In this document: piece after piece, positions 1 through 64,000 of the stretch
How the letters are laid out: every line of letters starts with the position of its first letter
Position numbering within the stretch: the first letter of the stretch is position 1
Assembly: GCA_964405665.1 (NCBI GenBank)
Contig: CAYOOT010000004.1
Location: forward strand, 8,053 to 72,052
DNA from: an uncultured Bdellovibrionales bacterium
Lineage (GTDB): Bacteria > Bdellovibrionota_C > UBA2361 > SZUA-149 > CAZDWZ01
Length of the DNA: 64,000 bases
Direction: 5' to 3'
Notes under the pieces: generated by a model
Database searches by the model: none
What the model was told of the DNA's origin: nothing
What the model saw: only the letters and a program-made list of their open reading frames with translations
Program-made: the position numbers and the translations under genes

Positions 1-525
1 GCCATCGATCTCTTTTGAACCCAAAGAAGCAGCAGCATCAATCAGAACGGGAACTCCTGTTTTTTCTGATAGTTGCTCATACCAAGAAAGATCCAAATTT
101 GTCCCAAAAGTCGCATAAGGCATTATCAATGCCACTTCATCGCCATGCTTTTTAAGTAAGCTTTTAATCTGTTGCTTATCCATAGTCCAATCTTTTGGGT
201 CAACATCACAGAATAAGGGATTTAAACCATTCCAAGAGGCGGCATGTGCAGTCGCGGCAAAAGTAAATGATGGCATCAGACAAAGTGAGCCTTGACGCTT
301 ACTTTGCTCCAATAAAAGTCTAATGGCCACAATCAAACCCAAAGTGGCATTGCAGACTGTTAAACAAGTTTGCCCAGGACTTTCAAATAATGACGCAAAT
401 TCTGCTTCGAGCTGAGAATTTTTCGGACCATAGTTTGTAAATAAGCCGGAAAGTTCAATTTCTGTGAGCAGGTCTCTTGATTCTGATAATTTGGGAGAAT
501 TGGGAATGAGAAAAGGATATTTCAT
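1..525 (-). CDS. DegT/DnrJ/EryC1/StrS-family PLP-dependent aminotransferase, N-terminal part (gene continues beyond window start)
   Basis: Reverse-strand translation from ATG at 523-525 gives MKYPFLIPNSPKL...GVPVLIDAAASLGSKEIDG. Overall similarity to sugar aminotransferases of the DegT family; the ORF runs off the window edge. Confidence 0.5.
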   Translation of the reverse strand, partial: MKYPFLIPNSPKLSESRDLLTEIELSGLFTNYGPKNSQLEAEFASLFESPGQTCLTVCNATLGLIVAIRLLLEQSKRQGSLCLMPSFTFAATAHAASWNGLNPLFCDVDPKDWTMDKQQIKSLLKKHGDEVALIMPYATFGTNLDLSWYEQLSEKTGVPVLIDAAASLGSKEIDG

Positions 526-1010
526 GTCTACTCATCTTTTACTGTAATTATCAAGGACTACTAGCAAATACGTCTTTTTTTGGGAAAATCTTTAATAATT
601 TTAGCATTAAACTAAGACTTTGGTTTTTTTCAATAAATATTAAATTTGGCAGTACCTAGGAAATAATAAAGCTATCTAATAAAGTTTCTAGCAATTTATC
701 TGCTACATTAAAATTTTCATTTTTTCATACAAACATATTTTACTTCTTGTACCCAAGGGCCGGACATTTTCCTTAATTCGGCAAAGTTCTCTAAGATCTG
801 AGATATCTTCTGCAAGAAATTCCTGGATCTTTAATTAAAAACTCTTTTTTACAAATTTTGATCTGTCTAAATTATAGACACATTTGCATTAAATACTTAT
901 CTTTAAAGATAGATATTTAGGTCAAATGAGGATAAGGGAACACCAAGGGCACAAAGTTGAGTTTATTTAGAGGCCATTATATATATTTTAAGGAAATCTC
1001 ACGAGGGTAT

Positions 1011-2081
1011 ATGAAAAAAATTAGCCTAATTATTCTTTTTTCTTTTATTCTAATCAGCAATGCTTTTGCCGATGATCAATTTAAAATTGGTGTGTCGCTT
1101 GCTCTGACAGGAGAAGGAGCAAACGCAGGCAATGCTTGTAAAAATGGAATTACTCTTGCTTTGGAACATCTTCCGCAAGATCTAAGAAATAAAATTTCCG
1201 TAGAATTAGAAGACGATGGGATGGTTCCAAAAAATACAGTCAGTGTTTTTAATAAATTCGTTGATCTTTCTAAAATCAACGCCATGATATCTTTTACCTC
1301 CGGTTGTTCTAATTCTGTCGCCGCTCTTGCTGAAAAAAAGCAAATTCCCTTATTAGCCATAGCAACGGATCCGAAAGTGGTACAAGATAAAAAATTCGTT
1401 TTTAATATCTGGGTTACTCCGGAAACTGAATCAAAATTACTTGCCGAAGAAATTATCAAAAGAAAATACAAAAAAATAGCAAAAATTACGGCAATCCACG
1501 ATATGTATATTGCTGTCAACAAAACTTTGGACCAAACATTAGGCGATAAAGTTCAAACTGTTCTTAATGAAGAATATTCCTCTGATGCCAAAGATTTTAA
1601 ACCTTTTTTAACAAAGCTAAAATCATACAAGGATGTGGATGCAGTTTTTGTCGGTCTTTGGTTCGGTCAGGTAGGAATCTTTGCCAAACAAGCAAAAGAA
1701 CTGGGGATCAAGCTTCCTCTTTTTGGTTACGAATTATTTGAAGATCCTAATGAGGTCAAACTTTCTCAAGGGGGTTTGCTCGGTCAGTTTTATGTAAATA
1801 CTGATGATCCGGTAGATTCTTTTATGAAAGAATATAATACCCGTTTCCCCAATGCCGCAGGTTTAGGTTCGGCAAATTGTCATGATGCCATAATTTTATT
1901 TGCTAATGCCTATAAAAAAAATAATAGTAACAGCCCCGAAGGAATAGTTGAATATTTAGAGAATTTAAGAGATTTTTCCGGAGCTTTGGGGCTTTATTCC
2001 AGCACCGGGGATCATCGCTTCAGTATACCGGCAACGATGAAAGTTGTTACAAAAAATGGCTTCGAAAAGCTAAATAAATAA
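1011..2081 (+). CDS. Periplasmic substrate-binding protein, type I PBP (Leu/Ile/Val-binding-like, Peripla_BP_6) of an ABC transporter
   Basis: ORF 957..2081. Likely true start is MKKISLIILFSFILISNAFA (signal peptide) with GAGGG upstream. GVSLALTGEGANAGNACKNG motif typical of LivK-like binding proteins. Confidence 0.6.
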   Translation: MKKISLIILFSFILISNAFADDQFKIGVSLALTGEGANAGNACKNGITLALEHLPQDLRNKISVELEDDGMVPKNTVSVFNKFVDLSKINAMISFTSGCSNSVAALAEKKQIPLLAIATDPKVVQDKKFVFNIWVTPETESKLLAEEIIKRKYKKIAKITAIHDMYIAVNKTLDQTLGDKVQTVLNEEYSSDAKDFKPFLTKLKSYKDVDAVFVGLWFGQVGIFAKQAKELGIKLPLFGYELFEDPNEVKLSQGGLLGQFYVNTDDPVDSFMKEYNTRFPNAAGLGSANCHDAIILFANAYKKNNSNSPEGIVEYLENLRDFSGALGLYSSTGDHRFSIPATMKVVTKNGFEKLNK

Positions 2082-2090
2082 GGATCTAAG

Positions 2091-4046
2091 ATGTTAGAAA
2101 AAAACTTCAGTGAATTGTCGGAACATTGTTATCAAATTAGAACAAAAGCCCCCGGTAACCTTGGAGTACTTCCTTTGACCAAAGAAATGTTACTCCATAG
2201 CCCCAGCGGAGATGTTTTTGGTTACAGCCAAAATGCCGGAATGGGTTGGGACCCCCAAGCAATGCTGGGAGATCAGGTTTTAATTCTTAGCACCTCGGGA
2301 GGATTGCGGGCTGATGATGGAACTCCCATTGCTCTAGGAATGCATACCGGGCATTGGGAGCTAAATTTGCTGGTTAAAGAAGCGGCCCTAACTTGTAAAG
2401 AAATGGGGCAAGTTCCTTTTTCTGCTTTTTGTTCTGATCCTTGCGATGGAAGGACACAAGGCACAGATGGAATGATGGATTCTCTGCCTTATAGAAATAG
2501 CGCGGCAGAAGCTTTTGGAAGATTAATCAGATCGCTACCAACGAGAAAAGGAATAATCGGCATTGCCACTTGCGATAAGGGGCTCCCGGCAATGATGATG
2601 GCCCTTGCCGAAGCCCACAAGTTTCCAGGAATTTTAATTCCCGGCGGAGTAACTCTTCCTCCAGTTAGCGGAGAAGATGCCGGAGCGATTCAATCCATTG
2701 GAGTAAGATTTGCTCATAATGAAATTACGCTGGAAGATGCCGCAACTTTAGGCTGCACGGCTTGTGCTACTGCAGGAGGAGGCTGTCAATTTTTAGGAAC
2801 TGCCGCTTCTTCCCAAGTTATTGCGGAAGCCTTGGGAATATGCCTTCCCCACTCGGCTTTAGTTCCATCGGGTGAAAATATTTGGTTCGAACTGGCACGA
2901 CAATCAGCCGCTGCTTTAAGAAATTTAATTAAAAATAAAATTCCTTTAAATAAAATTTTAACGCACGGTGCTTTTAAAAATGCAATGGTTGTACATGCTG
3001 CATTTGGCGCCAGCACTAATTTACTTTTACATCTTCCGGCTATTGCTTATAACGTGGAAGTTCCTCGACCCACCGTTGAAGATTGGAATAAAATTAATCA
3101 AAAAACTCCGCGCTTAGTTGACGTTCTACCTAACGGTCCAAGGAATTTTAAAACAGTGCAATTATATTTAGCAGGCGGTGTTCCGGAAGTGATGCTGCAT
3201 TTAAGAGATTTAGGACTTTTAGATTTAAATGTTTTGACAGTTAGTGGTTGTTCTCTTGGTGAAAACTTAAATACTTGGGAAAAATCAGAAAGACGCAAGC
3301 GTTTTCAAGAGATTTTAAAAAGAGAGGATAATGTTGAATATACCGAGGTAATCATGTCCCCGGAAATGGCCAAAACCAAGGGACTTGCCCGTACAGCAAT
3401 TTTTCCTCTGGGAAACATCGCCCCTGAAGGTTCCGTAGTAAAATCCACATCGATTGATAATAGTCTTTGCCCGGAAAACTGTTACCATCATGTTGGTCGA
3501 GCAAGAGTATTCGTTACAGAAGATGCAGCTATTGCAGCCATCAAAAGTAGCGGCGAAAAACAACTGCTTCCCGGAGATATTGTTGTATTAATTTGCCGCG
3601 GCCCGCTAGGTGCGGGCATGCCTGAAACTGCCCAAATTACCATTGCTTTAAAATATACTAAAGCCTTAAAACACATGGCTTTGATCACCGACGGACGTTT
3701 CTCCGGTTTTTCCAGCGGTCCTTGTATTGGCCATGTCGGCCCGGAAGCTTTAGCTGATGGACCGATTGGTAAAATTCTCGATGGAGATATTATTGAAATC
3801 AATATCGACAGAAACAAAATGCAGGGGAGCATTAATCTTATCGGCAGCAAAGATTGTCCTAATGAAAAACTTTCCGTGGAAAATGGAAATGAAATTTTAA
3901 AAAGAAGATCCTTGCGCAGCGATTTAAAAGCAAACTCTGAGCTACCAAAAGCAACAAAACTCTGGGCTGCTCTCCAACAAACTGGAGGAGGAACTTGGGG
4001 TGGTTGTGTTTATGATGTTGATAAAATTATTGAGAAGTTGAAGTAA
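2091..4046 (+). CDS. IlvD/EDD-family dehydratase, YjhG/YagF (D-xylonate dehydratase)-like, 651 aa
   Basis: Family motifs CDKGLPAMMMALAE, SDPCDGR, ITDGRFSG. Length and N-terminus (LPLTKEMLLHSPSGDVFGYSQNAGMGWD) resemble YjhG/YagF-type sugar-acid dehydratases rather than canonical IlvD. Confidence 0.7.
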   Translation: MLEKNFSELSEHCYQIRTKAPGNLGVLPLTKEMLLHSPSGDVFGYSQNAGMGWDPQAMLGDQVLILSTSGGLRADDGTPIALGMHTGHWELNLLVKEAALTCKEMGQVPFSAFCSDPCDGRTQGTDGMMDSLPYRNSAAEAFGRLIRSLPTRKGIIGIATCDKGLPAMMMALAEAHKFPGILIPGGVTLPPVSGEDAGAIQSIGVRFAHNEITLEDAATLGCTACATAGGGCQFLGTAASSQVIAEALGICLPHSALVPSGENIWFELARQSAAALRNLIKNKIPLNKILTHGAFKNAMVVHAAFGASTNLLLHLPAIAYNVEVPRPTVEDWNKINQKTPRLVDVLPNGPRNFKTVQLYLAGGVPEVMLHLRDLGLLDLNVLTVSGCSLGENLNTWEKSERRKRFQEILKREDNVEYTEVIMSPEMAKTKGLARTAIFPLGNIAPEGSVVKSTSIDNSLCPENCYHHVGRARVFVTEDAAIAAIKSSGEKQLLPGDIVVLICRGPLGAGMPETAQITIALKYTKALKHMALITDGRFSGFSSGPCIGHVGPEALADGPIGKILDGDIIEINIDRNKMQGSINLIGSKDCPNEKLSVENGNEILKRRSLRSDLKANSELPKATKLWAALQQTGGGTWGGCVYDVDKIIEKLK

Positions 4047-4092
4047 CGGCTGGCAGAGAGAAAATACTGCTGATTAAGGCTATCTGCCAAAA

Positions 4093-4171
4093 GTAGGGGC
4101 ACCCTTTATGGGTGCCCGGTTGACCAATATATTATTTTGGAATTCCGGGCACCCATAAAGGGTGCCCCTAC
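4093..4171. repeat. Palindromic MITE-like element, family A (GTAGGGGCACCCTTTATGGGTGCCCGG ... CCGGGCACCCATAAAGGGTGCCCCTAC)
   Basis: Perfect ~27-bp terminal inverted repeats. Related copies at 21473-21548, 59889-55 and a half-copy at 42123-42150. Lies between convergent genes. Confidence 0.75.
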
Positions 4172-4453
4172 TATCATGATTTCATTAGATATTTTAATTA
4201 TAAAATTAAATGAGGCACCCTGCCTTCCAGAAGGGATTATATAAAGAAAACATTCTGGGAGGCTCAATGCGTAAATACGAAAAAAATCTTAGTTCCGAAA
4301 CAACAAAAAAATTTTCCAATCTTTTAGCAAATAATTTAAACGATCAAATGGAAGCAAGCAAAATTTGTCTGCCGACAAATGCTTACAAGATCAAAGATCC
4401 TCTCAATAAATCCAAAAATATAACTATTTTCCGATTAGATATTTTTTAATCGC

Positions 4454-5311
4454 TTAACCTTCGTAAGCAACTACATGCTGCTTGGATTCTCCTAGTCCTT
4501 CAATCCCCAGTTCAACTACATCTCCAGGTTTTAAATAGAGAGGCGGTTTAAATCCTAAACCCACTCCAGCAGGAGTTCCTGTACTGATAATATCTCCAGG
4601 AAGCAAACTCATGAACTGACTGAGATAACTGACCACATAAGAAACATTAAAAATAAAATTTTTAGTGCTGCCATTTTGTTTTAAGTCGCCATTAACTTTT
4701 AGCCACATCGCCAAATCATTAACATCTTTTATTTCATCGCGTGTTGCCAGATATGGTCCCAACGGTGCAAAGGTATCGCAGCTTTTTCCTTTGACCCATT
4801 GACCGCCTCTTTCTAATTGGAATTCTCTTTCACTATAATCATTATGCAAAATAAAACCAGCCACATAATCCATTGCTTTATCCATACTGACATAGGAAAC
4901 TTTTTTCTCAATCACTACTGCAAGCTCTACTTCCCAATCTGTTTTTTGTGAATTTTTTGGAATAACCAAATTATCGTTTGGTCCGACAATAGAAGAAGTG
5001 GCTTTAAAAAAGACCACCGGTTCTTTGGGCGGTTCTGCTCCGCTTTCTTTGGCGTGATCTTTAAAATTAAGGCCGATACAAATCAATTTACTTGGACGGC
5101 AAACTGCAGGAGCAAGGCGAACAGAATCTCCCACTTTTGCTGCAGCCGAAGCATTGGCTGCAAGCCAAGCTTTTAAGCGGCCAATTCCATTTGTTTCAAA
5201 AAATTTTTCGTTATAATCCTCCCCAAAAGCTGAAGTATCAATTTTCTGTCCATCAGCCAAAATTATTCCAGGTTTTTCTTTACCAACTTCACCGTGACGA
5301 AACAATTTCAT
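4454..5311 (-). CDS. Fumarylacetoacetate hydrolase (FAH)-family hydratase/hydrolase (2-keto-3-deoxy-sugar-acid dehydratase-like)
   Basis: 285 aa, FAH-fold C-terminal domain. Adjacent to a sugar-acid dehydratase, as in Weimberg-type pathways (XylX/KdaD are FAH family). Confidence 0.65.
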   Translation of the reverse strand: MKLFRHGEVGKEKPGIILADGQKIDTSAFGEDYNEKFFETNGIGRLKAWLAANASAAAKVGDSVRLAPAVCRPSKLICIGLNFKDHAKESGAEPPKEPVVFFKATSSIVGPNDNLVIPKNSQKTDWEVELAVVIEKKVSYVSMDKAMDYVAGFILHNDYSEREFQLERGGQWVKGKSCDTFAPLGPYLATRDEIKDVNDLAMWLKVNGDLKQNGSTKNFIFNVSYVVSYLSQFMSLLPGDIISTGTPAGVGLGFKPPLYLKPGDVVELGIEGLGESKQHVVAYEG

Positions 5312-5363
5312 AACTCACTCTCAATTAATTATTATTAAAAAATATTGAAAAAGCATCTATGTT

Positions 5364-6143
5364 TTAGCGAATATAGGACATGCCACCATCTATCGGATAA
5401 TAGCAACCTGTTAAAAAGGATGCTTCATCGGAACATAAATACAAAGCAAAGTTTGCCACTTCTTCCGGTTTTGCCATTCTGCCAATTGGAGCAGATTTAG
5501 ATAATTTTTCAAACATTTCTTGTTGATTATCCGGATAATTCTTTTTTAAATAATCATCGACAAAGGGAGTGTGCACTCTTGCCGGACAAATACAATTACA
5601 ACGAATGTGATCATTAATATAATCTTTTGCTACGGAAAGAGTCATTGTAAAAACTGCTCCTTTACTCATTGAATAAGCAAAACGATCTTGTAATCCGACA
5701 TAAGAAGCAATTGAGGCCAGATTTAAAATTACTCCGCCACCATGAGATTTCATCTTGGAAATGCCATACTTTAAACAATTATAAACTCCCTTAACATTTA
5801 CAGAAAATACCTTATCAAAATCTTCTTCGCTGGTATCTTCAGCTTTTCCGATATTGGAAATGCCGGCATTATTAACCAAAATATTTATTTTCGATGTTTT
5901 AGAACAAATTTCATCAAATACTTTTTTTACTTCAGCTTGATTACTCACATCACAACCTAGACAAAAAGCTTTTCCTCCTTTTTCTCTAATCCCCGCAGCA
6001 ACTTTTTCCCCTTCTTCTTTATTCCTTTCCACCACCACCACTTCTGCCCCATTGGTCGCAAAAACCTCAGCTATCGCTTTTCCAATCCCCGACCCCGCTC
6101 CTGTAACAACGGCAACTTTGTTATCAAGTCTAAAATTTGTCAT
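5364..6143 (-). CDS. Short-chain dehydrogenase/reductase (SDR), NAD(P)-dependent
   Basis: TGAGSGIGKAIA Rossmann motif, NNAG motif, catalytic YxxxK (YSMSK). Confidence 0.8.
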   Translation of the reverse strand: MTNFRLDNKVAVVTGAGSGIGKAIAEVFATNGAEVVVVERNKEEGEKVAAGIREKGGKAFCLGCDVSNQAEVKKVFDEICSKTSKINILVNNAGISNIGKAEDTSEEDFDKVFSVNVKGVYNCLKYGISKMKSHGGGVILNLASIASYVGLQDRFAYSMSKGAVFTMTLSVAKDYINDHIRCNCICPARVHTPFVDDYLKKNYPDNQQEMFEKLSKSAPIGRMAKPEEVANFALYLCSDEASFLTGCYYPIDGGMSYIR

Positions 6144-6350
6144 ATATCCAAATACTTAATGGTTATTAAATCGGCTTTTACTTCTACTTTATCTTTATCA
6201 AAGCATTCCACTTAATACAAACAACACAAAAAATTATCTGCAATTCTTACAGTTTTATGATTGACCAATTTGCCTATTAAGTTTATTCTCTTTAAAGTTT
6301 AAATCTAAAGATTTTTAGTACTTAAGAACCATATTAACAAGTCAGCGCTT

Positions 6351-6869
6351 ATGGAAGAAAATACTGTTAATTCCGAAAGAAGTGATAAAATCAGACCTTT
6401 TGAAAGAGAATTTACGGCAAAAGAAGTTCAATCTATTTTGCGATCTTTAACAGGGAATATTGAGAAAATCGGTCTGGCCTTATTGAATTACTATGCAAGA
6501 ACTGAACTTGTCGCTGCCAGCGGCAAAGCTAAGCATCGCGGAAGAGCAAAATATAACTATCCGGATATTGTGCTTCTTTGCTGGTTATTTAGAATGAAAA
6601 AAGAAGGATTGCCGGTTAATCGTTTTCGTCGGGGTATCGATTATTTGAGAAAGCGGATGCCGAAGCTCTATGAAAATCCCAAAGACATGATTCTTTTAAC
6701 TGATGGTAAAAATCTTTTCTTAAAACACCGCATTGAAGATAAAGATGATATCGCCGAAGCTTTAACAGGTTCAAGAGCCGGACAATATGTTTGGGCTTAT
6801 TCTATTGGTACTTTGATTGAAGAAGTAGATCGAGTGATCGAAAATCACAATCGCCGATTGGTTGCGTAA
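6351..6869 (+). CDS. Hypothetical protein (172 aa)
   Basis: ORF only; basic protein with no recognisable motifs. Its stop codon TAA lies inside the terminus of the MITE at 6868. Confidence 0.35.
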   Translation: MEENTVNSERSDKIRPFEREFTAKEVQSILRSLTGNIEKIGLALLNYYARTELVAASGKAKHRGRAKYNYPDIVLLCWLFRMKKEGLPVNRFRRGIDYLRKRMPKLYENPKDMILLTDGKNLFLKHRIEDKDDIAEALTGSRAGQYVWAYSIGTLIEEVDRVIENHNRRLVA

Positions 6870-6944
6870 TTCTCCCCTTTTTCCCACGCTGCAGATATTC
6901 TAGTACTATTTATAGTTTGATGTGGGAAAAAGGGGAGAATAATT
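6868..6944. repeat. Palindromic MITE-like element, family B (TAATTCTCCCCTTTTTCGCAC ... GTGCGAAAAAGGGGAGAATTA), copy 1 (inverted relative to copies 2 and 3)
   Basis: ~77 bp with ~20-bp terminal inverted repeats. Internal sequence is the reverse complement of the copies at 17561-17636 and 39294-39372. Confidence 0.75.
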
Positions 6945-6981
6945 TAATTATTTTTAATAGGCCCCCGAATTGAACTGCTGA

Positions 6982-8319
6982 CTAGTCAATCACATACTCT
7001 TTCAACTTATTCAACAAAGTCTTATAGCTCACTCCCAAAATTTTTGCTGCCTTAGATTTATTTCCTTTGGTCTGTTGCATAATTGTTAAAATAGCTTTTA
7101 TTTCTGCTTCTTTCGTTGCCAAAGCAGAAATATCATGAAGACTGGGTTGAAACACCTCTTCAAAGTTGGTTTTCTCTAAATTAAAAGCTTCAGGTAAAAG
7201 CTCCTTTGGAGAAAAAATCATTGCTCTTTCAATTGCATTTTCTAACTCTCGGACATTTCCGGGCCAATCATATTGCATTAAAAATTTCAGGGTTTCCTTG
7301 GAAATAATTGGCAAATCTACTTTCAATTCAGCAGCAAGAAGTTTTATGAAATAACTAAGCAATAAAGGAATATCGTCTTTTCTCTCTCTTAATGGAGGAA
7401 TTTCAAAAACCATTACACTTAAACGATAAAATAAATCTGCACGAAATTTGCCACTTTTAATGTCAGATTCTAAATTGGAATTTGTTGCGGAAATGACCCG
7501 AGAATTGATTTTTATTGTAGAATTTCCTCCCACTCTTTTTATTTCAGATTCCTGCAATGTTCTTAAAAGCTTTACCTGCAACTCCAGCGGCATGTTCCCG
7601 ATTTCATCGAGAAAAATTGAACCGTTACTGGATATTTCAAAAAGTCCAATTCTTCTTTCACTTGCTCCGGTAAATGCTCCCGGCTCATAGCCAAAAAACT
7701 CACTTTCTAAAAGATCCTTGGGAGTTGACCCACAATTAACGGCAACAAAAGCTTCTTCCGCCCTAATCCCTTGCTCATGAATAAAACGAGCAAGCATATC
7801 TTTCCCTACTCCGCTTTCTCCGAGAATCAAAACAGGAGTGCTCAGTGAAGCAACTTTTAAAGCCTGCTTCAGTATTCCCTCTAATTTATTATCTTGCGTA
7901 ATTAATCTCCTTTGCACTTTTCTTTTGCGAAGCATTAAATTTCGATCAATTACTCGATGATGCTCAATCACTTGAGCAATCATGTTGCATAAAGCCACAG
8001 GATCAAAAGGCTTAGTAACAAAATCAATTGCGCCATGCTTCATTGCTTGTACAGCAATCGGAATATCGCCATAGGCAGTCATCAAAACAATGGGCACTTT
8101 TTTATTAATCAGCTTGCTATCTTTGATAAAATCTATTCCACTTTTCTGGGGAAGTTTGAGATCGGTTAACACTAAGCTAAATTCATCGGTCTTGAATATA
8201 TCTAGCGCTTCTTCAGCAGAAGAAGTGGAAGTAACTAAATAGCCCTCAGAACTGAGAACTGTAGTGAGCACCTCTCTTAGGGAGTCAGTATCTTCGATTA
8301 AAAGGATATTATTGGACAT
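6982..8319 (-). CDS. Sigma-54-dependent two-component response regulator (NtrC/AtoC family: receiver + AAA+ sigma54-interaction + Fis-type HTH)
   Basis: Receiver LIEDTD...DLKLP. Walker A GESGVGKD, GAFTGA sigma-54 contact motif, C-terminal HTH AAKILGVSYKTLLNKLKEY. Confidence 0.85.
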   Translation of the reverse strand: MSNNILLIEDTDSLREVLTTVLSSEGYLVTSTSSAEEALDIFKTDEFSLVLTDLKLPQKSGIDFIKDSKLINKKVPIVLMTAYGDIPIAVQAMKHGAIDFVTKPFDPVALCNMIAQVIEHHRVIDRNLMLRKRKVQRRLITQDNKLEGILKQALKVASLSTPVLILGESGVGKDMLARFIHEQGIRAEEAFVAVNCGSTPKDLLESEFFGYEPGAFTGASERRIGLFEISSNGSIFLDEIGNMPLELQVKLLRTLQESEIKRVGGNSTIKINSRVISATNSNLESDIKSGKFRADLFYRLSVMVFEIPPLRERKDDIPLLLSYFIKLLAAELKVDLPIISKETLKFLMQYDWPGNVRELENAIERAMIFSPKELLPEAFNLEKTNFEEVFQPSLHDISALATKEAEIKAILTIMQQTKGNKSKAAKILGVSYKTLLNKLKEYVID

Positions 8320-8391
8320 ATCATATGTAACGACAAAAGCTCTGCAGATGTTGAGAGCTTATTTTAGCTTATAACTACTCGGAAAATTTAG

Positions 8392-8853
8392 TTATTTTAG
8401 TAATTTCGAAGCTTCTTGTAATGCTTCTTGATAGATGTTCTTTAAAGGCAAATTAAGTTTATTGGCAACTTCTTCACAACTTATATATTCTGGAGCGATA
8501 TTTAAGATTTTCCCCTGTAAATTTTTTCCCAATTTTACTTTTATCAAGCCATATTTGGTATTTACTTTAACTATTTCTCTTTGTAGTTCATAACGCGTTA
8601 CGGTCTGTCTCCTTAAACCAATTGTTGTTGTTTCTTGGAAAAAAATATCCATTAATTTTTCAACAAAATTTTCTTCACAGAGAGCATGAAGCGTATTTGC
8701 CGGACGTCCATGCTTCATAATTACAGGAGTAATCCAGGCATCTTTGGCTCCGGCAGCTAATAATTTGTTAATTGCATAAGGAAATTGCTCCGGATTCATA
8801 TCATCGATATTGCATTCTAAGAGCTCTAGAGTTATTCTATCGTAATTATTCAT
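8392..8853 (-). CDS. LarC-family (DUF111, nickel-pincer cofactor insertion protein) C-terminal-region homologue, stand-alone 153 aa
   Basis: ECNIDDMNPE...LLAAGAKDAWITPVIMKHGRPANTLHALC...FQETTTIGLRRQTVTRYELQREI resembles the middle/C-terminal part of LarC. No N-terminal part is nearby. Confidence 0.45.
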   Translation of the reverse strand: MNNYDRITLELLECNIDDMNPEQFPYAINKLLAAGAKDAWITPVIMKHGRPANTLHALCEENFVEKLMDIFFQETTTIGLRRQTVTRYELQREIVKVNTKYGLIKVKLGKNLQGKILNIAPEYISCEEVANKLNLPLKNIYQEALQEASKLLK

Positions 8854-8912
8854 TGAATAAATTTTAAAGACATTGGCATTAAATTAATTATTATATTTTT
8901 AAAAGGTTTAAG

Positions 8913-9782
8913 ATGCAAATTCGAAAAGCAGTAATCCCTGCCGCTGGTTTAGGAACACGTTTTTTACCAGCTACCAAAGCCGTTCCCAAAGAACTTTTAC
9001 CAATTGTTGATACGCCGACAGTACAATATATTGTAAAAGAAGCAGTCGATTCTGGAATTGAAGATATTATTTTTGTAACAGGTCGAGGCAAAAATGCCTT
9101 AATCGATCATTTTGATTCGTATCCAGAGCTAGAAGACAAACTCGAAAAAGAAGGGAAATACGATCTTCTTGCCGCCCTTAAAGAAACTTCCAATATGGCA
9201 AAAATAGTATCAGTAAGACAACCGGAACCTAAGGGCTTGGGAGATGCTGTGCTTTGTGCCAAAGATTTAATTGGCGATGAACCTTTTGCTGTTTTATTGG
9301 GCGATGATTTGGTTGATGCAACAGTACCTTGCACGAAACAAATGATTGATGTCTTTAACAAATATAATAAATCAGTTGTTGCACTAATGAGAGTTCCTGA
9401 TGATGAAGTACCGCGTTTTGGGATCTGTGGTGGACACTCTACGGAAGAAAGGGTGTTCATGCTAGACACAATGGTTGAAAAGCCTAGCCTACACGAAGCG
9501 CCCTCAAATCTGGCGATTGTCGGACGTTATATTTTAAAACCATCAATTTTTAAATATTTGCAAGAAACACAAGTCGGTAAAGGTGGCGAATTACAACTCA
9601 CCGATGCCATGGAAAGAATGATGAAAGTAGAAGGATTTATTGGCTATGAGTTTACCGGAAATCGTTATGATGCTGGAGACAAATTTGGCTTTATTCAAGC
9701 TTGCATTGCTTATGGCTTAAAACGTCGAGACATTGCTCCTCGCTTAAAAGCTTATATGGCTGAGCTCGTTGGTCAAAATTAA
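8913..9782 (+). CDS. galU: UTP--glucose-1-phosphate uridylyltransferase
   Basis: MQIRKAVIPAAGLGTRFLPATKAVPKELLPIVD is the canonical GalU N-terminus; length 289 aa. Confidence 0.85.
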   Translation: MQIRKAVIPAAGLGTRFLPATKAVPKELLPIVDTPTVQYIVKEAVDSGIEDIIFVTGRGKNALIDHFDSYPELEDKLEKEGKYDLLAALKETSNMAKIVSVRQPEPKGLGDAVLCAKDLIGDEPFAVLLGDDLVDATVPCTKQMIDVFNKYNKSVVALMRVPDDEVPRFGICGGHSTEERVFMLDTMVEKPSLHEAPSNLAIVGRYILKPSIFKYLQETQVGKGGELQLTDAMERMMKVEGFIGYEFTGNRYDAGDKFGFIQACIAYGLKRRDIAPRLKAYMAELVGQN

Positions 9783-9873
9783 TTTCAGCCAAAGGCTGAA
9801 ATTAATCACGGCTTTCCATTAGATTCTTTGGGTTTCTATGACTTATATTAAATCTGGAAAGACGGGTTAAAGA

Positions 9874-12800
9874 TTGGTTGACATACAAAATATTAAAGAA
9901 AAATTTGTCTGGATTCTTAGTGAAACAAAACTTCGTGCCTTTGAAGTAGAACTTTTTCTTAAAAAAAATAATAAAGATGCAGAGTGGCGCTCACTGACAG
10001 TTCTTGATGGCTTAAAAAATATTGCCAGTTCTTTAAATCAAGAAACTCGGACAAATAAACCACAACAAGCAGAACTAATTAATTCTCTGATTCTGGAAGA
10101 GATTTTAAATAATTCTGAATTCCCGGAATTAAAAGAAGAGCTTTCTCTTGTTTTTGAAGAAAGTAATCCAAACTTAAAATTAAAAAATCTCAATTACCTG
10201 CTAACTGCTTTTAGAAATTTTTCCAATGCTTTGCGTATTCAGCAAAATGTCGATTCCGTAATCAAAGAAATCATCGACGAATCGGGAAATACTTTAGAAA
10301 AAAAGCAAAAAATAGCGGAACTTATTCAATTAAGTAATAACCTGAATTTCAAACTAAAAGAGAGAAAAATAACTGACGATATCACCAGTCTTGATAACCT
10401 ATTGCTTGACCTCAACACTTCCAAAAAAACAAATTTAAAATTACCGGAACTGATTATTGTGGACGAGGCCTCCAGTTATTCCAAGCTGGAGCTGGAAATT
10501 CTCTCTCAAATATCAAAATACTGCAAAATAGAACTTTTAATTAAGGAACCTTTTTTGCAAATTGCGGAGCTCAAACAAAAATTCAGCTTTAAAGAACTGC
10601 TAAATTCCCTTCCGCCTTCTAAAAAACATTTTTGCAGTCTTATTTACAACATTAATCGCTACAAGAATCAGCTATCTTTTAAAGAAGTAAAAAACCATAA
10701 TCAAAATGCCGAAAAACTGATTGCTTATTTATTTGATTCCCAGCCGCTGGAAAATAAGGATTACAAATTTAAGCTTCCCTTGGCAATTTGGAAAAACAAA
10801 ACACCCCGCGAAGAAGTAACAAGACTGGCAAAAAGTTTGTCTAATATTTTAAAAAATAACTTGGCTAAACCCGAGGAACTTCATCTAATCTGTCTTGATC
10901 TCGATGAATACCAGCCACTATTTGAAGAAATTTTTACTGAATACCAAATTCCCTTTGTTGTTCCTCGAGGGAAAAGATTAGTAGAAACAACTTTGGGGAA
11001 TTTTTATTTAAGCTATCTTTCCTGGTTTTTTAAACCAACGCTTCTATCCCTGGAAAAACTTTGTCGTGAACCTTTATTTAAGATAAAAGATTTTGATCAG
11101 CCGGCAATTTTTAATTTTATCAGCCTTTGTAAAAATCTAGGCTGCGATAATAATATCTTCTTAGAAGACATTTGGGAAAATTATTTTTTAAGCAGCTTTA
11201 CTAAAAAAGGAGATTCTCAAAGTCTGGCGACAATCAATTGGATCAAATCCGAGTTGACAGAAAACTCAGAATTATTAAGAATTACGGGAAAAGATTTTTT
11301 TAGAAAAATCTTTAGAAAACTAAACCGTTTTCGCTGCAAATTTAAAAAGGGGCTTCTTGCTCAAAACCAAGTTCTCAAGGAAAGAGCCTTTTTGGCCGCT
11401 ACCGCCCAAAAAACAAAAATACTTTTAAAAGAATTAAGTGAAAATACTTATTTTGAAAGCTCCGACTTCAATAAATTGGGGATTGAAAAATCTGTTTTTA
11501 GTGAAAATTTGATTTTAGAAAAACTAAAATCCGAGTTTTTACCTCTGGTCTACGAAGAAGAAAAGATTATTGTTTCTGAAATGCTGGATAGCCGCGGGTT
11601 ATCGGGGAAATTGAATATTGTTTTAGCGCCAAGTTTCGAAAATTTTCCGGCAAAAAATTTAAAACAACAATTCAGCAACGAATATGATGAATTAAGTTAT
11701 AAAATTCAAGAAACAAGCGGAAACAATTCCTCGATCTATGAAAGTTATAGTCTGATTGCTAATTTGATCAGTAACTCCCGGGAGCTTGTTTTTAGTTTTT
11801 CCAGTTTAAGTAAAAATAAAGAAACTAAACCCGCTGATTTTTTATTTTTACTGGCCAAGCAAATTAAAGAAAATAAAAACTTAAATTCTCCGGAAATTTT
11901 AAAGGACTATTCCGTTGAATTTCCAAAAAAATTCAATAATAATCCTGATCAACAAAAATCAATCGAGCAATTACTTTCCAAACAAACAAATTATTTTACA
12001 GCTTACGATAGTTTTATCGGTGCAGAAAGCAGTTCGGAAAAGATCGTTAAACAATTAAATAAAAGATTCCTTCGTTCTTCTGCTGAGCCAGAGGATCAGA
12101 TTGCTCATTATTCCGTATCCTCTTTAGAAACATTTGCCGATTGTCCACAAAAATTCTTTTTTTCCTGTCTTCTCGGCTTGGAGGAGTCGATTGAGCCTGC
12201 AAAAATATTAGCGATCGAAACTGGAAACGTTGTGCATACTTGTCTTAAAAAAATTTTTAGCCTTGATTCTTATAAAACAATTACTGCAGAAAACTTCGGC
12301 CCAGCCTGTAAAGACTTGCTGGAAATCGCGGAAAGGGAATTTGAAAACAATCCTTATGATTGGAACCTTAATTACAAATGGCGGTATGCCAAAAACCTGA
12401 TTATTCAAGGTTTGGATCAAGACAGCGAAACTTCTAAAAGAGGCTATTTAAAAGCGGCACTTTTTTATAACAAACAATTAATTAAAAGTATTCCCGATCA
12501 ACTGGAATGGAATTTCGGTAAAGATTCGGAATCTCCGGCACTCAAAATAATTGAAGATCAACGAGAACTAAGGGTGCTGGGAAAAATTGATCGTATTGAC
12601 CGGACTGATCGCAATAAAAATTCTGAAGTTGCCGCAATTTGGGATTACAAAACAGGTGCAATCACTCCTTACAACAAAGTGGAAAAAGGGAAAAGTCTGC
12701 AAATTCCTTTGTATGCTTTAGCTGTTAAACAAAATATTGCGCCTTATACCTTACCTAAACGCGGAGCTATTTTTAGTTTAAAGCAAACAAACAGAAATGA

Positions 12801-15519
12801 TGAAGATTTGGCTTCATTTCATAAAGGCGTTTTAATGGAGCATTTGGCTATCAGCAGAAAGGGATCCCGCTTAGTCGAGGATTTTTCTGCAGTAGAAAAA
12901 CAATGCCAAAATGTCAAAGAAAATGTTTTAAAACTTGACGCCGCATTAAGAGCCGGAGAATTTCAACAAAAACCTGATAGCGAAGACTGCACTTATTGTA
13001 AATTTAAAAATATTTGTCAAAGAAATGAAACCTTAATTAAGATTAAAAGCAATCATCAAGAAATTAAAAAAGAACAGCGTATTTTCGAAAAAAGCGTTCT
13101 TGAATTTTTAGAGCATGAAAAAAACAATAAGGAACTTATCGCCTTGTCCGCTGAACAAGAAGCGGCCTGTGATATCAATCATAATATTGCTCTGATTGCC
13201 GCTGCCGGTTCCGGGAAAACAACCGTTCTGATCAGAAGAATCATTAAATTGATTTTGGCAGGAGAAAGTATTCTCTCAATTGTTGCAATTACCTATACAG
13301 AAAAAGCTGCAGAAGAAATCAAGCAACGACTGAGTTCGGCAATAAATACAATATTAGAATATAATTCCCTGGCGGGCCAACAAATTACTAACAGTGAAAG
13401 AGAGTTTTTAATTTCAGCAAAAAGTTTGCTGCCTTTAGCTCCGATTGGCACAATTCATTCTTTTGCCGGAATCCTTTTGGGACTTGATCCTTTGATCGCC
13501 AAAAGTCCATTTTCTTTTAAAATTGTTACTGGAGAAGAAAGAAAGAAAATTGCCCAAGCGGCCATTGAAAAAGTTCTTCAAAAAAATCCTAAAAATTTGT
13601 TAATTAAGTTATTAAACTTCGGCCTCTCCTGGAGAAATATCGAATCAGAGCTTGCTCATTTAATGCTTTTACCACGGGATTTATTTGCACTAAATAGAAC
13701 TTACAAGGATCCTCTAATATTAAAAAATATTTTAGAAAAACTGAGTACTGAAACTGAAAACCCGGAACTTAATAAACAAGGGCTGGAAATTGCAGAATGC
13801 TTTTGCGAGCTTGCAGAGTATACTTATCAAAAATACCTGGAGTTAAAGAAGGAAGAAGCTGTGCTGGATTTTGATGATTTGATAATTTCAGCAAAAGAAT
13901 GTTTAAGTAATAATAGTTCAAAACGAATTGCTTTACTTAAAGAAAGAAGCACGAAATTATTTCGACATTTCTTAGTTGATGAGTTTCAAGATACTGATTC
14001 TTATCAATGGGAAATTATTAAAAATATCGCTTCAGAAATTTTCTCTCAGAAAAAAACAAAACCCAAGGAAAATTTAAGGCAAACCATTTTAATTGTCGGC
14101 GATCCTCAACAGGCAATTTATGGATTTAGAGGAGGAGATTCCAGTATTTTTCAACAAGCAATTTCCGAGTTTAAATCAGTAGGCGGTAAATTGCTTTTTC
14201 TGAGAAATAATTATCGTTCGGAAGAAAACCTGATTAATTTTTACAATTCTTACTTTAGTGAGCTGTTTTCCTGCGATTTTTTTGAAGATGCTAGTTCTCG
14301 GGTCAGCACAGCCACTTCTTATGAAGAAATGTATACTTCGCAAAAAAGCGCCGATACTCAAATTAACAATGTCTCATTTCTTTTAAAAGATCCTGAAATG
14401 AATATTGACGAAGCCGCGTATCTTGCTAGTTTTTTAAAAAAATATCTTGCAGAAAACCCTGCTACAGAAAATATTGCTATTCTTTGTCGAAAAAATGATC
14501 ATCTGGAAAAGATTGCCAGTCAATTGGATTTACAAAATATTGATTATAATATCACCCAAAGTAATCGCACTCTGGAATTAAATGAAATTAAGCAATTAGA
14601 AAATTTGCTTAAGTATTTATATAATCCCCAAGATAGTATTGCCTTAGTCGGTCTTTTGCGTTCAACAATTTTTGGTTTTAGCGATCAAGACTTGTTCTTA
14701 TTTTATCAAGAACTGCAGGATTCTTGGGAAATTAAAGAAGAATATCTGAAAACGGCAATATTTCTTAATGCAGCCCAAAAACTGGCTCATTGGAAAAATC
14801 TTAACAAATATCTTAGCGCGTCCGATCTTTTAAAACATATTATCCAAGAACAAAATCTGGAAGATGTTTATCTACAAGCCAATGAAACCGCTGCTTATAA
14901 AAATATCACAATGTTTATCGATACACTTTCTCGTGAAGGAAAAAATGCTCTAGTTGGACCCGCCGTTAGCGATGTCTTAAGTTGGTTAGAATTAAAAAGC
15001 AGTAGTAATTTTCAACTTTTTGTCAATAAAGAAAATCAGAAAATTTCCTTAATGACAATTCACAATGCCAAAGGTTTAGAATTTGATTTAGTAATTCTTG
15101 CCTATATGAATTATCGTTTGCCACCGGAACATGATTTTGTAATTGGTGAATACGCAACAAACAAATTGTTGGGAATAAAAGTTGAAGATGATGAGGATAG
15201 TTTTAGCAGAGCAAAAACTCCTCTACAAAATCTGATTGAGCAATCTTCAACAGCCTTAATTTGTGCTGAAGAAAGACGTTTGTTTTATGTCGCTTGCACC
15301 AGAGCAAAGAAAAGTTTACTTTTCTCTTTTGATCAAAGGAAAGGATTTTTAGGTAATCAAAAAAAGGTAAAGGCACTTTCGCTAAGTAATCGAAAAACAA
15401 ATGCTTTTTTGAAATCCAACCCCTACTATTGGTTTGAACAGCTTCTAGACTATGAAAATCCCTCCTTTACCTTAGCTAACCCCTTGAAAAAACTTAATTT
15501 ACCTGTCATCGAATTATAA
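9874..15519 (+). CDS. Single-chain AddB::AddA-like helicase-nuclease (N-terminal AddB-like inactivated-helicase + RecB-family nuclease with 4-Cys Fe-S site; C-terminal UvrD/AddA-like SF1 helicase without nuclease domain), 1881 aa
   Basis: N-terminal half: IIVDEAS, nuclease motifs DRIDR and IWDYKTG, Cys pattern DCPQKFFFSC ... CTYCKFKNIC (C-x2-C-x5-C as in AddB). C-terminal half: UvrD motifs AAAGSGKTT (I), FLVDEFQDTD (II), IVGDPQQAIYGFRGGD (III), NYRS (IV), TIHNAKGLEFD (V), RRLFYVACTRAK (VI). Continuous ORF across the junction. Start is TTG/GTG-type and uncertain. Confidence 0.6.
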   Translation: MVDIQNIKEKFVWILSETKLRAFEVELFLKKNNKDAEWRSLTVLDGLKNIASSLNQETRTNKPQQAELINSLILEEILNNSEFPELKEELSLVFEESNPNLKLKNLNYLLTAFRNFSNALRIQQNVDSVIKEIIDESGNTLEKKQKIAELIQLSNNLNFKLKERKITDDITSLDNLLLDLNTSKKTNLKLPELIIVDEASSYSKLELEILSQISKYCKIELLIKEPFLQIAELKQKFSFKELLNSLPPSKKHFCSLIYNINRYKNQLSFKEVKNHNQNAEKLIAYLFDSQPLENKDYKFKLPLAIWKNKTPREEVTRLAKSLSNILKNNLAKPEELHLICLDLDEYQPLFEEIFTEYQIPFVVPRGKRLVETTLGNFYLSYLSWFFKPTLLSLEKLCREPLFKIKDFDQPAIFNFISLCKNLGCDNNIFLEDIWENYFLSSFTKKGDSQSLATINWIKSELTENSELLRITGKDFFRKIFRKLNRFRCKFKKGLLAQNQVLKERAFLAATAQKTKILLKELSENTYFESSDFNKLGIEKSVFSENLILEKLKSEFLPLVYEEEKIIVSEMLDSRGLSGKLNIVLAPSFENFPAKNLKQQFSNEYDELSYKIQETSGNNSSIYESYSLIANLISNSRELVFSFSSLSKNKETKPADFLFLLAKQIKENKNLNSPEILKDYSVEFPKKFNNNPDQQKSIEQLLSKQTNYFTAYDSFIGAESSSEKIVKQLNKRFLRSSAEPEDQIAHYSVSSLETFADCPQKFFFSCLLGLEESIEPAKILAIETGNVVHTCLKKIFSLDSYKTITAENFGPACKDLLEIAEREFENNPYDWNLNYKWRYAKNLIIQGLDQDSETSKRGYLKAALFYNKQLIKSIPDQLEWNFGKDSESPALKIIEDQRELRVLGKIDRIDRTDRNKNSEVAAIWDYKTGAITPYNKVEKGKSLQIPLYALAVKQNIAPYTLPKRGAIFSLKQTNRNDEDLASFHKGVLMEHLAISRKGSRLVEDFSAVEKQCQNVKENVLKLDAALRAGEFQQKPDSEDCTYCKFKNICQRNETLIKIKSNHQEIKKEQRIFEKSVLEFLEHEKNNKELIALSAEQEAACDINHNIALIAAAGSGKTTVLIRRIIKLILAGESILSIVAITYTEKAAEEIKQRLSSAINTILEYNSLAGQQITNSEREFLISAKSLLPLAPIGTIHSFAGILLGLDPLIAKSPFSFKIVTGEERKKIAQAAIEKVLQKNPKNLLIKLLNFGLSWRNIESELAHLMLLPRDLFALNRTYKDPLILKNILEKLSTETENPELNKQGLEIAECFCELAEYTYQKYLELKKEEAVLDFDDLIISAKECLSNNSSKRIALLKERSTKLFRHFLVDEFQDTDSYQWEIIKNIASEIFSQKKTKPKENLRQTILIVGDPQQAIYGFRGGDSSIFQQAISEFKSVGGKLLFLRNNYRSEENLINFYNSYFSELFSCDFFEDASSRVSTATSYEEMYTSQKSADTQINNVSFLLKDPEMNIDEAAYLASFLKKYLAENPATENIAILCRKNDHLEKIASQLDLQNIDYNITQSNRTLELNEIKQLENLLKYLYNPQDSIALVGLLRSTIFGFSDQDLFLFYQELQDSWEIKEEYLKTAIFLNAAQKLAHWKNLNKYLSASDLLKHIIQEQNLEDVYLQANETAAYKNITMFIDTLSREGKNALVGPAVSDVLSWLELKSSSNFQLFVNKENQKISLMTIHNAKGLEFDLVILAYMNYRLPPEHDFVIGEYATNKLLGIKVEDDEDSFSRAKTPLQNLIEQSSTALICAEERRLFYVACTRAKKSLLFSFDQRKGFLGNQKKVKALSLSNRKTNAFLKSNPYYWFEQLLDYENPSFTLANPLKKLNLPVIEL

Positions 15520-15604
15520 AGGTATCTTTTTTATTTTTTATCACCATAACAGAAGTAGAATGTAATCTGAATGGGATTATTATTTATAGATTATGGAGAA
15601 CACT

Positions 15605-15982
15605 ATGTTTACAAAAATTAAAAAAATATACAGTTCAGTTTGCTTAAAAAGTTTGGAATTAGTCCATGCACACTCTAGCTTATTAATGTTTTTAATAGGT
15701 GTTGGATTTTTGAATGCTGGAATGAATGAATTAGCTCATGCTCAGGTTCCCACTGGGGCAACTGGACCACTGATCGCCAGTGCCAGAGCAACACTAGCAT
15801 GTGGTTTCATACTTTCCTATCTGGAAGGCGGGTTTGGTGCATTGCTTGCCGCCGGTGCAGGAATTGGAGCAGTAGTCGCTTCCGCTCTTGGTGGGTTTAA
15901 AGCAGCATGGTGTTTAGTTGTAGTTTCTGTCGGAGCTTTTATTCTAAGATCATACATCACTTTATTTAATGGAGTATGTTAA
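15605..15982 (+). CDS. VirB2/TrbC-like T-pilin paralogue 1 (small 2-TM secreted membrane protein)
   Basis: ORF 15593..15982; ATG at 15605 preferred (GGAG 6 nt upstream). Signal peptide ending AHA|Q, Gly-rich start, conserved Cys then GGFGALL...SALGGF...AWCLVVVSVGAFIL, C-terminal Cys. Pattern parallels Agrobacterium VirB2 (ASA|QSAGGG...ICTFILGPFG...). Confidence 0.5.
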   Translation: MFTKIKKIYSSVCLKSLELVHAHSSLLMFLIGVGFLNAGMNELAHAQVPTGATGPLIASARATLACGFILSYLEGGFGALLAAGAGIGAVVASALGGFKAAWCLVVVSVGAFILRSYITLFNGVC

Positions 15983-15995
15983 TAAAGGTTTGACC

Positions 15996-16340
15996 ATGTC
16001 AATTAAATCAAAATGGCTTCATAATTTTTTATTTTTTGTTACCGTTTTAATCTTATTAATCGTATCGCAAGAATTTGCTTTGGCTCAAGCTGCCGGTGGC
16101 GGTGGCACAGAAGGCTATGATGATAGTAAATTTGGCGTAGCCTGTATTAGTGCTCTTAATTATCTGCAAGGAGGCTTTGGAGCATTGCTTTCAGCAATAG
16201 CAGGCTTTGCTGCAGTAATCGCTTCCGCAATGGGAGGATTTAGAATGGCTTGGGGCCTCCTTATCGTATCTATCGGATCGTTTATCCTGCAAGAATATAT
16301 GGAAATTTGGTTTGGAACATCAGCTTGTGTAGGTAGTTAA
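15996..16340 (+). CDS. VirB2/TrbC-like T-pilin paralogue 2
   Basis: ORF 15969..16340; start MSIKSKW at 15996 preferred (AAAGG upstream). Signal ALA|QAAGGGGTEG; core ACISALNYLQGGFGALLSAIAGFAAVIASAMGGF; C-terminal Cys. Confidence 0.5.
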   Translation: MSIKSKWLHNFLFFVTVLILLIVSQEFALAQAAGGGGTEGYDDSKFGVACISALNYLQGGFGALLSAIAGFAAVIASAMGGFRMAWGLLIVSIGSFILQEYMEIWFGTSACVGS

Positions 16341-16702
16341 TGAATAAGATTGCTGTTAAGATAATTTTTATTGCAGAATCCCTTCAGGAATTCACAAAAA
16401 AAAATTCCGATCTAATTCTTATTTTTCTTGGCATATTAATTCTCAGTGGTGGTTTGCTTGATGTTTCTTTCGCACAAACCGGCGGAGAAGTTTTTAAAAG
16501 TGCCGCTTCCAATATCGCTTGCAAAGTAATAACCGGGAAATTTGGCGCAATGTTAACTATTTTTTCCGGAATATTTGCCATTGTTGCAGCAGCTACTGGT
16601 TCCTATAAAGGCGCCTGGGCCTTGCTCTTTGTTTCTATTGGAGCTTTTATTTTTAAAGAATTCGTCTCGATTTTATTCAGCGGGTCGATAGCATGTACAT
16701 AA
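16340..16702 (+). CDS. VirB2/TrbC-like T-pilin paralogue 3
   Basis: Start overlaps stop of paralogue 2 (TAATG). Signal SFA|QTGGEV; core IACKVITGKFGAMLTIFSGIFAIVAAATG; C-terminal IACT. Confidence 0.5.
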   Translation: MNKIAVKIIFIAESLQEFTKKNSDLILIFLGILILSGGLLDVSFAQTGGEVFKSAASNIACKVITGKFGAMLTIFSGIFAIVAAATGSYKGAWALLFVSIGAFIFKEFVSILFSGSIACT

Positions 16703-17196
16703 AGAAAGATAAATATTTTTTTGAAATTTTACTGTTAATGTCAATATTAAGTTTATTGCCTTCAATAGCTTATGCTCAAGAAGGAGGAGGAACTGCTGCT
16801 GCTGGATTTGATACCAGTGTAATTGATTGGGCGATTGAAGAACTATGTGGACACATCACAGGAAATCTTGGTGGCTTACTGGTAACTGTAGCAGCTTTCG
16901 GCGCAATAGTTTCAGCAGCTCTTGGTTCATTTAGAGTAACTTATAGTGCAATAATTGTTGCCGTTGGTGCTTATGCGATCAGTTCAATTGAAAGTTTGTA
17001 TTTTCCTAGCGCGGCAACTGTTTGTGCCTCAGGAGCTTCTGCCGATGTTGACGGAGGAGATGCCGGACCCGCTACAGGAGGACCAGTTGCACCCCCGAGA
17101 TTGTCTACTTCTGCTCAACAAACGGCTGTTTCAGAGAGAAATACTTTATATAAAGACAAAGTTGAAGAAAACGATCCTTTTGCAAAATTAGATTAA
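16693..17196 (+). CDS. VirB2/TrbC-like T-pilin paralogue 4 with Gly/Pro-rich C-terminal extension
   Basis: Start overlaps end of paralogue 3. Signal AYA|QEGGGTAAAG; core ELCGHITGNLGGLLVTVAAFGAIVSAALGSF; extra ~55-aa tail ASGASADVDGGDAGPATGGPVAPP... Confidence 0.45.
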   Translation: MYIKKDKYFFEILLLMSILSLLPSIAYAQEGGGTAAAGFDTSVIDWAIEELCGHITGNLGGLLVTVAAFGAIVSAALGSFRVTYSAIIVAVGAYAISSIESLYFPSAATVCASGASADVDGGDAGPATGGPVAPPRLSTSAQQTAVSERNTLYKDKVEENDPFAKLD

Positions 17197-17200
17197 ATCA

Positions 17201-17563
17201 ATGTCCAGGTATAATTTTAAATTTTTTATTGGCGCTACTCTTAGTTTATTTTCCTTTCTTTTTGTATTCCTAAATTTCGCCTTAGCTGATGCCTTTGAAG
17301 AACTGGGAGCTTATTCCAGTCAAGGCTTGGCGGGAGGAAGTGCAGGTTTTGCTGATGGTGCATTCAAAGAAGCAATTTGCGATATTGTTGGTTTAATGGG
17401 TAATGAGTTGGGGGGATTTTTAACTGCTTCAGCTTTATTAATGGCTTTGGTCTATGCCGCTGTTGGTGGCTTATCGCAAACCACAGCGGCAGTTATTGTT
17501 GCTGTTTCCGCTTTTTCTTTAACTTCGATTGTTAGTTTGTATTTCGGGAGTTTTAGTTGCTAA
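17201..17563 (+). CDS. VirB2/TrbC-like T-pilin paralogue 5 (most divergent)
   Basis: Signal-like N-terminus ending ALADA; core AICDIVGLMGNELGGFLTASALLMALVYAAVGG; C-terminal SFSC. Stop TAA is supplied by the family-B MITE terminus. Confidence 0.45.
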   Translation: MSRYNFKFFIGATLSLFSFLFVFLNFALADAFEELGAYSSQGLAGGSAGFADGAFKEAICDIVGLMGNELGGFLTASALLMALVYAAVGGLSQTTAAVIVAVSAFSLTSIVSLYFGSFSC

Positions 17564-17636
17564 TTCTCCCCTTTTTCGCACATCAAACTATAAATAGTAC
17601 TAGAATATATGCAGCGTGCGAAAAAGGGGAGAATTA
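17561..17636. repeat. Palindromic MITE-like element, family B, copy 2
   Basis: TAATTCTCCCCTTTTTCGCACATCAAACTATAAATAGTACTAGAATATATGCAGCGTGCGAAAAAGGGGAGAATTA. Its two TAA termini are the stop codons of the + strand pilin gene and the - strand SNF2 gene. Confidence 0.8.
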
Positions 17637-20105
17637 CCTCACCGCCTTAATAAACTCCTCTCTTTCTATCTCTAAAGACTCTTCCAAAATTCCTTCCATT
17701 TTTAATACTTCATTTTGAAACCTTGTCTTGCGATTCAAATTCCTGGCAATCAATTCATCAACCTTGCTCGCCTGTAAAGAAATAATTCTAACCGTTCCTG
17801 TTTGGCCAATCCTATGCAAACGATCAATTGATTGCATCCAATGCTCGGCATTCCATGTTTTATCGAGATAAATTGCAGTTTGAGCGGCGGTCAGCGTGAT
17901 TCCCACACCACCGGCAGCAGGAACAGCTACTAATATTTTTACTTCATTGGAATTTTGAAATTTTTTTATTGTTTCATCCCGTTCTTTTGTGGAAACTTCT
18001 CCGGAAAATGCCTTGGCTCCATACTTTTCGTAACGTTTTGTCAGTTCCCGAATATTTCCCAAATAATTTGTCCAGATTACTAGCTTTTCTTCTCTTTCAG
18101 AAACAATATCTTCCACTAATAAATCCAATTCTTTGAATTTTGCCGGTTCTCCTTTCCAAGTTTCATCAATCAATCTGGGGTTAGAGGCCACCTGAACGGC
18201 TCTTAAATATTCTTCCAGAATATTGTTAATTTCTCGGATAAAAGTTTTACCATTGGTAGAAGTAACCCTTAACAAAAGCTCTTTCCTGATTTCTTCGTAG
18301 CGCTTGCGTTGTTCTCCAGTTAAATCAATATCTCTGGTAATAAATATTTTCTCCGGTAAATCCACAACATCTTCTTTTTTTCTGCGCAGTAAAACCTCAT
18401 GCAGCCGAGAAATAGTTTCTTTAATCATTTGCGGCTTAAACTTTTTTACAGCAAAATCGCTATATTTTGTTCCCAGTTCCGCTACTTGTTCCAACCAACG
18501 ATAGTAACTTTTTCCAAATCTCTCTCCACCATCTAACAAATACATTTGTGACCAGATATCAGAAATATCTTTCGGCGTGGGAGTTCCACTAAGTAATACT
18601 CGGCGCTGACAAAGCGGCGCAAGCTGAGAAATAGCCTGAAAAGTCTGAGCATTGGGACTTTTTACGCGTTGTGATTCGTCAAGGCATAACAAAGTGTTTT
18701 TGGTTTGCAGTAAATCTATTATCTCCGGTAAAACATAATCCAGTCTGATTGCTTCGTAATTAATTACCAGACCATTTATTTTATAATCGCCCCAGGAAAG
18801 CTTTTTCAAAAAACTGATTTTCTCCTTTTTTTCTTGGGGCAACATCAACAGACGTAATTCTGGAAACCAATTTGCTGCTTCTCGCAACCAATTCCTGGTT
18901 AAGGAATTAGGACAAATTACCAAGAGAAAATCGCTTTGTGCTGTTTTTTGTAGGGCAACAAAAGAGCTAAGCACACTTAATGTTTTTCCTAATCCCATAT
19001 CGTCTCCCAAAAACGAAAATGGAGTTTCCAATAGCCATTTCATTGCCACTCGTTGATGAGGGTATAATCTTTGTTCTAAGCTTTGATCTGAGAAAATAGA
19101 CTGATTCAAATTGACATCTTTTAGTGCATTAAAATGCTTCGATCTCTCTAAAAGCAATTGTTGCGCTTCTCTTTCCTTGGCTGAAATTTCGGCAAAAGCT
19201 TCACCTCTTTGGCGGATCATTTCTTGCACTTTGTCACTTAACCAAAGCTTCCATTTCAAATCTTTTAGTCTTTGCACAACTTTAAACAAAGTATTTTGAT
19301 CAAACATTTTTGCAAGATTTTTTCGTTGATCAAAGGAAGAAATGTTAGGGAAAATTTCTCTTAGCTGTGTTGTCGTATAATTTTTTAAGCAAAAATATGT
19401 TTCACTGCCGCTTTCATCGAAATAGTCTAAAACTTCAATGAAGGGACAAAGTAAAGCTGCACTTAAATTATTTTCATTAATAATTGTTTCCTGGTTTAAA
19501 ATCTCCGCTCTTAATTTGGCACTGGCACTTAAAATTTTACCAGCAGTGGCTTCTACTGCAAAAAGTAAATTCAGATCTCTTAGTTTTTTTAAAAGTGCAG
19601 TTAATTCTTCCGTAGGTAGAAAATAAGATTTTTCCGTTTTGATATAATGTGCTCCCGGAATTTTTTCTAAAATTTTTCTGGCCTTAGAGCTAAAACTAGG
19701 GAGTGCCCGCAATGACGTCTGTTTGAAATCCAATCTGATTACTAAATCCAGCCTTAAATTTTTAAGATCCTCTTCAGCAACAGAAAATGGATTTTCTTTA
19801 ACTCGAGAAAGAATCTCTTCTAAATCAACTTTTTCCGATTTTAGTTCAATCGGCAGATCTTCAGCAGAAAAACTATAAACTAAATTATCCCTGCTAAATG
19901 ATTTGGAATTTTCCAAATAAGAACAATTTTTAAGCTGAACAGTCCAATGCTTTCTTTCTTTATTAAAACGGGCTGAGGGTATTTTTTTTATTTCCTGTAC
20001 TTTGTCAGGGGAATAAGAAAATTCAACTATTAACTGATCTCCAGAAAGAGACACTTGACCCAGAGGCTGATTATATGATTTCTCTTGTCTATGATTAATA
20101 CCCAT
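17634..20105 (-). CDS. SNF2/RapA-family DEAD-like helicase (uncharacterised ~330-aa N-terminal region + SNF2 ATPase + helicase-C)
   Basis: LGDDMGLGKT (Walker A), LCLDESQRVKSP (DExx box), helicase-C block ...GGVGITLTAAQTAIYLDKTWN...QSIDRLHRIGQ (motif VI). Confidence 0.8.
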   Translation of the reverse strand: MGINHRQEKSYNQPLGQVSLSGDQLIVEFSYSPDKVQEIKKIPSARFNKERKHWTVQLKNCSYLENSKSFSRDNLVYSFSAEDLPIELKSEKVDLEEILSRVKENPFSVAEEDLKNLRLDLVIRLDFKQTSLRALPSFSSKARKILEKIPGAHYIKTEKSYFLPTEELTALLKKLRDLNLLFAVEATAGKILSASAKLRAEILNQETIINENNLSAALLCPFIEVLDYFDESGSETYFCLKNYTTTQLREIFPNISSFDQRKNLAKMFDQNTLFKVVQRLKDLKWKLWLSDKVQEMIRQRGEAFAEISAKEREAQQLLLERSKHFNALKDVNLNQSIFSDQSLEQRLYPHQRVAMKWLLETPFSFLGDDMGLGKTLSVLSSFVALQKTAQSDFLLVICPNSLTRNWLREAANWFPELRLLMLPQEKKEKISFLKKLSWGDYKINGLVINYEAIRLDYVLPEIIDLLQTKNTLLCLDESQRVKSPNAQTFQAISQLAPLCQRRVLLSGTPTPKDISDIWSQMYLLDGGERFGKSYYRWLEQVAELGTKYSDFAVKKFKPQMIKETISRLHEVLLRRKKEDVVDLPEKIFITRDIDLTGEQRKRYEEIRKELLLRVTSTNGKTFIREINNILEEYLRAVQVASNPRLIDETWKGEPAKFKELDLLVEDIVSEREEKLVIWTNYLGNIRELTKRYEKYGAKAFSGEVSTKERDETIKKFQNSNEVKILVAVPAAGGVGITLTAAQTAIYLDKTWNAEHWMQSIDRLHRIGQTGTVRIISLQASKVDELIARNLNRKTRFQNEVLKMEGILEESLEIEREEFIKAVR

Positions 20106-20243
20106 CGTACTTTAGATTTTTAGATTAACTTTTGTTTACTAAGGTTTAATAAAACTCTTTGGCGATAGGTATGATGCTTTATTATTGGTTTGTGCTTTGC
20201 ACAAACTATGTAGTTTTTATCCACAACAAAATACATATTTTTC

Positions 20244-21476
20244 ATGCCAAATAATGATGTTGATTATTTAATTATCGGTGCCGGTATCATTGGCTTAAGT
20301 CTGGCTAAGACTTTACGCCAAAAAGACCCCAGTTGTAAAATCGTTATCGTCGAAAAAGAACCACATGTTGCCGAACACGCTTCCGGAAGAAATAGTGGTG
20401 TTTTGCATGCCGGTTTTTATTATAGTGCCGATACTCTCAAAGCAAAACTTTCTATCGCCGGCAATAAGGCACTTCGAGATTATTGTAAAACAAGAAATCT
20501 TCCTCTTAAAGAAACTGGAAAATTAGTTGTCGCTACTTCCGAAAAAGAAGTGGAACAACTCTATGAACTGGAAAAAAGGGGGAAATCAAATGGCTCGCAG
20601 GTTGAAATTATTTCTGAAGAACAGGCTAGAAAAATTGAACCTAATATTAAAACTTGCGGCCAAGCACTCTGGTCTCCTTTAACGGCGACAGTGGATCCCA
20701 AAGCGATTTGTAATTCGCTGCACAAAGAATTGGCTGCTGATGGTGTTAAATTTCTTTTCAATCAGACCTTTCAAAAATGCCAAAACAATTTAGTAAAAAC
20801 TAGTCAAAACTATTATTGGGCAAATCACATTATTAATTGCGCCGGTCTGTATGCCGATAAAATTGCCCAAGGTTTTGGTTTTGGAACAAATTATACAATT
20901 ATTCCTTTTAAGGGTCTTTATTTAAAATATGTAAAAAATAGCACTGATATTCGAACAAATATTTATCCTGTTCCCGATTTGAAACAAACATTTCTGGGAG
21001 TACATTTTACAAAAACCGTAAATGACATAATAAAAATCGGCCCCACGGCCATTCCAGCTTTTTGGAGAGAGAACTATAATTTTCATCAAAGATTTAAATT
21101 GGATGAATTCTTAACAATTCTTTTTTACGAAGCTAAACTTTTTATCAATAATTCTTTTGGTTTTCGTTCTTTAGCTTTTGAAGAAATGAAAAAATATTCA
21201 AAAAGTTATTTGATTCGCCTCTCTTCCAAACTGGCACAAAATGTTGACCCTGATGGTTTTGGCGAATTTGCTCCACCGGGAATCAGGGCGCAATTAATCA
21301 ATAAACAAACTCTGCAATTGGTAATGGATTTTATGATCGAAGGAGACGAAAGAAGTACGCATATTCTAAATGCAATTTCTCCCGGGTTTACTTGTAGTTT
21401 GCCTTTTGCGGAGTATGTGGTGGATAATTATATTTTAGAGAGATCCGCGTCAAAGAAAGAAGTTGTTGTAATGTAG
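20244..21476 (+). CDS. FAD-dependent L-2-hydroxyglutarate oxidase/dehydrogenase family protein
   Basis: DYLIIGAGIIGLSLA dinucleotide fold; SGRNSGVLHAGFYYSADTLKAKL closely parallels E. coli LhgO (GHNSGVIHAGVYYTPGSLKAQ). Stop TAG lies in the MITE terminus GTAGGGG. Confidence 0.65.
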   Translation: MPNNDVDYLIIGAGIIGLSLAKTLRQKDPSCKIVIVEKEPHVAEHASGRNSGVLHAGFYYSADTLKAKLSIAGNKALRDYCKTRNLPLKETGKLVVATSEKEVEQLYELEKRGKSNGSQVEIISEEQARKIEPNIKTCGQALWSPLTATVDPKAICNSLHKELAADGVKFLFNQTFQKCQNNLVKTSQNYYWANHIINCAGLYADKIAQGFGFGTNYTIIPFKGLYLKYVKNSTDIRTNIYPVPDLKQTFLGVHFTKTVNDIIKIGPTAIPAFWRENYNFHQRFKLDEFLTILFYEAKLFINNSFGFRSLAFEEMKKYSKSYLIRLSSKLAQNVDPDGFGEFAPPGIRAQLINKQTLQLVMDFMIEGDERSTHILNAISPGFTCSLPFAEYVVDNYILERSASKKEVVVM

Positions 21477-21548
21477 GGGCACCCTTTATGAGTGCCCGGT
21501 TGGGCAATATATTTTGGAATTCCGGGCACTCATAAAGGGTGCCCCTAC
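21473..21548. repeat. Palindromic MITE-like element, family A, copy 2
   Basis: GTAGGGGCACCCTTTATGAGTGCCCGG ... CCGGGCACTCATAAAGGGTGCCCCTAC. The TAG within each terminus is the stop codon of a convergent flanking gene (20244..21476 + and 21545..22351 -). Confidence 0.8.
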
Positions 21549-22351
21549 ATAAAAAAATCTCTCATCTCTTTTAATTGCTGCTCAATACTTTTATTAGAAA
21601 CAAGCTGATTCAATTCATACTCAGAAACCAACCTCCGATCACAAGCTACTTCCGCTTCAACAGGATTAACTTTTATTCCCAGATTATAAGTTTCATTAAT
21701 CAAAGAAAGCAGCTGATACTTAGTAACCGCTTCTTTGGAAAAAATATGAAAAACTCCATTTTGATAAAGATTATTTTTGAAAATATTATCGATAATTTCA
21801 GCTAAAAATAAACTCGTAACTCCATTCCAAAAATGATTTACAAAGCCATTAATCTCTTTTCCCTGATTACTTCTCACCCATTCCAGTAAAGACCTTCCTT
21901 CTCCCGTTTCTTCTCCTACGATCGAAGTGCGCAAATACATACAATCATCGCATTCTCCGGCAACTTTGCTGATACTGTATAAATCAAAAGAATCAAAATA
22001 ACTTTTTTCTGAATAGGGTCCGGCATTACCTGAAAAAACTCCATCACTAGTGATATTAAAACATGGAATATTATTTTGTTTGGAATATTTCGCCAAATTT
22101 CTCGGAAAAATTGCATTGACTTGAAAAATTTCTTCCGTTGAAAAATTTGCAAATCGGGATTTAATGATACAAGCAGCATTAAGAATCAAATCTGCCTGGG
22201 ATAAATTTTGCACAGCTTTTGAAAATGGATCTTTTACGATATCAAAGTTTTCTCTACTTAGCTCGATCACTCTATATCCTTGTGCTCTAAAATAAAGAAC
22301 TGCCGCATAACCGAGCATTCCTTTGGAGCCAAAAATAAGAATTGTTTTCAT
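21545..22351 (-). CDS. RmlD-like NAD(P)H-dependent sugar-nucleotide reductase (dTDP-4-dehydrorhamnose reductase family)
   Basis: MKTILIFGSKGMLGY Rossmann start; SDGVF..YSISKVAGE resembles RmlD STDYVF..YGKTKLAGE. Confidence 0.55.
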   Translation of the reverse strand: MKTILIFGSKGMLGYAAVLYFRAQGYRVIELSRENFDIVKDPFSKAVQNLSQADLILNAACIIKSRFANFSTEEIFQVNAIFPRNLAKYSKQNNIPCFNITSDGVFSGNAGPYSEKSYFDSFDLYSISKVAGECDDCMYLRTSIVGEETGEGRSLLEWVRSNQGKEINGFVNHFWNGVTSLFLAEIIDNIFKNNLYQNGVFHIFSKEAVTKYQLLSLINETYNLGIKVNPVEAEVACDRRLVSEYELNQLVSNKSIEQQLKEMRDFFM

Positions 22352-22354
22352 TGA

Positions 22355-23080
22355 TTATCTGGGAACTAAAGCGGCGCGCAAAGCATACTTTAAATAAGAC
22401 CAAAGCATTGTCGGTGTATATTGGAATTTGGAAACTCCTTCTCCTTGATCTCTTGAGGTAAGAATATAAGGAACTTCTATTGTTCTGACCTTTTTCTTTT
22501 TTAGAATATAAAGTTCTTCTAACAAAAATGAAAAACCCTTTTCCCGAAAAACTTCATCCACTAAAAGCGAGAGGCGTACCGCATGAAAACCGTTGGTGCA
22601 ATCTTTTATTCCCATTCTAAAAAGTTTGGAAGCAACGAAATTTCCGATAATGGTATAAAGCTGTCGATAATAAGGAACTCCTTTCATTCCCCCACCCGAA
22701 ACGTAGCGCGATGCTTTGACTACATCATATTTTCCGGTAGAAAGTAATTTTGCAAAATTAGGAATTAAAATCGGATCATTGGTTAAATCAGAATCCATAA
22801 ACAAGCCGAAAACAAAACCATCTTCGTAGGCTCTTTTCATTCCGGCAACTAATGCCCCGCCAAAACCTCTATTCGGATAATGCGAAACTAAAGTAAAAGG
22901 AAGATCCTTATTTAATAAAGTTTGCAGAAATTTTTCTGTGCGATCTCTGCTCCCATCATTAACAACATACAATCTAGTTCCAGGAAGTAAATCTTTAATT
23001 ACAGAACAAACAGCGCGCACACATTTTTCCGCGTTATCTTCCTCGTTATACATTGGGATAATAACAGCAAGTTCTTTCAT
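22355..23080 (-). CDS. Family-2 glycosyltransferase, polyprenyl-phosphate sugar transferase (DPM1/ArnC/GtrB-like)
   Basis: IIPMYNEEDNA ... VVNDGSRDRT ... D-x-D-containing GT-A fold signature. Confidence 0.75.
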   Translation of the reverse strand: MKELAVIIPMYNEEDNAEKCVRAVCSVIKDLLPGTRLYVVNDGSRDRTEKFLQTLLNKDLPFTLVSHYPNRGFGGALVAGMKRAYEDGFVFGLFMDSDLTNDPILIPNFAKLLSTGKYDVVKASRYVSGGGMKGVPYYRQLYTIIGNFVASKLFRMGIKDCTNGFHAVRLSLLVDEVFREKGFSFLLEELYILKKKKVRTIEVPYILTSRDQGEGVSKFQYTPTMLWSYLKYALRAALVPR

Positions 23081-23278
23081 GAAATTTATCTTACAATTTT
23101 GCTAATATCCCTAAAATTATAGCTAAATTACTTAGGAATTACAAAAAAATCTTTTTGAGCATCTAATAACTCGTGTAACCACTTGCTATTACTATATTTT
23201 ATTTATCCCCCCAGGGCTTTTAAAAAAAATTTTCCTCCTGTATAGAATTAGCTACAAATTTTAAAAAATTGGAGTCTG

Positions 23279-24295
23279 ATGGACAGTTTATTTCGTGGCA
23301 AAAATATCTTAATTACCGGAGGAACGGGAGCATTTGGGACCAAGTTTGTCCAATATCTCAAGAGCTGTGCTCCGAATAAAGTTCTTGTATTTTCCCGAGA
23401 TGAAATGAAACATGCCGCCATGAAAAGAACATTCTCTGGAAGCAATGCTCTTAGTTGCTTAAAATACCAAATTGGCGATATCTGCCGCAAAGATGATTTA
23501 GAAACGGCAATGTTAGATGCTGATATTGTAGTTCATGCCGCAGCGATGAAACATCTTCCGGAATGTGAATGTCATCCTCTGGCCAGTAATTTAACTAATG
23601 TCAGCGGAACACAAAATGTAGTTAGTATTTTTAACAAATCAAAAGCTGACACCTTAATTTTCTTATCGACTGACAAAGCCCCCTATGCTTCATCAATTTA
23701 TGGGGCACAAAAATATATCGGAGAAAAATTAATTACTCATTGTAGTTCAGAGAATCCTCAAAAAAAAGCTTTTAGTTTGCGATATTCCAATGTCATTGAT
23801 AGCACCGGAGCAGTTTTTAATATTTTTGGCAATATGCTCTCCGCAGGGAAAAAAGTTACCGTCAATGGCACAAGTACGATTCGAGGATTCGTCACTCAAT
23901 CTACTGTTATTTCTTGTATTGAAACAGCAATGAAATATGCGCAAGGCGGAGAAACTATTGTCCTTCGTCCGAAAATTATTCGAATTGCTGAATTAGCTAG
24001 CACAATGCATAGTTTGTTGGGAAAAGGAGAAGTAGAGATCCTGGAAACCACAAGTTTTCAGGGAGAAAAAGATTCTGCAACATTAATTATGGAAGAAGAA
24101 CTGGCGATTACAAAAGACTTTCCTGAAGCGGAAACCCAATCCTATATTCTGGATCATACGAATAAACATCCTCAAAGAAAAAAAATAACATTTGGTCATG
24201 AGGGAAGCTTAACTTTGGAAAATTGTGAAATACTATCCGGAACAGCTTTAAAAGAATTTCTCATTCCAGTAATGAAAAGTAATAATTTATATTAA
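23279..24295 (+). CDS. NDP-sugar 4,6-dehydratase/epimerase of the PseB/CapD/FlaA1 family (extended SDR)
   Basis: KNILITGGTGAFGTKFVQYL matches the PseB-type N-terminus; GGAG RBS upstream. Confidence 0.6.
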   Translation: MDSLFRGKNILITGGTGAFGTKFVQYLKSCAPNKVLVFSRDEMKHAAMKRTFSGSNALSCLKYQIGDICRKDDLETAMLDADIVVHAAAMKHLPECECHPLASNLTNVSGTQNVVSIFNKSKADTLIFLSTDKAPYASSIYGAQKYIGEKLITHCSSENPQKKAFSLRYSNVIDSTGAVFNIFGNMLSAGKKVTVNGTSTIRGFVTQSTVISCIETAMKYAQGGETIVLRPKIIRIAELASTMHSLLGKGEVEILETTSFQGEKDSATLIMEEELAITKDFPEAETQSYILDHTNKHPQRKKITFGHEGSLTLENCEILSGTALKEFLIPVMKSNNLY

Positions 24296-24310
24296 TAAAC
24301 ATGTGCTACA

Positions 24311-25522
24311 ATGGAGGCAGAAGTGAGAAGAGATAATTGCCGCGGCTGCGGAAGTAAAAAACTTTTACAATTCCTAGATTTAGGGATGATGCCTCTTGCC
24401 GGCGGATTCTTAGCTAATAAAGAAGCGGCGGCTAAAGAACAACTTTATCCTTTACCAATTCATATCTGCCAAGATTGCAGTTTAGTGCAAATTTTAGAAG
24501 TGGTTGATCCAGAAATATTATTTCAAGATTATAGTTTTTCTTCCAGCACCATCGCACCTTTGGTTAAACATTTTGAAGAATACGCCGACTGGATTCATAA
24601 TCGATTAAATCCGCAAACTGTTTTGGAATTCGGTTGTAATGATGGAGTTCTTCTAGCCCCTTTAGAAAAATTGGGAATTAAAGCTATCGGTATTGACCCT
24701 TCCGGAAACATCACAGAAGTAGGCCGACAAAAAGGCTTAAATATTATCACCGGATATTTTAATGATCTTTCCGCCCAAGACATCGTCGCCAAATTCGGCC
24801 CGGTTGATGTGGTAACCGGGAGCAATGTTTTTGCTCACAATAACGAACCGGAAAAAATTCTAAAAGGTGCCAAAACAGTTTTAAAACCAAATGGTCATTT
24901 ATCTCTGGAAGTAATGTATGCCGGTGATATGTTGGAAACCCTGCAATGGGATACTTTATATCATGAGCATTTAACATTTTATAGTTTACATTCAATCTCA
25001 AAACTTTTTAATAAATTTGGTTTTAAAGTCGTTGATGCCGTAAGAATTCCGATGCATGGGGGATCACTTCGTGTAGTGGCCACACAAAATCAAAATCAAC
25101 AAACATCGACGGATTATCAAGCAATTGTCGCTTATGAAGAAAAAATGCGCATTAGCGACCCAGAAACTTGGAACACCTTCGGTCAATTATCTTTTAGAAA
25201 AATCAATATTGTAAAAGAAACTTTCGGTGCCCTTAGTAAAACAAAGAAAATTTGGGCTTATGGTGCAGCCGGTAAAGCAACAATGTGGATTAACGCTTGC
25301 GGAATGAATTATCTAGGAGCAGTAGTTGATGCTTCTCCTTTTCGTGCCGGGAAATTAATCGCCGGAACTCATACACCAGTAGTCTTCCCGGAAGAATTTA
25401 AAAACAATCCGCCGGATCATATGTTTGTAACCGCCTGGAATTATGCCGATCATATTAAAACCAAAGAAAATTGGTTCAAAGGAATTTGGTCAGTGCCGCT
25501 TCCGGATTTGAGGTTTTTTTAA
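24311..25522 (+). CDS. NDP-hexose C-methyltransferase-like class I SAM methyltransferase (zinc-ribbon N-domain + MTase + C-methyltransferase C-domain)
   Basis: N-terminal CRGCGS...C..C zinc-binding motif typical of TylCIII-like sugar C-methyltransferases; central LEFGCNDG MTase motif I. Confidence 0.55.
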   Translation: MEAEVRRDNCRGCGSKKLLQFLDLGMMPLAGGFLANKEAAAKEQLYPLPIHICQDCSLVQILEVVDPEILFQDYSFSSSTIAPLVKHFEEYADWIHNRLNPQTVLEFGCNDGVLLAPLEKLGIKAIGIDPSGNITEVGRQKGLNIITGYFNDLSAQDIVAKFGPVDVVTGSNVFAHNNEPEKILKGAKTVLKPNGHLSLEVMYAGDMLETLQWDTLYHEHLTFYSLHSISKLFNKFGFKVVDAVRIPMHGGSLRVVATQNQNQQTSTDYQAIVAYEEKMRISDPETWNTFGQLSFRKINIVKETFGALSKTKKIWAYGAAGKATMWINACGMNYLGAVVDASPFRAGKLIAGTHTPVVFPEEFKNNPPDHMFVTAWNYADHIKTKENWFKGIWSVPLPDLRFF

Positions 25523-25527
25523 AAAAC

Positions 25528-26079
25528 CTATCGGGGATGAATCCCTTCGGCAAATTCTTCCAACATTTTTTCAATAAACATCGGTAAATCCTTGGGGGAT
25601 CTGCTGGTCACCAGCCCGTTATCAACAACAACTTCTCGATCCACCCATTTTGCTCCGGCATTTTCTAAATCTTTTCTGATCGCCGAATAAGAAGTCATTG
25701 CCAATCCATCAACAAGATCAGCCTCAATTAGGAGCTGAGGTCCATGACAAATAGCAGCAATCGGTTTACCATCATGAAAAAACGAGGAAACAAAGTCAAC
25801 AGCTTCCTGATTCGTCCGAAGTTTATCGCAATTTAATGTTCCTCCGGGAATTAACAATGCATGATAATCTGTAGCGGAAGTTTCACTAAATATTTTGTCT
25901 ACAGGTATTGCTTTACTCCAATTACTTTCCGACCAACCCTTAATAGTTCCATAAGCAGGAGCAATAACTTCACACAATGCTCCATTGTTTAATAAAGCTT
26001 TTAAGGGTTCTTCCAATTCAGATTGTTCAAAACCATTTGTTGCAATTATTGCAATTTTTTTTCCTTTAATATTTTCCAT
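25528..26079 (-). CDS. DJ-1/PfpI-family protein (class I glutamine amidotransferase-like)
   Basis: KKIAIIATNGFEQSELEEP ... nucleophile elbow AICHGPQLL. Confidence 0.8.
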   Translation of the reverse strand: MENIKGKKIAIIATNGFEQSELEEPLKALLNNGALCEVIAPAYGTIKGWSESNWSKAIPVDKIFSETSATDYHALLIPGGTLNCDKLRTNQEAVDFVSSFFHDGKPIAAICHGPQLLIEADLVDGLAMTSYSAIRKDLENAGAKWVDREVVVDNGLVTSRSPKDLPMFIEKMLEEFAEGIHPR

Positions 26080-26217
26080 AATTTTTCCTATTTAGTTTTA
26101 GAGGAGTATTATAAAAAATAATTATTATCTCCCGGCATGATCATCATCAGTCGAATAGACATTCAATTTGTCCTGTTATAAATGTAGATCTTACTAATTA
26201 CGGAAAATATTGAATAA

Positions 26218-26991
26218 ATGGAAGCTTCAAACATCTCAAATTTTACTCGCTTTAATCAGCGAGTGGAGGATTATGCCAAATATCGTCCTACTTATCCCCA
26301 AGAAGCTATTCAATATTTAGCTGAATTTTGTAATCTTTCTTCTCAAGCAGAGATCGCCGATATCGGCTCAGGTACTGGTCTGCTTACAGAACTGTTACTT
26401 CCCTTGGTAAAACAGGTTTTTGCGGTAGAACCAAATACAGAAATGCGTGAATATTGCGAAAGTAAACTTTCCCAATTCAAAAATTATAAGAGTATTCCCG
26501 GTTGCGCAGAAAATTCTCTACTGCAAAATACTTCAGTGGATTTAATAACAGTTGCTCAAGCATTTCATTGGTTTGATCGTTTGAAAACCCAGAAAGAGTT
26601 TCGTCGAATTTTACGTGGCGAAAAATTTGTCGCCCTGCTTTGGAACGAAAGACAAAATGAATCAAGCGAATTTATGCTTGCTTATGAAAAACTCCTTCAA
26701 AAATATGGCGCTGATTACTCCAAAGTCAAACATACAAATCTTACAGCTAAAGATTTCATAGAATTTTTTGGTTCTGATAATATTCAAGAAAGAATTTATA
26801 AAAATTTTACACATTTAGAATGGGAAGAACTTCTTGGAAGAGCTGCCTCTCAAAGTTTTTTACCGGCGCGAAACGAACCAACATTTAATTCTATGTCTAC
26901 GAATTTAGAAACTATTTTTGAAGAACATCAACAACAAAATAAAGTAGAGTTCCAATACTTTACTCGAGTAATTATTGGTTGTATTAAATAA
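26218..26991 (+). CDS. Class I SAM-dependent methyltransferase
   Basis: Motif I IADIGSGTGLLTELL and acidic residue VFAVEPNTEM. Confidence 0.7.
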   Translation: MEASNISNFTRFNQRVEDYAKYRPTYPQEAIQYLAEFCNLSSQAEIADIGSGTGLLTELLLPLVKQVFAVEPNTEMREYCESKLSQFKNYKSIPGCAENSLLQNTSVDLITVAQAFHWFDRLKTQKEFRRILRGEKFVALLWNERQNESSEFMLAYEKLLQKYGADYSKVKHTNLTAKDFIEFFGSDNIQERIYKNFTHLEWEELLGRAASQSFLPARNEPTFNSMSTNLETIFEEHQQQNKVEFQYFTRVIIGCIK

Positions 26992-26994
26992 GTC

Positions 26995-27663
26995 ATGTTA
27001 GAAGAAAAATTTTCACAAAGCCAAGAAAATGGTCTTTCCTTAGTAAAAGATTCAGATCAGTTGATCCTTTCAGTCGGTATCAGCACCGCAGGATACGCTG
27101 AAATCAAACTTGCTCAGGCAAGCCCTGGAAGAAAAGTTATTGGGACCACAATTGACGAAGCAGGTCTGAAACAAACGAAAGAGCTGATCGAGAATTCCAG
27201 CCTTTCCCAACAAATAGAACTTCGCCTGGAAGATATCAGGAAGCCAACAAATTATCCCACTGAATATTTTGATTTTATTTATGCCAGATTGATCCTTCAT
27301 TATTTGACTAAAGATGAACTTGACTTTGCCTTGTTGGAACTTCAAAGAATACTTAAAAAAGGCGGGCGTTTGTTTGTTGTGGTTCGCTCTACTGCCGATT
27401 GGGAAGCTCAACTGGAAAATAATTCCTTTGATGAAAAAAGCCGGTTTACAAGTTATCCTCGGTTTGATCTTAATGCTGTAAAGACAGGAGAAATTATATC
27501 CCGGTATTTCCATAGCTGTGATTCACTACGGACACATTGTGAACAAGCCGGGTTTCAAGCTCTTTATTTCAAAGAATATGATGAGCAATTATTTTTTGAT
27601 TACGCCAGAACAATACCGACTTTGCGACCGACTTCTTTGATTGAAGCACTTTTTGTGAAGTGA
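26995..27663 (+). CDS. Putative methyltransferase-fold protein
   Basis: ILSVGISTAGYAEI ... FDFIYARLILHYL ... KKGGRLFVVV resemble degenerate MTase motifs I-III. Weak call. Confidence 0.35.
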   Translation: MLEEKFSQSQENGLSLVKDSDQLILSVGISTAGYAEIKLAQASPGRKVIGTTIDEAGLKQTKELIENSSLSQQIELRLEDIRKPTNYPTEYFDFIYARLILHYLTKDELDFALLELQRILKKGGRLFVVVRSTADWEAQLENNSFDEKSRFTSYPRFDLNAVKTGEIISRYFHSCDSLRTHCEQAGFQALYFKEYDEQLFFDYARTIPTLRPTSLIEALFVK

Positions 27664-27715
27664 TCTACAAAAACTGTATATTGACAATCTGTATCTACCT
27701 GGATACAGTGAGAAA

Positions 27716-28009
27716 ATGCCGCTAAAAAATTTCAAGGATAACCCGATAGCAAAAGATCTTCAGGACCCTAGCTTTGCTGTAGAATATCTAGAAGAAGCTT
27801 TAAATGAAGATGTACAAGATTTTCTGATTGCTCTTCGAAATGTTGCCGATGCCAACGGTGGATTAAGTAAGCTCTCAAAGGTCTCTAAACTTGGAAGAGA
27901 AAGTCTTTACAAAACTCTTGCTCAAGATAGAAATACCAGTCCTTATTTTGCTACAATTTATCAAATACTTAATGCCTTAGGGATGAAATTTTCTATTCAA
28001 ATAAAATAA
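27716..28009 (+). CDS. Putative addiction-module antidote protein (HTH, HigA-like); apparently orphan
   Basis: 97 aa; FAVEYLEEALNEDVQDFLIALRNVADANGGLSKLSKVSKLGRESLYKTL matches the 'probable addiction module antidote' family. No killer gene immediately upstream. Confidence 0.5.
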   Translation: MPLKNFKDNPIAKDLQDPSFAVEYLEEALNEDVQDFLIALRNVADANGGLSKLSKVSKLGRESLYKTLAQDRNTSPYFATIYQILNALGMKFSIQIK

Positions 28010-28194
28010 AACTCCCTCATAGTGACAGTAAACTCCAATATATTCTGATCCTTATATTTTTCAGATAATCTGAACGTATCAAAAAAAATCAGCGAATATA
28101 ACGTTTATCAAGATTTAATTTAACAAAATTGAATTTTTATAAAATATCTTGACAATACATATAGGAATAATTACTATAGGAATTATTACCATAG

Positions 28195-28566
28195 ATGGAA
28201 AAATATAAGCTTAAGGACTTTCATAGGTGGGCAAAAAAAGAAGGGCTTTCTAATAACGATCTCCTCCGAACTTCAGAAGAAATGTCTAAAGGATTATTGG
28301 GAGATAGATTAGGAGCTTACATATTTAAGAAAAGAATTGGTATTGCAAATAAAGGAAAGCGAAGTGGATTAAGAACCATCATAGTTTATAGAGACAATGA
28401 ATTTGCTATATTTATTTATGGATATGCAAAAAACGAAAAAAGCGACCTCGAACCAAAAGAACAAGCAGCTCTTAGAATTTTTGCAAAAGAACTGATTAAA
28501 TTATCGAAGGTAGAAAGAATGAAAAAAGAACAAGAAGGAATATTAATTAAGATAGTGGAAGAATAA
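28195..28566 (+). CDS. Type II toxin, RelE/HigB-like (DUF1044-type)
   Basis: 123 aa, basic; LKDFHRWAKKEGLS...GKRSGLRTII...AIFIYGYAKNEKSDL pattern. Immediately followed (3-nt gap) by an HTH antitoxin gene. Confidence 0.5.
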   Translation: MEKYKLKDFHRWAKKEGLSNNDLLRTSEEMSKGLLGDRLGAYIFKKRIGIANKGKRSGLRTIIVYRDNEFAIFIYGYAKNEKSDLEPKEQAALRIFAKELIKLSKVERMKKEQEGILIKIVEE

Positions 28567-28568
28567 AC

Positions 28569-28883
28569 ATGAAACGTAAATCACTTTCTCAAACATTAGT
28601 AATGGCTGCCAAAGATTTGGGCTTTCAAAAAGCAACCATTGATAAATTGGAATCTTTAAATGTTCCCGAAGTTAGGCGTTTAACTGCAAAAGATATAAGG
28701 CGTATCAGAAAAAAAATGAATGCTAGTCAGGGAGTGTTTGCTAAGTATCTAAATGTAAATCCTTCAACTTTACAAAAATGGGAACAAGGTGCAATTAGTC
28801 CGCAAAATACAGCATTAAAACTTCTTAATTTGATAGATGATTTAGGGGTTGAAATATTGTTAGCTGCCAAAATTTCAAGATAA
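28569..28883 (+). CDS. HTH XRE-family antitoxin (HigA/NadS-like)
   Basis: 104 aa; ...ASQGVFAKYLNVNPSTLQKWEQGAISPQNTALKLL helix-turn-helix. Translationally coupled to the upstream toxin. Confidence 0.6.
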   Translation: MKRKSLSQTLVMAAKDLGFQKATIDKLESLNVPEVRRLTAKDIRRIRKKMNASQGVFAKYLNVNPSTLQKWEQGAISPQNTALKLLNLIDDLGVEILLAAKISR

Positions 28884-28923
28884 GCAGCTTGCCAATTCCA
28901 AAATTGGTGCTTAAGTTGAACCT

Positions 28924-29163
28924 ATGGACACCAAACTAAATCAATATTGTTCTGATAAACTAGATGCAACTTCTGAAAAACGTGAGGCAAATAGCTGTGT
29001 TGCACTTGGTGCAGGGGTTGGTGCTTTAGGAATAGGCGCAGCTCTTATTACGGGTGCAATTTGTCCTCTTTGTTATGTAATAGCTCCAGGTCTTATTGGA
29101 GCAGGTCTTTTAAAACGTCGGAATATTACTAAGAAAGAAAAAAAGAGAGGTTCAAATGAGTGA
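28924..29163 (+). CDS. Small hydrophobic protein (79 aa), Gly/Ala-rich TM segment
   Basis: ORF only; CVALGAGVGALGIGAALITGAICPLCYVIAPGLIGAGLL is a predicted TM hairpin. Confidence 0.3.
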   Translation: MDTKLNQYCSDKLDATSEKREANSCVALGAGVGALGIGAALITGAICPLCYVIAPGLIGAGLLKRRNITKKEKKRGSNE

Positions 29164-29299
29164 AAATACACAGTCAAATAATTCTTGTTCTTCAGAGAAA
29201 AGTAAAAGTTGTTGTTCGGCATTGAGCTGTAGTCCCTGTCTGATACTTTGGGGAATTGTCGCAGTATTTTTTATTGGGAAATATCTATTAGGATATTAG
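29156..29299 (+). CDS. Small Cys-rich peptide (47 aa) with C-terminal TM helix, overlapping previous gene by 8 nt
   Basis: Manual translation: MSENTQSNNSCSSEKSKSCCSALSCSPCLILWGIVAVFFIGKYLLGY. Below the ORF-track cutoff; ATGAGTGA overlap suggests coupling. Confidence 0.25.
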   Translation: MSENTQSNNSCSSEKSKSCCSALSCSPCLILWGIVAVFFIGKYLLGY

Positions 29300-29346
29300 T
29301 TCTTTGAAAAGGTACTTTTAAAAAATTAAAACTAAACTTCTTCTAA

Positions 29347-29373
29347 GTAAGCGGACTTTAGTCCGCTTATTAC
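29347..29373. terminator. Perfect palindrome AAGCGGACTTTAGTCCGCTT (repeat-family half-site) acting as a bidirectional hairpin terminator
   Basis: 9-bp stem with 2-nt loop, followed by A/T-rich sequence. Sits between convergent gene ends (29299 + and 29382 -). Same motif recurs at 41951-41978. Confidence 0.5.
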
Positions 29374-29381
29374 CAAAATCT

Positions 29382-30506
29382 TCACACCATCTCCAAATTC
29401 GCCCTGGGAATTAAAACTTCTTCCTTATTTTCCAATCTGATTTTTGCGACCCGCACTTCCGCTCCGGTGGCAATTACTTGTGGTTCATGCGGCAGATCCA
29501 ATACTTCAGCAAACATTCCAAAATAAGGAACTCTGATTACCCGGACTTTGGAACCAACATTAAGTAAACCAATTTCATCTTTTGTTTGATCTCTTAATGA
29601 AGAATCGTTATGGGGAATAATTAATTCCGGACGCATTGCGCCGGCACGAATTTGAGTAGCACCACTAACGGAAGCAAATTTCCCGTTAAATTTCTTAGCA
29701 AGTTCGGTAATTCTTTGAGAAATTGCAAGCGATCCGAAGCCTTCCGTAATAATTAAAGTAAAGGGAAGAACTTCATCTCCGGTAATGGAAACTCCGATTT
29801 CATAACCTAAAAATTCATGCAGAGTATCTGCCTCAATGGAACCGGTAATTACAGCACTGATTTCTTGTTCAGCGCAAAATTTTAGTGCTGCTTTGGAAAA
29901 ACCCATTCCCCCAATTAAAATTTTATTTTTTAGTTTTCCTTGATATTTTTCCAAATCCGTCTTTTCAATTAAATCAGTAACCGCTTTTTCCAAAACAAAA
30001 ACCTCACCACTTTTTTCAGAGCCCACACCAAATATCCCTTGAATAAAAGTTCCTGTTGTTTGAATGCTCACTGTTTTTTCTTCCTCCAACTCCAAGACTT
30101 CTCCCCCAATATAAGCATTAACTGACAATTGTTCCGACTTTTGTCTGATTCCCAAGTGGGCATTGGATTCCGTAAAAAATTCCACCTTTCCTGCAGAGCT
30201 GGATTTTAATTCCTCTTTGAACCAGGAAAAAAGCCCGGATACTTCGCAGAGAAGATCTCCTACTTTGACTTCGTCTCCCACCTTCACTTTCATTCCTTCT
30301 AGCACTCGCTCTACATCATAACCTAAACGATCGGCTATTCGGATAATATCAAGTTCTCCGGGAAGTTCCGCAGAAAGAACGATGGTAGAAGATTGGACCT
30401 GCTCACCTTTTTTAACCAGGACTTTACCTTTTAAAGGAAGTTCTCTTGTTTTAAGAATTGTTTTATAGGCCGATATTTCAAGTCCTGGAGTGTATGCTTT
30501 ACTCAT
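29382..30506 (-). CDS. Hypothetical protein of operon 29382-36143 (375 aa from MSKAYTPG start; possible barrel-sandwich/lipoyl-like segment KVKVGDEVKVGDLLCE)
   Basis: ORF 29382..30551. The internal ATG at 30504-30506 overlaps the upstream gene stop by 8 nt (ATGAGTAA), suggesting coupling. Confidence 0.45.
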   Translation of the reverse strand: MSKAYTPGLEISAYKTILKTRELPLKGKVLVKKGEQVQSSTIVLSAELPGELDIIRIADRLGYDVERVLEGMKVKVGDEVKVGDLLCEVSGLFSWFKEELKSSSAGKVEFFTESNAHLGIRQKSEQLSVNAYIGGEVLELEEEKTVSIQTTGTFIQGIFGVGSEKSGEVFVLEKAVTDLIEKTDLEKYQGKLKNKILIGGMGFSKAALKFCAEQEISAVITGSIEADTLHEFLGYEIGVSITGDEVLPFTLIITEGFGSLAISQRITELAKKFNGKFASVSGATQIRAGAMRPELIIPHNDSSLRDQTKDEIGLLNVGSKVRVIRVPYFGMFAEVLDLPHEPQVIATGAEVRVAKIRLENKEEVLIPRANLEMV

Positions 30507-32322
30507 AAACCATGCCCATTTGTTTATACCAAGATTTAATTGCTTCTTCACCCGGGATATCTAGCGGTCGTCCTCTTCCATCAAAAATCAAACCAACCAA
30601 GCCGCCTGATAAAACAGTTTCTACTTCTTTGCCTATCCCTGCTCCAATATTAACTGAGGAATGAAGAGGTTTTAGTTTTGCTTTTATTTCTTTTCCAGTT
30701 TCTAGATCTATTTTTAATAATTCACCAGAATGTAAAATAATTTCCTTAGAATTTTCTAAAGTAATCAGACATAATTCTTTTCCCGGACCTACTTTGCCAG
30801 TCGGTGCAATTACCGTTCCCAATGAAACTAAACAATCTCTAAAAAGTATTTCTGAGGCAGCTTCCAAATGGACATCAGAAAAAACTCCCAAATGAGGCAT
30901 CATAAAAATTGAATCTACTGCTAGTTTAGTTACACCAGTTGGTTGATAACTATCAATCAACATCAATGCGGCGCTGTTTCTGTTAGGAGCATGACTTAAA
31001 ACTCCACCGGAACCGATAATTAAATCAAGTTTCATCATATCAACCAGAGAGTTATTTTCCTGTTTGAACAAATCTCCGATTGCCCGTTGTTTTTTTGCTC
31101 CCTTTAAACCAACGGCTAAGCGTTTATGATGTTCAAAAGCGAGTCTTAATGCTTCCCGACAAATTGCTTGTTCCAAGATTAAATCTTCCATCGTCTGGGG
31201 AATACTGGTCGGACGAATCATCTTGTTGCGCAAACGATCACGCAGTTCATTTTCTGATATTTTAAAAGGCAGCCATCTTAGAATATTTTTCTCTCCCGCT
31301 TCCAACATCACATTGGCTACGGAATAACTCATTCCCAAATTGGCACTGACTGTTCGATTAAAAATCGGTTCTCGATTTTCTTCCTCATTAAAAAAAACGG
31401 AAAAAACATCGGTCGTTGCACCCCCGATATCAACAGCAAGTATTTGCAGTCCGGTTTTTTTGGAAGCATTTAAAACCATTTGCCCTACAGCTGCCGGAGT
31501 GGGAATAATTGGCACCGGGGACCAAGTTAATAATTTTTTATATCCCGGAGCATGGCTCATCACATGATGTAAGAACAATTCATGGATCGCTTCTCTTGCC
31601 GGAGCTAAATTTTCTTTTTCCAAAGTTGGTCTTAAATTGTCCACGGCATGAAAAGAAAATCTTTTTTCTAAAATCCTTTTCGCATCTTCTCTAGCTAAGG
31701 AATTTGCCGCATAAATAATTGGCAATTTCAATGTGTCACCAAATCTAGGTTTAGGATCGGCTTGTAAAATTATTTCAGCAAGTTCCAAAGGATGATTAAC
31801 TGTTCCTCCTTCTGTTCCACCGGCAAGGAGCACAATATCCGGCCTTAAATGTCTAATTCTTTGCACCCGCTCATAAGCTTCCCGGCCATCATCAATAGAA
31901 ATTGCATCTAAAACTATCGCTCCTGCTCCGAGCGCCGCCCGCTCAGCAGACTCTGTCGTCATATTTTTTACAACACCGGCAACTACAATCTGTAATCCTC
32001 CGCCAGCAGAACTAGTAGAGACATACAAATCTATACCGTCTTTATCCTCAGCATTTTTTTTAAAACAAAAAGGAATTTCATCTTCCTTTGCCTTTTCATT
32101 TAAAATTTTTCTTCCGGATAATTCCTGAACTTCTAAAAAAGCATTGATCGCACCGATAGTCACATCAGCAACTGGTTTTTCCACAGTAGTCGGAGCTTCT
32201 CCGCGAAAAGTTTGCCTCCAGCCTTGATCCGTTTTTTCAAAAAGCACGGCCTTTGTCGTGGTGGAACCACAATCTGTTGCCAAGACTACTGTCAAATCAT
32301 TGAGATTAATATTTTCTTTCAT
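30499..32322 (-). CDS. ASKHA-superfamily (actin/Hsp70-fold) ATPase, 607 aa (MutL/EutA/hydantoinase-A-like)
   Basis: Phosphate-1 motif VVLATDCGSTTTKAVLF near N-terminus and phosphate-2 motif ILAVDIGGATTDVFSV (D-x-G-G-x-T-T-D) mid-protein. Confidence 0.55.
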   Translation of the reverse strand: MKENINLNDLTVVLATDCGSTTTKAVLFEKTDQGWRQTFRGEAPTTVEKPVADVTIGAINAFLEVQELSGRKILNEKAKEDEIPFCFKKNAEDKDGIDLYVSTSSAGGGLQIVVAGVVKNMTTESAERAALGAGAIVLDAISIDDGREAYERVQRIRHLRPDIVLLAGGTEGGTVNHPLELAEIILQADPKPRFGDTLKLPIIYAANSLAREDAKRILEKRFSFHAVDNLRPTLEKENLAPAREAIHELFLHHVMSHAPGYKKLLTWSPVPIIPTPAAVGQMVLNASKKTGLQILAVDIGGATTDVFSVFFNEEENREPIFNRTVSANLGMSYSVANVMLEAGEKNILRWLPFKISENELRDRLRNKMIRPTSIPQTMEDLILEQAICREALRLAFEHHKRLAVGLKGAKKQRAIGDLFKQENNSLVDMMKLDLIIGSGGVLSHAPNRNSAALMLIDSYQPTGVTKLAVDSIFMMPHLGVFSDVHLEAASEILFRDCLVSLGTVIAPTGKVGPGKELCLITLENSKEIILHSGELLKIDLETGKEIKAKLKPLHSSVNIGAGIGKEVETVLSGGLVGLIFDGRGRPLDIPGEEAIKSWYKQMGMVYE

Positions 32323-32326
32323 CAGA

Positions 32327-33022
32327 TCAACTTATGAATAATGCGACCCACTTATTAATTAAAAAATCCAAACGCTCCACTAACAGAGCCATCCGCGCCA
32401 TTACTGTAGAACCGAAAAAAGCACCGAAACACCCCATCATCATCCATCTTCCGGCATAGGAAACTTTTGTCACCAGGCCATTTTCCTTGCGCTTAAAGGT
32501 AAAAAAGAAATAACTCATCGCTGAAATCATCGTGAACATAAAAACCAGATTACTAAAAGTTTCAAAACTAGAAGCAGGCACATATAGAGGCTTAAATGAA
32601 GCTGTAATCTGCGGCAATAATTCCACAAACATCCCTCTAATTGCCGCTCCGGCAGAAGCACCAAAGGAAAAACCGATTACTAATTGAGCCAGCCAATTAT
32701 ATTTCCGCGACAAAACAAAATAATAAAGTGATCCAAAGAGCATTGGTAAAATTATCAGTAACCTTTGTTTATTATAAGGTTCCAAATAAGTCCCATCGGG
32801 AAATACCACCAAATCTAAACCAAAAAGTGGAACTATCGCTTTTGGCCAAAAAGATTCCTTGAAAACAACAATAATTCCCCAGGAAGTGGCAATCCCAATA
32901 AAGAAATGTTCAAAAAATCTGAAAAAAGCATTCTCTTTATAAAGGAATGAAAATATTGCCAGCGAGCAAATGCCGCCTAAGAAAATTTCAAAAAATTCAA
33001 ATGTGAAATATTGCGTTTCCAT
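32327..33022 (-). CDS. Polytopic membrane protein (231 aa), operon member
   Basis: ORF with ~6 hydrophobic segments; 4-nt gap to upstream gene. Confidence 0.45.
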   Translation of the reverse strand: METQYFTFEFFEIFLGGICSLAIFSFLYKENAFFRFFEHFFIGIATSWGIIVVFKESFWPKAIVPLFGLDLVVFPDGTYLEPYNKQRLLIILPMLFGSLYYFVLSRKYNWLAQLVIGFSFGASAGAAIRGMFVELLPQITASFKPLYVPASSFETFSNLVFMFTMISAMSYFFFTFKRKENGLVTKVSYAGRWMMMGCFGAFFGSTVMARMALLVERLDFLINKWVALFIS

Positions 33023-33922
33023 CTAGGTTTGTTTATTCCTGCGCTCAATTAGATAAGTAATATTTCCTAAAACTATAAATAATAAAATTAGCAGCTGCGC
33101 CACTGCCAGACCGGTATTAGTTGCCGTAGCTAATTCTTCTCTTTGAGGATAATCTTTATTCATTAATTGGTCATACCAAGCTGCGCCAGCAACTCCTTCA
33201 AAGAAACCCAGAATTTGTTTGGAATTGTAATATAAATAAGCTTCAGGAATTGTAATTGAAGTACAGCCATGAAGCATTGGAGGAATATAAGAATCGGTTC
33301 TAAAAAACTGTAGCCAAGTATTAAATGTTCCTACTAAACTTGTGATTTGCACCAAGAGAGAAATATCTTTTAAGGTATGCACCTTTTGCATTAGGGGGAT
33401 TTCTGAAAGAGGAGTTCCCTTATAATCGCTTTTTACTACTTTATGCAGATCTTCGGAGCGGGCAATCGCTTGAATTGACTGCCAACCTCCGGCTTGAAAA
33501 CCAAGATTGACCCAATCCACTCCATATTGCCAATTCTTTTCCGGATTTTCTTTTTTTAAAGTTTTAATTAATTCTAAAGGGAATTCTTGTAAAATCGGAG
33601 CTGCTTGCACATAAATTGTCATCAAGATAAAAGGAATTTTTTTTCTGAATAAATGCTCCATAATGATCTTAGATTGCGGTTCATTTTCAGCCATTGTTCC
33701 TGGTCCAAAATCTAAAGCAATCACCACTGGTTTTTGAGAATTATCCGGTAGAGCTTCCATTACTTTGAAAACATCAGCCGCCGCTTTCATCGGCACTGGT
33801 TTGAAATTAGTTTTAAGAATCATCGGTATTGCCAGGGCCAAGGCCACAAAAAGATAAACTAGCCGGGGATGAATGTTCAATAAATATTTCATTTCGATAA
33901 CAATCCATAAAACATTAAACAT
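33023..33922 (-). CDS. N-terminally anchored, probably periplasmic protein (299 aa), operon member
   Basis: ORF abutting next gene; single N-terminal hydrophobic segment LVYLFVALALAIPMIL then a soluble domain; C-terminal TM. Confidence 0.4.
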   Translation of the reverse strand: MFNVLWIVIEMKYLLNIHPRLVYLFVALALAIPMILKTNFKPVPMKAAADVFKVMEALPDNSQKPVVIALDFGPGTMAENEPQSKIIMEHLFRKKIPFILMTIYVQAAPILQEFPLELIKTLKKENPEKNWQYGVDWVNLGFQAGGWQSIQAIARSEDLHKVVKSDYKGTPLSEIPLMQKVHTLKDISLLVQITSLVGTFNTWLQFFRTDSYIPPMLHGCTSITIPEAYLYYNSKQILGFFEGVAGAAWYDQLMNKDYPQREELATATNTGLAVAQLLILLFIVLGNITYLIERRNKQT

Positions 33923-34040
33923 TCAGAATTATTCCGCAATCGAGGCGTTAAGTTTGTCGAAAAGCGGAGTGTATACTTCGAAACATGAGCATTCTCGACA
34001 AACTTAACAACAAAGAGTGCGGAAAATTGTGAACGTTTAA

Positions 34041-35072
34041 TCATTCTTTTTCCTGTAAGGGAGATCTTTCTAGTGACAACCACATTCTTATCGCCATCGC
34101 TAAACCGGCAATTGCAGCACCAAAGTAAATAGCCCTATTTCCAGGAGTGTTGATATTTTCCATCAGCCAACCACGAATTGCCGGCATCTGCTCGGAAATC
34201 AGCCTTCCTTGAGGAATTTGACCTAAAATTACCAGTATCGCTGTAAGCATCATAATCCCGGCTTCTACAGATTTTACTCTAAAGGAGCGGTAAGCCGCAT
34301 AGGCAATATAAAAAGCAAGAAGTGAAAACATCGAAGTGCTTAAAGGGACAAAAAAACCTTGATACATTAATTTAGAAGATTTTTTAATTGTCAGGTTTTC
34401 ATAATTGAGTTGCAGTAAATCTTTTACTGTAACTGTAAGATCTCTTATCGCCTGCACCAGAATTTCACTTTGTTTCTTTATTTCATCATTATTCTTTTCT
34501 TGAAATTTTGTTTTTAAAAAAGTGGAATATTCTAATAGTTCTTTTTCCTCTTTATTCAATTCATTTTGCAATTTCTGATAAATGATAATTTGTTCAGAAG
34601 TATAATTTTTATTTTGCTGAGGAAGAGAATGGATTTTTTTAACAACAAAATCTTGCAGTAAACTTATTTTTTCAATTTTCTGTTCGGAACTTAAACTGCT
34701 ATCGGAATTTATTTTATTTAAAAATAATTCCTGATCGGCAATCGGTTTCCATTTATTAAGATTGCTTAAAGAGAGGTACATGTCTGTGCCCTGAATAAAA
34801 AGCATCACAAAAAGCCCCAAAATAAGGGCAAAAGAGTTAATCCAAGCTTTTTGCAACTTCAATAATCTGCCGCCATGCACAAAAAGAATATTGATAATTC
34901 CCAAGCCGATGGCCATGTTACCGAGGATTACCAAACCATCCAGGATTTCTTCATGATAATTACCGAATTTGAAACTTCCAATTTCTTTAGGAAGCAGAAA
35001 TTCTAGGAGAAAATATGTCCCTGGAATAAAAGTGATCAAAGCAATTAATTTTCTTCTAAATTTTAAATTCAT
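34041..35072 (-). CDS. Membrane protein with central coiled-coil (343 aa), operon member
   Basis: N-terminal and C-terminal TM clusters. Central region rich in E/K/Q/L heptads (NKEEKELLEYSTFLKTKFQEKNNDEIKKQSEILVQAIRDLT). ATGA overlap with upstream gene. Confidence 0.4.
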   Translation of the reverse strand: MNLKFRRKLIALITFIPGTYFLLEFLLPKEIGSFKFGNYHEEILDGLVILGNMAIGLGIINILFVHGGRLLKLQKAWINSFALILGLFVMLFIQGTDMYLSLSNLNKWKPIADQELFLNKINSDSSLSSEQKIEKISLLQDFVVKKIHSLPQQNKNYTSEQIIIYQKLQNELNKEEKELLEYSTFLKTKFQEKNNDEIKKQSEILVQAIRDLTVTVKDLLQLNYENLTIKKSSKLMYQGFFVPLSTSMFSLLAFYIAYAAYRSFRVKSVEAGIMMLTAILVILGQIPQGRLISEQMPAIRGWLMENINTPGNRAIYFGAAIAGLAMAIRMWLSLERSPLQEKE

Positions 35073-35854
35073 TTTTCAAGTAAGGCTTCAATATGAAGTT
35101 TTTCCAGTTTTTGTTCTTTGATGCTGTAATAAGTAGCTTCTAAAACCCCAATCAAAACCAAAAATAAAACAATTAATTTGGCAAAGTCTTGTCCGCGAAG
35201 ACTTCCTTGCTGCACCGGATCCTTTGATAAATAAGAACTGGCAGCAAATAACTCTTCTCCAATTAAAGTATAATCACAAGAAGCGATAAAAAATGGAATT
35301 TGATGAGTATCGGTAGTGGCGGCAATTTGAACGGCATTAGCCTTTTGTCCGGCTTCTGCCAGGATTAAAGATTCAGCAGCAAAGGAACCAAACAAAAATG
35401 CCGCTCCCACCTTTTCTCTTTCCACTATTCCCATATAACCGGAGGCAAATGCGAATTGCTCACTGGACAAAAATCTAAGGGAAGTGGGATCGTAGACGGC
35501 ATATTTTTTTACTTCCCGGTAAGCATTTTGCAATGTGACGTCGGCAAGGGCCACCGCTTCTGGATCCCCTAAAGGAACAAAAAGTCGGCTGCCATAGTTG
35601 GCAGTTTTTTTGGCGATGTAACTCAAAACCCCAAGACAAGCTGCCAAGAGAGGTCCGATTGAAGTCATTGCCGTAGTAAAAGAAAGTGGCCGTCCTAACT
35701 CTACAGAACGCCCAATTGCCTCATCAATGGCATTGACACCGGGGATTTTTCGAACAAAAATGTCAGTCCCTTTTTTCGCCTTAAAAATAAAATAAAGAAT
35801 CGGGCTTGAAAATAAGGCCAATAAAACCATTACCGAATATGTGGCATGTTCCAT
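35069..35854 (-). CDS. Polytopic membrane protein (261 aa), operon member
   Basis: ORF with N-terminal TM, central amphipathic region and C-terminal TM (LIVLFLVLIGVL). Confidence 0.4.
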   Translation of the reverse strand: MEHATYSVMVLLALFSSPILYFIFKAKKGTDIFVRKIPGVNAIDEAIGRSVELGRPLSFTTAMTSIGPLLAACLGVLSYIAKKTANYGSRLFVPLGDPEAVALADVTLQNAYREVKKYAVYDPTSLRFLSSEQFAFASGYMGIVEREKVGAAFLFGSFAAESLILAEAGQKANAVQIAATTDTHQIPFFIASCDYTLIGEELFAASSYLSKDPVQQGSLRGQDFAKLIVLFLVLIGVLEATYYSIKEQKLEKLHIEALLEK

Positions 35855-35891
35855 AAATTAACCAGTCTTTCTAAATAACTTTCCCATATGG

Positions 35892-36143
35892 TTAAGAACT
35901 CAAACTAGGTGTTTCTATCAATTTGATTAAATGTTGGATATTTTCTCGATTCGCAAGTAAATTTTTATAATCATTAAGTTTTTCGAGACCAAAGAAAGGA
36001 GTAAGAAAAGGTTCAAAGACTAAAAATCCCGTATGAAATAAACTAAGCACCGGCAAATGCATTTGTAAAAATAACAAAGCAGGAAATTCTAATTTTTTTT
36101 CCTTAATTTTTGTTGCTAAATTTTCAATTAAGTCTTCTTTCAA
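35892..36143 (-). CDS. Small hydrophobic protein (83 aa), first gene of operon
   Basis: ORF 37 nt upstream of the next gene on the same strand; preceded by a ~280-bp AT-rich non-coding region. Confidence 0.3.
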   Translation of the reverse strand: MKEDLIENLATKIKEKKLEFPALLFLQMHLPVLSLFHTGFLVFEPFLTPFFGLEKLNDYKNLLANRENIQHLIKLIETPSLSS

Positions 36144-36424
36144 ATTACACCATAATCTGCTCGGAACTTTGCCTGCTTAACTAACAAAATCTATTTCCTA
36201 GCACTACAATAAACAATACTTTTGATAGAAATTATAAAAATATCCTATGGTAGAAAAATTACTAAGATGTTAATATTACAAGTAACTTATACTTGTTGCA
36301 TCAAATAAATTGAAACCCTTGTAAACTATGCTTTTTTTGTTGTAAGGGGCAAACAAGTAGCATGGTTTTTTAGCTCTAAATTTGAACTCAATATACTGAT
36401 TAAATAGACAAAGGCAGCAAAATT

Positions 36425-37432
36425 ATGATTTTTGGCAAAAAAAATAATTCATTAGATGAAGATACTCTCCGAAATGAAACCCATGAACGCTATCGACAAA
36501 CTACTTCTTCAGCTTATAAATCTCCACTGCCTGATCCTTTGGAAAAAGTTGGTGAAGTGAAAATCAAAGGTCAAGCTGAATCAACACCCCAGTGGCCAAA
36601 TCCCCGCGCTAGTATTAAGCCTGAGCAAGAAATAGATCTGCAATCAAACAATCTCCTCTCTGAGGAAGCAGCAATAGAGCCTCTTTACAAACCGATAGTG
36701 AACAGCACGTCTTCCAAACTGGCACAGTTTGTTGCCACAGGTTTAAGTAACGTTGGACTTAAACAACAAAATAAAGTTGCCGAAAACATTAAGCCGCTAG
36801 AAACACCTAAGGTTAATGATTCTTATAAAGCTGCAATCAGCACTGCTTTTGCCAACACCAATGAAAATATCAAATTAACACCGGAAGATGAAATCAAGAA
36901 AAAATACGGATCAAATTTAAAATCAGCACTAGGACTAGGAACTATTATTGAAGGAACTTTTAGTTTTGAAACACCGGTATGCATTGAAGGAACTTTACTT
37001 GGTGAAATTCGCTCCAATAGTTTATTGATTGTTGGTCCGGAAGCCAGTGTCCAAGCAAAAATTAAAGTCGGAAGTTTAGTAGTGTATGGCGTTGTTCGGG
37101 GAGATGTTGAAGCTCAAGAACTGGTTAATATCAAAGAAAACGGAACTTTAGAGGGAAATGTGTTGGCAGAAAAACTTGCCATTGAAGAAGGTGGTTGGTT
37201 TCAAGGTCGTTGCATCCCTAGTGCTCCCTCAAAAATTTTAGAACAATTTAGCCGCAAAAGAAATAAAGAGAATGAGTCTGTGGAATCTCCCAATAACAAT
37301 AAGATCAGTTCCGAAACTAAAGCGACGCAACAAGAATTAAATATTCAAAAACTGCAAACGACTGAAGAAGATAACTTGCTGTTGCCTGAGGATCAAATTG
37401 AATTATCGTCTTTGGAAAAATGGAGCTTATAG
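36425..37432 (+). CDS. Bactofilin-domain (DUF583, CcmA-like) cytoskeletal protein with long disordered N- and C-terminal extensions
   Basis: Core GTIIEGTFSFETPVCIEGTLLGEIRSNSLLIVGPEASVQAKIKVGSLVVYGVVRGDVEAQELVNIKENGTLEGNVLAEKLAIEEGGWFQGRC shows the repetitive beta-helix pattern of bactofilins. Confidence 0.7.
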   Translation: MIFGKKNNSLDEDTLRNETHERYRQTTSSAYKSPLPDPLEKVGEVKIKGQAESTPQWPNPRASIKPEQEIDLQSNNLLSEEAAIEPLYKPIVNSTSSKLAQFVATGLSNVGLKQQNKVAENIKPLETPKVNDSYKAAISTAFANTNENIKLTPEDEIKKKYGSNLKSALGLGTIIEGTFSFETPVCIEGTLLGEIRSNSLLIVGPEASVQAKIKVGSLVVYGVVRGDVEAQELVNIKENGTLEGNVLAEKLAIEEGGWFQGRCIPSAPSKILEQFSRKRNKENESVESPNNNKISSETKATQQELNIQKLQTTEEDNLLLPEDQIELSSLEKWSL

Positions 37433-37480
37433 GTTCTTATTGCTGAGTTCTTAATCTAGCAAACTTTATTAGAAAGATTC

Positions 37481-37879
37481 TTACTCAGCAGCCACTTCTT
37501 GCTTCTCATTAGAAACAATCGCAGTACTTAAATCTTGAAACTTAGCTTGTTTAATTTTAGCAGCTTTTCCTCTTAATGAACGTAAGTAGTAAAGTTTAGC
37601 TTTACGAACATGTCCTCGTTGTTTAATTTCAATTTTTGCAACACGTGGAGAATGTAAGGGGAAAATCCTTTCGACGCCGACGTTATAGGAAACTTTTCTG
37701 ACGGTAACTGTCTCTGTAATTTTTCCACGATTGCGGCCAATCACTACACCTTCAAAAATCTGTGTTCTTTCTTTTTCGCCTTCAACAATTAGAAAGTGAA
37801 CTCTAACGGTATCCCCCACTCTAAAATCTGGAATGTCTTTTTTTAAATTCTCTGCGTTAATTTCTTCAATAATACTCAT
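37481..37879 (-). CDS. rplS: 50S ribosomal protein L19
   Basis: [59 protein letters not shown] is canonical L19. ORF-track start (38062) is too far upstream; ATG MSIIEE with GGTGGA RBS chosen. Confidence 0.85.
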
Positions 37880-38036
37880 CTCTTCCACCATTATTTTTGT
37901 TGCAAATCGGCCTAACTCTTTAAACCTATTGAAAATAAAAGTCAACTCTAGAACAATTTTCAAGATAGTAATATGCTTAAGAAGAAAAGTGTATTCATTG
38001 ATTAAGATATTATTTTTATTATACTTTATATAAAAA

Positions 38037-39296
38037 ATGCCATATTTAAGCATAGTTGCCATAGGAAATGAATTGGTTTCGGGGACAATCCTCGATAGTA
38101 ACAGTCAATTTTTATGTGCTGAATTAACTGCACTGGGCTTTCAGATTAAAAAAGTTCTTCTAGTGGGAGACAATATCAAAGAAATCTCTGCAGCAATTAA
38201 CGGAGAACTTGCGCAGTCTCAGTTAATAATTACTACTGGAGGTCTCGGACCAACTACAGACGATTTAACCCGCCAGGCGATAGCTCAAGTTGCCAACGTT
38301 GCGCTAAAGCTTAATCAAAAGGCCAAAGAGAAATTAATTGAACTTCTTGTTAAAAGAGGAAGAATTGCCAATGAAAATAATCTGCGGCAAGTAGAATTCC
38401 CCGAAGGTGCAGAAGTTATCAATAATGAACTGGGAACTGCTGATTCTTTTATCACCAAAATAAATAATGTTCCTATTATTTCTCTTCCCGGTGTTCCCCG
38501 AGAAATGAAACATATTTTTGTAAACAAACTTAAATTTTACTTGGAAAAAAATTTTAATTTAAAGCAAAAACCAGTTTCTTTAAGTTTCAGGGTCTTTGGT
38601 ATGGCTGAAGCAACTTTAGGAGAAAAAATTGAAGGGTTTAATTTGCCTGATTATATTGAAGTAGCTTATCGCCCGAATTTTCCTGACATTATTATTACTT
38701 TAAAAAATCTGGCAACCACAGATAATCAAGAAAGAACCTCTGAACTAGAAAAAATTTACCCCAGCTTAATCAGGCATCTTGGCGAAAATTTCGTTTACTC
38801 CAGAAAAGAAAAAGATTCTCTGGCTAATGTTGTTGCTAATTTACTAATTGCCAAAAAACAAACTCTGGCACTTGCTGAATCCTGCAGTGGCGGTTTGCTT
38901 GCAGATTCTTTGATCTCCATTCCCGGTGCTTCAGAATTCTTACTTTCTTCGATAGTCTCTTACAGTAACGAGGCAAAAATAAAACTACTTGGCGTGAATC
39001 CGGAAACAATAAAAACTTGCGGTGCAGTAAGCAAGGAAACAGCTCTAGAAATGGTTAAGGGGATCAAAGCAAAATTAGCTTCTGATTTTGCTCTTTCCAT
39101 AACAGGTATTGCCGGCCCCGATGGTGCTAGTGTCGAAAAACCGATAGGAACTTTTTGGGTAGGTTTAGCCACAGCTGATTCCGCAGTTGCTTTTAAATAT
39201 TGTTACCCTCAAGAAAGAAATATTTTCCGGATAATGACTGTAGCAACTGCTCTTAATTTGCTAAGAAAACAATTATTAGGCTTAGAGTTGGAATAA
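38037..39296 (+). CDS. cinA: CinA-family competence/damage-inducible protein (MoCF-type domain + PncC-like NMN deamidase domain)
   Basis: [30 protein letters not shown]...[15 protein letters not shown]-terminal signature; C-terminal CinA domain [13 protein letters not shown]. Stop TAA lies in the MITE terminus. Confidence 0.85.
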
Positions 39297-39372
39297 TTCT
39301 CCTTTTTTTTCGCATATCACTATAAGTATTACTGGAATTTATGCAGCGTGCGAATAAGGGGAGAATTAATTA
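39294..39372. repeat. Palindromic MITE-like element, family B, copy 3
   Basis: TAATTCTCC(T)9CGCATATCACTATAAGTATTACTGGAATTTATGCAGCGTGCGAATAAGGGGAGAATTAATT. Both TAA termini serve as stop codons of convergent flanking genes (cinA + and 39366..39839 -). Confidence 0.75.
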
Positions 39373-39839
39373 TAGGCTTGGATTTTTGGCTCCACAGTTT
39401 CTTCTTCGGGGGCTTTTAATAAACTACTAAAAGAACTATTTTTCTTGATATTTCCTTTGAAATAAATTGCTCCTTTTTGTTCTGCTTCCCCTTCCGGAAC
39501 CTCTATACCCTGACTGATCATTTCATCTTCCAAAGGATGTAAAGTTTTTAGACTACAAACATGTTTACCAAAAAAACTTTCTGTCGATCGCTGAAAACCT
39601 CTACAAAAAAGAGATTGGTACCAAGTTAATTTGGGATTTTCATACCGGGTTTCCACATTGTTTGTTTCTCCGGTCATTTCATCATAACTGGAAGTATATA
39701 CTTTGGTCTCTCCTTGTGCTTCCTTTTCCCGACTACTTGCCTTAAAATACATAATCATATTCAAAGCAAATATCGCTCCCCCAATAGTCATGATAAAAAT
39801 ATGTTGGGGAGTAAGATCCGTTGCTAATTTTAACTTCAT
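39366..39839 (-). CDS. Hypothetical N-terminally anchored protein (157 aa)
   Basis: ORF with TM IFIMTIGGAIFALNMIMYF, acidic C-terminus. Confidence 0.35.
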   Translation of the reverse strand: MKLKLATDLTPQHIFIMTIGGAIFALNMIMYFKASSREKEAQGETKVYTSSYDEMTGETNNVETRYENPKLTWYQSLFCRGFQRSTESFFGKHVCSLKTLHPLEDEMISQGIEVPEGEAEQKGAIYFKGNIKKNSSFSSLLKAPEEETVEPKIQAYN

Positions 39840-39851
39840 AAAAGCTCCTGA

Positions 39852-40454
39852 TTAAAATCTATTATCCAGAGTTACCTTATTATTAATTGCTGGATTATTT
39901 GTGGATTTATAAACATTATAATCCGCCGTTTTTTCAGTTTGCATGTTAACTTGATCGACCAATGTCTTATAGTATTCTGGGGACATTGCACCTTTATTTA
40001 ATTGGGCTGCCGGGTTTTCTGCAACAGTTGCTTGTTGTTGTTTTTGTTGTTCTTCTTTGATTGCTTCTAATTGTAATTGTTGCTCGATATCTTGAGTTTC
40101 CTTGGGTTCGATACTGGGAGCAGTTGCCTGAGTTTGACTATTGGAGGTGCTTTGTTGATCCGTAGAAGCTGTAAAATCAGACCCTGATTGTTCCGAAGAA
40201 ACATTTTCTTGATTAGAAGGAACAATTAATGAGCTTTTTTTCTTTTTATCGTCAGTGTTTTTTTGAATTTGACTATAATCAAATTCATTTGTTTTTTGAG
40301 TATTTTTTTTCCTTGCTCCTCCCACCTCTAAACCGGCAAATGTACTTCCGGCAGCTGCATTTTTATCAAACAGAGAATCTGCTGCATTCTGAGCAAAAAC
40401 AAAAGCAGGTGCGAAAAAGACAATTGATAAAAATAAAAAAAATAGTTTTTGCAT
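39852..40454 (-). CDS. Secreted low-complexity (Q/S/T/K-rich) protein (200 aa)
   Basis: Signal peptide MQKLFFLFLSIVFFAPAFVFA|QNA; compositionally biased remainder. Confidence 0.4.
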   Translation of the reverse strand: MQKLFFLFLSIVFFAPAFVFAQNAADSLFDKNAAAGSTFAGLEVGGARKKNTQKTNEFDYSQIQKNTDDKKKKSSLIVPSNQENVSSEQSGSDFTASTDQQSTSNSQTQATAPSIEPKETQDIEQQLQLEAIKEEQQKQQQATVAENPAAQLNKGAMSPEYYKTLVDQVNMQTEKTADYNVYKSTNNPAINNKVTLDNRF

Positions 40455-40559
40455 AAATCCTGATTTTGGAACCTTTAAGATGTTATGCTGAAATTTAGAC
40501 TTGCTGTAGCATAGCTTTTGAGAACCAAAAAAATTGGATAACTACCTTATTTTATTGCT

Positions 40560-41327
40560 TTATTTAAAGTTGGCTTTCCAGAGTAATTCAAAAATAGCTC
40601 GCAAATTTGCCGATAAAATCGCATCTTTCATTTGAATTACATAATGTGGTTTTTGGTTGGTAATCCCCATGATAATATATTCCCCATAAAGCCAAATACT
40701 ACTGGAAAATACAATGCCTTCCGGCAAAGTTTTAATTTCTCGATTTGATACTTTTCTGCTTCGTTCTTTTTTCAAATCTATTTTATTAGAAAAAAGACAA
40801 ATTTTTTCTTCTTCATTTTTTTGTGTCCAAACATATTGATGCCATTCCGGATATCCGTCGACAAAACTTGAATCTTGATAACCAAGAACTGTCTTGTTCC
40901 CATCTTTGGCGCAACTCTCCCTCCAAAGTGGCAAATTACGATAGAGCATTTGTTCAATTGATTGTTTGCCTTCGAAAATTTGCACTTTGGGAATGCTATA
41001 ATGGGTGTTTTTAATATAGCCTTGGAGCAAATCCATTAGATTGGCAGCAATTTTTTTCTTTGATTGGGCTTCATATTCTTGTTTTTCAAAAATGCGCAAA
41101 AACGATTCCGGATTGCTGATCACAAAAAAACTACTGGTTTGAGTTTGTTCCTTAATGACGACACCCTTTTCAATTAATGAATCAAGAATACCATAGAGAG
41201 TTGCTCTGGGGATTCCAGTTCGTTTGCAAAGAGTAGTTGCAACAGCTCTGCCAATTTCTGCAAGAGCAACATAAACTGTCGCTTCTTTTTCAGTTAACCC
41301 CAGTTCCTTTAATTGATTTTTCAACAT
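40560..41327 (-). CDS. TrmB-like HTH transcriptional regulator
   Basis: N-terminal LTEKEATVYVALAEIGRAVATTLCKRTGIPRATLYGILDSLIEKGVV winged-helix of TrmB type. Confidence 0.5.
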   Translation of the reverse strand: MLKNQLKELGLTEKEATVYVALAEIGRAVATTLCKRTGIPRATLYGILDSLIEKGVVIKEQTQTSSFFVISNPESFLRIFEKQEYEAQSKKKIAANLMDLLQGYIKNTHYSIPKVQIFEGKQSIEQMLYRNLPLWRESCAKDGNKTVLGYQDSSFVDGYPEWHQYVWTQKNEEEKICLFSNKIDLKKERSRKVSNREIKTLPEGIVFSSSIWLYGEYIIMGITNQKPHYVIQMKDAILSANLRAIFELLWKANFK

Positions 41328-41537
41328 AAATCCCTCTAAAGAAATATTGTCGAATTATGTCGACATTATAACTCTATATTTTTCTTATTTATTTTGCATA
41401 AAAATACATTGTTGTCAAAAAACTATAGATTAAACATTTCTTTAGGTTTATAATGCAAAATAAGATTGAATAAACTTAAGGGTCTGTAACCAAAGACATC
41501 TGTCAGCAAAAACAGACTCTCAAACAGGAGAAAAATA

Positions 41538-41867
41538 ATGAGACAAGCAATAGCTTATCCATTAGAAAAAGAGAGTTCCAATCTATTAAAGTTATTGTCA
41601 CAACTAATTGCGGCAAATGAACAAATCTCTCAATCTCCAATAAAGAAAAAAACTGAATATTGCTATCTACGTCTTAAACTTACGAAAGAATTTTTTAATG
41701 ACGAAGCAAAAAAACGCCTCTCAAAAATAGGCTTAGAATGCATCGACCAGATAAAACCTTTTGAAGCTTACGGAATTATCAGAAATGAAGCTAAACTTCT
41801 AATTGATATCCAAAGAGATCCCATAATATTTAAGGTCGAAGAAGAAGAACCAGCTTCGGCTAAATGA
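41538..41867 (+). CDS. Hypothetical protein (109 aa)
   Basis: ORF with AGGAGA RBS (ACAGGAGAAAAATAATG). No recognisable domain. Confidence 0.35.
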   Translation: MRQAIAYPLEKESSNLLKLLSQLIAANEQISQSPIKKKTEYCYLRLKLTKEFFNDEAKKRLSKIGLECIDQIKPFEAYGIIRNEAKLLIDIQRDPIIFKVEEEEPASAK

Positions 41868-41944
41868 TAAATGTAACGGAATATCTGTAGGGGCAAGGCT
41901 TGTCCCTACAATCTAAAGAGCAAACTTTAATGTAAGGCAAGATA

Positions 41945-42242
41945 CGTTCGGAGCGCGGACTTTAGTCCGCTTATTACCAAAACTCTAAGACTATCTTTAT
42001 TTGGCTTCTCTAAATTTCTTTTTTCTTTTTAAAAATCTATTTGATAATAAGCGGACTAAAGGGCATCTCTAAAAATTAGGTAGAATAATTGTTTGGGATG
42101 TTTAAATTACGAAAATTTAATTTGTAGGGGCACCCTTTATGTGTGCCCGGCGGACCAAATAGCCAAAATAAAATATTTGTAAGAAACGGATGTTTGTTTT
42201 GTCGAATTTTTAGAGATGCCCTAAAGTCCGCGCTCCGCGTAT
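41945..42242. repeat. Composite/nested palindromic repeat cluster (outer ACGTTCGGAGCGCGGACTTT...AAAGTCCGCGCTCCGCGTAT; inner AATAAGCGGACTAAAGGGCATCTCTAAAAATT...AATTTTTAGAGATGCCCTAAAGTCCGC; half family-A element at 42123-42150)
   Basis: Direct reading of inverted repeats. Three repeat families are nested within ~300 bp of non-coding DNA. Confidence 0.65.
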
Positions 42243-42447
42243 CTGCTTAAGAACAAAACTTAATATGTAAAAAAAGCGTTTCTTTATTTAAAACAGCAAT
42301 TTTCAGTCTTTTGCTTTTAAAAGTAATTAGTTATCACACAAAATTTTGAATTTTTATCTTTCCATCTTAACCGGCATAACTTTTGAAAAAGGCTATACAT
42401 TCTAAATTAATCAGGTAAAATATAAAAAGTTTTCAAGGGAAAAACAG

Positions 42448-43446
42448 ATGTTAGAATTGAATATTGAAAATAAAGATCAATTACAAAAATATCTCGTTGA
42501 AAAGGGCTATCTTGAAGTCAAGCAAAATGCCGAAATAAAAATTCTCAATGCCGGTTTTTCCAGTCGGATAGTTTCAGTGGAACTTCCTAACGGTTTAACT
42601 TGGGTGATTAAACAACCATTAGCCAAATTACGTCTGGATGTTGATTTGTTTTGTAGTACGGAGAGAGTCCATAATGAAGCCTTAGGTATAAAATGGCTTT
42701 CAGAATTAGCTCCTGCCGGCACAATTCCTGCTTTAATTTTTGAAGATTTTTCCAATAATCTTTTGGTAATGAATGCTGTTCCCGAACCGTATTCTATCTG
42801 GAAGACACTCTTTCTTACAGAATCTCTTAAACCCGATCATCTCATCCAATATGCAAAAATTATAGCAGCAATTCATAAAAATAGTTTTGAACTAAGTAGC
42901 AATCTTTCAAAAATATTTTATGATCGCGGTTTTTTTGAATCTCTAGTGATTGAACCATATTATATTTATACTGCTGCAAAGATTCCTGCAGCAGCAAAAT
43001 TTCTCAATAATTTAATTAGCGAAACAAGAAATGTGCGTTTATGCCTAGTCCATGGCGATTATTGTCCAGAAAATATTTTAATTCATAAAGATCGTTTAAT
43101 TTTAGTTGATCAAGAAGTAGTTCATTGGGGAGATCCCGCCTTTGACCTTGGTTTTTCTTTGTCTCATTTTTTAAACAAAAATTATAGAGAAGATTTGATT
43201 GAGGGAATAAGATTATATTGGAAAGTTTATTCTAGTAATCTTGTTGATATTTTTCCTGCTTCTTTTGAAGCGCGAATAGTAAAACATATCCTGGCTTGCT
43301 TATTAGCAAGAGTGACGGGACCTTTTAAACCAGAAATTTTAAGTAATGAAGAAAAAATTTCACAAAAAAATATGATTTTATCGATGATGGCCCATCCGGC
43401 AAATTCCATTGAGGATCTGTTACTGGATTTGAGTAAAAATAAATAA
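42448..43446 (+). CDS. Phosphotransferase-family kinase (APH/ChoK/MTR-kinase-like)
   Basis: Catalytic loop LVHGDYCPENILI and D-x-E motif LVDQEVVHWGDPAFDLG. Confidence 0.65.
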   Translation: MLELNIENKDQLQKYLVEKGYLEVKQNAEIKILNAGFSSRIVSVELPNGLTWVIKQPLAKLRLDVDLFCSTERVHNEALGIKWLSELAPAGTIPALIFEDFSNNLLVMNAVPEPYSIWKTLFLTESLKPDHLIQYAKIIAAIHKNSFELSSNLSKIFYDRGFFESLVIEPYYIYTAAKIPAAAKFLNNLISETRNVRLCLVHGDYCPENILIHKDRLILVDQEVVHWGDPAFDLGFSLSHFLNKNYREDLIEGIRLYWKVYSSNLVDIFPASFEARIVKHILACLLARVTGPFKPEILSNEEKISQKNMILSMMAHPANSIEDLLLDLSKNK

Positions 43447-43494
43447 TTCAGACGTTAAATGGCTGCAAAATTATCTAACGCTATTAGCGAAATC

Positions 43495-43690
43495 AAAATT
43501 ACCTATCATTGTGAGCGAAGCGAAATAAAACCACCCGTCTTGCGAGAAAAGCGAAGACAGAATAACCTGTCGTTGCGAGCGAAGCGAAGCAATCTCCTAG
43601 TGTTTACCCAAATTAGTCCTGCATGAATACAAGGAGATTGCTTCAGTCGCTTCGCTCCTTCGCAACGACAGGTAGTTTCAAAGTTCAACT
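43495..43690. repeat. Palindromic repeat family C (GTCGTTGCGAGCGAAGCGAAGCAATCTCC ... GGAGATTGCTTCAGTCGCTTCGCTCCTTCGCAACGACAGG)
   Basis: Long imperfect inverted repeats. A related copy is embedded in the composite element at 48710-48870. Confidence 0.65.
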
Positions 43691-44178
43691 TTAATTGGGA
43701 ACAGAACAACTATGAACCTTTTGATATTCAACCTTAGCACTTGGCTCAAAAAGCAAAACATTTCCTTTGATTTTTTCCAAATGATCCTCAACTAAAGCAG
43801 CTTCAATTCCTGGGGGAACATAGGCCACATAAAGGGCTCGTTTAGTTTTTGCTGAAATTGGTGTTCGTTGGTCTTGTCCATAAATAATAGTACAAACCAC
43901 ACCAGCAAGGTCTTTCATCATCATATCGTTTGCTTTAAGCGTTCTTGGAGTTCCATTCATCTGCGTAAACTCTTCGTTACCAACAGTTACATCAATGGAA
44001 ATTGGCATATTTAATAAATCAGCATCATGACCGGCAGTTAAAATCATAGTTTCCAATTCTGCAGCAAAGTTCGCATCAACAAGTGGATTTACATTGGGCA
44101 ATGGAAATACCCTTCATTGGTGCCCGTAACTAAGGTTCCATCGAAATCAAAAATAACTGCAGGGATAATAGATTTCAT
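43691..44178 (-). pseudogene. HAD-superfamily hydrolase-like gene interrupted by a frameshift
   Basis: Reverse strand from ATG at ~44176-44178 encodes MKSIIPAVIFDFDGTLVTGTNEGYFHCPM* (HAD motif I DFDGTL) and stops at TAA. The 136-aa ORF 43691..44101 continues in the +1 frame from a TTG. Confidence 0.35.
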
Positions 44179-44234
44179 ATATTCATAATATGATAAAGAC
44201 TATAGAAAAGGCTAGTTCAAAAATATAGAATAAG

Positions 44235-45644
44235 TTGATGAAATTTTCTAAAAAAACATCTGGTTCAAAAATTAAACTTCTCCTGGAAGGGATTGCACTC
44301 TTTGTTAGTTTGATCTTCTTATTAGTTCTTTGTCTGCCCTTTTTTTCTCCTCAATTACTGAATTTTTTTCTACGCAATAAAGGAATTGAATTTGGAGAAT
44401 GTCCTATTAATAAGACCAAGTCATTGAAACTTCAAAGTCCTGAATGTACTTTTTCTTTTCCTCTAGCAGAAGGTCGGGTTCAAGTAATGGCTAAGGAAAT
44501 CGAAATTAGTTATATAAACAATACGACATTTCCCGTTCTGAATGTAGATTCTGTGGTGATCGAATTGCCTGATGTCATAAAAAAAATGGATTCAAACAAA
44601 AAGAGTTCTTTTAAAGATCTTAATTTCCCTTTTTCTGAGTTTCATCTTAAAAAAGGTTATTTGCATATTGAAAAAAATCCAGTTGCCGAATTTAATACCG
44701 ATCTATTTGATTTATCAGGAAGTAATCATGGTTCGGCAAAAGTAAATCTCCATCCTATTAATTTGCAAAAAGATACTTTATTAAAGCCCTATCTTGAAAA
44801 ATTAAAATTACCTTTGCAAATAAATGAAGGAACGATTGATCTTGATGCCGATTTATCGATCAAAGATTTGGATTTGGATAAAAATTCTACTGTTACAATC
44901 ACAGCTCATAAAGTATCCGGGCAATACAATGAATTTGAATTCAATAACTTAAACTTCAATAACCTTACATTTACGAATTATCCCCTTTGGGAAATTAAAA
45001 AACCTACACCGGTTAGTATTCAAAGTATTGATACTAATACAGGTATCTCTGTAGAAAAAATTCAACTTAGACTAGGCATGAACAAAAAGACAGAAGAAAC
45101 GTCGAAGCTGCTAATGGAAGCAGTAAAAGCAGATATATTTGGAGGACAAATTTCCTCAGAACATATTGTTATTGAGGATTCTAAACCGCAACCCTTTATT
45201 CTTGATTTAACTGCAGTTGATCTTTCGCTTCTTCTGGGACTAAGTGGAAAATCAATCACTGGTACAGGAAAAATATCGGGGAAATTACCTATAAATTTTG
45301 AAGATCAAAAGCTCAGTGTAAAAAACGGATTTTTGCAGGCATTGGCCCCCGGTGGTGAAATTCATTATACTCCTACCACTGAAGCCTTAGAAACAGTAAA
45401 GCAAGATCAAAATACAAGTTCCGCCTTAAAAGCTTTAGAAGAGTTTTATTACGATCAGATGGAAATAAAATTGCAGTATGATCAAAAAGGAATTTTACTG
45501 GCCAATATTTCTCTGCAAGGAAAAAATCCCAAAATCTTTAATGGACGAAAAATACAGTTTAATATTAATGTAGAGGAAAACATTCTTTCTCTCTTAAAAA
45601 GCCTTCGTTTAGCAACGCAGGTAAAAAAAAGAGGATTGGGTTAA
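44235..45644 (+). CDS. YdbH-like (AsmA-family) inner-membrane-anchored protein, short form (469 aa)
   Basis: N-terminal TM LLLEGIALFVSLIFLLVLCLPFF. Gene order with the following ynbE- and ydbL-like genes mirrors E. coli ydbH-ynbE-ydbL. Confidence 0.45.
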   Translation: MMKFSKKTSGSKIKLLLEGIALFVSLIFLLVLCLPFFSPQLLNFFLRNKGIEFGECPINKTKSLKLQSPECTFSFPLAEGRVQVMAKEIEISYINNTTFPVLNVDSVVIELPDVIKKMDSNKKSSFKDLNFPFSEFHLKKGYLHIEKNPVAEFNTDLFDLSGSNHGSAKVNLHPINLQKDTLLKPYLEKLKLPLQINEGTIDLDADLSIKDLDLDKNSTVTITAHKVSGQYNEFEFNNLNFNNLTFTNYPLWEIKKPTPVSIQSIDTNTGISVEKIQLRLGMNKKTEETSKLLMEAVKADIFGGQISSEHIVIEDSKPQPFILDLTAVDLSLLLGLSGKSITGTGKISGKLPINFEDQKLSVKNGFLQALAPGGEIHYTPTTEALETVKQDQNTSSALKALEEFYYDQMEIKLQYDQKGILLANISLQGKNPKIFNGRKIQFNINVEENILSLLKSLRLATQVKKRGLG

Positions 45645-45676
45645 TTAACATCAATAATATTTATATAACAAAATTT

Positions 45677-45862
45677 ATGAAAATTTTTATTTTAATATCC
45701 TTCTTAATGATCGGAGTTAGTTGTAGTCCTACGGTTAGAGTAGAACCTTCTGACAAACCAATTACTATCAATTTAAATGTTAAAATCGAACATGAAGTCA
45801 GAGTAAAGATTGATAAACAATTAGAAAACGAAGTTTTTAGCAAAGACAGTAAATTATTTTAG
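45677..45862 (+). CDS. YnbE-like small lipoprotein (61 aa)
   Basis: Lipobox IGVSC|S; PTVRVEPSDKPITINLNVKIEHEVRVKIDKQLE resembles the YnbE family. Confidence 0.55.
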   Translation: MKIFILISFLMIGVSCSPTVRVEPSDKPITINLNVKIEHEVRVKIDKQLENEVFSKDSKLF

Positions 45863-45879
45863 TAAGTTAGGAGAAAAAC

Positions 45880-46218
45880 ATGAATACAAAATTTAAAGCA
45901 ATTTTTTTGTTTATCTTAATAAGTTTTTTCGGATTAATTTCTCAAGCTCAAGCTTTAGAACTCGATCAAGCAAAAGCTCAGGGACTTGTTGGAGAAACTG
46001 TAGCTGGCTATATTGCCGCAGTTAAGGCGCCTAGTGCTGAAGTCCAACAATTAATCAACAAAGTTAACGCTGAAAGAAAAGAACGCTATCAAAAAATTGC
46101 TGGTAAGAACCAAACTCCAGTAGCTGCTGTGGAGGCACTTGCCGGCCAAAAAGCACTTGAGTTAACTCAAAGTGGACAATATATCCAAAATCAAAATGGT
46201 AAGTGGGTTAAGAAATAG
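45880..46218 (+). CDS. YdbL-like periplasmic protein (DUF1318)
   Basis: Signal peptide then LELDQAKAQGLVGETVAGYIAAVKAPSAEVQQLINKVNAERKERYQKIA, typical of DUF1318/YdbL. GGAG RBS upstream. Confidence 0.65.
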   Translation: MNTKFKAIFLFILISFFGLISQAQALELDQAKAQGLVGETVAGYIAAVKAPSAEVQQLINKVNAERKERYQKIAGKNQTPVAAVEALAGQKALELTQSGQYIQNQNGKWVKK

Positions 46219-46234
46219 ATTCATAAATAAGAAG

Positions 46235-46289
46235 ATCCTGTGTTCACTTTCTCAACATTGAGGAAATGAACACAGGATTTAATATTTTC
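46235..46289 (+). terminator. Rho-independent terminator hairpin after the ydbH-ynbE-ydbL operon
   Basis: ATCCTGTGTTCA-(loop)-TGAACACAGGAT, a 12-bp stem, followed by TTAATATTTTC. Confidence 0.6.
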
Positions 46290-46404
46290 TAAAAGTTATG
46301 TTCGTAGTAACAAACACAACTTTTGAAAATATTAAAAAACTAGGGGCCTACATCCAACAACAAACAACGAATGTAAACCCCTAGAACTAACGGAGACCTT
46401 TTAC

Positions 46405-47136
46405 TTAATTTGGAAGAATATTATATAACTCATTAGCTACAGCGGGTTGGGCAGTAGTATCATAAGTTATTAAAATACGAGAAAAAGCATCTGGTTTGCT
46501 ATAAGCATTCTTTAATAAATCATCATCAGGAGAAATTCTAACTCCATTTAATGAAGCACCGGCAAACAATCCGCTTTCTGAAGCAAAAGCAAGGACATCA
46601 GAAGCGGTATTAATATTTGCTTCGGCATCTTTTGAGCCTAAAGCGGCACTAAGATCTGCACCGAAAGCTAATGAACCACGACTTAAAGTTTCCTTTGCTT
46701 TCTCATTCATAAACAATAAAACAAGATCAGTATGTTTAACACCAGCTTGTGCACCGATACTTGCCCCAGTGAAATCTAAAAACCCAAGTCTACTCCATTT
46801 ATTTTCTCCACCACGACAAGTAACTACTCCTTCTCCATGTTGTCCACCAACAGCTAAAGCTGCACTGGTAATTTTTGGAAACACGGCAATACATTTTGCT
46901 TTGGCAAAATTGGAATCAGGAATTTTATTTTCTCCTGATTTAAATTGTTTAAGAGTGTTGGCAGAATCTCGAATAAGTTGATTAACATCTTGCGCCGTAC
47001 CAGGCTTCATCATTGCTCTGGCACTGGCATCTATAGCTTTATCTTTGTCACTGCGATCCGCTTGCACAGCAAAGGGCGAACTAATCACTGAAGCCGCTGT
47101 AAGCATTAGTGCGATAAGATGATATTTATATTTCAT
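46405..47136 (-). CDS. SYLF (Ysc84/DUF500)-domain secreted protein/lipoprotein
   Basis: Signal peptide, then IAVFPKITSAALAVGGQHGEGVVTCRGGENKWS...GASIGAQAG...GADLSAALGS...GLFAGASLNGVRI, the Gly-rich beta-sandwich pattern of SYLF domains. Confidence 0.55.
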   Translation of the reverse strand: MKYKYHLIALMLTAASVISSPFAVQADRSDKDKAIDASARAMMKPGTAQDVNQLIRDSANTLKQFKSGENKIPDSNFAKAKCIAVFPKITSAALAVGGQHGEGVVTCRGGENKWSRLGFLDFTGASIGAQAGVKHTDLVLLFMNEKAKETLSRGSLAFGADLSAALGSKDAEANINTASDVLAFASESGLFAGASLNGVRISPDDDLLKNAYSKPDAFSRILITYDTTAQPAVANELYNILPN

Positions 47137-47327
47137 AAAAATTCTCCTTGGATTATTTGCATTAAAAAATATTCAAAGTGAGGCTGTAGGATAAGTCAGT
47201 AAGCCTAATGAGCATATGACAAGGCACATACTCTACAAAGGCTAAATCAACATAGATTTAGAGTTAATTCATAATAGAACAAACACAAATCCATAATCTT
47301 ATTAAACAAAAGAGAAATAATACCGAC

Positions 47328-48674
47328 ATGAAAATTCCCAATAAAATATTAATCTTACTTAAAACTTATTATTTAAATACATTAAAGCGAATTATACTTT
47401 TTTTATTAAGCGGCACTCTGATTAGTTGCAGTTTTCCAATTGTTGGCAATATTCCTCTACTTGAACCGGAACATAAAAATTTTGAAATCAAACATCTTTA
47501 CTCCGTTAGCGATCCTCAGTTTGAAAGAACAGTGGGTAATTTATTAGGCCCTGCTGTTTTCGACGGTAATAAGATTACTACCTTACTAAATGGTGTAGAA
47601 ATTTTCCCTGCTATGTTAGAGGCAATTAAAAATGCAAAAAAAACAATAACTTTTGAAACTTATATTTATTGGAGTGGAGATTATGGAAAACAATTTGCTG
47701 AAGCCTTAGCAGAACGAGCAAAATCCGGGATCAAAGTTCATGTAGTAATTGATTGGTATGGAATTGATCGTTTGGATCAAAGTTTTCTTGGAATCATGCG
47801 CCAAGCTGGTGCCGAGGTATTAGTTTTTCGTACTCCGAAGTGGTACGACCCCAGACGTTGGAAAAGTATTGCTGATGTAAACAATCGCACTCATCGAAAA
47901 ATATTAGTTGTCGATGGAAAAATTGGATTTACTGGAGGGGTTGGTATTGCTGACGAATGGAGAGGAAATGCTGAGTCCCCCGAACATTGGCGGGATACTC
48001 ATTATAAAATTGAAGGTCCGGTAGTAGGAGAATTACAATCAGCTTTTGAAGACAATTGGTTGGAATCAGGTGGCGCTGTATTACATGGAAATGAATATTT
48101 TCCAGCATTACCCAATAAAGGAAATGTTAAGGCCCAAGCCTTTAAAGGTTCAATTGGGGAAGCAACTGCTAATATTGAGTTAATGTATCGCTTGGCCATC
48201 GCCTCAGCGCAACACTCCATAAAAATTTCTAATGCTTATTTTCTTCCTGATAAAGGGATTGTTAAAAGCTTAATTGACGCGGCAAATCGTGGTGTAAAAA
48301 TCGAAATTATAGTTCCTGGTACAAAAACAGATCAAAATATTCTTCGCCTGGGGTCTCGTGCTATTTGGGGTGATTTGCTTAAAGCCGGAATAAAAATTTA
48401 TGAATACCAGCCAACAATGTATCATTGCAAAGTAATGATGATCGATGATTATTTTGTCTCTGTAGGCTCGGCAAATTTTGACAATCGATCTTTTAGATTA
48501 AACGACGAAGTAAACCTAAACATTTTCGATGCAATAGTAGCTAAAGAACAAGTGAAAAATTTTGAACGGGATAAGACACAATCTCAAGAAGTCACATTGA
48601 AAATCTGGCAAAATCGATCTTTTGCGGAAAAAATCTCTAATCAATTTATTCTGCTTTTTCGAAATGATTTATAG
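47328..48674 (+). CDS. Phospholipase D-family protein (cardiolipin synthase ClsB-like), two HKD motifs
   Basis: HKD1 THRKILVVDGKIGFTGG; HKD2 YHCKVMMIDDYFVSVGSANFDNRS. Confidence 0.8.
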   Translation: MKIPNKILILLKTYYLNTLKRIILFLLSGTLISCSFPIVGNIPLLEPEHKNFEIKHLYSVSDPQFERTVGNLLGPAVFDGNKITTLLNGVEIFPAMLEAIKNAKKTITFETYIYWSGDYGKQFAEALAERAKSGIKVHVVIDWYGIDRLDQSFLGIMRQAGAEVLVFRTPKWYDPRRWKSIADVNNRTHRKILVVDGKIGFTGGVGIADEWRGNAESPEHWRDTHYKIEGPVVGELQSAFEDNWLESGGAVLHGNEYFPALPNKGNVKAQAFKGSIGEATANIELMYRLAIASAQHSIKISNAYFLPDKGIVKSLIDAANRGVKIEIIVPGTKTDQNILRLGSRAIWGDLLKAGIKIYEYQPTMYHCKVMMIDDYFVSVGSANFDNRSFRLNDEVNLNIFDAIVAKEQVKNFERDKTQSQEVTLKIWQNRSFAEKISNQFILLFRNDL

Positions 48675-48907
48675 GTAATAAGCGGACTAAAGGGCATCTT
48701 TAAAAATTAACATTAATTGTCATTGCGAAGCGAAAATAGAATTATCTGTCGTTGCGAAGGCGACTGAAGCAATCTCCCTGTGTTTACGTAGAAACTAATT
48801 TGGGTAAACACTGGGAGATTGCTTCGCTTCGCTCGCAACGACAGGCTATTTTATCTTCGCTTCGCAATGACAATCTCTAAAGATTCCCTTTAGTTCGTTT
48901 ATTACCG
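48675..48907. repeat. Composite palindromic element: termini GGTAATAAGCGGACTAAAGGGCATCTTTAAAAATT / CTCTAAAGATTCCCTTTAGTTCGTTTATTACC enclosing a family-C palindrome
   Basis: Direct reading. Termini match repeats at 42046-42077 and 29347-29373; the internal part matches 43495-43690. Confidence 0.65.
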
Positions 48908-49039
48908 ATTTTTTAAATTAATTTAAATATGAACCAAAAAAAAATCCGGAACTAGAAATGCTTTTGCATGACTAATCCCGGAAGTAAATCTCTCGATAGC
49001 TCAAGAGATATTTACCAATACGAATAGTAATAGCTTACT

Positions 49040-49279
49040 TTATCTATCGTACTCTTCTGTAGTAGTTTCACTACGATGTACAATTGGTCGGCCAAATTCA
49101 TCAATATTTTCATGAACGACACGTTTTTTATTAATTACATGCTCACTAGGCACATTACGTTGCTCAATAACCACTCTTTGCGGTGGATGTTCTACTACTG
49201 TTGTTTCTACTCTCTTAGTACAAGCAGAGATAGCTAACAAAGAAACTATCACTGAATAAGAAAAAATTTGCTTTTTCAT
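49040..49279 (-). CDS. Small lipoprotein (79 aa)
   Basis: Signal peptide with lipobox LAISAC; basic/acidic soluble part. Confidence 0.4.
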   Translation of the reverse strand: MKKQIFSYSVIVSLLAISACTKRVETTVVEHPPQRVVIEQRNVPSEHVINKKRVVHENIDEFGRPIVHRSETTTEEYDR

Positions 49280-49378
49280 ATTAATCCTCCATATTGGTAA
49301 TAAAATTGAAAAGTAGCGTGAGGGAAATATTAAAGATATGATCCTTGTCAGCTATAACATTTTTAATATTTATTTTAT

Positions 49379-49609
49379 TTAGTCATTGTCTCTTTCTCTT
49401 CTGTCTTCAGCGTCATCATCCTGTCTGACTCGATTTTTTACATCACGGCCCATTTCTTTTAAATTCTCTTTGCTTCTTACAGCAGAATCATGCACAGAAT
49501 CAGCAGCTTCATCAATGTGTCTTCCTGCTCTTTCCGCCGTACCTTCACGATCATGATGAGCATTACAAGCACAAAATCCTAATAAACCAAAAAATAAAAT
49601 AGTTTTCAT
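49379..49609 (-). CDS. Small secreted charged protein (76 aa), Asp/Arg-rich C-terminus
   Basis: N-terminal signal MKTILFFGLLGFCAC; DDDAEDRRERDND tail. Confidence 0.35.
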   Translation of the reverse strand: MKTILFFGLLGFCACNAHHDREGTAERAGRHIDEAADSVHDSAVRSKENLKEMGRDVKNRVRQDDDAEDRRERDND

Positions 49610-49707
49610 ATATTCTCTCTCCCTATTTGATTGTTATAATTGACGAAAAATAGCAATTGCACTTTGTTACAGGTATGATTCCTGTCATTATTCAATTATC
49701 TGGTTTT

Positions 49708-51378
49708 TTAATTAAAAAAATTCTTACGATAACATTCTTCGCAGAGAATAATATTTTCTTTATTTGCTAAAACAGAATTAAACGTTACCTGACATTGTGA
49801 ACATTCTGTTTCAGCAATCGATAGGGGGCGCGTTTGATTGATTCGCTGATCATGCCTGCAAAAGAAACATTTTTTTGGAGCAGGCGTTTGAAGTTTACGA
49901 TATAAATTCAATTCGGCCTTAGTAATTCTATAGTTTCTGGAACATTTTTCGCAGGAGAACAATTCATTAACGATTTCATCTTTAGTCTGGGCTATTGTAT
50001 CGGGAATAATTGCCGAAGTAATAAGATATTCATCAGAGTTTTTATCTTTCCATTTGTAACAGCTTTTCTTTGCTTCTTCTTCAGTAAGTGGATGCAATTG
50101 ATTAGCCAAAGTTTCGTTATAAGCAAAAGGAGAAATATGAGCCGGAAAAAAATTACCCCACTCTTTTGTCTCTTGTAAATGAGCAATAATTTTTGGAAGT
50201 AATTTTTGATATTCTTCTTTTGAGTATTGTTTATTCAAAATACAATACTGCTGTTTTTTCATTCCCGAACAGCCAAAAAGATTTTTACTGTAAAAAGAAT
50301 TAACTGAATAAGAAACTTCCTGGCTGTACCAAACCAAAAAACTAAAAATCACTCGATAATTTTTTTCTAGATTTGTACTAAAGTATTGCAATTCGGAATT
50401 ATCAAAACAATTTGCATCAAAACAATCCTTATTACCATCTCCCAAATAGCAATAAGCACAATCTTCGGAGTTCTTTAAAGAATACGCAGCAAAACTATTT
50501 TTGCAGTTAAATAGCATATCGCCAAAAGAATTTTCGCAATTAGTAATTAAAGAGCCTCTTTTTGCCTGTTGAAAATAAAAATTATGAAATTGAGTGAATA
50601 TCTCTTTTTGCTTACTAAGATTTAAAAAATCTTCCCGCAGGCTTTTAATTTGCAAATGATATTCTTCTTTGCTTAGTTGCTGATTATAAATACAATATTG
50701 CGAATTATGAAGATTTACACAGCCAAAACAATCTCTGCAACTGTAACAATAGGCACAAAGTGTTAGATTGGAAGAGTTCTGACAATATTCACAATTCAAA
50801 CAAGAATAAAGATTTTCAGACTGAATACAATCTTTACAAAGTTCACATTTATAAACATCAAAACAATCCACTGAATCTTTGGAATAAAAAATCCTGTAAC
50901 TATAGTAACAATCTTCTGCTCCTAAACCGCCAACAACCATATAACAATTTTTATTTTCAGAGGAATAGTTCGTATATTCAGAATTTTCACTTTTCGAATT
51001 TTGAATGGCCACTTTCGGAACTCTTAAATTAAGTTCAGCAAATTGTTCAAAAAAAGTTTTTGAAAAATCAAACGGTTGACCATAAGATAAGGGATCATAT
51101 TGATCACTCCACCAAACATTTTGATCATATACTTGATAAGTAGAATCAGGGGAATAAACTGATATTAAATTTTTTCCGGAAAAATCACATTTTCTTTTAT
51201 AAAAAGAGAATTCATTGCGAAAAGCTAATCGGGATTTTTGCCGGCAATTGGGGCATAATTTAGGAAGTGGTAACTGATAGGAAATAGAATCGAGGACAGG
51301 AGAAACTTTTTTGATGAATTCAATCTCTTCTTTTCGAATTAAAAAATTTTTATTGCATTCTAAGCAGACTGAATTCAT
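49708..51378 (-). CDS. Cysteine-rich repeat protein, paralogue 1 (~556 aa, ~10% Cys)
   Basis: ORF 49708..51384 (TTG); ATG MNSVCLEC preferred. N-terminal CxxC...CPNC, conserved WWSDQYD...FDFSKTFFEQF block, central run of C-x2-C-x2-C repeats (CAYCYSCRDCFGCVNL...), C-terminal CEKC...CFFC. Confidence 0.5.
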   Translation of the reverse strand: MNSVCLECNKNFLIRKEEIEFIKKVSPVLDSISYQLPLPKLCPNCRQKSRLAFRNEFSFYKRKCDFSGKNLISVYSPDSTYQVYDQNVWWSDQYDPLSYGQPFDFSKTFFEQFAELNLRVPKVAIQNSKSENSEYTNYSSENKNCYMVVGGLGAEDCYYSYRIFYSKDSVDCFDVYKCELCKDCIQSENLYSCLNCEYCQNSSNLTLCAYCYSCRDCFGCVNLHNSQYCIYNQQLSKEEYHLQIKSLREDFLNLSKQKEIFTQFHNFYFQQAKRGSLITNCENSFGDMLFNCKNSFAAYSLKNSEDCAYCYLGDGNKDCFDANCFDNSELQYFSTNLEKNYRVIFSFLVWYSQEVSYSVNSFYSKNLFGCSGMKKQQYCILNKQYSKEEYQKLLPKIIAHLQETKEWGNFFPAHISPFAYNETLANQLHPLTEEEAKKSCYKWKDKNSDEYLITSAIIPDTIAQTKDEIVNELFSCEKCSRNYRITKAELNLYRKLQTPAPKKCFFCRHDQRINQTRPLSIAETECSQCQVTFNSVLANKENIILCEECYRKNFFN

Positions 51379-51471
51379 ATACAATTATAACAATTTTGGA
51401 ATAATATAGCATATCTTTTAAATAATAATATTCTGTTATATAGTTTAATTCTTTAATAAACGGAGTTAATC

Positions 51472-52086
51472 TTGCAAAAATATTCTGTTAAAATTTTAAT
51501 ATTTTTCCTTTTTTATTTAATTGAAGGATTTAATTATAGCGCCATGAGTCAAAACTTAGAAACAACAACTTTAGGTGGAGGATGCTTTTGGTGTATGGAA
51601 GCAGTCTATCAAGACTTAAAAGGAGTGGAGAAAGTAGTTTCCGGTTATAGCGGAGGAAATTTGGAAAACCCAACATATGAACAAGTCGCCACCGGCAGAA
51701 CCAATCATGCTGAGGTTGTGCAAATTACTTTTAATCCGCAAGTTATTACTTATCAAAAACTTTTAGAAATATTTTTCCACTTGCACGATCCGACAACATT
51801 AAATCGTCAAGGTGCCGATATTGGAACAGAGTATCGTTCCGTTATTTTTTATCATAATGAAAATCAGCATACATTAGCCCTTGAAACAATCAAGGAAATT
51901 GAAAAGCAAAAACTCTATCTCAATCAAATAGTAACTCAAGTTGTTCCTTTGGAAAAATTTTATCCGGGAGAAGACTATCAACAAAATTATTATAAAAGTA
52001 ATCCTACTAACAGATATTGTCAGTTGGTAGTTGCTGAAAAAGTGAATAAAGCGCGTAAGCTTTATCATGATCTATTTAAGAATTAA
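51472..52086 (+). CDS. msrA: Peptide-methionine (S)-S-oxide reductase
   Basis: Active-site GGGCFWCMEAVYQ and downstream GYSGGNLENPTYEQV...HAEVVQITFNP. Hydrophobic N-terminal 24 aa may be a signal/anchor or the start may be the internal MSQNLE. Confidence 0.85.
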   Translation: MQKYSVKILIFFLFYLIEGFNYSAMSQNLETTTLGGGCFWCMEAVYQDLKGVEKVVSGYSGGNLENPTYEQVATGRTNHAEVVQITFNPQVITYQKLLEIFFHLHDPTTLNRQGADIGTEYRSVIFYHNENQHTLALETIKEIEKQKLYLNQIVTQVVPLEKFYPGEDYQQNYYKSNPTNRYCQLVVAEKVNKARKLYHDLFKN

Positions 52087-52632
52087 TTGCCTGATAAAAA
52101 TCAAAAAGGAAATAATTATATGGATGATCTATATGTCAATTTATTAAGTGCGATACTGGGTGCTTTTGCCAGCGGTCTTTTTGGCATTATTTCGGAAAAA
52201 AGCCGCCATCGCCAAGAAGTGCTCAGTATTGCCAATGCTTTTTATGGCGAAGTCAAGGCAATTTTAGAAAAAGTAGAACGTAGAGGATATATACAAATTC
52301 TTCGTCAAGCGGAGAAAGACAAAAAATTTATTCATATTGATGCCAAGCAAAATTATTTTGAAGTATTTGCAAATAACTGCGAACGGATTGGCCTCGTTCC
52401 CGCTGATTTGACTTTTGAAATCACAAAATTTTATATTTTTGCCAAAGCCTTTGTAGAAGATACTGATAGTTATTGTTCCTTGAGCGCACAAAACATCAAT
52501 AATTCTGCAAATTATACTGAGATGGCCGACATTCTAGAAGAAATTAGAAGTACCGGAAATAAAATTATTGAAAAAGTTGAAACAATGAATGGCACTGAAA
52601 AAAGACGGTCAAAACTTTTTAGTTTTTCTTAA
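52087..52632 (+). CDS. Hypothetical protein (181 aa)
   Basis: ORF starting 1 nt after msrA stop; N-terminal hydrophobic segment LLSAILGAFASGLFGII. Confidence 0.3.
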   Translation: MPDKNQKGNNYMDDLYVNLLSAILGAFASGLFGIISEKSRHRQEVLSIANAFYGEVKAILEKVERRGYIQILRQAEKDKKFIHIDAKQNYFEVFANNCERIGLVPADLTFEITKFYIFAKAFVEDTDSYCSLSAQNINNSANYTEMADILEEIRSTGNKIIEKVETMNGTEKRRSKLFSFS

Positions 52633-52642
52633 TATTAAATTT

Positions 52643-54193
52643 TTAAAAAATGCCAATTCTGGTTTTCTTTTGCATTTCTATCAGTAAAATAGACCAATGT
52701 TTTCTGGGAATCGGACAATTTTGTCGAAGAAATGCTTTGAGTTCTTGTTTGCTAATTTTATAGGGCTTTGCACTGCTTTCGCAGAATAACTCTTTTTCAC
52801 AAAGTTCTTCTGAAAATAAAAGAAGATCATCGGGTAATTCTGTTTTTTCATTTGTATTTACCGTTTGCTCTTTTTTTAAAGAGAGTAAACCTCGATCTTT
52901 TATTTGCTGATCGGTTAATTCCACTAAAGCATAATTTGCCCAAGAATCTTGATAACAACCTTGATATAGCTCAGGAGGAAACCATTTCCCCCACTCTCCG
53001 GTTGATTGCAGATGTTTAATGACTCGCGGCAATAGATCTTCATATTCTTCTTTTGAATATTCTTTATTTAAAATACAGTAATTTTTCGTTTTCAGGAAAA
53101 AACAACCGAAAACATCATGACAACCATTATAACAACAAAAAGAATAAAAGTTGTTGCGGGCATTGCCAATTGCTCCGTCACAAAAGAAACAATTATAGGC
53201 ATTTAAGACCCCGGTCACGAAATAACAGCGCTCAGAATTCCTTGCCCAAAGGGCCGTATAACAATCACGAGCATTGTTTGAAAAAATTATATCCTTACAA
53301 TCCTCACAATTGCTGGAATAAAAAACGTTATTACAATTTTTAGAATTGGAAACATGATAGACATCCGAACAATTTTCATTTTTAAAATTTGTATTATAAT
53401 CGCGTTTATCTTTAAAAAATTCTTCCGCTGCTGCAGTTATTTCTAATTGTTGATGATATGAACCTAAATTTAAGGATTTAAAATGTCTTTCCCAGACCTC
53501 GGCTGTGACTTTTTCATTTCTAATATAGTAGCCATCTTGTGCTTGCCTTAGTCCCACACATTGAAAGCAATTTTTGCAACCGATACAATCCAAGCACCAA
53601 AAACAATCATTGCAATTTTGACAATCTTGGAGAAAACGAGAATTATAAATATTATTGCAATCAAGACAAGAATAACAAAGCTCGGAATTACTCACGCCAC
53701 TACAAAGCAGTAAATCTGTAGATGTAGAACAAAGAGCACAGTAAATACTTTCTCTAAGATTTTCACAGGCAAAACAAAGATGACAATCTTTTAGTTGTAC
53801 GCAGGCATTGACATAAGGAGAATTTTCACAATTAACTCGATTAATTGAAGGCGCATAGGATTTTCTGGCAACTTCGATAAATTGATCAAAAAATGGTCGA
53901 GAAAAATCATATTCTTGCCCGGCTCTGGTGTTGTCACATTGATCACTCCAAAACCATTCTGGAGCAACCCCAATAATCGCACCGTTCATCGACCAACGAG
54001 TAAGAATCGGAGTTTTGGTAACAGGACAAATTGTTTTTTGAAAATTAAAAGGTCCAGCTTGACCGGCAGAATAAATCCAATTCTCTAGAGCGGACTTGTC
54101 TGGAAGCGGCAGTTGAAATTCCTTAAGCAGTTGCTCTTCTCGCTCCAATACCAAAAAATCTTGTCCACTAATCGAACATTTAAGCTTTTTCAC
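52643..54193 (-). CDS. Cysteine-rich repeat protein, paralogue 2 (516 aa)
   Basis: Shares with 49708..51378 the blocks FWSDQCD...YDFSRPFFDQF, the C-x2-C-rich core (CLDCNNIY...CQNCNDCFWCLDCIGCKNCFQCVGL), and KNYCILNKEYSKEEYEDLLP / EWGKWFP. Confidence 0.5.
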   Translation of the reverse strand: MKKLKCSISGQDFLVLEREEQLLKEFQLPLPDKSALENWIYSAGQAGPFNFQKTICPVTKTPILTRWSMNGAIIGVAPEWFWSDQCDNTRAGQEYDFSRPFFDQFIEVARKSYAPSINRVNCENSPYVNACVQLKDCHLCFACENLRESIYCALCSTSTDLLLCSGVSNSELCYSCLDCNNIYNSRFLQDCQNCNDCFWCLDCIGCKNCFQCVGLRQAQDGYYIRNEKVTAEVWERHFKSLNLGSYHQQLEITAAAEEFFKDKRDYNTNFKNENCSDVYHVSNSKNCNNVFYSSNCEDCKDIIFSNNARDCYTALWARNSERCYFVTGVLNAYNCFFCDGAIGNARNNFYSFCCYNGCHDVFGCFFLKTKNYCILNKEYSKEEYEDLLPRVIKHLQSTGEWGKWFPPELYQGCYQDSWANYALVELTDQQIKDRGLLSLKKEQTVNTNEKTELPDDLLLFSEELCEKELFCESSAKPYKISKQELKAFLRQNCPIPRKHWSILLIEMQKKTRIGIF

Positions 54194-54302
54194 AGTTCTT
54201 CCATACTCAAAATACTTAATATTTACAAAAAGTTATCTTTTTAGAACAAATTTTTAGCTAAAGATTAAATGATTTCAGACACTTGTATTCCCTACTAGAA
54301 TA

Positions 54303-57300
54303 TTGTATTATCTGGGATTTTGTAAATTAATAATAGCAGCTCTGATAATGACATTTTATCAAAATGATCCCAAGACAATAGAAATAAAAAATGCTGGGAA
54401 AATACCAGCCAACTTACCCGCACCGGCTGCAGAAATCGAAAAAGCTATCTTACAACGTAATAATCAAAAAAAAGAATTAGTTTTAGAAAACAAAAATCTT
54501 CAGCAGCAGGCAGAAAAATATCAATGGTGGGAATGTCGGATGAGAGTCGGACTAATGGTCTGCGCTTCTATTCTGATTTTTTCCATTGGAGGCTATGTTG
54601 CAGTAGCTTTGGCTTCTAAAGTTGTTCTGGGATATTTAGGAACAGCTGCATTAACAACAATCGGTTCAAAGCTGGCCGTCGCCGGTTTGGCCTCAATTGT
54701 TGGTGCTGCCGCTACTCCCTTAATAGGAGCAACCACAAGAACTATTTTAAATGTTGTGGAAAATTTCAGCTTTTTTAATAGCAAAAGTTACTCTCAAGCT
54801 TATCTAGACAGCAAAGATCATTTTACCAAGGAAACTCTTTCTAAAAATCAAATTGCAGAAGATTCAATAAGTGGTTTAGGAGCGGGAGCAGCCGGGGGAA
54901 TCGGTAAATTATTTAAACCTTTTCAAGAAGTGCTGGCAAAATCCAGAAGTTTATATGCTGTTACTAGTGGTGGAGCTACAGCCTCAGTTAGTCAAGGGAT
55001 TTCTTCTCCGCTGCGGCAACTTTATCAAAGAAATGAATTGGAAAATAACTTAATTCAGGAATGTGAAGAAAATAATATTCAAGGAAAAGCCCGGGAAGAA
55101 TTAATTTTAGAAAAAATCAAAGAAAGATCTCTTGATCTGCAAGGAATGAGTACAACTTTTACTAAAGACGTTACTCAAGCATTTCTTAGCGGCGGCATTG
55201 GCGGACGATTTGAATTATCTCGTCTTAACGGAGCACAAGCTGCTTCTAAATTTGCCTGCTTAAAAGTAGATGTTGGAGATTTTGTCAGCGCTAGCGCGAT
55301 CGGACTTTTTCGTGCCCGGTGGGACACGCCGGAGATGAATTTCGATCAATTAATCGATACAACAATTCAAGAAACAGGAAATAATTTTAAAAGTGTGATT
55401 CAAGCTCGATATGCGGTGAATCCAGAAAGTGCGAGAAGACGAGGGGAAAGGACTATTGCAAAAAACCTCGATCAGCCCACTGCGGTAGAAAGCCCTGCTC
55501 GTGTTTTTGATGATACTCAAACATTTAGGTCGCAAAATGCTGATGATTTTTCTGTAATTGCAACGTTAACAGTAATTACTCATTATTTGAATCTTATACC
55601 CTCCCGCTATGTCAGGGATCCGCGAACATTTCTGAATCAAAATGAAGTACAACAAATTAACAGAATTGCTGCAGTTAAAGATTGTCCCTATCCCGAACAA
55701 TCTCTTCGGATGTTAGCAATGTTAGAAAAAGCAGCTGAAGTCTATTTAGTAGATCATCCTCCTGAAATGGCAGTTACTCAAAGGGAAATACATATCAGTG
55801 ATATATTTGGAACAATGACTCATACAATCTCCCTTGCCTTCTTACATTTATCTGCTGGGGATCTGTCTTTGGGCAAAAATATAAGAAATGTTGGAGACGT
55901 GCCTCATTTAAGAAAACCCCTGGAGAATGCAATTGCCTTGGTAGCAGAAGTTAATACTGCAAATGGGAGAAAAGTTATCGGATGCATCCATAGTCATGCC
56001 TACGATACTACACCGGGCAATCATATTGCTGTTAATCAGGCTCAAAATAAAATTTCTGGTATTCATATTGATAATATAACAATGCTTCCTCCATATGACT
56101 CCCGATTATTGGTTAAAGAATGGTGTCAAAGGATAGTTACAGAAATATTTTCTTCCCCGTTAAACATAAATACCGAAATCACCGCAACAGTTACAAGGCA
56201 TACTGCTTATACAACTGCATTTCCAATAATCTTTGGGGAATTAAGAAAACTTCGTCCTGATTTAAATTTTGTTTTGGAAGAAGTAAGTCATAAGGGGGTT
56301 ATCAAGATAAAAATAAAACCTTCTATTATCTTTGATTATCAGCCTTTGATTGAATCATTAAGCCTGATACCAGAATCTAGCTCTAGAAAGCGGGCTATTG
56401 ATTCCTTACTGCAGAGTAAAAATATACCAGATAGTAAAACAAGAAGACTCTTGCGGGAGGCAGTCACTGATTCTCTAATAACTATTTTAGAAAATCCCAA
56501 TCGCTGGCTCATTGATATGTATTTGCCTGATGTGAAAAAATTGCTGCCGATTATGGGAGATGATATTTTTAAAAATCCTCCTCTCAAAGAAGCTCTAAAA
56601 AAGAGCTTAGTTACCGCAATAAAAAATTTAAAGGGAGATGCCGCCTGGTGTATTTTTCAATTAATGCAAGTAAATGAGATAGAAATAGATCTGGAATTAA
56701 GAAACCGTATTGCTAAAGTGACAGATCAAGCTTTGAAAAACGCCAAATCCAAACGTGCACAATTTAATCATTCTAATGTAGATCTCGATAATACTCTAGA
56801 TTTCATAGAATTTGATCTTGCTTGGTGCAATTTAATTAGAACAATTGCCCTAGGCGAAGAAAGGCTTGCTAAAAATCAAATTTCGCATCTCTACATTTGG
56901 GTTCATCCTGAATATAGGGATTTTGGAATTTGCGACAATGAACATCATTGGCAACGTACTTATAAATTTTTGGATGAGTTAACTGAAAATCCTCAATGTG
57001 CCTTAGCTGTTTGTTCCTGGTTGCCTCAAAGAGATATTGCTTCTGTTCGTCGTCGAGCCAAAGAAGAATGGTTTACTAAAGACAAAACTGAGCGTTATCT
57101 TAAATTTGTGGAAAAGCAAGAAGAGTTTTATCGGGAAGCTCAGAAAAGATTGGGAAATAGATTTATCTTCTGGCCTACTGGAATGATTGACTTAAATAAC
57201 CCCTCTAATCATTACTATGAAGTTGATTATCTAGGTAATATTTTTAATATAGATCCTCGGTGCTTTGATAATTATAATCAGCCATTACTATTGCAATACG

Positions 57301-57431
57301 CTGATTGTTTCGGGCTCTTACCTACTGCTTGCGTTGCAGTGCAAGCTCAAGATTGCGGATTACAGCAGTATGTATTGGAAACAAATAATCATGGCACGAT
57401 GGCTCCTCCACCTGATTATCGTGGTGAATAA
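54303..57431 (+). CDS. Large hypothetical protein (1042 aa): N-terminal coiled-coil, two TM helices (~aa 80-145), ~890-aa soluble domain of unknown function
   Basis: ORF; hydrophobic stretches VGLMVCASILIFSIGGYVAVALA and LAVAGLASIVGAAATPLIGA. No recognisable catalytic motifs. Confidence 0.45.
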   Translation: MYYLGFCKLIIAALIMTFYQNDPKTIEIKNAGKIPANLPAPAAEIEKAILQRNNQKKELVLENKNLQQQAEKYQWWECRMRVGLMVCASILIFSIGGYVAVALASKVVLGYLGTAALTTIGSKLAVAGLASIVGAAATPLIGATTRTILNVVENFSFFNSKSYSQAYLDSKDHFTKETLSKNQIAEDSISGLGAGAAGGIGKLFKPFQEVLAKSRSLYAVTSGGATASVSQGISSPLRQLYQRNELENNLIQECEENNIQGKAREELILEKIKERSLDLQGMSTTFTKDVTQAFLSGGIGGRFELSRLNGAQAASKFACLKVDVGDFVSASAIGLFRARWDTPEMNFDQLIDTTIQETGNNFKSVIQARYAVNPESARRRGERTIAKNLDQPTAVESPARVFDDTQTFRSQNADDFSVIATLTVITHYLNLIPSRYVRDPRTFLNQNEVQQINRIAAVKDCPYPEQSLRMLAMLEKAAEVYLVDHPPEMAVTQREIHISDIFGTMTHTISLAFLHLSAGDLSLGKNIRNVGDVPHLRKPLENAIALVAEVNTANGRKVIGCIHSHAYDTTPGNHIAVNQAQNKISGIHIDNITMLPPYDSRLLVKEWCQRIVTEIFSSPLNINTEITATVTRHTAYTTAFPIIFGELRKLRPDLNFVLEEVSHKGVIKIKIKPSIIFDYQPLIESLSLIPESSSRKRAIDSLLQSKNIPDSKTRRLLREAVTDSLITILENPNRWLIDMYLPDVKKLLPIMGDDIFKNPPLKEALKKSLVTAIKNLKGDAAWCIFQLMQVNEIEIDLELRNRIAKVTDQALKNAKSKRAQFNHSNVDLDNTLDFIEFDLAWCNLIRTIALGEERLAKNQISHLYIWVHPEYRDFGICDNEHHWQRTYKFLDELTENPQCALAVCSWLPQRDIASVRRRAKEEWFTKDKTERYLKFVEKQEEFYREAQKRLGNRFIFWPTGMIDLNNPSNHYYEVDYLGNIFNIDPRCFDNYNQPLLLQYADCFGLLPTACVAVQAQDCGLQQYVLETNNHGTMAPPPDYRGE

Positions 57432-57486
57432 ACTAAAATCGTATATTATAATTATAAAAAACTGAACCGCTTAATAAATTTTAACA

Positions 57487-57930
57487 ATGAAAAAAGAAGA
57501 CTTTTTAAATGCTTTTGTTCCTCCAGATGGTCCACCCCAAGGCTCAGGCCCTAGTAAAGAAATCTATCGGCTAATGGGCGAAGAAAATATTTACAAAATG
57601 CTGAGGGATTTTTATTCGGAACTGGAAAAATCCTCTATTCGCCCGATGTTTCCCGGAAATATGATGCTTGCTTCAGAAAAATCAGCAAAATTTTTTATTG
57701 GACTCTGTGGAGGCCCGCCTTTATATCAAGAGCTTTATGGTTCCCCTCGAATGCGCTCCCGGCATTTGCCTTTTAAAATTGATGAAGCTGCGAGAAACAC
57801 CTGGTTACAATGCTTTGAAACTATTTTAGAAAAAGCGGAAGAAAATTATAATTTCCCCAAAGAACATTTACAAGGATTTAAGGATTTTTTAAGAGATTTT
57901 TCTGCCTGGATGGTCAATACTCAATCTTAG
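57487..57930 (+). CDS. Truncated (2/2) hemoglobin, group II-like
   Basis: LRDFYSEL...F.IGLCGGPPLYQELYGSPRMRSRHLPFKIDEAARNTWLQCF matches trHb motifs including the proximal His in R-x-R-H-L-P-F. Confidence 0.65.
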   Translation: MKKEDFLNAFVPPDGPPQGSGPSKEIYRLMGEENIYKMLRDFYSELEKSSIRPMFPGNMMLASEKSAKFFIGLCGGPPLYQELYGSPRMRSRHLPFKIDEAARNTWLQCFETILEKAEENYNFPKEHLQGFKDFLRDFSAWMVNTQS

Positions 57931-57932
57931 TT

Positions 57933-58976
57933 TTAGATCGGAATCAATACTTGATATCGGCTAGAAAGTTCTTCTTGAACTTTGACTGCTTTTTTGCGGA
58001 TATTTGGATGAGAACAAAGAGCAAGCGCCATGCGCAAATCAAAACAAGAAGCAGCAGGTTCTTTATGGGTTGCTAAGTAATGAGAACGTTCTAAGTAAAG
58101 TAAAGCAAGAACCGGACGCAAAGTATCGAGGTAAAGGGCATGAGAACGCAGTTTATCAATTGCTTTATTTAAATTGTTTAAGCCTTCTTCTGCTTCACCG
58201 GTCCAAAGTTTAGTGGCGGCAAGCCCCGCTTCAGCTAACTCTGCTGCTTTTTCCCCGCAAAAATGGGTTTCTTCCTGCATTTCATCGACTACTTTTTTAA
58301 ATTGTTTTTTTGCTTTCCAAAGATCTTGATGTTCTTCCAATAAAAGCAAGCCTTCTTCCAGACAAATTATCGCTGTCTCACCGTGAGCTTCTTTGGCATT
58401 TTGTAAAAAATTTAAGGCTCCTGCGGGAGAATTCTCCGGAGAAAGCAAACGATTGAATTTTGCTCTTAGGGCAATTAGTTGTTCCTTGGGAGCTTTGTAA
58501 TTTTCTGCAAATTTAATTTCTCTCTCCGCCGCTAAAAAGCTTTCTGAAAGCATTAAAATCTCCGCTCGAAGGAGATGATAATACACCTCGGGACAACAAA
58601 AAAACTTAGAATTATAAGGAGATACTTGATCTAAAAGTAATAATGCTTTTTGATAAGCTCCGACAAGACTTAGTTGATAGGCTTTCCTAAAAGTATAAAT
58701 CGAGCGGCTTAAAATAAATTGATCAAGCAAAACTACCGTGAGACATGAAGCGAGCCAGGAAAAGAGCGAATACCAGTCTTTGGAAATACCAAAATTCCCC
58801 CAGGGGATAAACAACTGAAAAACTATATAAATACTAAAACAACTTGCTATTTCCACTCCAATTCGAAGTGGCTGGCTATTAAATGAAAGGTAGGTTAAAA
58901 AACTACTACATAAGTTTTTGTTATTAAATTTATAATTTATTATATTTTCTGACATAAAATTTATGGGCTTAGTCAT
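57933..58976 (-). CDS. Membrane-anchored TPR-like repeat protein
   Basis: Two N-terminal hydrophobic segments, then alpha-helical repeats (LLLDQVSPYNSKFFCCPEVYYHLLRAEIL...). Confidence 0.4.
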   Translation of the reverse strand: MTKPINFMSENIINYKFNNKNLCSSFLTYLSFNSQPLRIGVEIASCFSIYIVFQLFIPWGNFGISKDWYSLFSWLASCLTVVLLDQFILSRSIYTFRKAYQLSLVGAYQKALLLLDQVSPYNSKFFCCPEVYYHLLRAEILMLSESFLAAEREIKFAENYKAPKEQLIALRAKFNRLLSPENSPAGALNFLQNAKEAHGETAIICLEEGLLLLEEHQDLWKAKKQFKKVVDEMQEETHFCGEKAAELAEAGLAATKLWTGEAEEGLNNLNKAIDKLRSHALYLDTLRPVLALLYLERSHYLATHKEPAASCFDLRMALALCSHPNIRKKAVKVQEELSSRYQVLIPI

Positions 58977-59021
58977 TATATCGACTAAGTTTTTAGATTT
59001 AATGAGCTTTTATTATGCTTT

Positions 59022-59873
59022 ATGAAAACAGAATGGGATAAATTAGCTTACCCCAGGCTTTGTGGATTACTTGCGGAAAATCCCAGTCGCTTAGGACAAG
59101 CGATGCATAATGCTGGTTTCAAATCGCTAGAATTACCTTTTGTTTACGTGGCTTTTCCTACAAAAAACCCAGAAACAGCTTTTAAAAGCATGAAAGACAT
59201 GGGTCTGAGAGGCTTTAGTATTACCATCCCCTATAAAGAAACTTGTCTTAGTCTGGTTGATGAATTGGATTCCAATGCCCAAAAAATTGCGGCAATCAAT
59301 ACAGCAATCAATGATGGTTCAAAAATAGTTGGCTACAATACCGATTATTTGGGAATTATCGAGGCCTTCAAGGAACAAAATATTAGTACTCTCCAGGGAA
59401 AAACTGTTCTCATTATCGGTGCCGGAGGTGCAGCCAATGCCGGAATTTTTGCTTTCCAACTATTGAGGGCGGAAAGAATCATCGTTAGCAATAGAAATCC
59501 GGAAAGAGCAAAAAATTTAGCAAAACAATTTGGAATTGAAAGTTGCACTTTTGAAGGGATCTCTTCTTTAAAAGGCTCCAAGATTGATATTGTTGTAAAT
59601 TCAACTCCAATCGGCTCTCATCTTCAACCCTTAAGTATCCACTTAGAAAATATGCTTTCTCCTCTACTTTCCAAAGATATTTTAGTGTTTGATATGGCAA
59701 CTCGCGAAACTAATTTAATACAAATTGCCAAGAAAAAAGGCTGTCAAACCATTTTAGGAACTAGAATGCTAATTTATCAGGCTGTAGAACAATTTCATTT
59801 ATTTACAGAACAGCAAATCGCTAGCTCAGTATTGGAGCAAGCTTTGCAGACAGAATTAAATAAAAAATTGTAA
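59022..59873 (+). CDS. aroE: Shikimate dehydrogenase
   Basis: SITIPYKE substrate motif, GAGGAANAG NADP-binding glycine-rich loop, 283 aa. Confidence 0.8.
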   Translation: MKTEWDKLAYPRLCGLLAENPSRLGQAMHNAGFKSLELPFVYVAFPTKNPETAFKSMKDMGLRGFSITIPYKETCLSLVDELDSNAQKIAAINTAINDGSKIVGYNTDYLGIIEAFKEQNISTLQGKTVLIIGAGGAANAGIFAFQLLRAERIIVSNRNPERAKNLAKQFGIESCTFEGISSLKGSKIDIVVNSTPIGSHLQPLSIHLENMLSPLLSKDILVFDMATRETNLIQIAKKKGCQTILGTRMLIYQAVEQFHLFTEQQIASSVLEQALQTELNKKL

Positions 59874-59888
59874 ATTTTGTGTAGGGGC

Positions 59889-59955
59889 AGCCTTTATGGC
59901 TGCCCGTTTTAGCACAATATTCGGTAATTCCGGGCAGGCATAAAACCTGCCCCTA
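59889..59955. repeat. Palindromic MITE-like element, family A, divergent copy (GTAGGGGCAGCCTTTATGGCTGCCCG ... CCGGGCAGGCATAAAACCTGCCCCTAC)
   Basis: Terminal inverted repeats with compensatory changes relative to other copies. Lies between convergent aroE and the polyprenyl synthase gene. Confidence 0.7.
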
Positions 59956-59977
59956 CATTAATAATTTCAGATCCTAA

Positions 59978-60817
59978 TTAGGATTTTCTATACCGAATTA
60001 ACTTGGCCAGTTCCTTTAATTGCTCTCCCCTACTTTCAAATACTTTTAGGCTATTTTCACAAGCTAATAACAACTGATCAGCAAGTGCTTCCACCTCATT
60101 TTGCTTGAAAAAACTCATATAATTGGGGCCTTCTTTATCCTTATCTTGCACACCATCAATCAAGTCGTCTGTTACTTGAAAAAGCAATCCCAAGTTCTGA
60201 CCATATTGCTTTAAGGATTGATAAAATTTCTCTTGAGAATTTTCTTCCAAAAGATAAAGCGGTCCTAAGACTGAAGCTGTAATTAAAGCTGCTGTTTTTT
60301 GTAAATCCAGATTTTCTAATTGATCTTTTTGATTAGCATAGGATTTAAAATTCAAATCCATCATCTGACCATCACAGAGAGAAACTGTAGCCTGGGATAC
60401 TAATTTAACCCAGGCAGATTGGGCCATGAAATCAATTTTTGAGTCTGAGGTTAAAAGATCAAAAGCTTTGGCAATTAAAAAATCCCCTGTAATTATTGCC
60501 GTAGCCTCACTAAATTTTTTATGACAGCTCAACTGTCCCCGGCGATAATCATCATTATCCAGAGCTGGCAAATCGTCATGGATTAAGGATGCGGTGTGAA
60601 TCAGCTCCAGAGCAAGACAAAAACTCTTAAGCTGCTCCTTTTCCAATTGCAGCATTTCCGCTGTCAGCAGACTTAAAATGGGCCTGATTCTTTTAGCCGC
60701 ACTCAGCAAGCTATAAGAGCTCGCCTCCTGTAGGGAGTTTTCTAAATTAAAATTGGCAACTTCATTCTCTAGCCAAGAATCAACTAACAAAGCTAACTCT
60801 TTGATTTTATTAATCAT
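59978..60817 (-). CDS. Polyprenyl diphosphate synthase (IspA/GGPP synthase family)
   Basis: First Asp-rich motif LIHDDLPALDNDDYRRG and second motif FQVTDDLID. Confidence 0.8.
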   Translation of the reverse strand: MINKIKELALLVDSWLENEVANFNLENSLQEASSYSLLSAAKRIRPILSLLTAEMLQLEKEQLKSFCLALELIHTASLIHDDLPALDNDDYRRGQLSCHKKFSEATAIITGDFLIAKAFDLLTSDSKIDFMAQSAWVKLVSQATVSLCDGQMMDLNFKSYANQKDQLENLDLQKTAALITASVLGPLYLLEENSQEKFYQSLKQYGQNLGLLFQVTDDLIDGVQDKDKEGPNYMSFFKQNEVEALADQLLLACENSLKVFESRGEQLKELAKLIRYRKS

Positions 60818-60823
60818 TTTAAC

Positions 60824-61729
60824 CTAGTGATTTACTAATCTTTTGTGCATTTCTCCTAGGTCGGCGGGACTATAAAACTCAAGGATCAATTTGCCCTGCC
60901 CTTTTTTACTGGAATTTCTTTGCAGTTGAATCTTTGTTCCTAAAGCTCGTTGAATTTCATCAACTAGTCTTTTGTCTTCTGGACTAAGTTTTTTGTTATT
61001 GGGACTGATCCGGGTTTTGGCAACTGTCCCACTGTGGGACACACCAGCAGAGTCATCCTCACCTAGAAGCTCCTTAATTTTAACTTCTAAAGCATTGCGA
61101 GAATAGTCTTCTAGTTTTTCTAGTAAGTCTTTTCTCAATGCACGATCTTCAATTTTAGCTAAAAGCAAAATTTTTGTTTCTGCAGCTCCGCTGAGTAAAG
61201 CTGCTTGCAGGTCATCAGGTAAATCCAAGAGATCAAAACTGCGCTGCACCAAACTCTTGGATGTTCCTAGCTTTCTGGCAATTTCACGTACACTCCAAGA
61301 ATAGCGATCTCGAAGCTGCCCTACGGCAGTTGCTCTTTCAAAAGGACTTAAATCTTGTCTTTGAATATTTTCTACAAGTTGTTTAGCTAAAGTGTTTTTT
61401 TCTTCATTGTCTTCAACATCAATAATCGCTGGTATTGTATCTAGCCCTAAAAGCCGACAAGCCCGCAGCCTTCTTTCTCCAGCTATAACTCTGTATGTCC
61501 CTCCAGCAGTTACCCGAACTAAAATTGGATTTAAAACACCATATTCTTTAATTGAGGCAGCTAGTTCTGCTAAGGCTTCGGTATCAAAGGAGCGGCGAGG
61601 TTGATCGGGGTCAACATCTACCTCAGACAAGGAGATTACCCGGTAAGGACTTCCCGCCTTCGTTCTTGCTTCCAAACTAGGGCCGGCCAAGAGTGGATTA
61701 ATCTCAAATTTCAAATTTTTACGCGCCAT
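60824..61729 (-). CDS. parB: ParB/Spo0J-family partition protein
   Basis: ParB box GERRLRACRLLGLDTIPAII, HTH VREIARKLGTSKSLVQRS. Overlaps parA by 11 nt. Confidence 0.85.
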   Translation of the reverse strand: MARKNLKFEINPLLAGPSLEARTKAGSPYRVISLSEVDVDPDQPRRSFDTEALAELAASIKEYGVLNPILVRVTAGGTYRVIAGERRLRACRLLGLDTIPAIIDVEDNEEKNTLAKQLVENIQRQDLSPFERATAVGQLRDRYSWSVREIARKLGTSKSLVQRSFDLLDLPDDLQAALLSGAAETKILLLAKIEDRALRKDLLEKLEDYSRNALEVKIKELLGEDDSAGVSHSGTVAKTRISPNNKKLSPEDKRLVDEIQRALGTKIQLQRNSSKKGQGKLILEFYSPADLGEMHKRLVNH

Positions 61730-62552
61730 TTAAAATCTCCTTCGCTAAATTTAAATAATCCTCTGCACCAAAAGATTTGTTATCGTATTTAAAAATAGAA
61801 ACTCCTTGAGCAGGAGCTTCAGCCAGAGCAACATTAGTTCTGACTATTGTTTTAAAAACCAAATCTCCAAAATACTCTCTTACTGTATCAGCCACACTAC
61901 GGGCTAAGCGTCTTCTAGCATCATGAAGACAAAGCAAAACTCCACCTACAGATAACGCTGGATTATAAGCACTGCGCACTTGATCAATTGTATCTAAGAG
62001 CTGCCTTACACCATGTAGTGCTAAAAATTCACTTTGTACAGGAACAATTACTTTAGTTGAAGCAACCAAACCATTTAAGGAAAGAAGTCCAAGAGATGGT
62101 GGGCAATCAATTATAATAAAATCATAATCATCAATTACTTCCTGCAAAGCTTTCCTCATCAACTGTTCCCGACCAATCATTCCTCCTAGTTCTAGATCTG
62201 CGGCGCTAAGCAATAAACCAGCTGGTGCTAAAGAAAGATTATCTTCTATCGGGACAATGATATTTTTCATTTTCTCCCCATAGCGTAGGACATCATACAT
62301 TGTGGGAGAACTGCCCTGCTCATCATTAGGATAACCCATATGGGCAGATAAATTTGCTTGAGCATCGGTATCGACAAGCAAAACTTTTTTTCCTAAATAA
62401 GCTAGGCCCGCTCCTAGATTAGCAGAAGTAGTGGTTTTCCCTACTCCGCCCTTTTGATTTACTACGGCAAATACTTTATGTTTCACTAGATATTGGCTAA
62501 ATTTTGAAGGATTAATAAGTAAAAAATATTGCTTTTCAATAGCATACTGCAA
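61719..62552 (-). CDS. parA: ParA/Soj-family partition ATPase
   Basis: Deviant Walker A NQKGGVGKTTTSANLG. True start may be the internal GTG (VKHKVFAV...), which gives a typical ~255-aa ParA. Confidence 0.85.
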   Translation of the reverse strand: MQYAIEKQYFLLINPSKFSQYLVKHKVFAVVNQKGGVGKTTTSANLGAGLAYLGKKVLLVDTDAQANLSAHMGYPNDEQGSSPTMYDVLRYGEKMKNIIVPIEDNLSLAPAGLLLSAADLELGGMIGREQLMRKALQEVIDDYDFIIIDCPPSLGLLSLNGLVASTKVIVPVQSEFLALHGVRQLLDTIDQVRSAYNPALSVGGVLLCLHDARRRLARSVADTVREYFGDLVFKTIVRTNVALAEAPAQGVSIFKYDNKSFGAEDYLNLAKEILNGA

Positions 62553-62699
62553 TTTTAATTACGAGAAGAAGTCCCAATTATCACTAAAATTTAGTTTAAG
62601 TTAGATAAAGTTTCTAATATTTTTGCAGATTAGCACTAGATCTACCAAAAAAACCTTTATATAAATTAATTAGTTAGCCCAATGCACGATTCTTGGTTG

Positions 62700-63020
62700 G
62701 CAATCATAGTGAAATGAACTAAATTAGCTATAGTGTTTTGAAATAAGTATCTCTTTCGTGCTTTGAAATAAGCAGATTGCAGGATCAAATTCTTTACTTA
62801 ATATAGCTGGAGACTCAAAACTATAGTGTTTTGAAATAATAAAGGTTTCTTATCGTGAAACAAGATAAGAAAGGTATTTTCCAACTAAGAACTATAGTGC
62901 TTTTAGTTAAGTCTATCGTGCTTAAGCTTAAGCAATACCGGGTAACAAAATAAGTGCTCAAGTGTTTTGAGATAAAGGGTATCGTGTTCTGAGTCAAATT
63001 ATATCGTGTTTTGAAAGAAA
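62700..63020. repeat. Iteron array: ~9-10 direct copies of an 18-19-bp motif (consensus approx. ATMGTGTTTTGAAATAAG), followed by an AT-rich stretch; plasmid-type origin (oriV-like)
   Basis: Read directly: ATAGTGTTTTGAAATAAG (62729), TCGTGCTTTGAAATAAG, ATAGTGTTTTGAAATAAT, ATCGTGAAACAAGATAAG, ATAGTGCTTTTAGTTAAG, ATCGTGCTTAAGCTTAAG, CAAGTGTTTTGAGATAAAG, ATCGTGTTCTGAGTCAAAT, ATCGTGTTTTGAAAGAAAT. Located between parA and a rep-like gene. Confidence 0.6.
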
Positions 63021-63189
63021 TTTTACGGCTTAAGTATCTATTTTTATTGCTATTTTTTCCTCTGTACTCATATACTTAGATATAAAACTTTTGTTGTTAA
63101 AACTAATAGTACCTTGTAATAAAATAATCAAACGAAAGTTGATATTTTAAGTAAATTAAAGTTGAATAGAGAAAAGCAAAATAGGATCG

Positions 63190-64000
63190 ATGCCGGAACT
63201 TAGAGAAAAAAATTTTCAAGAACAAGAGAAGCCTTTAAACGCAGCGCTCTTAGAACGGGATAAAATCCCAATGTTTTCTCCTGCCAAAACATCAGGCAGC
63301 GTAAACTTTGGTTTTTCTCGCGATGAAATGAATTTGGCAGAGTTTCCGCTTACAGTGCTCTCAACGAGATCCGATCCTAAAATTAAAACTCTGGAATTCT
63401 CTGATCAGCTAAGAAACAAAGATGGAGAGTTGATTGAAAGAAAATGGATTATCACCGGCGCCGATAAATTCGGGCTTCCTACTGCAACAGATGATGATGT
63501 TATTTTGGGGCTGATTCGCCTGAGTATGGACGAAGGTTTTCGCGACCGTAAAATATACTTTACACGTTATGAATTGCTAAAAGCCTTGCAGTGGACCACC
63601 GAAGGAAGAAATTATGGGCGATTGACTAAAAGCTTAGATCGCCTCAGCGGAGTGAGAATTCGTGCCACCAATTCCTTTTATGATAATAGCTCCAAGTCTT
63701 ATCAAACCTGCAATTTTGGCATTATCGATGCTTATGAAATCAACGATAATCGCGGGAAGAAAGAAGGAGAAAATTCCGGAAGTTTTTTCATCTGGAGCGA
63801 GATGATCTTTGATTCTTTTAAATCCGGCTTTATTAAAAAAATAGATTTGGATCTTTATTTTTCCTTAAATAGTGCCGTGAGCAGGCGTTTATATCGTTAT
63901 TTGGATAAACATTTTTATTATCGCTCGGTGATTGAAAAGCCATTGATGGAATTTGCTTTTGAAAAATTGGGACTTTCTCGCACGTATCGCTATGTTTCTT
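63190..64000 (+). CDS. Plasmid-type replication initiator protein (RepA/RPA-like), 5' part; gene continues beyond window end
   Basis: Manual translation from ATG 63190: MPELREKNFQ...NLAEFPLTVLSTRSDPKIKTLEFS... with no stop to position 64000. The N-terminal NLAEFPL motif and position downstream of iterons suggest a Rep initiator. Confidence 0.5.
   Translation, partial: MPELREKNFQEQEKPLNAALLERDKIPMFSPAKTSGSVNFGFSRDEMNLAEFPLTVLSTRSDPKIKTLEFSDQLRNKDGELIERKWIITGADKFGLPTATDDDVILGLIRLSMDEGFRDRKIYFTRYELLKALQWTTEGRNYGRLTKSLDRLSGVRIRATNSFYDNSSKSYQTCNFGIIDAYEINDNRGKKEGENSGSFFIWSEMIFDSFKSGFIKKIDLDLYFSLNSAVSRRLYRYLDKHFYYRSVIEKPLMEFAFEKLGLSRTYRYVS

Follow-up and report, generated by a model that had tools for sequence, protein, structure and literature searches.

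The 1881-aa protein encoded in the window (the whole 64-kb stretch of DNA analysed) is probably a single-polypeptide AddAB-type enzyme that resects double-strand-break ends. Residues 1-1049 form a complete AddB, with an inactivated helicase fold and a RecB-family nuclease, and a partly disordered linker of ~40 residues connects this part to the AddA part. The AddA part, comprising the last 790 residues, is an SF1A motor resembling AddA that contains all the ATPase and translocation motifs and no nuclease domain. The ORF listing and the translation gave one unbroken ORF at 9874..15519 (+) with zero internal stops, and every motif named in the original prediction was found where expected in the translation. 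Pfam ordered the domains as PDDEXK_1 (746-1049), UvrD-helicase (1094-1433, 7e-49) and UvrD_C (1443-1819, 4e-40). Proteins of this family are currently named only "UvrD-helicase domain-containing protein" in the databases; a natural AddA/AddB fusion was sought in the literature with no relevant result, and a paper on the present protein was not found. The features identified, all on the + strand, were as follows:

9874..15519 (+), whole gene, AddB::AddA single-chain helicase-nuclease of 1881 aa; start codon TTG, stop codon at 15517-15519
9874..12108 (+), AddB-type inactivated SF1-helicase-like module, aa 1-745, without a Walker A; the AlphaFold2 (AF2) model of the N-terminal half matches AddB over its full length
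10453..10473 (+), IIVDEAS, aa 194-200, at most a relic of helicase motif II (30-member alignment)
12109..13020 (+), RecB-family (PDDEXK_1) nuclease of the AddB type, aa 746-1049 (Pfam PF12705, 1.2e-31)
12142..12144 (+), C757 (in DCPQKFFF), first ligand of a predicted 4Fe-4S 'iron staple'; Cys in 27/30 members
12505..12714 (+), catalytic residues E878, D906, D924, K926, Q943 and Y947, invariant in 30/30 members
12988..13017 (+), C1039-x2-C1042-x5-C1048 (CTYCKFKNIC, aa 1039-1048), predicted remaining three Fe-S ligands (motif and alignment)
13021..13143 (+), junction or linker from the AddB C-terminus to the AddA N-terminus, aa 1050-1090 (spacing, pLDDT and conservation)
13144..15330 (+), AddA-like SF1A (UvrD-type) motor with domains 1A/1B/2A/2B, aa 1091-1819 (Pfam and Foldseek)
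13207-13221 (+), Walker A GSGKT, aa 1112-1116 (motif scan)
13978-13992 (+), DEFQD, aa 1369-1373 (motif scan)
14098-14112 (+), motif III GDPQQ, aa 1409-1413 (motif scan)
15277-15306 (+), motif VI RLFYVACTRA, aa 1802-1811 (motif scan)
15331..15516 (+), short folded C-terminal tail, aa 1820-1881, where AddA has a linker and a nuclease (AF2 pLDDT)

Domain composition of the fusion protein

We assigned the N-terminal half by sequence and by structure. A PDB sequence search with this half had B. subtilis AddB as its sole match, colinear over three segments, and among the NCBIfam models only addB_Gpos (7.7e-22) and addB_alphas matched. The five top Foldseek matches of the AF2 model of this half (pLDDT 83.9, pTM 0.73) were AddB chains, aligned over their full length (E 1.5e-27, ~1200 aligned columns); RecC (4.6e-19) and then AdnA (8.5e-16) followed. 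These PDB, NCBIfam and Foldseek matches support the earlier assignment of the half to AddB rather than to Cas4 or another PD-(D/E)XK family. The scores fell short of the AddB equivalog cutoffs, with 76.8 vs 903.7 bits for TIGR02773 and 25.6 vs 486.5 bits for TIGR02786. The AF2 models cover pieces of the 1881-aa chain, and an AddA-AddB-like contact between the dead helicase and the motor within one chain is a prediction.

The counterpart of the aa 1-745 module in AddB is the Chi-scanning channel for the 3' strand. A motif scan for Walker A (G.GK[TS]) found none in aa 1-1085, and GSGKT at 1112-1116 was the only one in the whole protein. The original prediction had read IIVDEAS as a degenerate motif II; the sequence is indeed present, but a conserved DE motif is not, since across the family alignment the D occurs in 18/30 members and the E in only 3/30, with Q in place of the E in 15/30. 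Judged from these columns, it may be a motif II relic at most. All conservation counts given here refer to the 30-member family alignment, in which the members align from their residue 1 on at the N-terminal 'W-x-L-x-E-T-x-x-R'. Linker aside, the aa 1-745 module showed the lowest conservation in the family (~19-20% identity), and the nuclease and helicase regions the highest (~35% identity each).

In the nuclease, D906 lies within DRIDR, and D924 and K926 within IWDYKTG. The active site of B. subtilis AddB consists of E915/D944/D961/K963/Q981/Y985 (PMC3321194), and the six residues listed above have the same spacing; motifs I-III and the QxxxY pattern are all present. The complete set of four cysteines (C757, C1039, C1042 and C1048) was found in 25/30 members; among the five members short of cysteines, three have lost all four jointly and two have lost two or three. 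From their sequence pattern, the four cysteines are predicted to form an AddB-type iron staple that binds a 4Fe-4S cluster.

For the C-terminal half, the best NCBIfam models were addA_Gpos (1.6e-59) and addA_alphas (6.4e-57), with recB, pcrA and uvrD ranking lower, and Foldseek placed AddA chains at ranks 1-4 (3.9e-30), then RecB (3.4e-27), then UvrD/PcrA. The claim of an AddA-like half with motifs I-VI was thus borne out by both searches, and the key motor residues in these motifs were invariant in 30/30 members. The likeness to AddA exceeds that to RecB or UvrD by a modest margin only, and the AddA equivalog cutoffs were missed (201.8 vs 707.65 bits for TIGR02785 and 193.7 vs 860.75 bits for TIGR02784). 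The model of the nuclease plus the motor was compact, with a pTM of 0.83.

The protein ends 70 residues past the end of motif VI and 62 residues past the Pfam UvrD_C match; the early end noted previously was therefore correct, and the figure is 70 rather than ~80 residues. The tail (aa 1820-1881) had a pLDDT of ~90 for the most part, falling over the final residues, and contained helices and strands. As predicted, the C-terminal nuclease of AddA is absent, since Pfam found no further PDDEXK_1 in the 1881 aa and a tail of 62 aa leaves no room for such a domain.

The junction and the family

The linker (aa 1050-1090) is the least conserved part of the protein, being 45% identical to that of P0001 and 15% identical across the family, and aa 1064/1066-1085 had a pLDDT below 50 in both AF2 models. 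P0001 is a syntenic orthologue, 66% identical, from an independent Logan assembly, and the frame was preserved through its junction despite a 3-nt indel and many substitutions. Twenty-eight distant relatives from NCBI, JGI, ENA and Logan are fused in the same order, and in 25/30 members 62-78 aa separate the last cysteine from the Walker A lysine. We conclude that the fusion is genuine and old and has been conserved within a family because P0001 is in frame and the 28 same-order relatives conserve the junction spacing; the continuity of the ORF over the junction that had been claimed from a single sequence is therefore confirmed. The possibility that the fusion arose in sequencing or assembly, or is a recent pseudo-fusion, and that addB and a shortened addA are really separate genes, is already effectively refuted by the in-frame orthologue and the distant relatives, and both remaining frames are packed with stops at nt 12900-13200. 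We found nothing in favour of it and regard its probability as vanishingly small; the linker is AT-rich and contains short runs of A.

The family was retrieved by an exhaustive representative search. It comprises 28 full-length cluster representatives of 1711-2445 aa with the same B-to-A order, whose MAG labels are Bdellovibrionota, Deltaproteobacteria or Proteobacteria. Word-indexed protein searches with the N-terminal half or the 30-member alignment did not return the family, and a scan of a genome collection yielded only an unrelated Bacteroidetes UvrD-like locus. The window protein is thus one member of an existing, unstudied family of ~28 similar proteins from uncultured Bdellovibrionota-like bacteria, and the uniqueness of a B-A fusion implied by the original prediction was overstated, as fusions of the opposite order also exist.

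C-terminal tails of 45-100 aa were found in 28/30 members. The two exceptions, P0058 (2445 aa) and P0071 (2121 aa), have the order, junction and motifs of the window protein, which has neither of their extensions. The C-terminal extension of P0058 contains a RecB-type nuclease of ~330 aa that is apparently intact and has a separate C...CxxCx5C motif, and the tail of the window protein aligns with the beginning of the P0058 linker that continues into this second nuclease. The C-terminal domain of P0071 is degenerate; its cysteines are kept, and a D-x-K pattern search gave no second match. An apparently intact second nuclease in one member and a degenerate one in the other fit a secondary loss. 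The midpoint-rooted NJ tree of the family is star-like, groups P0058 and P0071 in a single clade and does not polarise loss versus gain. A likely origin would be a read-through fusion of adjacent addB and addA genes, after which the nuclease of AddA was lost.

Relation to known systems and genomic neighbourhood

The best structural match of both halves was B. subtilis AddAB (PDB 3U44, 3U4Q and 4CEH-4CEJ). The present protein shares with it one SF1A motor, a dead helicase fold and a RecB-family nuclease with the four cysteines of a predicted iron staple, and the addB-addA gene order equals the domain order found here. It differs in being one polypeptide instead of an AddA/AddB heterodimer, and in missing the C-terminal nuclease of AddA, which cuts the 3' strand and sits on an extended linker. 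B. subtilis AddB also has a Walker A, which has been linked to the stability of the Chi complex (PMC3321194); the present AddB-like part has none. Identity to AddAB is just 15-20%, and the scores against the curated AddA and AddB models lie far below the cutoffs.

Like RecBCD, the protein has a single nuclease overall, its N-terminal half resembling the dead helicase of RecC and its C-terminal half the SF1A motor of RecB. In RecBCD, however, the nuclease resides on the motor subunit RecB and the nuclease-like domain of RecC is inactive, an arrangement that is reversed here. RecBCD also consists of three polypeptides, with RecD as a second motor of the SF1B type, whereas the 64-kb window contains no RecD-like ORF and no separate addA or recBCD. 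A Cloacimonetes MAG encodes another single chain (P0003, 1973 aa) that likewise combines an AddA-like motor with an AddB-like, putative Fe-S nuclease. It has the order A then B, retains both nucleases (DYK at 1061 and near 1880) and is only 28% identical over the helicase, and represents a separate fusion event. Thermus thermophilus AddA is listed at 857 aa (PMC11143384, PMC9751324), a length that hints at another nuclease-less AddA.

The fusion gene sits in a core chromosomal neighbourhood. The synteny of a sigma54 response regulator, galU and the fusion is common to a Bdellovibrionota MAG and a 664-kb JGI contig, and parAB lies near the locus in relatives. GalU is 82% identical in the syntenic relatives, and the fusion protein diverges much faster than its neighbours. 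In alpha-proteobacteria, addB is preceded by murU; the idea of a murU-addB synteny was dropped since galU occupies the upstream position here (364 bits with the GalU model vs a cutoff of 326.8). A nuclease split off downstream was also considered and rejected, as the five ORFs at 15593-17563 encode small TrbC/VirB2-like membrane proteins. A scan for promoters and terminators around the gene found no more sites than expected by chance, and Rfam gave zero matches over the whole window.

Mechanism, alternative readings and significance

The steps proposed here are modelled on the mechanism of B. subtilis AddAB (PMC3321194). The two parts of the single chain would pack together as AddA and AddB do in their heterodimer, and the protein would bind a duplex end. 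The C-terminal motor would draw the 3'-ended strand 3'->5' through the dead-helicase channel, while the 5'-ended strand would be delivered to the predicted Fe-S nuclease and cut there. The 3' strand would be left uncut because the nuclease that cuts it in AddAB, that of AddA, is absent, and a long 3' single-stranded tail would be made from the start; Chi-triggered protection of the 3' strand would therefore be unnecessary. By this analogy, we infer that cutting of the 5' strand only, independently of Chi, is the most likely function. The AddB-type dead helicase module is present in all 30 aligned members, and since every member retains it though Chi protection seems unnecessary, it may still regulate something.

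The same retention in 30/30 members would suit an enzyme that is Chi-regulated, its dead helicase module still scanning for a Chi-like sequence, or that cuts both strands, either with its one nuclease reaching both, as that of RecB does in RecBCD, or with the 3' strand cut by a nuclease encoded elsewhere. RecBCD works with one nuclease, the strand exits of AddAB lie close together (PMC3321194), and an AddA-type or other 3'-strand nuclease, or RecBCD, may be encoded beyond the 64-kb window searched. Against this, the surviving nuclease is the one at the exit of the 5' channel in AddAB (PMC3321194), the dead helicase module evolves fastest within the protein, and neither the window nor the conserved synteny contains a candidate partner nuclease. 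We consider a Chi-regulated or two-strand-cutting version of the enzyme unlikely.

A role in anti-phage defence, as a helicase-nuclease like Gabija GajB or the UvrD-Cas4-like fusions and not a repair enzyme, appears highly improbable. The helicase half does match the PADLOC models RTasHel (146 bits) and GajB (133 bits), but these matches cover the generic UvrD core alone and score below addA_Gpos (201.8 bits). GajB stands beside GajA in Gabija, whereas the neighbours here are galU and the TrbC-like ORFs, and neither GajA nor a restriction-modification partner is present. The UvrD-Cas4-like fusions described by Hudaiberdiev et al. 2017 are ~1000 aa long, have the helicase first and the nuclease last, and often occur in defence contexts (PMC5704561). 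As in the present protein, a UvrD-type SF1A helicase is covalently joined to a PF12705 nuclease, which is of the Fe-S type there and predicted to be so here, but they have no dead helicase module, and the order of dead helicase, nuclease and live helicase found here is that of AddB then AddA. An SNF2 helicase resembling ZorD/DpdE, encoded on the opposite strand ~2 kb downstream, and the rapid divergence of the fusion protein would suit a defence function, whereas the core-chromosome surroundings, syntenic in relatives, speak against it. There is scarcely any likelihood that the protein is a Dna2/Bad-like or AdnAB-like enzyme instead of an AddAB derivative. In Dna2/Bad, too, the helicase is preceded by a nuclease, one of the Fe-S type (PMC7430649), but that helicase is of the SF1B (5'->3') type and the present one is a UvrD/AddA SF1A helicase; moreover, Dna2 was missing from the top 50 Foldseek matches. 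AdnA was among the structural matches, yet AddB was well ahead of it. AdnAB has ATPase motifs and a nuclease in both halves, whereas here the N-terminal half has no Walker A, unlike AdnA, and the C-terminal half has no nuclease.

Returning to the AddAB-type resector, we offer more tentatively, and with some doubt, the reading that the family as a whole is a Chi-independent one-polypeptide resector, comparable to an AddAB fixed in an AddA-nuclease-dead state, that it is the main break-end processor of a Bdellovibrionota-like lineage, and that its fast-evolving dead helicase no longer scans for Chi but has taken on another task, such as RecA loading, end recognition or evasion of phage inhibitors.

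AddAB and RecBCD are multi-subunit enzymes, and Chi can regulate them only because they have a nuclease acting on the 3' strand. A one-chain version that is conserved in nature and lacks the 3'-strand nuclease suggests that the core job is feasible with one motor and one nuclease. With one gene and one polypeptide, it would be handy for structural and single-molecule study of AddAB-type enzymes, and the members with an intact or decaying second nuclease provide a series for tracing how a dual-nuclease enzyme is simplified. The ~28 clusters that now bear a generic helicase name could receive a specific functional one, and the prediction for their hosts is a lineage that would need no Chi control of the 3' strand.

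The fusion ORF and the identity of its halves

We translated the fusion gene and examined the motifs and junction of the original prediction. All of the motifs were found at the places given. The ORF was also continuous across the junction, as had been claimed; one reading frame passed through it without an internal stop, and the remaining two frames were packed with stops at nt 12900-13200, the proposed junction.

Features of the fusion
Window 9874-15519, + strand: single ORF, 1881 codons, TTG start, 0 internal stops
aa 194-200: IIVDEAS
DCPQKFFF, containing C757
DRIDR, containing D906
IWDYKTG, containing D924 and K926
aa 1039-1048: CTYCKFKNIC
aa 1112-1116: Walker A GSGKT, the sole Walker A in the protein
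aa 1369-1373: DEFQD
aa 1409-1413: GDPQQ
aa 1802-1811: motif VI
aa 746-1049: PDDEXK_1 (Pfam, 1.2e-31)
aa 1094-1433: UvrD-helicase (Pfam, 7e-49)
aa 1443-1819: UvrD_C (Pfam, 4e-40)

The N-terminal half had been predicted to be AddB-like, and HMM, PDB sequence and Foldseek comparisons all favored AddB. Among PDB sequences, aa 1-1085 matched B. subtilis AddB alone (3u44_B, E 4e-05), and the match consisted of three colinear stretches. NCBIfam returned addB_Gpos (7.7e-22, aa 607-948) and addB_alphas (3e-06) and no others, both far under their equivalog cutoffs. An AlphaFold2 model made from an alignment of 37 sequences had a mean pLDDT of 83.9 and a pTM of 0.73. When this model was searched against the PDB by Foldseek, ranks 1-5 were AddB chains (E 1.5e-27 to 4e-27; ~1200 columns, TM ~0.53), followed by RecC (4.6e-19), AdnA (8.5e-16), AddA chains (~6e-14) and UvrD (~1e-11). 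The nuclease active site of B. subtilis AddB consists of E915/D944/D961/K963/Q981/Y985 (PMC3321194). The equivalents in the fusion, E878/D906/D924/K926/Q943/Y947, had near-identical spacing and were invariant in 30 aligned family members. A motif search found no Walker A in the N half, and E198 of IIVDEAS was replaced by Q in half of the family; judged from the alignment, this motif is at most a relic. By sequence and predicted structure, the N half was shown to be a complete AddB with an intact nuclease.

For the C-terminal half (aa 1086-1881), the top NCBIfam models were addA_Gpos (1.6e-59) and addA_alphas (6.4e-57), then recB (8.7e-52), pcrA (8.7e-48) and uvrD (2.4e-45), every one under its cutoff. 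The top match of the whole protein among PDB sequences was AddA (3u44_A, 1.6e-25). Foldseek with an AF2 model of aa 700-1881 (pLDDT 87.5, pTM 0.83) placed four AddA chains in the lead (3.9e-30 to 2e-28) and thereafter RecB (~3e-27), UvrD/PcrA/Rep (~1e-25) and AdnB (~5e-21). These methods agreed with the predicted AddA-like character and are consistent with a C half closer to AddA than to RecB or UvrD, by a modest margin. The AddA nuclease was missing, as predicted: a Pfam search of the 1881-aa protein gave no second nuclease domain, and 62 residues remained after the helicase. In the model this 62-aa tail was folded and the linker at aa 1066-1085 was disordered. The motor residues examined were invariant throughout the family. 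A flexible ~40-aa linker was shown to join the AddB part to an intact AddA-type motor without a nuclease.

Relative to most family members, the window protein was short by ~110 residues in the segment from Walker A to motif II, a piece of the 1B 'arm'. We also noted an AAGGA (window 13129-13146) 9 nt before an in-frame TTG (L1091) at the exact start of the AddA-like part. This could be what remains of the ribosome-binding site and start codon of an ancestral addA, or it could serve as an internal start; the arrangement was not conserved in the closest relative.

Reality of the fusion and its family

Orthologue comparison indicated that the fusion is genuine. The closest relative, P0001 (1869 aa, Logan assembly of SRR22388058), was 66-67% identical across 99% of the length, and its contig had the same order as the window (LarC-C fragment, NTP-transferase, fusion, small ORF). 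Since the P0001 junction stayed in frame despite many substitutions and one 3-nt indel, this sequence comparison rules out a sequencing-induced fusion as a general explanation. The LarC fragment of the window (8392-8853, - strand, 153 aa) matched only the final third of LarC, a nickel-insertion protein (profile positions 242-375 of 375), and was similarly short in the relative.

When 1.84 billion cluster representatives were searched exhaustively by HMMER with aa 1-1085, 31 matches had E <= 1e-30. Among the top 32 matches listed, 28 were 1711-2445 aa long, and the query covered their N-terminal ~1100 residues. Motif mapping gave a common layout of dead helicase, D-Y-K nuclease, CxxCx5C, Walker A, DEFQD and motif VI. 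The last Cys lay 62-78 residues before the Walker A lysine in 25 of the 30 aligned members, and the C-terminal tail was just 45-100 residues long in 28 of the 30. The sources were MAGs labelled Bdellovibrionota, Deltaproteobacteria or Proteobacteria/Pseudomonadota bacterium, and the names, where given, were 'UvrD-helicase domain-containing protein' or 'ATP-dependent helicase/nuclease subunit A'. Of 20 clusters checked for size, 19 had a single member and one had two.

P0058 (2445 aa; L005 4204-11541, GCA_024278345.1) had a C-terminal domain of ~330 aa, apparently an intact second Fe-S nuclease of RecB type, in which DFK, QLRAY and a further C...CxxCx5C were present. P0071 (2121 aa) retained the cysteines of its C-terminal extension, and a pattern search for a second D-x-K gave no match. 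These sequences fit a two-nuclease fusion that arose first and lost its C-terminal nuclease later, with P0058 and P0071 as possible intermediates; the family tree (NJ, midpoint-rooted) was too star-like to prove the direction.

The iron staple (C757, C1039, C1042, C1048) had its full set of cysteines in 25/30 members. All four were replaced in P0049, P0061 and P0065 (3/30), and two or three were gone in P0055 and P0062, while the nuclease catalytic residues were retained in each of these proteins. The pattern is as would be expected if the four cysteines formed one ligand set, and it suggests that the predicted Fe-S cluster was lost repeatedly and in a coordinated way.

Genomic neighborhood

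Upstream of the fusion were galU (TIGR01099, 364 bits versus a cutoff of 326.8) and a sigma54 response regulator in divergent orientation. The same galU/sigma54/fusion arrangement was found in a Bdellovibrionota MAG (L004; GCA_046328905.1, 1.87-Mb contig) and on a 664-kb JGI contig (L006), with parA-parB immediately upstream in both. We compared the window proteins (fusion, 9874-15519; neighbors, 6982-9782 and 59978-62552) with those of both loci.

Identity of window proteins to L004/L006
GalU: 82-83%
ParA: about 80%
ParB: 66-69%
Sigma54 response regulator: 61-64%
Fusion protein: 29-36%

Because the fusion was 29-36% identical and its neighbors 61-83%, it diverges far faster than they do at an unchanged chromosomal position. 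Its fastest-changing parts were the dead-helicase module and the linker. The context is core-chromosome and housekeeping-type, and the source is most likely a Bdellovibrionota-like bacterium of about 35% GC. The family HMM found no other UvrD/RecB-like ORF within the 64-kb window. PADLOC gave generic UvrD-core matches only (RTasHel 146 bits, GajB 133 bits), both scoring below the AddA models, and no adjacent defense partner genes.

Directly downstream were five tandem paralogous small ORFs (15593-17563, + strand; 129, 123, 120, 167 and 120 aa), each with a signal-like N-terminus and two Gly/Ala-rich transmembrane helices and, except for the 167-aa one, a Cys at or near the C-terminus. They had zero Pfam or NCBIfam matches; their sequences resemble TrbC/VirB2-type pilins. 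They were kept one-to-one in L006 (16129-18093), where one had a weak Pfam TrbC match, and a related region occurred in L002, the locus of P0001 (7841-8212). An 823-aa SNF2-family helicase (17634-20105, - strand) was most similar in PADLOC to ZorD and DpdE, and no further defense-system components were noticed near it. Large ORFs of 558, 516 and 1042 aa (49708-57431) had no Pfam match at 1e-5.

Relation to known enzymes and proposed mechanism

By analogy, the fusion would work like AddAB, from which it is clearly derived. It departs from that two-subunit, dual-nuclease enzyme in three defining respects: it is one chain in place of separate subunits, it lacks the AddA nuclease, and it scored under the cutoffs of the curated AddA and AddB models. 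RecBCD, AdnAB, Dna2/Bad, Gabija and the described UvrD-Cas4-like fusion were each rejected as its identity by membership tests. P0003 (1973 aa; L003 10001-15922, Cloacimonetes MAG GCA_018645365.1) is an independent AddA::AddB fusion in which the order is reversed, the A part preceding the B part, and neither nuclease is missing (helicase 11-847, D-Y-K nuclease ~1061, second Fe-S nuclease 1683-1967). Full-text literature searches turned up no account of AddB and AddA fused in nature, and an earlier mention may exist. The fusion is a real, conserved, uncharacterised variant of AddAB.

In AddAB, AddA moves 3'->5' along the 3'-ended strand, which threads the dead-helicase (Chi-recognition) channel of AddB to the AddA nuclease and is protected by Chi binding, and the Fe-S nuclease of AddB receives the 5' strand (PMC3321194). 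We propose that the single chain would fold into the AddAB arrangement and that its one motor would unwind DNA starting at a duplex end, with degradation limited to the 5' strand. The main uncertainties are that the retained dead-helicase module may still regulate something and that another nuclease may act in trans. If the fusion enzyme acts as proposed, degradation of the 5' strand alone would generate a 3' tail constitutively, and Chi-dependent attenuation would therefore be unnecessary.

Follow-up and report, generated by a model that had tools for sequence, protein, structure and literature searches.

The array of five small genes

The window, by which we mean the whole 64-kb stretch of DNA analyzed, contains five small ORFs that are tightly packed on the same strand and represent real, paralogous genes, here called paralogs 1 to 5 (Table 1). 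The initial annotation described them as five consecutive paralogous ORFs, and orthologs of each, arranged in the same order, were identified in about 15 further genomes. The ORFs were also described as overlapping, which holds for the first four, with overlaps of 14, 1, and 10 nucleotides (1/2, 2/3, and 3/4), but not for paralogs 4 and 5, which are separated by a gap of 4 nucleotides. The five proteins were 26% to 43% identical in pairwise comparisons. The true start of the gene for paralog 1 is probably the ATG codon at position 15605, which has GGAG 8 nucleotides upstream and yields the N-terminal sequence MFTKIK, as in proteins P0002 and P0063.

Table 1. Location and characteristics of the array genes, the downstream palindrome, and the c1 gene (positions in the window; arrows mark putative cleavage sites)
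Feature	Position	Strand	Length	Characteristics
Paralog 1 (type 1)	15593..15982	+	129 aa; 125 aa from the probable true start at 15605	MFTKIK... long conserved leader, AHA↓Q, Cys70, GGFG, TM1, GGFK loop, TM2, C-terminal Cys129
Paralog 2 (type 2)	15969..16340	+	123 aa	ALA↓QAAGGGG, DDSKFGVAC signature, Cys59 and Cys120
Paralog 3 (type 3)	16340..16702	+	120 aa	SFA↓QTGGEVFK signature, Cys61 and Cys119
Paralog 4 (type 4)	16693..17196	+	167 aa	AYA↓QEGGG, FDTxVIDWAIxELCGHI signature, Cys52 and Cys111, then tail
Paralog 5 (type 5)	17201..17563	+	120 aa	GFAxGxFxEAICD signature, Cys60 and C-terminal Cys120
Inverted repeat	17561..17636			21-bp perfect arms, 34-nt loop; between convergent array and SNF2 gene
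c1	39366..39839	-	157 aa	N-terminal KLxxDxPxQH, one TM segment, motif-bearing domain

The neighbors of the array in the window are chromosomal housekeeping genes, and the surroundings of the arrays show a vertically inherited housekeeping synteny, in which genes for a polyprenyl synthase, an NTP transferase, and a giant helicase are followed by the array. The inverted repeat at the end of the array, which had been annotated as a MITE beside the SNF2 helicase gene, is instead a REP/terminator-like palindrome and probably serves as a bidirectional terminator. The palindromic element was also found at positions 6867-6942 (arms at 6867 and 6922), and a single arm was located at 39348-39368. In a scan for promoters and terminators, sites were no more frequent than in shuffled sequence.

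The common architecture proposed for the five proteins was recovered in all of them. Each contains a hydrophobic N-terminal leader that ends in an AxA-type site (AHA↓Q, ALA↓Q, SFA↓Q, AYA↓Q, and ALA↓D in paralogs 1 to 5, respectively), followed in order by a Cys residue, a G-x-(F/L)-G motif, two hydrophobic segments connected by a short loop, and a second Cys residue. The signal-peptidase site and the topology were derived from sequence rules rather than from SignalP or TMHMM. The two Cys residues are separated by 58 to 61 residues and are placed symmetrically about the loop, which is basic in paralogs 1 to 4 and contains no basic residue in paralog 5 of the source genome. As previously noted, a Cys residue is located within the last one to five residues in paralogs 1, 2, 3, and 5, but this is not the case in paralog 4, in which Cys111 is followed by a low-complexity tail of 56 residues that is rich in Ala, Gly, Ser, and Pro and ends in a conserved DPFxxL motif.

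This layout matches the architecture of the TrbC/VirB2 class, with a long signal peptide and an AxA↓Q site, a two-TM hairpin, and a short predicted cytoplasmic loop. Features shared with the TrbC/VirB2 pilins (PF04956; Agrobacterium VirB2 and RP4 TrbC) are the long leader up to the A-x-A↓Q site, the Gly-rich mature N-terminus, the G-x-FG motif before TM1, the two TM segments with a short basic loop, and a mature length of about 70 to 80 residues. An AF2 model (pLDDT 78) consists of a leader followed by a three-helix hairpin, which is the layout described for conjugative pilins (PMC12037004).

Relationship to the TrbC/VirB2 pilins

The gathering cut-off of PF04956 (TrbC/VirB2) is 27.9 bits, which was reached by none of the five window paralogs in the Pfam search. 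The best score was obtained for paralog 4 (17.7 bits, E = 0.0042), followed by paralog 2 (13.5 bits, E = 0.089), and paralogs 1, 3, and 5 showed no match to PF04956 in this search. The window proteins fall outside PF04956 in its present definition. They are part of a compact, so far unannotated family, which has about 635 representatives and was found only in uncultured Bdellovibrionota/Oligoflexia MAGs. When 65 members of this family were compared with Pfam, PF04956 was matched by 14 of them (E ≤ 0.1), with a best E-value of 3.4e-6, and TrbC was the sole recurring Pfam family.

A profile-profile comparison with hhalign aligned the family to eight authentic MPF_T VirB2/TrbC proteins over 71 columns with a probability of 87.4%, an E-value of 3.7e-6, and a score of 40.6, and the AxA↓Q site, the G-x-FG motif, TM1, the loop, and TM2 were in register. 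The reversed controls scored 23.2 and 21.7, and the layout-preserving (local) shuffles had a mean score of 15.6 and a maximum of 33.9, such that none of the 60 reached the score of the real alignment. One of the full-column shuffles gave an artefactual score of 134 over 17 columns, while the remaining 59 runs had a median score of 10. The TrbC/VirB2-like identity suggested by the initial annotation is thereby retained as a remote homology, seen both in the hhalign comparison, above its controls, and in the family members that match PF04956, although no window protein scored at the Pfam cut-off. Judged from these profiles, the five proteins are remote homologs of TrbC/VirB2-type T4SS pilins.

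The sub-threshold Pfam scores could also be expected of unrelated two-TM proteins, such as holins, bacteriocin-immunity proteins, or other membrane peptides, with a likeness to VirB2 that merely reflects hydrophobic composition. The predicted fold is a generic helical hairpin, and the PDB searches are in line with this explanation, since the family profile had no sequence match at E ≤ 10 and the fold search gave nothing specific. It is nevertheless very improbable and already disfavored, because the profile-profile score exceeded those of the reversed and layout-preserving shuffle controls, no holin or other phage family was matched in PHROGs, TrbC alone recurred in Pfam, and members of the family are located inside T4SS clusters as the only pilin candidate.

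A phage holin or small phage membrane protein was considered and rejected; PHROGs gave two chance-level matches (E = 0.06), neither of which was to a holin, and the neighboring genes are chromosomal. Searches with the window proteins against NCBIfam and PHROGs and by tblastn against plasmids gave nothing meaningful, and no family member matched the F-type TraA family (PF05513) in the Pfam scans.

The family splits into two branches, one of which is Cys-less and the other of which contains two Cys residues and includes the window proteins. Counted from HMM-anchored positions over 214 members, irrespective of their kinship, both Cys residues were present in 150 proteins, neither in 63, and a single one in 1 protein. 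The disulfide suggested by the initial annotation gains strong indirect support from this almost perfect co-occurrence, although the bond itself is a prediction. The two-Cys branch is encoded in arrays of five to seven genes in about 15 genomes, with an invariant order of types 1-2-3-4-5. Lineage-specific extra copies of type 1 or type-2-like genes were found in six- and seven-member arrays and as dispersed singletons. A metagenome scan with the type-4 alignment gave matches on short contigs only.

The Cys-less proteins matched the array HMM with E-values of about 1e-26, and those encoded in T4SS clusters had no match in NCBIfam. This sister branch (loci L038, L054, L026, and L016) shares with the arrays the MFTKIK... 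leader and the EG-x-FGAL...GxxK...VGAFILR core. Unlike the arrays, it is represented by a single-copy gene, the protein lacks both Cys residues and ends in TFFNxQxI and a short tail, and there is no c1 gene (see below). Paralog 1 was the closest of the five to the Cys-less pilins of the T4SS clusters, with 42% identity to P0063, which is encoded in L038.

Tandem copies of VirB2-family genes are known from the virB2 arrays of Anaplasmataceae and the trwL arrays of Bartonella (PMC3556328; PMC2610397), and in Anaplasma the virB2 arrays lie apart from some of the T4SS machinery (PMC3556328). With this precedent, and with the extra type-1 and type-2-like copies, the six- to seven-member arrays, and the dispersed singletons in mind, the paralogs could be alternative versions of one pilin, differentially expressed or diversified as a variable surface-antigen or host-range repertoire for evading recognition or binding different targets. 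We consider such a repertoire unlikely. The arrays in Anaplasma vary in number (8 to 15) and sequence even among strains (PMC3556328), whereas variability in copy number and sequence between relatives is absent here, with a fixed order and positional orthology across the approximately 15 genomes. Each type has its own signature, and positional orthologs in distant genomes are 45% to 69% identical, as compared to 26% to 43% for paralogs within a genome. Furthermore, joint expression is implied by the overlap or direct adjacency of the array genes.

The Anaplasma and Bartonella arrays, which contain hypervariable regions and belong to host-associated alphaproteobacteria, also differ in location, as the former stay beside virB4-2 and the latter are inside the trw locus, whereas the array described here belongs to environmental Bdellovibrionota and has no T4SS gene in its vicinity. 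The parallel to Anaplasmataceae drawn in the initial annotation is superficial, because the array is fixed, ordered, and positionally orthologous and has its own partner gene.

T4SS genes and the partner gene c1

The window contains no T4SS genes, as initially annotated. None were found in a Pfam search of 41 ORFs, including the five paralogs and the 31 largest others of at least 100 amino acids, and when 28 proteins of related T4SS loci were compared to the whole window by tblastn, only the pilin-like family itself was matched. Nor was any T4SS component found within ±10 kb of any of the approximately 15 arrays. The arrays differ from the TrbC/VirB2 pilins in that they consist of five fixed paralogs and c1 with no adjoining VirB1, VirB3, or VirB4 gene, in that the Cys pair is conserved instead of, or besides, head-to-tail cyclization, and in that the T4SS-linked relatives of the family are located in F-like rather than MPF_T clusters.

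These relatives are the Cys-less proteins. A conserved F-like T4SS on the chromosome (TraE, TraK, TrbI, TraV, TraC) has no pilin-like gene other than theirs. The Cys-less gene comes after the genes for TraL-like, TraE, TraK, TrbI, TraV, TraC, SH3, and M23 peptidase proteins and is the sole family match in its T4SS clusters. The VirB4 proteins of this system were 68% to 100% identical in more than 120 clusters of uncultured Bdellovibrionota-like bacteria. Scattering of T4SS genes occurs in the related group: in L016, the Cys-less gene is located directly behind a T4CP gene that stands alone among housekeeping genes, and L041, L056, and L058 contain T4SS core clusters without an adjoining pilin gene. 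The distance of the arrays from the machinery therefore proves little.

The arrays have an exclusive partner gene, c1, which was found at 13 array loci but was missing from every Cys-less/T4SS locus. It adjoins the array in 12 other loci and is located 22 kb from the array in the source genome. The domain of the c1 protein carries the invariant motif NPxLxWY..FCRGxQRS...C....HP, and no match to the protein was found in Pfam, NCBIfam, or PDB. Its predicted structure, based on a four-sequence alignment, had a pLDDT of 46.6, which is too low for the model to be used.

In a genome scan of species representatives, the MAGs with arrays had no Cys-less copy and the three MAGs with a Cys-less copy had no array. 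Examples of array-bearing MAGs are GCA_046328905.1 and GCA_964509425.1. Three VirB4 neighborhoods of the same MAG series had no assembly and no near-identical neighbors in common. Because the arrays and the Cys-less copies never occurred together in the scan and none of the 120 closest VirB4 matches could be placed on an array contig, the array lineage may lack a T4SS altogether. The array proteins could then be descendants of T4SS pilins that no longer use a T4SS and that form, together with c1, a self-contained inner-membrane/periplasmic hetero-oligomer, for example a complex that stabilizes the membrane or spans the envelope, the secretion machine itself having been lost from the lineage. 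Such an exaptation would fit with the absence of T4SS genes near the arrays and in the window, with c1 being missing from every T4SS locus, with the separation of arrays and Cys-less pilins into different MAGs, and with the vertically inherited housekeeping synteny. It is at odds with the scattered T4SS genes in the sister lineage and with the long pilin-type leader and AxA↓Q site kept by type 1, and we regard it as possible but doubtful.

A proposed assembly of five pilin-like subunits

The explanation that we favor, which taken as a whole has in our view a little better than an even chance of being correct, is that the five paralogs, which diverged long ago, are co-translated from one operon, that they form a branch of the T4SS pilin (TrbC/VirB2/TraA-like) superfamily that is unannotated and restricted to Bdellovibrionota, and that they function as one major and four minor disulfide-stapled pilin-like subunits. 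The pre-proteins would be inserted by Sec/YidC and cleaved at the AxA↓Q site, leaving a mature helical hairpin in the inner membrane with both the N- and the C-terminal ends in the periplasm. The two Cys residues, located 28 to 31 residues on each side of the hairpin turn, may form an intramolecular disulfide that joins the N-proximal helix to the C-terminus, as a redox counterpart of the head-to-tail cyclization of TrbC and TrhA.

Type 1 would be the major subunit, since it is closest to the T4SS pilin, has kept the long leader, and is the type found in duplicated or scattered copies in other genomes. The fixed minor subunits would be types 2 to 5, with a role in initiating, capping, or anchoring a hetero-oligomeric fiber or membrane platform, to which type 4 may contribute its tail with the DPF motif, while c1 may be a dedicated assembly or redox accessory. 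Given the scattered T4SS genes in related genomes, assembly would most likely be performed by a T4SS encoded elsewhere. Processing of the array proteins by a T4SS and their polymerization into an extracellular pilus are putative.

In the case of TrhA (IncHI H-pilus) and TrbC (RP4), pilus biogenesis requires that the two ends of the pilin hairpin be covalently linked to each other (PMC12037004). The Cys pair of the array proteins is placed for an equivalent link, which would be a disulfide, whereas the known pilins use a peptide bond after C-terminal trimming. No gene for a cyclase or a TraF-type peptidase was seen near the arrays.

The T2SS pseudopilins GspG-H-I-J-K and the type IV pilus likewise comprise one major and four minor subunits, which are paralogous, co-expressed, and encoded by consecutive genes whose order is conserved. 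The likeness is an analogy only and implies no homology of the array set to the type IV pilins or pseudopilins, as none of the five sequences contains the prepilin-peptidase motif G↓F(M)xxxE and the fold and processing differ. If borne out, the five-subunit set would be a case of convergence on the division into major and minor pilins known from type II secretion and type IV pili.

To our knowledge, every T4SS pilus characterized so far consists of one VirB2/TraA-type pilin, in some cases accompanied by a VirB5 tip protein that is unrelated to it, and covalent closure of the pilin, where present, is a peptide bond. We tentatively suggest that the T4SS-pilin fold has here been turned into a fixed five-subunit fiber or envelope complex, with a disulfide instead of cyclization and with c1 as its own accessory. 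If true, the complex would be either a hetero-oligomeric T4SS pilus, the first whose dedicated minor pilins share the fold of the major one, or a machine that works without a T4SS in a lineage of uncultured, possibly predatory, Bdellovibrionota. The combination of five ordered pilin-fold subunits with co-varying Cys residues and a partner gene of their own would represent a new architecture for this fold. By-products of the analysis are the unannotated pilin-like family and the strikingly conserved chromosomal F-like T4SS of uncultured Bdellovibrionota-like bacteria, which possibly has a role in prey contact.

Anatomy and surroundings of the array

The 5 genes most likely encode subunits derived from T4SS pilins, within a branch of the family that carries a pair of Cys residues. 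All 5 small ORFs described in the initial annotation were present (paralogues 1 to 5). Consecutive genes overlapped by 14, 1, and 10 nucleotides, followed by a gap of 4 nucleotides before paralogue 5, a packing commonly seen in translationally coupled operons. The true start of paralogue 1 is probably at position 15605, because of a GGAG located 8 nucleotides upstream and an N-terminal MFTKIK as in the family members P0002 and P0063. The proteins were 26% to 43% identical to each other and had a common layout. All began with a hydrophobic leader that terminated at an AxA-type site (AHA/Q, ALA/Q, SFA/Q, AYA/Q, and ALA/D in paralogues 1 to 5). Next came a region that was mostly Gly-rich, then a Cys and a G-x-(F/L)-G motif, followed by 2 hydrophobic segments separated by a short loop, which was basic in paralogues 1 to 4, and a second Cys directly after the second segment. 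The 2 Cys were 59, 61, 58, 59, and 60 residues apart, respectively. The second Cys had been placed within the last 1 to 5 residues of every paralogue, which is untrue for paralogue 4, where 56 more residues follow. This tail, also noted in the orthologues P0034, P0043, and P0048, is of low complexity (Ala, Gly, Ser, Thr, and Pro) and closes with a DPFxxL motif, a possible docking or processing signal that most orthologues conserve.

Features in the window and at loci in other genomes (L-numbers)
Feature	Sequence	Position	Strand	Description
Helicase-nuclease	window	9874-15519	+	1881 aa; PD-(D/E)XK and UvrD (Pfam); upstream of array
Paralogue 1	window	15593-15982	+	129 aa
Paralogue 2	window	15969-16340	+	123 aa
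Paralogue 3	window	16340-16702	+	120 aa
Paralogue 4	window	16693-17196	+	167 aa
Paralogue 5	window	17201-17563	+	120 aa
SNF2 helicase	window			Pfam; downstream of array, convergent
Palindromic element	window	6867-6942		arms 6867/6922
Palindromic element	window	17561-17636		directly after array
Palindromic element	window	39348-39368		
Six-gene operon	window	29382-35854	-	
c1	window	39366-39839	-	22 kb from array
c1 (among others)	L001	11825-12268		
c1	L002	11934-12371		
c1	L023	8255-8665		
Seven-gene array	L005	9016-12357		
Two family genes	L005	18776-19931		opposite strand to array
F-like T4SS core	L038	1-10393		
F-like T4SS core	L041	5222-13665		
F-like T4SS core	L054, L056, L058			
FlgI/FlgH region	L023	14968-20481		family array
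FlgI/FlgH region	L028	51-6059		Cys-pair singleton

The window is ordinary chromosomal DNA with a G+C content of about 35%. The helicase-nuclease, a single chain with a TTG start assigned by the ORF finder, is like an AddAB fusion, and its orthologues of 1970 to 2110 amino acids were located immediately upstream of the arrays in L002, L005, and L011, indicating conserved chromosomal synteny. A Pfam scan of 41 ORFs also identified a sigma-54 response regulator, sugar-nucleotide and polysaccharide genes, and genes for IlvD, ParB, CinA, bactofilin, PLD, and YdbH-like proteins. The six-gene operon encodes a PF13941 "MutL" protein (actin-like ATPase), a DUF6754 protein, and 3 proteins without Pfam match. 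No Pfam family was assigned to several other large ORFs (49708-51384, 52643-54193, 54303-57431, and 57933-58976). T4SS families were absent among the 41 ORFs, and tblastn searches of the window with 28 proteins from related T4SS loci matched the 5 paralogues alone. Searches of the window for tRNAs and Rfam families gave no match.

The supposed MITE near the array is a 21-bp perfect inverted repeat, with a hairpin of -33 kcal/mol (z = -6.5). Its arm, TAATTCTCCCCTTTTTCGCAC, matched the window 5 times, against 0.01 expected by chance, and every copy was found where genes converge or at a 3' end, one of them directly after c1, a small partner gene described below. The element has the appearance of a bidirectional REP-type terminator, not of a MITE.

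Family extent and gene order

A profile of the 5 window proteins retrieved 64 relatives, nearly all unnamed, and an alignment of 65 sequences, used in an exhaustive HMMER search, yielded 635 representatives (clustered at 50% identity) at E<=1e-3 and 537 at E<=1e-10; the family thus forms a compact group that stays separate from the large canonical TrbC family. Scanning one genome per species gave 23 loci, most of which were labelled uncultured Bdellovibrionota, Bdellovibrionales, or Oligoflexia, and the remainder more broadly Deltaproteobacteria, Proteobacteria/Pseudomonadota, or just "bacterium".

The genes were organized in arrays of 5, 6, or 7, with occasional singletons. Each window paralogue had its best match in the gene at the same position of other arrays; paralogue 3, for example, scored 133 bits against position 3 in L002 versus at most 71 bits against other positions. 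The corresponding orthologue classes, types 1 to 5, all have specific signatures, such as FDTxVIDWAIxELCGHI in type 4, and the order 1-(extra type-1/2-like copy)-2-3-4-5 was found in all complete arrays typed (five with 5 members, including the window, eight with 6, and one with 7). The parallel drawn earlier to Rickettsiales arrays is superficial: Anaplasma arrays contain 8 to 15 virB2 genes that vary in number and sequence between strains (PMC3556328), whereas the arrays described here have positional orthologues in a fixed order. They also differ from the Bartonella trwL copies, which sit inside the trw locus (PMC2610397).

It was also noted that type 1 was triplicated at the head of the seven-gene array in L005 (GCA_964509425.1), with 2 more family genes about 6 kb away, past an RND efflux operon, and 2 dispersed Cys-pair singletons on other contigs of this assembly (L009 and L013). 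Two family domains were contained in a single protein of 209 to 453 amino acids in 10 of 202 representatives (P0065, P0066, P0067, P0072, P0079, P0082, P0108, P0158, P0176, and P0183), which may be tandem-fused pilin-like proteins or gene calls merged across overlapping array genes. In 2 MAGs, genes for the flagellar P- and L-ring proteins FlgI and FlgH and 4 other shared genes were located 3 to 9 kb from family genes, which is probably lineage synteny.

Relationship to pilins and secretion systems

The proposed VirB2/TrbC identity held as remote homology but not as Pfam membership: the best TrbC score among the window proteins was 17.7 bits, below the cut-off of 27.9. Across the family, TrbC was the sole recurrent Pfam match (14 of 65 members, best E 3.4e-6). 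We aligned the family with hhalign to 8 authentic VirB2/TrbC proteins, all encoded on MPF_T plasmids between VirB1- and VirB3-type genes, and obtained a probability of 87.4% (E 3.7e-6, score 40.6), with the AxA/Q site, the G-x-FG motif, TM1, the loop, and TM2 brought into alignment. Reversed alignments scored 23.2 and 21.7, none of 60 shuffles that preserved the hydrophobic layout attained the real score (mean 15.6, maximum 33.9), and full shuffles had a median of 10, bar one numerical artefact. Fold searches were uninformative. The AF2 model (pLDDT 78) predicted a three-helix hairpin preceded by a leader helix and a signal TM, an organization described for conjugative pilins (PMC12037004).

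A sister branch lacks both Cys residues. In L038 (which encodes P0063), L054, L026, and the P0057 contig, the Cys-less gene followed genes for TraL-like, TraE, TraK, TrbI, TraV, a 913-aa TraC/VirB4, SH3, and M23 peptidase proteins, and was the sole family member and sole pilin candidate of the cluster. No relaxase was seen at the F-like T4SS core loci. VirB4 was unusually conserved, with 68% to 100% identity over the best 120 clusters, and each cluster had a different housekeeping context, which suggests a vertically inherited chromosomal machine of uncultured Bdellovibrionota-like bacteria, possibly non-conjugative, and not a typical conjugative element. In L016, the Cys-less gene directly followed the gene for a 790-aa coupling protein, the pair being alone amid housekeeping genes, and no pilin gene was found near the cores in L041, L056, and L058; T4SS genes are thus scattered in these bacteria. 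No T4SS genes were located near any array, no VirB4 match could be linked to an array-bearing assembly, and arrays and Cys-less copies never occurred in one MAG in the one-genome-per-species scan. That the arrays encode the pilins of a scattered T4SS has, in our assessment, an even chance of being correct.

Neighbour clustering identified c1 as the single recurrent non-family gene at arrays. Its product of 125 to 160 amino acids contains a single TM segment and an invariant motif, NPxLxWY..FCRGxQRS...C....HP; it had no match in Pfam, NCBIfam, or PDB, and AF2 gave no usable model. At 8 loci the gene was located just upstream of the array on the same strand, at 3 just downstream on the opposite strand, and at 1 nearby. 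The c1 HMM matched 13 array loci, including the window, and none of the Cys-less/T4SS loci. Exaptation of the array and c1 as a T4SS-independent complex is the second reading, which we regard as less likely than pilins of a scattered T4SS.

The Cys pair and proposed subunit roles

Among 214 proteins, counted irrespective of kinship, 150 had both Cys, 63 neither, and 1 a single Cys. Each Cys was located 28 to 31 residues from the hairpin loop, one on either side, which would place both at the same height in a helical hairpin, facing the periplasm. Given this position and their all-or-none co-occurrence, a predicted intramolecular disulfide is the best reading. Such a bond would link the 2 ends of the hairpin, akin to the cyclization that joins the ends of the TrhA and TrbC pilins (PMC12037004); no disulfide staple in T4SS pilins was reported in the literature searched.

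That the set is fixed, ordered, and co-translated points to a hetero-oligomer, with type 1 as the likely major subunit, since it is nearest to T4SS pilins, retains its long leader, and is the one found in duplicated or dispersed copies. Types 2 to 5 would serve as minor subunits, in an arrangement that would be analogous, not homologous, to GspG-K or to the major and minor pilins of type IV systems.

What the first reader, a model, noticed from the sequence alone, without database searches (positions are those of the whole stretch)
17561..17636. MITE family B (TAATTCTCCCC termini) whose inverted-repeat ends supply the stop codons of both convergent flanking genes
Three copies (6868-6944, 17561-17636, 39294-39372; copy 1 in opposite orientation) of a ~77-bp palindromic element sit exactly at gene 3' ends. 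Each one was read directly. In copy 2 the left TAA terminates the + strand pilin gene and the right-hand TAA (reverse strand) terminates the SNF2 gene. In copy 3 the termini stop cinA and the convergent gene 39366..39839. In copy 1 the left TAA stops ORF 6351..6869. This implies insertion into a TA/TAA target at stop codons (TA-duplicating, Tc1/IS630-like mobilisation), or capture of the element end as a new stop. Either way the elements would form stable stem-loops at mRNA 3' ends. This is comparable in concept to Neisseria Correia elements or Rickettsia RPEs.
Basis: seen in the sequence. Interest (0 to 1): 0.65.

Follow-up and report, generated by a model that had tools for sequence, protein, structure and literature searches.

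The report
Hairpin repeat flush against gene ends
A 70-nt hairpin repeat shared by several uncultured Bdellovibrionota genomes sits on the first base after a stop codon or a tRNA 3' end, but the stop codons belong to the genes, not to the repeat, and no target-site duplication is present.

Summary
The three copies and all five stop-codon contacts are real. The conserved unit is TTCTCCCCTTTT, a covarying inner stem, a ~34-nt loop, then AAAAGGGGAGAA (69-72 nt). The flanking TAA/TTA triplets lie outside it.

A covariance model built only from copies in other Bdellovibrionota MAGs finds all three window copies.

All five abutted window genes end within one codon of homologues or orthologues; where a relative's DNA was read at that gene end, it has no element and its own stop codon. 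Other family members are flanked by TAG or by tRNA ends. Only 2 of 41 copies have matching flanks. So "ends supply the stops" and TA/TAA duplication (IS630/Tc1-like) are not supported.

The association with gene ends is real and stronger than claimed:
- 22 of 41 copies start exactly after a stop codon (12) or a tRNA/tmRNA 3' end (10).
- In a 35-copy informative subset, 17 abut exactly, against 1.2 expected under random placement in the same spacer.
- The other side of those copies keeps 42-650+ nt of spacer.

Some copies lie inside operons (atpD-atpC, tRNA clusters), and none has a T-run. It is therefore not a classical terminator.

Best reading: a new REP/MITE-like mobile hairpin with an unexplained exact preference for gene ends.

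The parts
6870..6939 (.). Copy 1 of the hairpin repeat. The 70-nt core has its loop inverted relative to copy 2. Arms are TTCTCCCCTTTTTCCCAC / GTGGGAAAAAGGGGAGAA.
   Evidence: Read. 96% match to copy 2 (I1). Covariance model R1, built without window copies, scores 57.3 bits, E 9e-17. Fold -35.7 kcal/mol. A G:C to C:G double change in the stem relative to copy 2.
6867..6869 (+). TAA stop of ORF 6351..6869 (conserved MerR-like Bdellovibrionota protein). It is flush with copy 1, belongs to the gene, and is not part of the repeat.
   Evidence: ORF list. Homologues end at the same alignment column, +-1 (A5). Relative L087 has its own TAA and no element.
17564..17633 (.). Copy 2, the flagged copy. 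The 70-nt core has an 18-bp arm TTCTCCCCTTTTTCGCAC, a 34-nt loop and the arm GTGCGAAAAAGGGGAGAA. The two flanking stop codons add 3 more base pairs.
   Evidence: Read. R1 scores 59.3 bits, E 1.8e-17. Fold -32.9 (+) and -35.7 (-) kcal/mol, z about -9.5.
17561..17563 (+). TAA stop of ORF 17201..17563, a small hydrophobic protein whose 'pilin' label is unverified. It is flush with copy 2.
   Evidence: ORF list. The orthologue in L084 is 76% identical and ends ..FSCS*, against ..FSC* here.
17634..17636 (-). Stop codon (TAA on the minus strand) of the SNF2-family helicase gene 17634..20105. It is flush with copy 2.
   Evidence: C-termini are ..KAVR* (window)..EALR* (L086) and ..EAVKK* (L084), so the stop is at its native position.
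39297..39365 (.). Copy 3. A 69-nt, older and partly decayed core. The left arm TTCTCCTTTTTT pairs with GGGG through G-U only on the + strand RNA.
   Evidence: Read. R1 scores 31.3 bits, E 1.3e-7. Fold -24.4 (+) against -17.5 (-) kcal/mol. The same element is present in the same-strain contig L001.
39294..39296 (+). TAA stop of cinA 38037..39296. It is flush with copy 3 and is the gene's own stop.
   Evidence: The empty orthologous site in L002 reads ..AAT TAA gac TTA... L003 carries the element with an inverted loop after the same TAA.
39366..39368 (-). Stop codon of ORF 39366..39839 (157 aa, no Pfam family). It is flush with copy 3.
   Evidence: The closest homologue P0361 (67% identity, 151 aa) aligns query residues 3-156 to its residues 5-151, so the C-terminus is native within 1 residue.

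Best explanation
Family B is a previously undescribed short palindromic repeat of the REP/MITE kind. It is specific to a group of uncultured Bdellovibrionota/Oligoflexia.

Anatomy. The unit is 69-72 nt:
- an invariant 12-bp outer stem, TTCTCCCCTTTT / AAAAGGGGAGAA;
- a 6-8-bp inner stem that differs between copies but stays paired;
- a ~34-nt loop that is conserved only within lineages.

Mobility and target (inferred from polymorphism and flank patterns). It is, or recently was, mobile. It integrates without a target-site duplication. It lands at the first base after the end of a gene product: after TAA or TAG, or after the discriminator base or encoded CCA of a tRNA or tmRNA. The TAA/TTA triplets next to the window copies are the genes' own stop codons. 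Where two convergent genes both touch the element, these triplets happen to lengthen the stem by 3 bp.

Enzyme (inferred, not shown). The machinery is most likely one that handles folded single-stranded hairpin DNA and leaves no duplication. The IS200/IS605-like tyrosine (HUH) transposases that move REP/REPIN and 'TIR' repeats are the closest known model.

Role in RNA (inferred, not shown). The transcribed element gives the upstream RNA a ~20-bp 3' hairpin. Such a hairpin would be a block to 3' exonucleases or an RNase III substrate. It is not a terminator.
For: Family and structure:
- 41 copies were collected from the window, relatives, Bdellovibrionota MAGs and metagenomes.
- The covariance model built without window copies finds all three window copies.
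- 98.5% of stem cells are paired. 61 double-change cells were seen against 16.8 in shuffles, and 7 inner pairs covary.
- No Rfam family matches.

The stops are native.

No duplication, and flanks vary.

Exact abutment:
- 12 copies touch a CDS stop and 10 touch a tRNA or tmRNA end.
- In the 35-copy informative subset, 17 abut exactly against 1.19 expected, Poisson 2e-14.
- Other hairpins behind tRNAs in the same MAGs sit 7-19 nt away.

Mobility:
- Copies 1 and 2 are 96% identical.
- The cinA site shows present/absent/present across three relatives. Their CinA identities (80/72/74%) require two gains at one site or a precise loss.
- The sites are empty in L084, L087 and L039.
- Truncated older arms lie directly behind full copies.

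Not a terminator:
- There is no T-run and the terminator scan does not flag the copies.
- Copies lie between atpD and atpC and inside tRNA clusters.

Literature (PMC3733652):
- REPs lie mostly <20 bp from ORF 3' ends.
- GTAG REP termini often provide TAG stops.
- Repeats flanking RAYT-like transposases share GGGGWSAS; here the end is GGGGAGAA.
Against: - No transposase of any kind was found in the window or next to copies in other loci.
That is a weak negative.
- The element lacks the GTAG/CGTC head that defines classical REPs.
- IS200/IS605-type elements use one fixed target word. Here the abutted triplets vary (TAA, TAG, CCA, CCG, GTG), with only a weak Y-M-R bias.
- No known DNA-level mechanism recognises both stop codons and mature tRNA ends, so the targeting step is unexplained.
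- Most copies were found with a pattern that required intact outer arms, so the invariance of the outer stem is partly ascertainment.
- No expression data exist.
Confidence: 0.6

Rival explanations
1. This is a Tc1/IS630-type MITE whose true ends are TAATTCTCCCC. It inserts into TA/TAA and duplicates it, so the element ends provide the stop codons of the flanking genes.
For: In the window lineage, 4 of 4 left flanks are TAA and 2 of 4 right flanks are TTA. In copies 2 and 3 the sequence reads TA-[A..T]-TA. One family member, L035, does end an ORF inside its arm (FSPF*).
Against: - The conserved unit excludes TAA.
- Flanks elsewhere are TAG, CCA, CCG, TCA and others.
- Identical flanks occur in only 2 of 41 copies.
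- Empty sites and homologues show the stops are native.
- L003 has TAA on the left but GG TTA on the right.
- No IS630-like gene was seen.
Confidence: 0.05
2. A host-selected RNA element rather than a transposon. The hairpin is a functional 3'-end module, either a processing site for RNase III or a related enzyme, or a stability cap. It must directly follow the mature end of the upstream RNA. Selection, not insertion preference, keeps it flush with the gene.
For: - The outer stem is identical across MAGs of 36-50% GC, while the inner stem covaries.
- Decayed copies are rare among the extra copies found by the model.
- Copies sit exactly at tRNA ends inside tRNA clusters and between atpD and atpC, where they must be transcribed.
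- Copy 3 keeps its pairing through G-U only in the cinA sense strand.
Against: - A module of this kind still has to spread to new loci by some mobile process.
- Near-identical copies occur at unrelated genes.
- Sites are empty in relatives with normal genes.
- About a third of copies sit 4-27 nt from the gene end, and 8 of 41 are not within 30 nt of any 3' end.
- Loop orientation is random relative to the abutted gene (9:9).
- There is no excess of G-U over other mismatches.
Confidence: 0.2
3. Trivial consequence of a compact genome. Convergent genes are only 0-10 nt apart, so any tolerated insertion necessarily touches both stop codons.
For: Window convergent pairs without repeats are 2, 5 and 10 nt apart. 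The empty cinA site has a 3-nt spacer. Other repeat families in the window also fill convergent gaps.
Against: - 17 exactly abutting copies keep 2-2000+ nt of free spacer on the other side, 42 nt or more in all but L003.
- All 10 tRNA/tmRNA cases are exact although free spacer is available.
- The L084 orthologue of the copy-2 site has a 78-nt spacer.
- L018 against L039 shows a simple insertion 6 nt into a 52-53-nt spacer.
Confidence: 0.05
4. Insertion guided by the ends of gene products. The element would be joined at positions defined at the RNA level, for example by reverse transcription or template switching primed from processed RNA 3' ends, followed by recombination into the gene. This would be a new kind of targeting.
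For: The junction follows the functional end whatever its sequence: the discriminator in CCA-less tRNA genes, CCA where it is encoded, and TAA/TAG in coding genes. There is no constant DNA target word. One-sided replacement footprints are seen.
Against: - No reverse transcriptase or other candidate enzyme was seen.
- mRNA 3' ends are not expected at stop codons.
- About a third of copies are a few nt off.
- The idea is purely inferential.
Confidence: 0.1

Closest known systems
REP / REPIN / BIME repeats (RAYT-associated), including the 'TIR' repeats linked to RAYT-like TIRYT transposases (Di Nocera et al. 2013, PMC3733652)
   Same: Short palindromic repeats with high copy number. The stem is kept by compensatory changes. 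They lie between convergent or co-directional genes, mostly within 20 bp of the upstream ORF's 3' end, with no target duplication. They occur inside operons and are thought to act as RNA hairpins. The GGGGAGAA end resembles the GGGGWSAS motif reported for TIRYT-flanking repeats.
   Different: There is no GTAG or CGTC head. The unit is one long hairpin of 70 nt with a large loop, not a 20-40-nt stem-loop or a doublet. No RAYT or TIRYT was found in the sampled DNA. Exact flush contact with tRNA ends is not described in the one paper read.
GTAG REPs whose termini provide TAG stop codons (same paper); family A in this window at 21472-21550 is an example
   Same: A palindromic repeat touching the stop codons of both convergent genes.
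   Different: In GTAG REPs the TAG is part of the conserved repeat head (shown for family A). In family B the stop lies outside the conserved unit and is the gene's own.
Correia elements (CREE/NEMIS) of Neisseria
   Same: Miniature palindromic repeats that are co-transcribed with neighbouring genes and form long RNA hairpins. Correia hairpins are RNase III substrates (from my own knowledge).
   Different: Correia elements are 100-155 bp with 26-bp inverted repeats, duplicate a TA target and carry promoter and IHF features. Family B has no TA duplication, is half the size and has no sequence similarity.
Integron attC sites
   Same: Imperfect palindromes of 57-141 nt placed right after the stop codon of a gene. 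Outer boxes are conserved, the inner part and loop vary, and they are handled as folded single strands without duplication.
   Different: There are no RYYYAAC/GTTRRRY core sites and no extrahelical bases (98.5% of cells are paired). There are no cassette arrays or integrase nearby, and the element sits next to housekeeping and tRNA genes.
Rickettsia palindromic elements (RPE) and mycobacterial MIRUs
   Same: Small repeats tolerated in very tight contact with coding sequences.
   Different: RPEs insert in frame inside ORFs. MIRUs are direct repeats that overlap stop and start codons. Family B stays outside ORFs, with one exception (L035).

Membership tests
IS630/Tc1-mariner-derived MITE | TA target-site duplication flanking the inverted repeats | tested here: not met
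   Flanks of 41 copies were examined. Identical triplets on both sides occur only in window copy 1 and L018. TA appears on both sides only where both flanks are stop codons. L003 reads TAA|..|GGTTA.
IS630/Tc1-mariner-derived MITE | Arms match the terminal inverted repeats of a resident IS630-family transposase gene | not testable with these tools
   No transposase was found among about 50 window ORFs or 20 ORFs next to copies elsewhere. Whole genomes could not be searched.
Classical REP/REPIN (RAYT-mobilised) | Conserved GTAG (or CGTC) tetranucleotide at one end of the palindrome | tested here: not met
   The core begins TTCTCC and ends GGAGAA in all copies (A2/A3). Family A in the same window does carry GTAG.
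Classical REP/REPIN (RAYT-mobilised) | Palindromic stem maintained by compensatory change; location at ORF 3' ends; no duplication | tested here: met
   Covariation. 33 of 41 copies lie within 30 nt of a 3' end. No duplication.
Classical REP/REPIN or TIRYT-associated repeats | A cognate Y1 (HUH) transposase gene flanked by the repeats | tested here: inconclusive
   tblastn with an E. coli RAYT sequence recalled from memory found nothing in 660 kb of held DNA. Solo arms that could bracket a gene are absent. Genome-wide search was not possible.
TIRYT-associated TIR repeats | GGGGWSAS motif in the repeat (PMC3733652) | tested here: inconclusive
   The element end GGGGAGAA matches 7 of 8 positions. 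This is a short motif and only a lead.
Integron attC | R''/R' core sites (RYYYAAC / GTTRRRY), extrahelical bases, cassette array next to intI | tested here: not met
   No such cores are present in the consensus. Stems are 98.5% paired. Neighbours are housekeeping and tRNA genes.
Rho-independent terminator | Short G+C-rich hairpin with a small loop followed by a T-run | tested here: not met
   The scan does not flag the copies. The loop is about 34 nt and the downstream flanks are not T-rich. Copies lie inside the atp operon and inside tRNA clusters.
Any Rfam family | Match at gathering score | tested here: not met
   Only tRNAs were reported in the window, L006, L007 and L019.
Correia element | 100-155 bp, 26-bp inverted repeats, TA duplication | tested here: not met
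   Length is 69-72 nt and there is no TA duplication. Sequence similarity and Neisseria host range were not searched for separately.

The most novel reading that the evidence does not exclude
The hairpin is placed by a mechanism that senses the end of a gene product rather than a DNA word. It always starts at the first base after a stop codon, or after the last encoded base of a tRNA or tmRNA (discriminator or CCA). This could work through RNA 3' ends (reverse transcription or template switching), or through an unknown recombinase with structural target recognition. It would be a new class of target selection for a bacterial mobile element.
Probability: 0.12. Interest if true: 0.85.

Novelty: new variant of a known kind. 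Interest (0 to 1): 0.55.

Why it matters
Short palindromic repeats are common in bacteria, but how they choose their sites and what they do is still poorly understood.

This family gives an unusually sharp signal. The junction falls on the first base after the functional end of both protein genes and tRNA genes. There is no duplication and no fixed target word.

If the preference is mechanistic, it points to an unknown way of finding gene ends. If it is selective, it points to a 3'-end RNA module shared by mRNAs and tRNAs in a little-studied predatory phylum.

For annotation, the result shows that these hairpins should not be read as terminators or as sources of stop codons. It also warns that 'the repeat end supplies the stop' must be tested against empty orthologous sites. 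That claim holds for the GTAG repeat in this same window but not for family B.

Tried and rejected
Searches that found nothing or little:
- Exact-pattern scans including the loop (GCAGCGTGNGAANAAGGGGAGAA, and a laxer version) found nothing in genome or metagenome collections. Only the arm-only pattern worked.
- About a quarter of genome hits and most metagenome hits to the arm-only pattern are unrelated hairpins. These are a 52-nt family in Armatimonadetes and groundwater samples, plus Mesorhizobium, Lachnospira and others. They were excluded by length and stem criteria.
- The window's own contig could not be fetched. Exact-protein look-ups failed for the cinA product and for P0001 and P0121.
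- The viral collection holds only one unrelated 67-nt hit.
- Two literature searches on Bdellovibrio repeats and on tRNA-flanking palindromes found nothing relevant.

Ideas tested and rejected:
- DNA-uptake-sequence-like pairs: the 11-mer never occurs singly.
- Shine-Dalgarno function of the AAGGGGAG arm: downstream starts are 34-119 nt away.
- Subfamily-specific extended ends: flanks vary within subfamilies.
- Orientation bias relative to the abutted gene: 9:9, from a hand count.

Ideas left unresolved:
- A palindromic target or inverted flank copy: complementarity of 3 or more flank nt is enriched (7 of 40), but 3 of those 7 are convergent stop pairs.
- TGA avoidance at the junction (0 of 15) is only marginal against an 18% background.

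Full report
**1. Observation.** ORF lists confirm the contacts:
- TAA 17561-17563 ends ORF 17201..17563(+).
- TTA 17634-17636 is the stop of the SNF2 gene 17634..20105(-).
- TAA 39294-39296 ends cinA.
- TTA 39366-39368 ends 39366..39839(-).
- TAA 6867-6869 ends ORF 6351..6869.

Copies 1 and 2 match at 96% over 75 nt, and copy 3 at about 80%. All fold into long stems on either strand: -33 to -36 kcal/mol, z -7 to -10, with copy 3 weaker. SNF2 and CinA are confirmed by Pfam. 'Pilin' is not confirmed.

**2. What the family is.** Loop-containing patterns found nothing in public collections. A pattern of the two outer arms alone found 40 genome loci, about 30 of them in Bdellovibrionota MAGs (JTS-AC222, JTS-AC261, two 'uncultured Bdellovibrionales', OTE_78). 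It also found 7 true members in metagenomes.

Names attached to homologues of window proteins place the window in the same phylum.

The common unit is TTCTCCCCTTTT, then a variable inner stem, then a ~34-nt loop, then AAAAGGGGAGAA. It is 70-72 nt long (69 nt in the decayed window copy 3).

On 34 non-window copies, 98.5% of stem cells pair. Seven inner pairs carry compensatory changes: 61 double-change cells against 16.8 in shuffles, with a collapse when the partner column is slid.

A covariance model built from these 34 copies finds the three window copies at E 2e-17, 9e-17 and 1e-7, and also the L003 copy. The window elements are therefore members of this wider family. Rfam has no matching family.

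**3. Are the TAA ends part of the element?** No.
- Outside the TTCTCC...GGAGAA core the flanks differ between copies: TAA, TAG, TCA, CCA, CCG, TTA and others.
- At cinA, a relative with 80% identical CinA (L002) has no element and reads AAT TAA gac TTA, with its own stop at the same codon.
- The MerR-like ORF ends at the same alignment column as eleven homologues. L087 has its own TAA and no element in 20 kb.
- SNF2 ends ..KAVR* here..EALR* in L086 and ..EAVKK* in L084.
- The small ORF ends ..FSC* here and ..FSCS* in L084.
- The 157-aa ORF ends within one residue of its 67%-identical homologue.

The element lies against native stops. Only one family member, L035, has an ORF ending inside the arm.

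For contrast, the GTAG-headed repeat at 21472-21550 in this window does contribute the TAG of both neighbouring genes. This matches the description of GTAG REPs in PMC3733652.

**4. Target duplication.** Identical flanks occur in 2 of 41 copies. TA on both sides is seen only where both flanks are stop codons. L003 has TAA on the left and GG TTA on the right. L018 compared with its empty orthologue L039 shows a plain insertion 6 nt into a 52-53-nt atpD-atpC spacer, with no gain or loss of flanking bases. A TA-duplicating IS630/Tc1 origin is not supported.

**5. The real regularity.** Of 41 copies, 33 lie within 30 nt downstream of a gene's 3' end, and 22 start on the very next base:
- 12 copies follow a stop codon. 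This makes 15 junctions: TAA x12, TAG x3, TGA x0.
- 10 copies follow the 3' end of tRNA-Ser (x4), Tyr, Val, Cys, Trp or Met, or a tmRNA 3' segment. In these the element follows the discriminator base where CCA is not encoded and follows CCA where it is.

I took 35 copies for which a spacer can be defined. The 0/0 cases and three ambiguous copies were left out. Among these, 17 abut exactly. Uniform placement within the same spacer predicts 1.19 (Poisson 2e-14).

In those copies the opposite side keeps 42-650+ nt in all but L003 (2 nt). Genome compaction therefore does not explain the result, even though convergent genes in the window are often only 2-10 nt apart.

Other hairpins behind tRNA genes in the same MAGs start 7-19 nt away.

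Loop orientation relative to the abutted gene is 9:9. The pooled flanks show only a weak Y-M-R bias at -3..-1, and the far side is most often TCA|..|TGA (hand counts).

**6. What it is not.** There is no T-run after the stem and the loop is large, so the terminator scan does not pick the copies up. Copies sit between atpD and atpC (L018), between ilv genes (L011) and inside tRNA clusters (L006, L007). Read-through must therefore occur. The 11-mer never occurs alone, which rules out an uptake-sequence-like signal.

**7. Mobility.**
- Near-identical copies sit next to unrelated genes.
- Orthologous sites are empty in relatives.
- The cinA site is filled in the window, empty in L002 and filled with an inverted loop in L003. 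CinA identities are 80/72/74%, so this needs either two insertions at the same base or a precise loss.
- Three copies are followed directly by the truncated right arm of an older copy, which suggests repeated hits at the same gene end.
- The two double contacts in the window could come from two insertions followed by recombination between the copies. This step is inferred.

**8. Mechanism.**
- Shown: the anatomy, the covariation, native stops, absence of duplication, exact gene-end contact, and polymorphism among relatives.
- Inferred: a mobile hairpin handled as folded single-stranded DNA, with REP/REPIN and the RAYT-like 'TIRYT' repeats as the closest model. The GGGGAGAA end resembles their GGGGWSAS motif.
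- Inferred: an RNA role as a 3' hairpin, acting as an exonuclease block or an RNase III substrate.

No transposase was found in the window or beside copies elsewhere. A memory-based RAYT query found nothing. How one mechanism finds both stop codons and tRNA ends remains unexplained. Selection for a flush RNA module and an RNA-end-guided insertion are kept as rivals.

**9. Verdict.** The element is a new, uncatalogued variant of the REP/MITE kind. The stop-codon association is real, extends to tRNA genes, and is the interesting part.

**10. Limits.**
- Copies were ascertained with intact outer arms.
- Gene calls are simple ORF and ARAGORN calls on 8-kb pieces.
- No whole genome, no transcript data and no enzyme were available.

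Noticed in passing
window 21472-21550 (also 4090-4183, 42121-42164, 59878-59964): Family A is a GTAG-headed REP doublet (REPIN-like). At 21472-21550 the TAG of each GTAG head is the stop codon of 20244..21476(+) and of 21545..22351(-). Here the repeat really does supply the stops, as PMC3733652 describes for GTAG REPs.
   Followed up: partly
window 43486-43650 and 48716-48874: A third repeat family (AGCGAA-rich). Its 69-nt arms are 94% complementary and lie 5.2 kb apart. They bracket a truncated B3_4-domain ORF and YdbH-like, Ysc84 and phospholipase-D genes. This could be an invertible or composite segment.
   Followed up: no
window 29351-29392, 41955-41996, 42045-42231, 48676-48709: A fourth small repeat family built around GCGGACTTTAGTCCGC, again in intergenic 3' regions.
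   Followed up: no
window 9874-15519: A single 1881-aa ORF combines a PD-(D/E)XK nuclease with a UvrD-type helicase (AddB/AddA-like). In relative L087 the same functions are two adjacent genes of 921 and 811 aa.
   Followed up: no
window 15593-17563; L084 4105-6012: A cluster of five small hydrophobic ORFs is conserved in relative L084. The only family hint is a sub-threshold TrbC/VirB2 match for 16693..17196, so the 'pilin' label is unverified.
   Followed up: partly
L032 1-176 and 5755-6230: The last 104 nt of a tmRNA gene occur twice, 5.6 kb apart. A further short repeat of the tmRNA end lies about 100 nt downstream, as after island integration. The contig-start copy is followed by the hairpin right after the discriminator base. 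The full gene keeps CCA and has no hairpin.
   Followed up: partly
L018 6985-7115; L039 1100-1165: The hairpin lies between atpD and atpC in JTS-AC222. The orthologous spacer in another Bdellovibrionales MAG is empty and has the same length (52-53 nt).
   Followed up: yes
L035 1253-1324: An M48-peptidase ORF (1310..1963, minus strand) ends 15 nt inside the hairpin arm (..FSPF*). This is the only case seen where the element supplies the C-terminus and the stop.
   Followed up: no
L084 4027-4104: At the site orthologous to window copy 2, the relative has a 78-nt spacer with a different G+C-rich hairpin (TGGAGCGGCGACC / GGTCGCCGCTCCA). It may be another repeat family or a terminator.
   Followed up: no
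L004, L010, L031, L036, L040 and many Ga0210051-type metagenome loci: An unrelated 52-nt hairpin in Armatimonadetes CG2_30_59_28 and groundwater samples shares the outer 11-mer. It has identical flanks and is followed by AAG ATG. It appears to be part of a larger repeat in which the hairpin sequesters a Shine-Dalgarno-like sequence.
   Followed up: no
window 39366-39839 versus L002 and L003 downstream of cinA: Synteny breaks exactly at the element. The window has a 157-aa ORF of unknown family, whereas both relatives have a trypsin-like protease convergent on cinA.
   Followed up: no
window 28195-28566: A RelE-family toxin gene.
   Followed up: no
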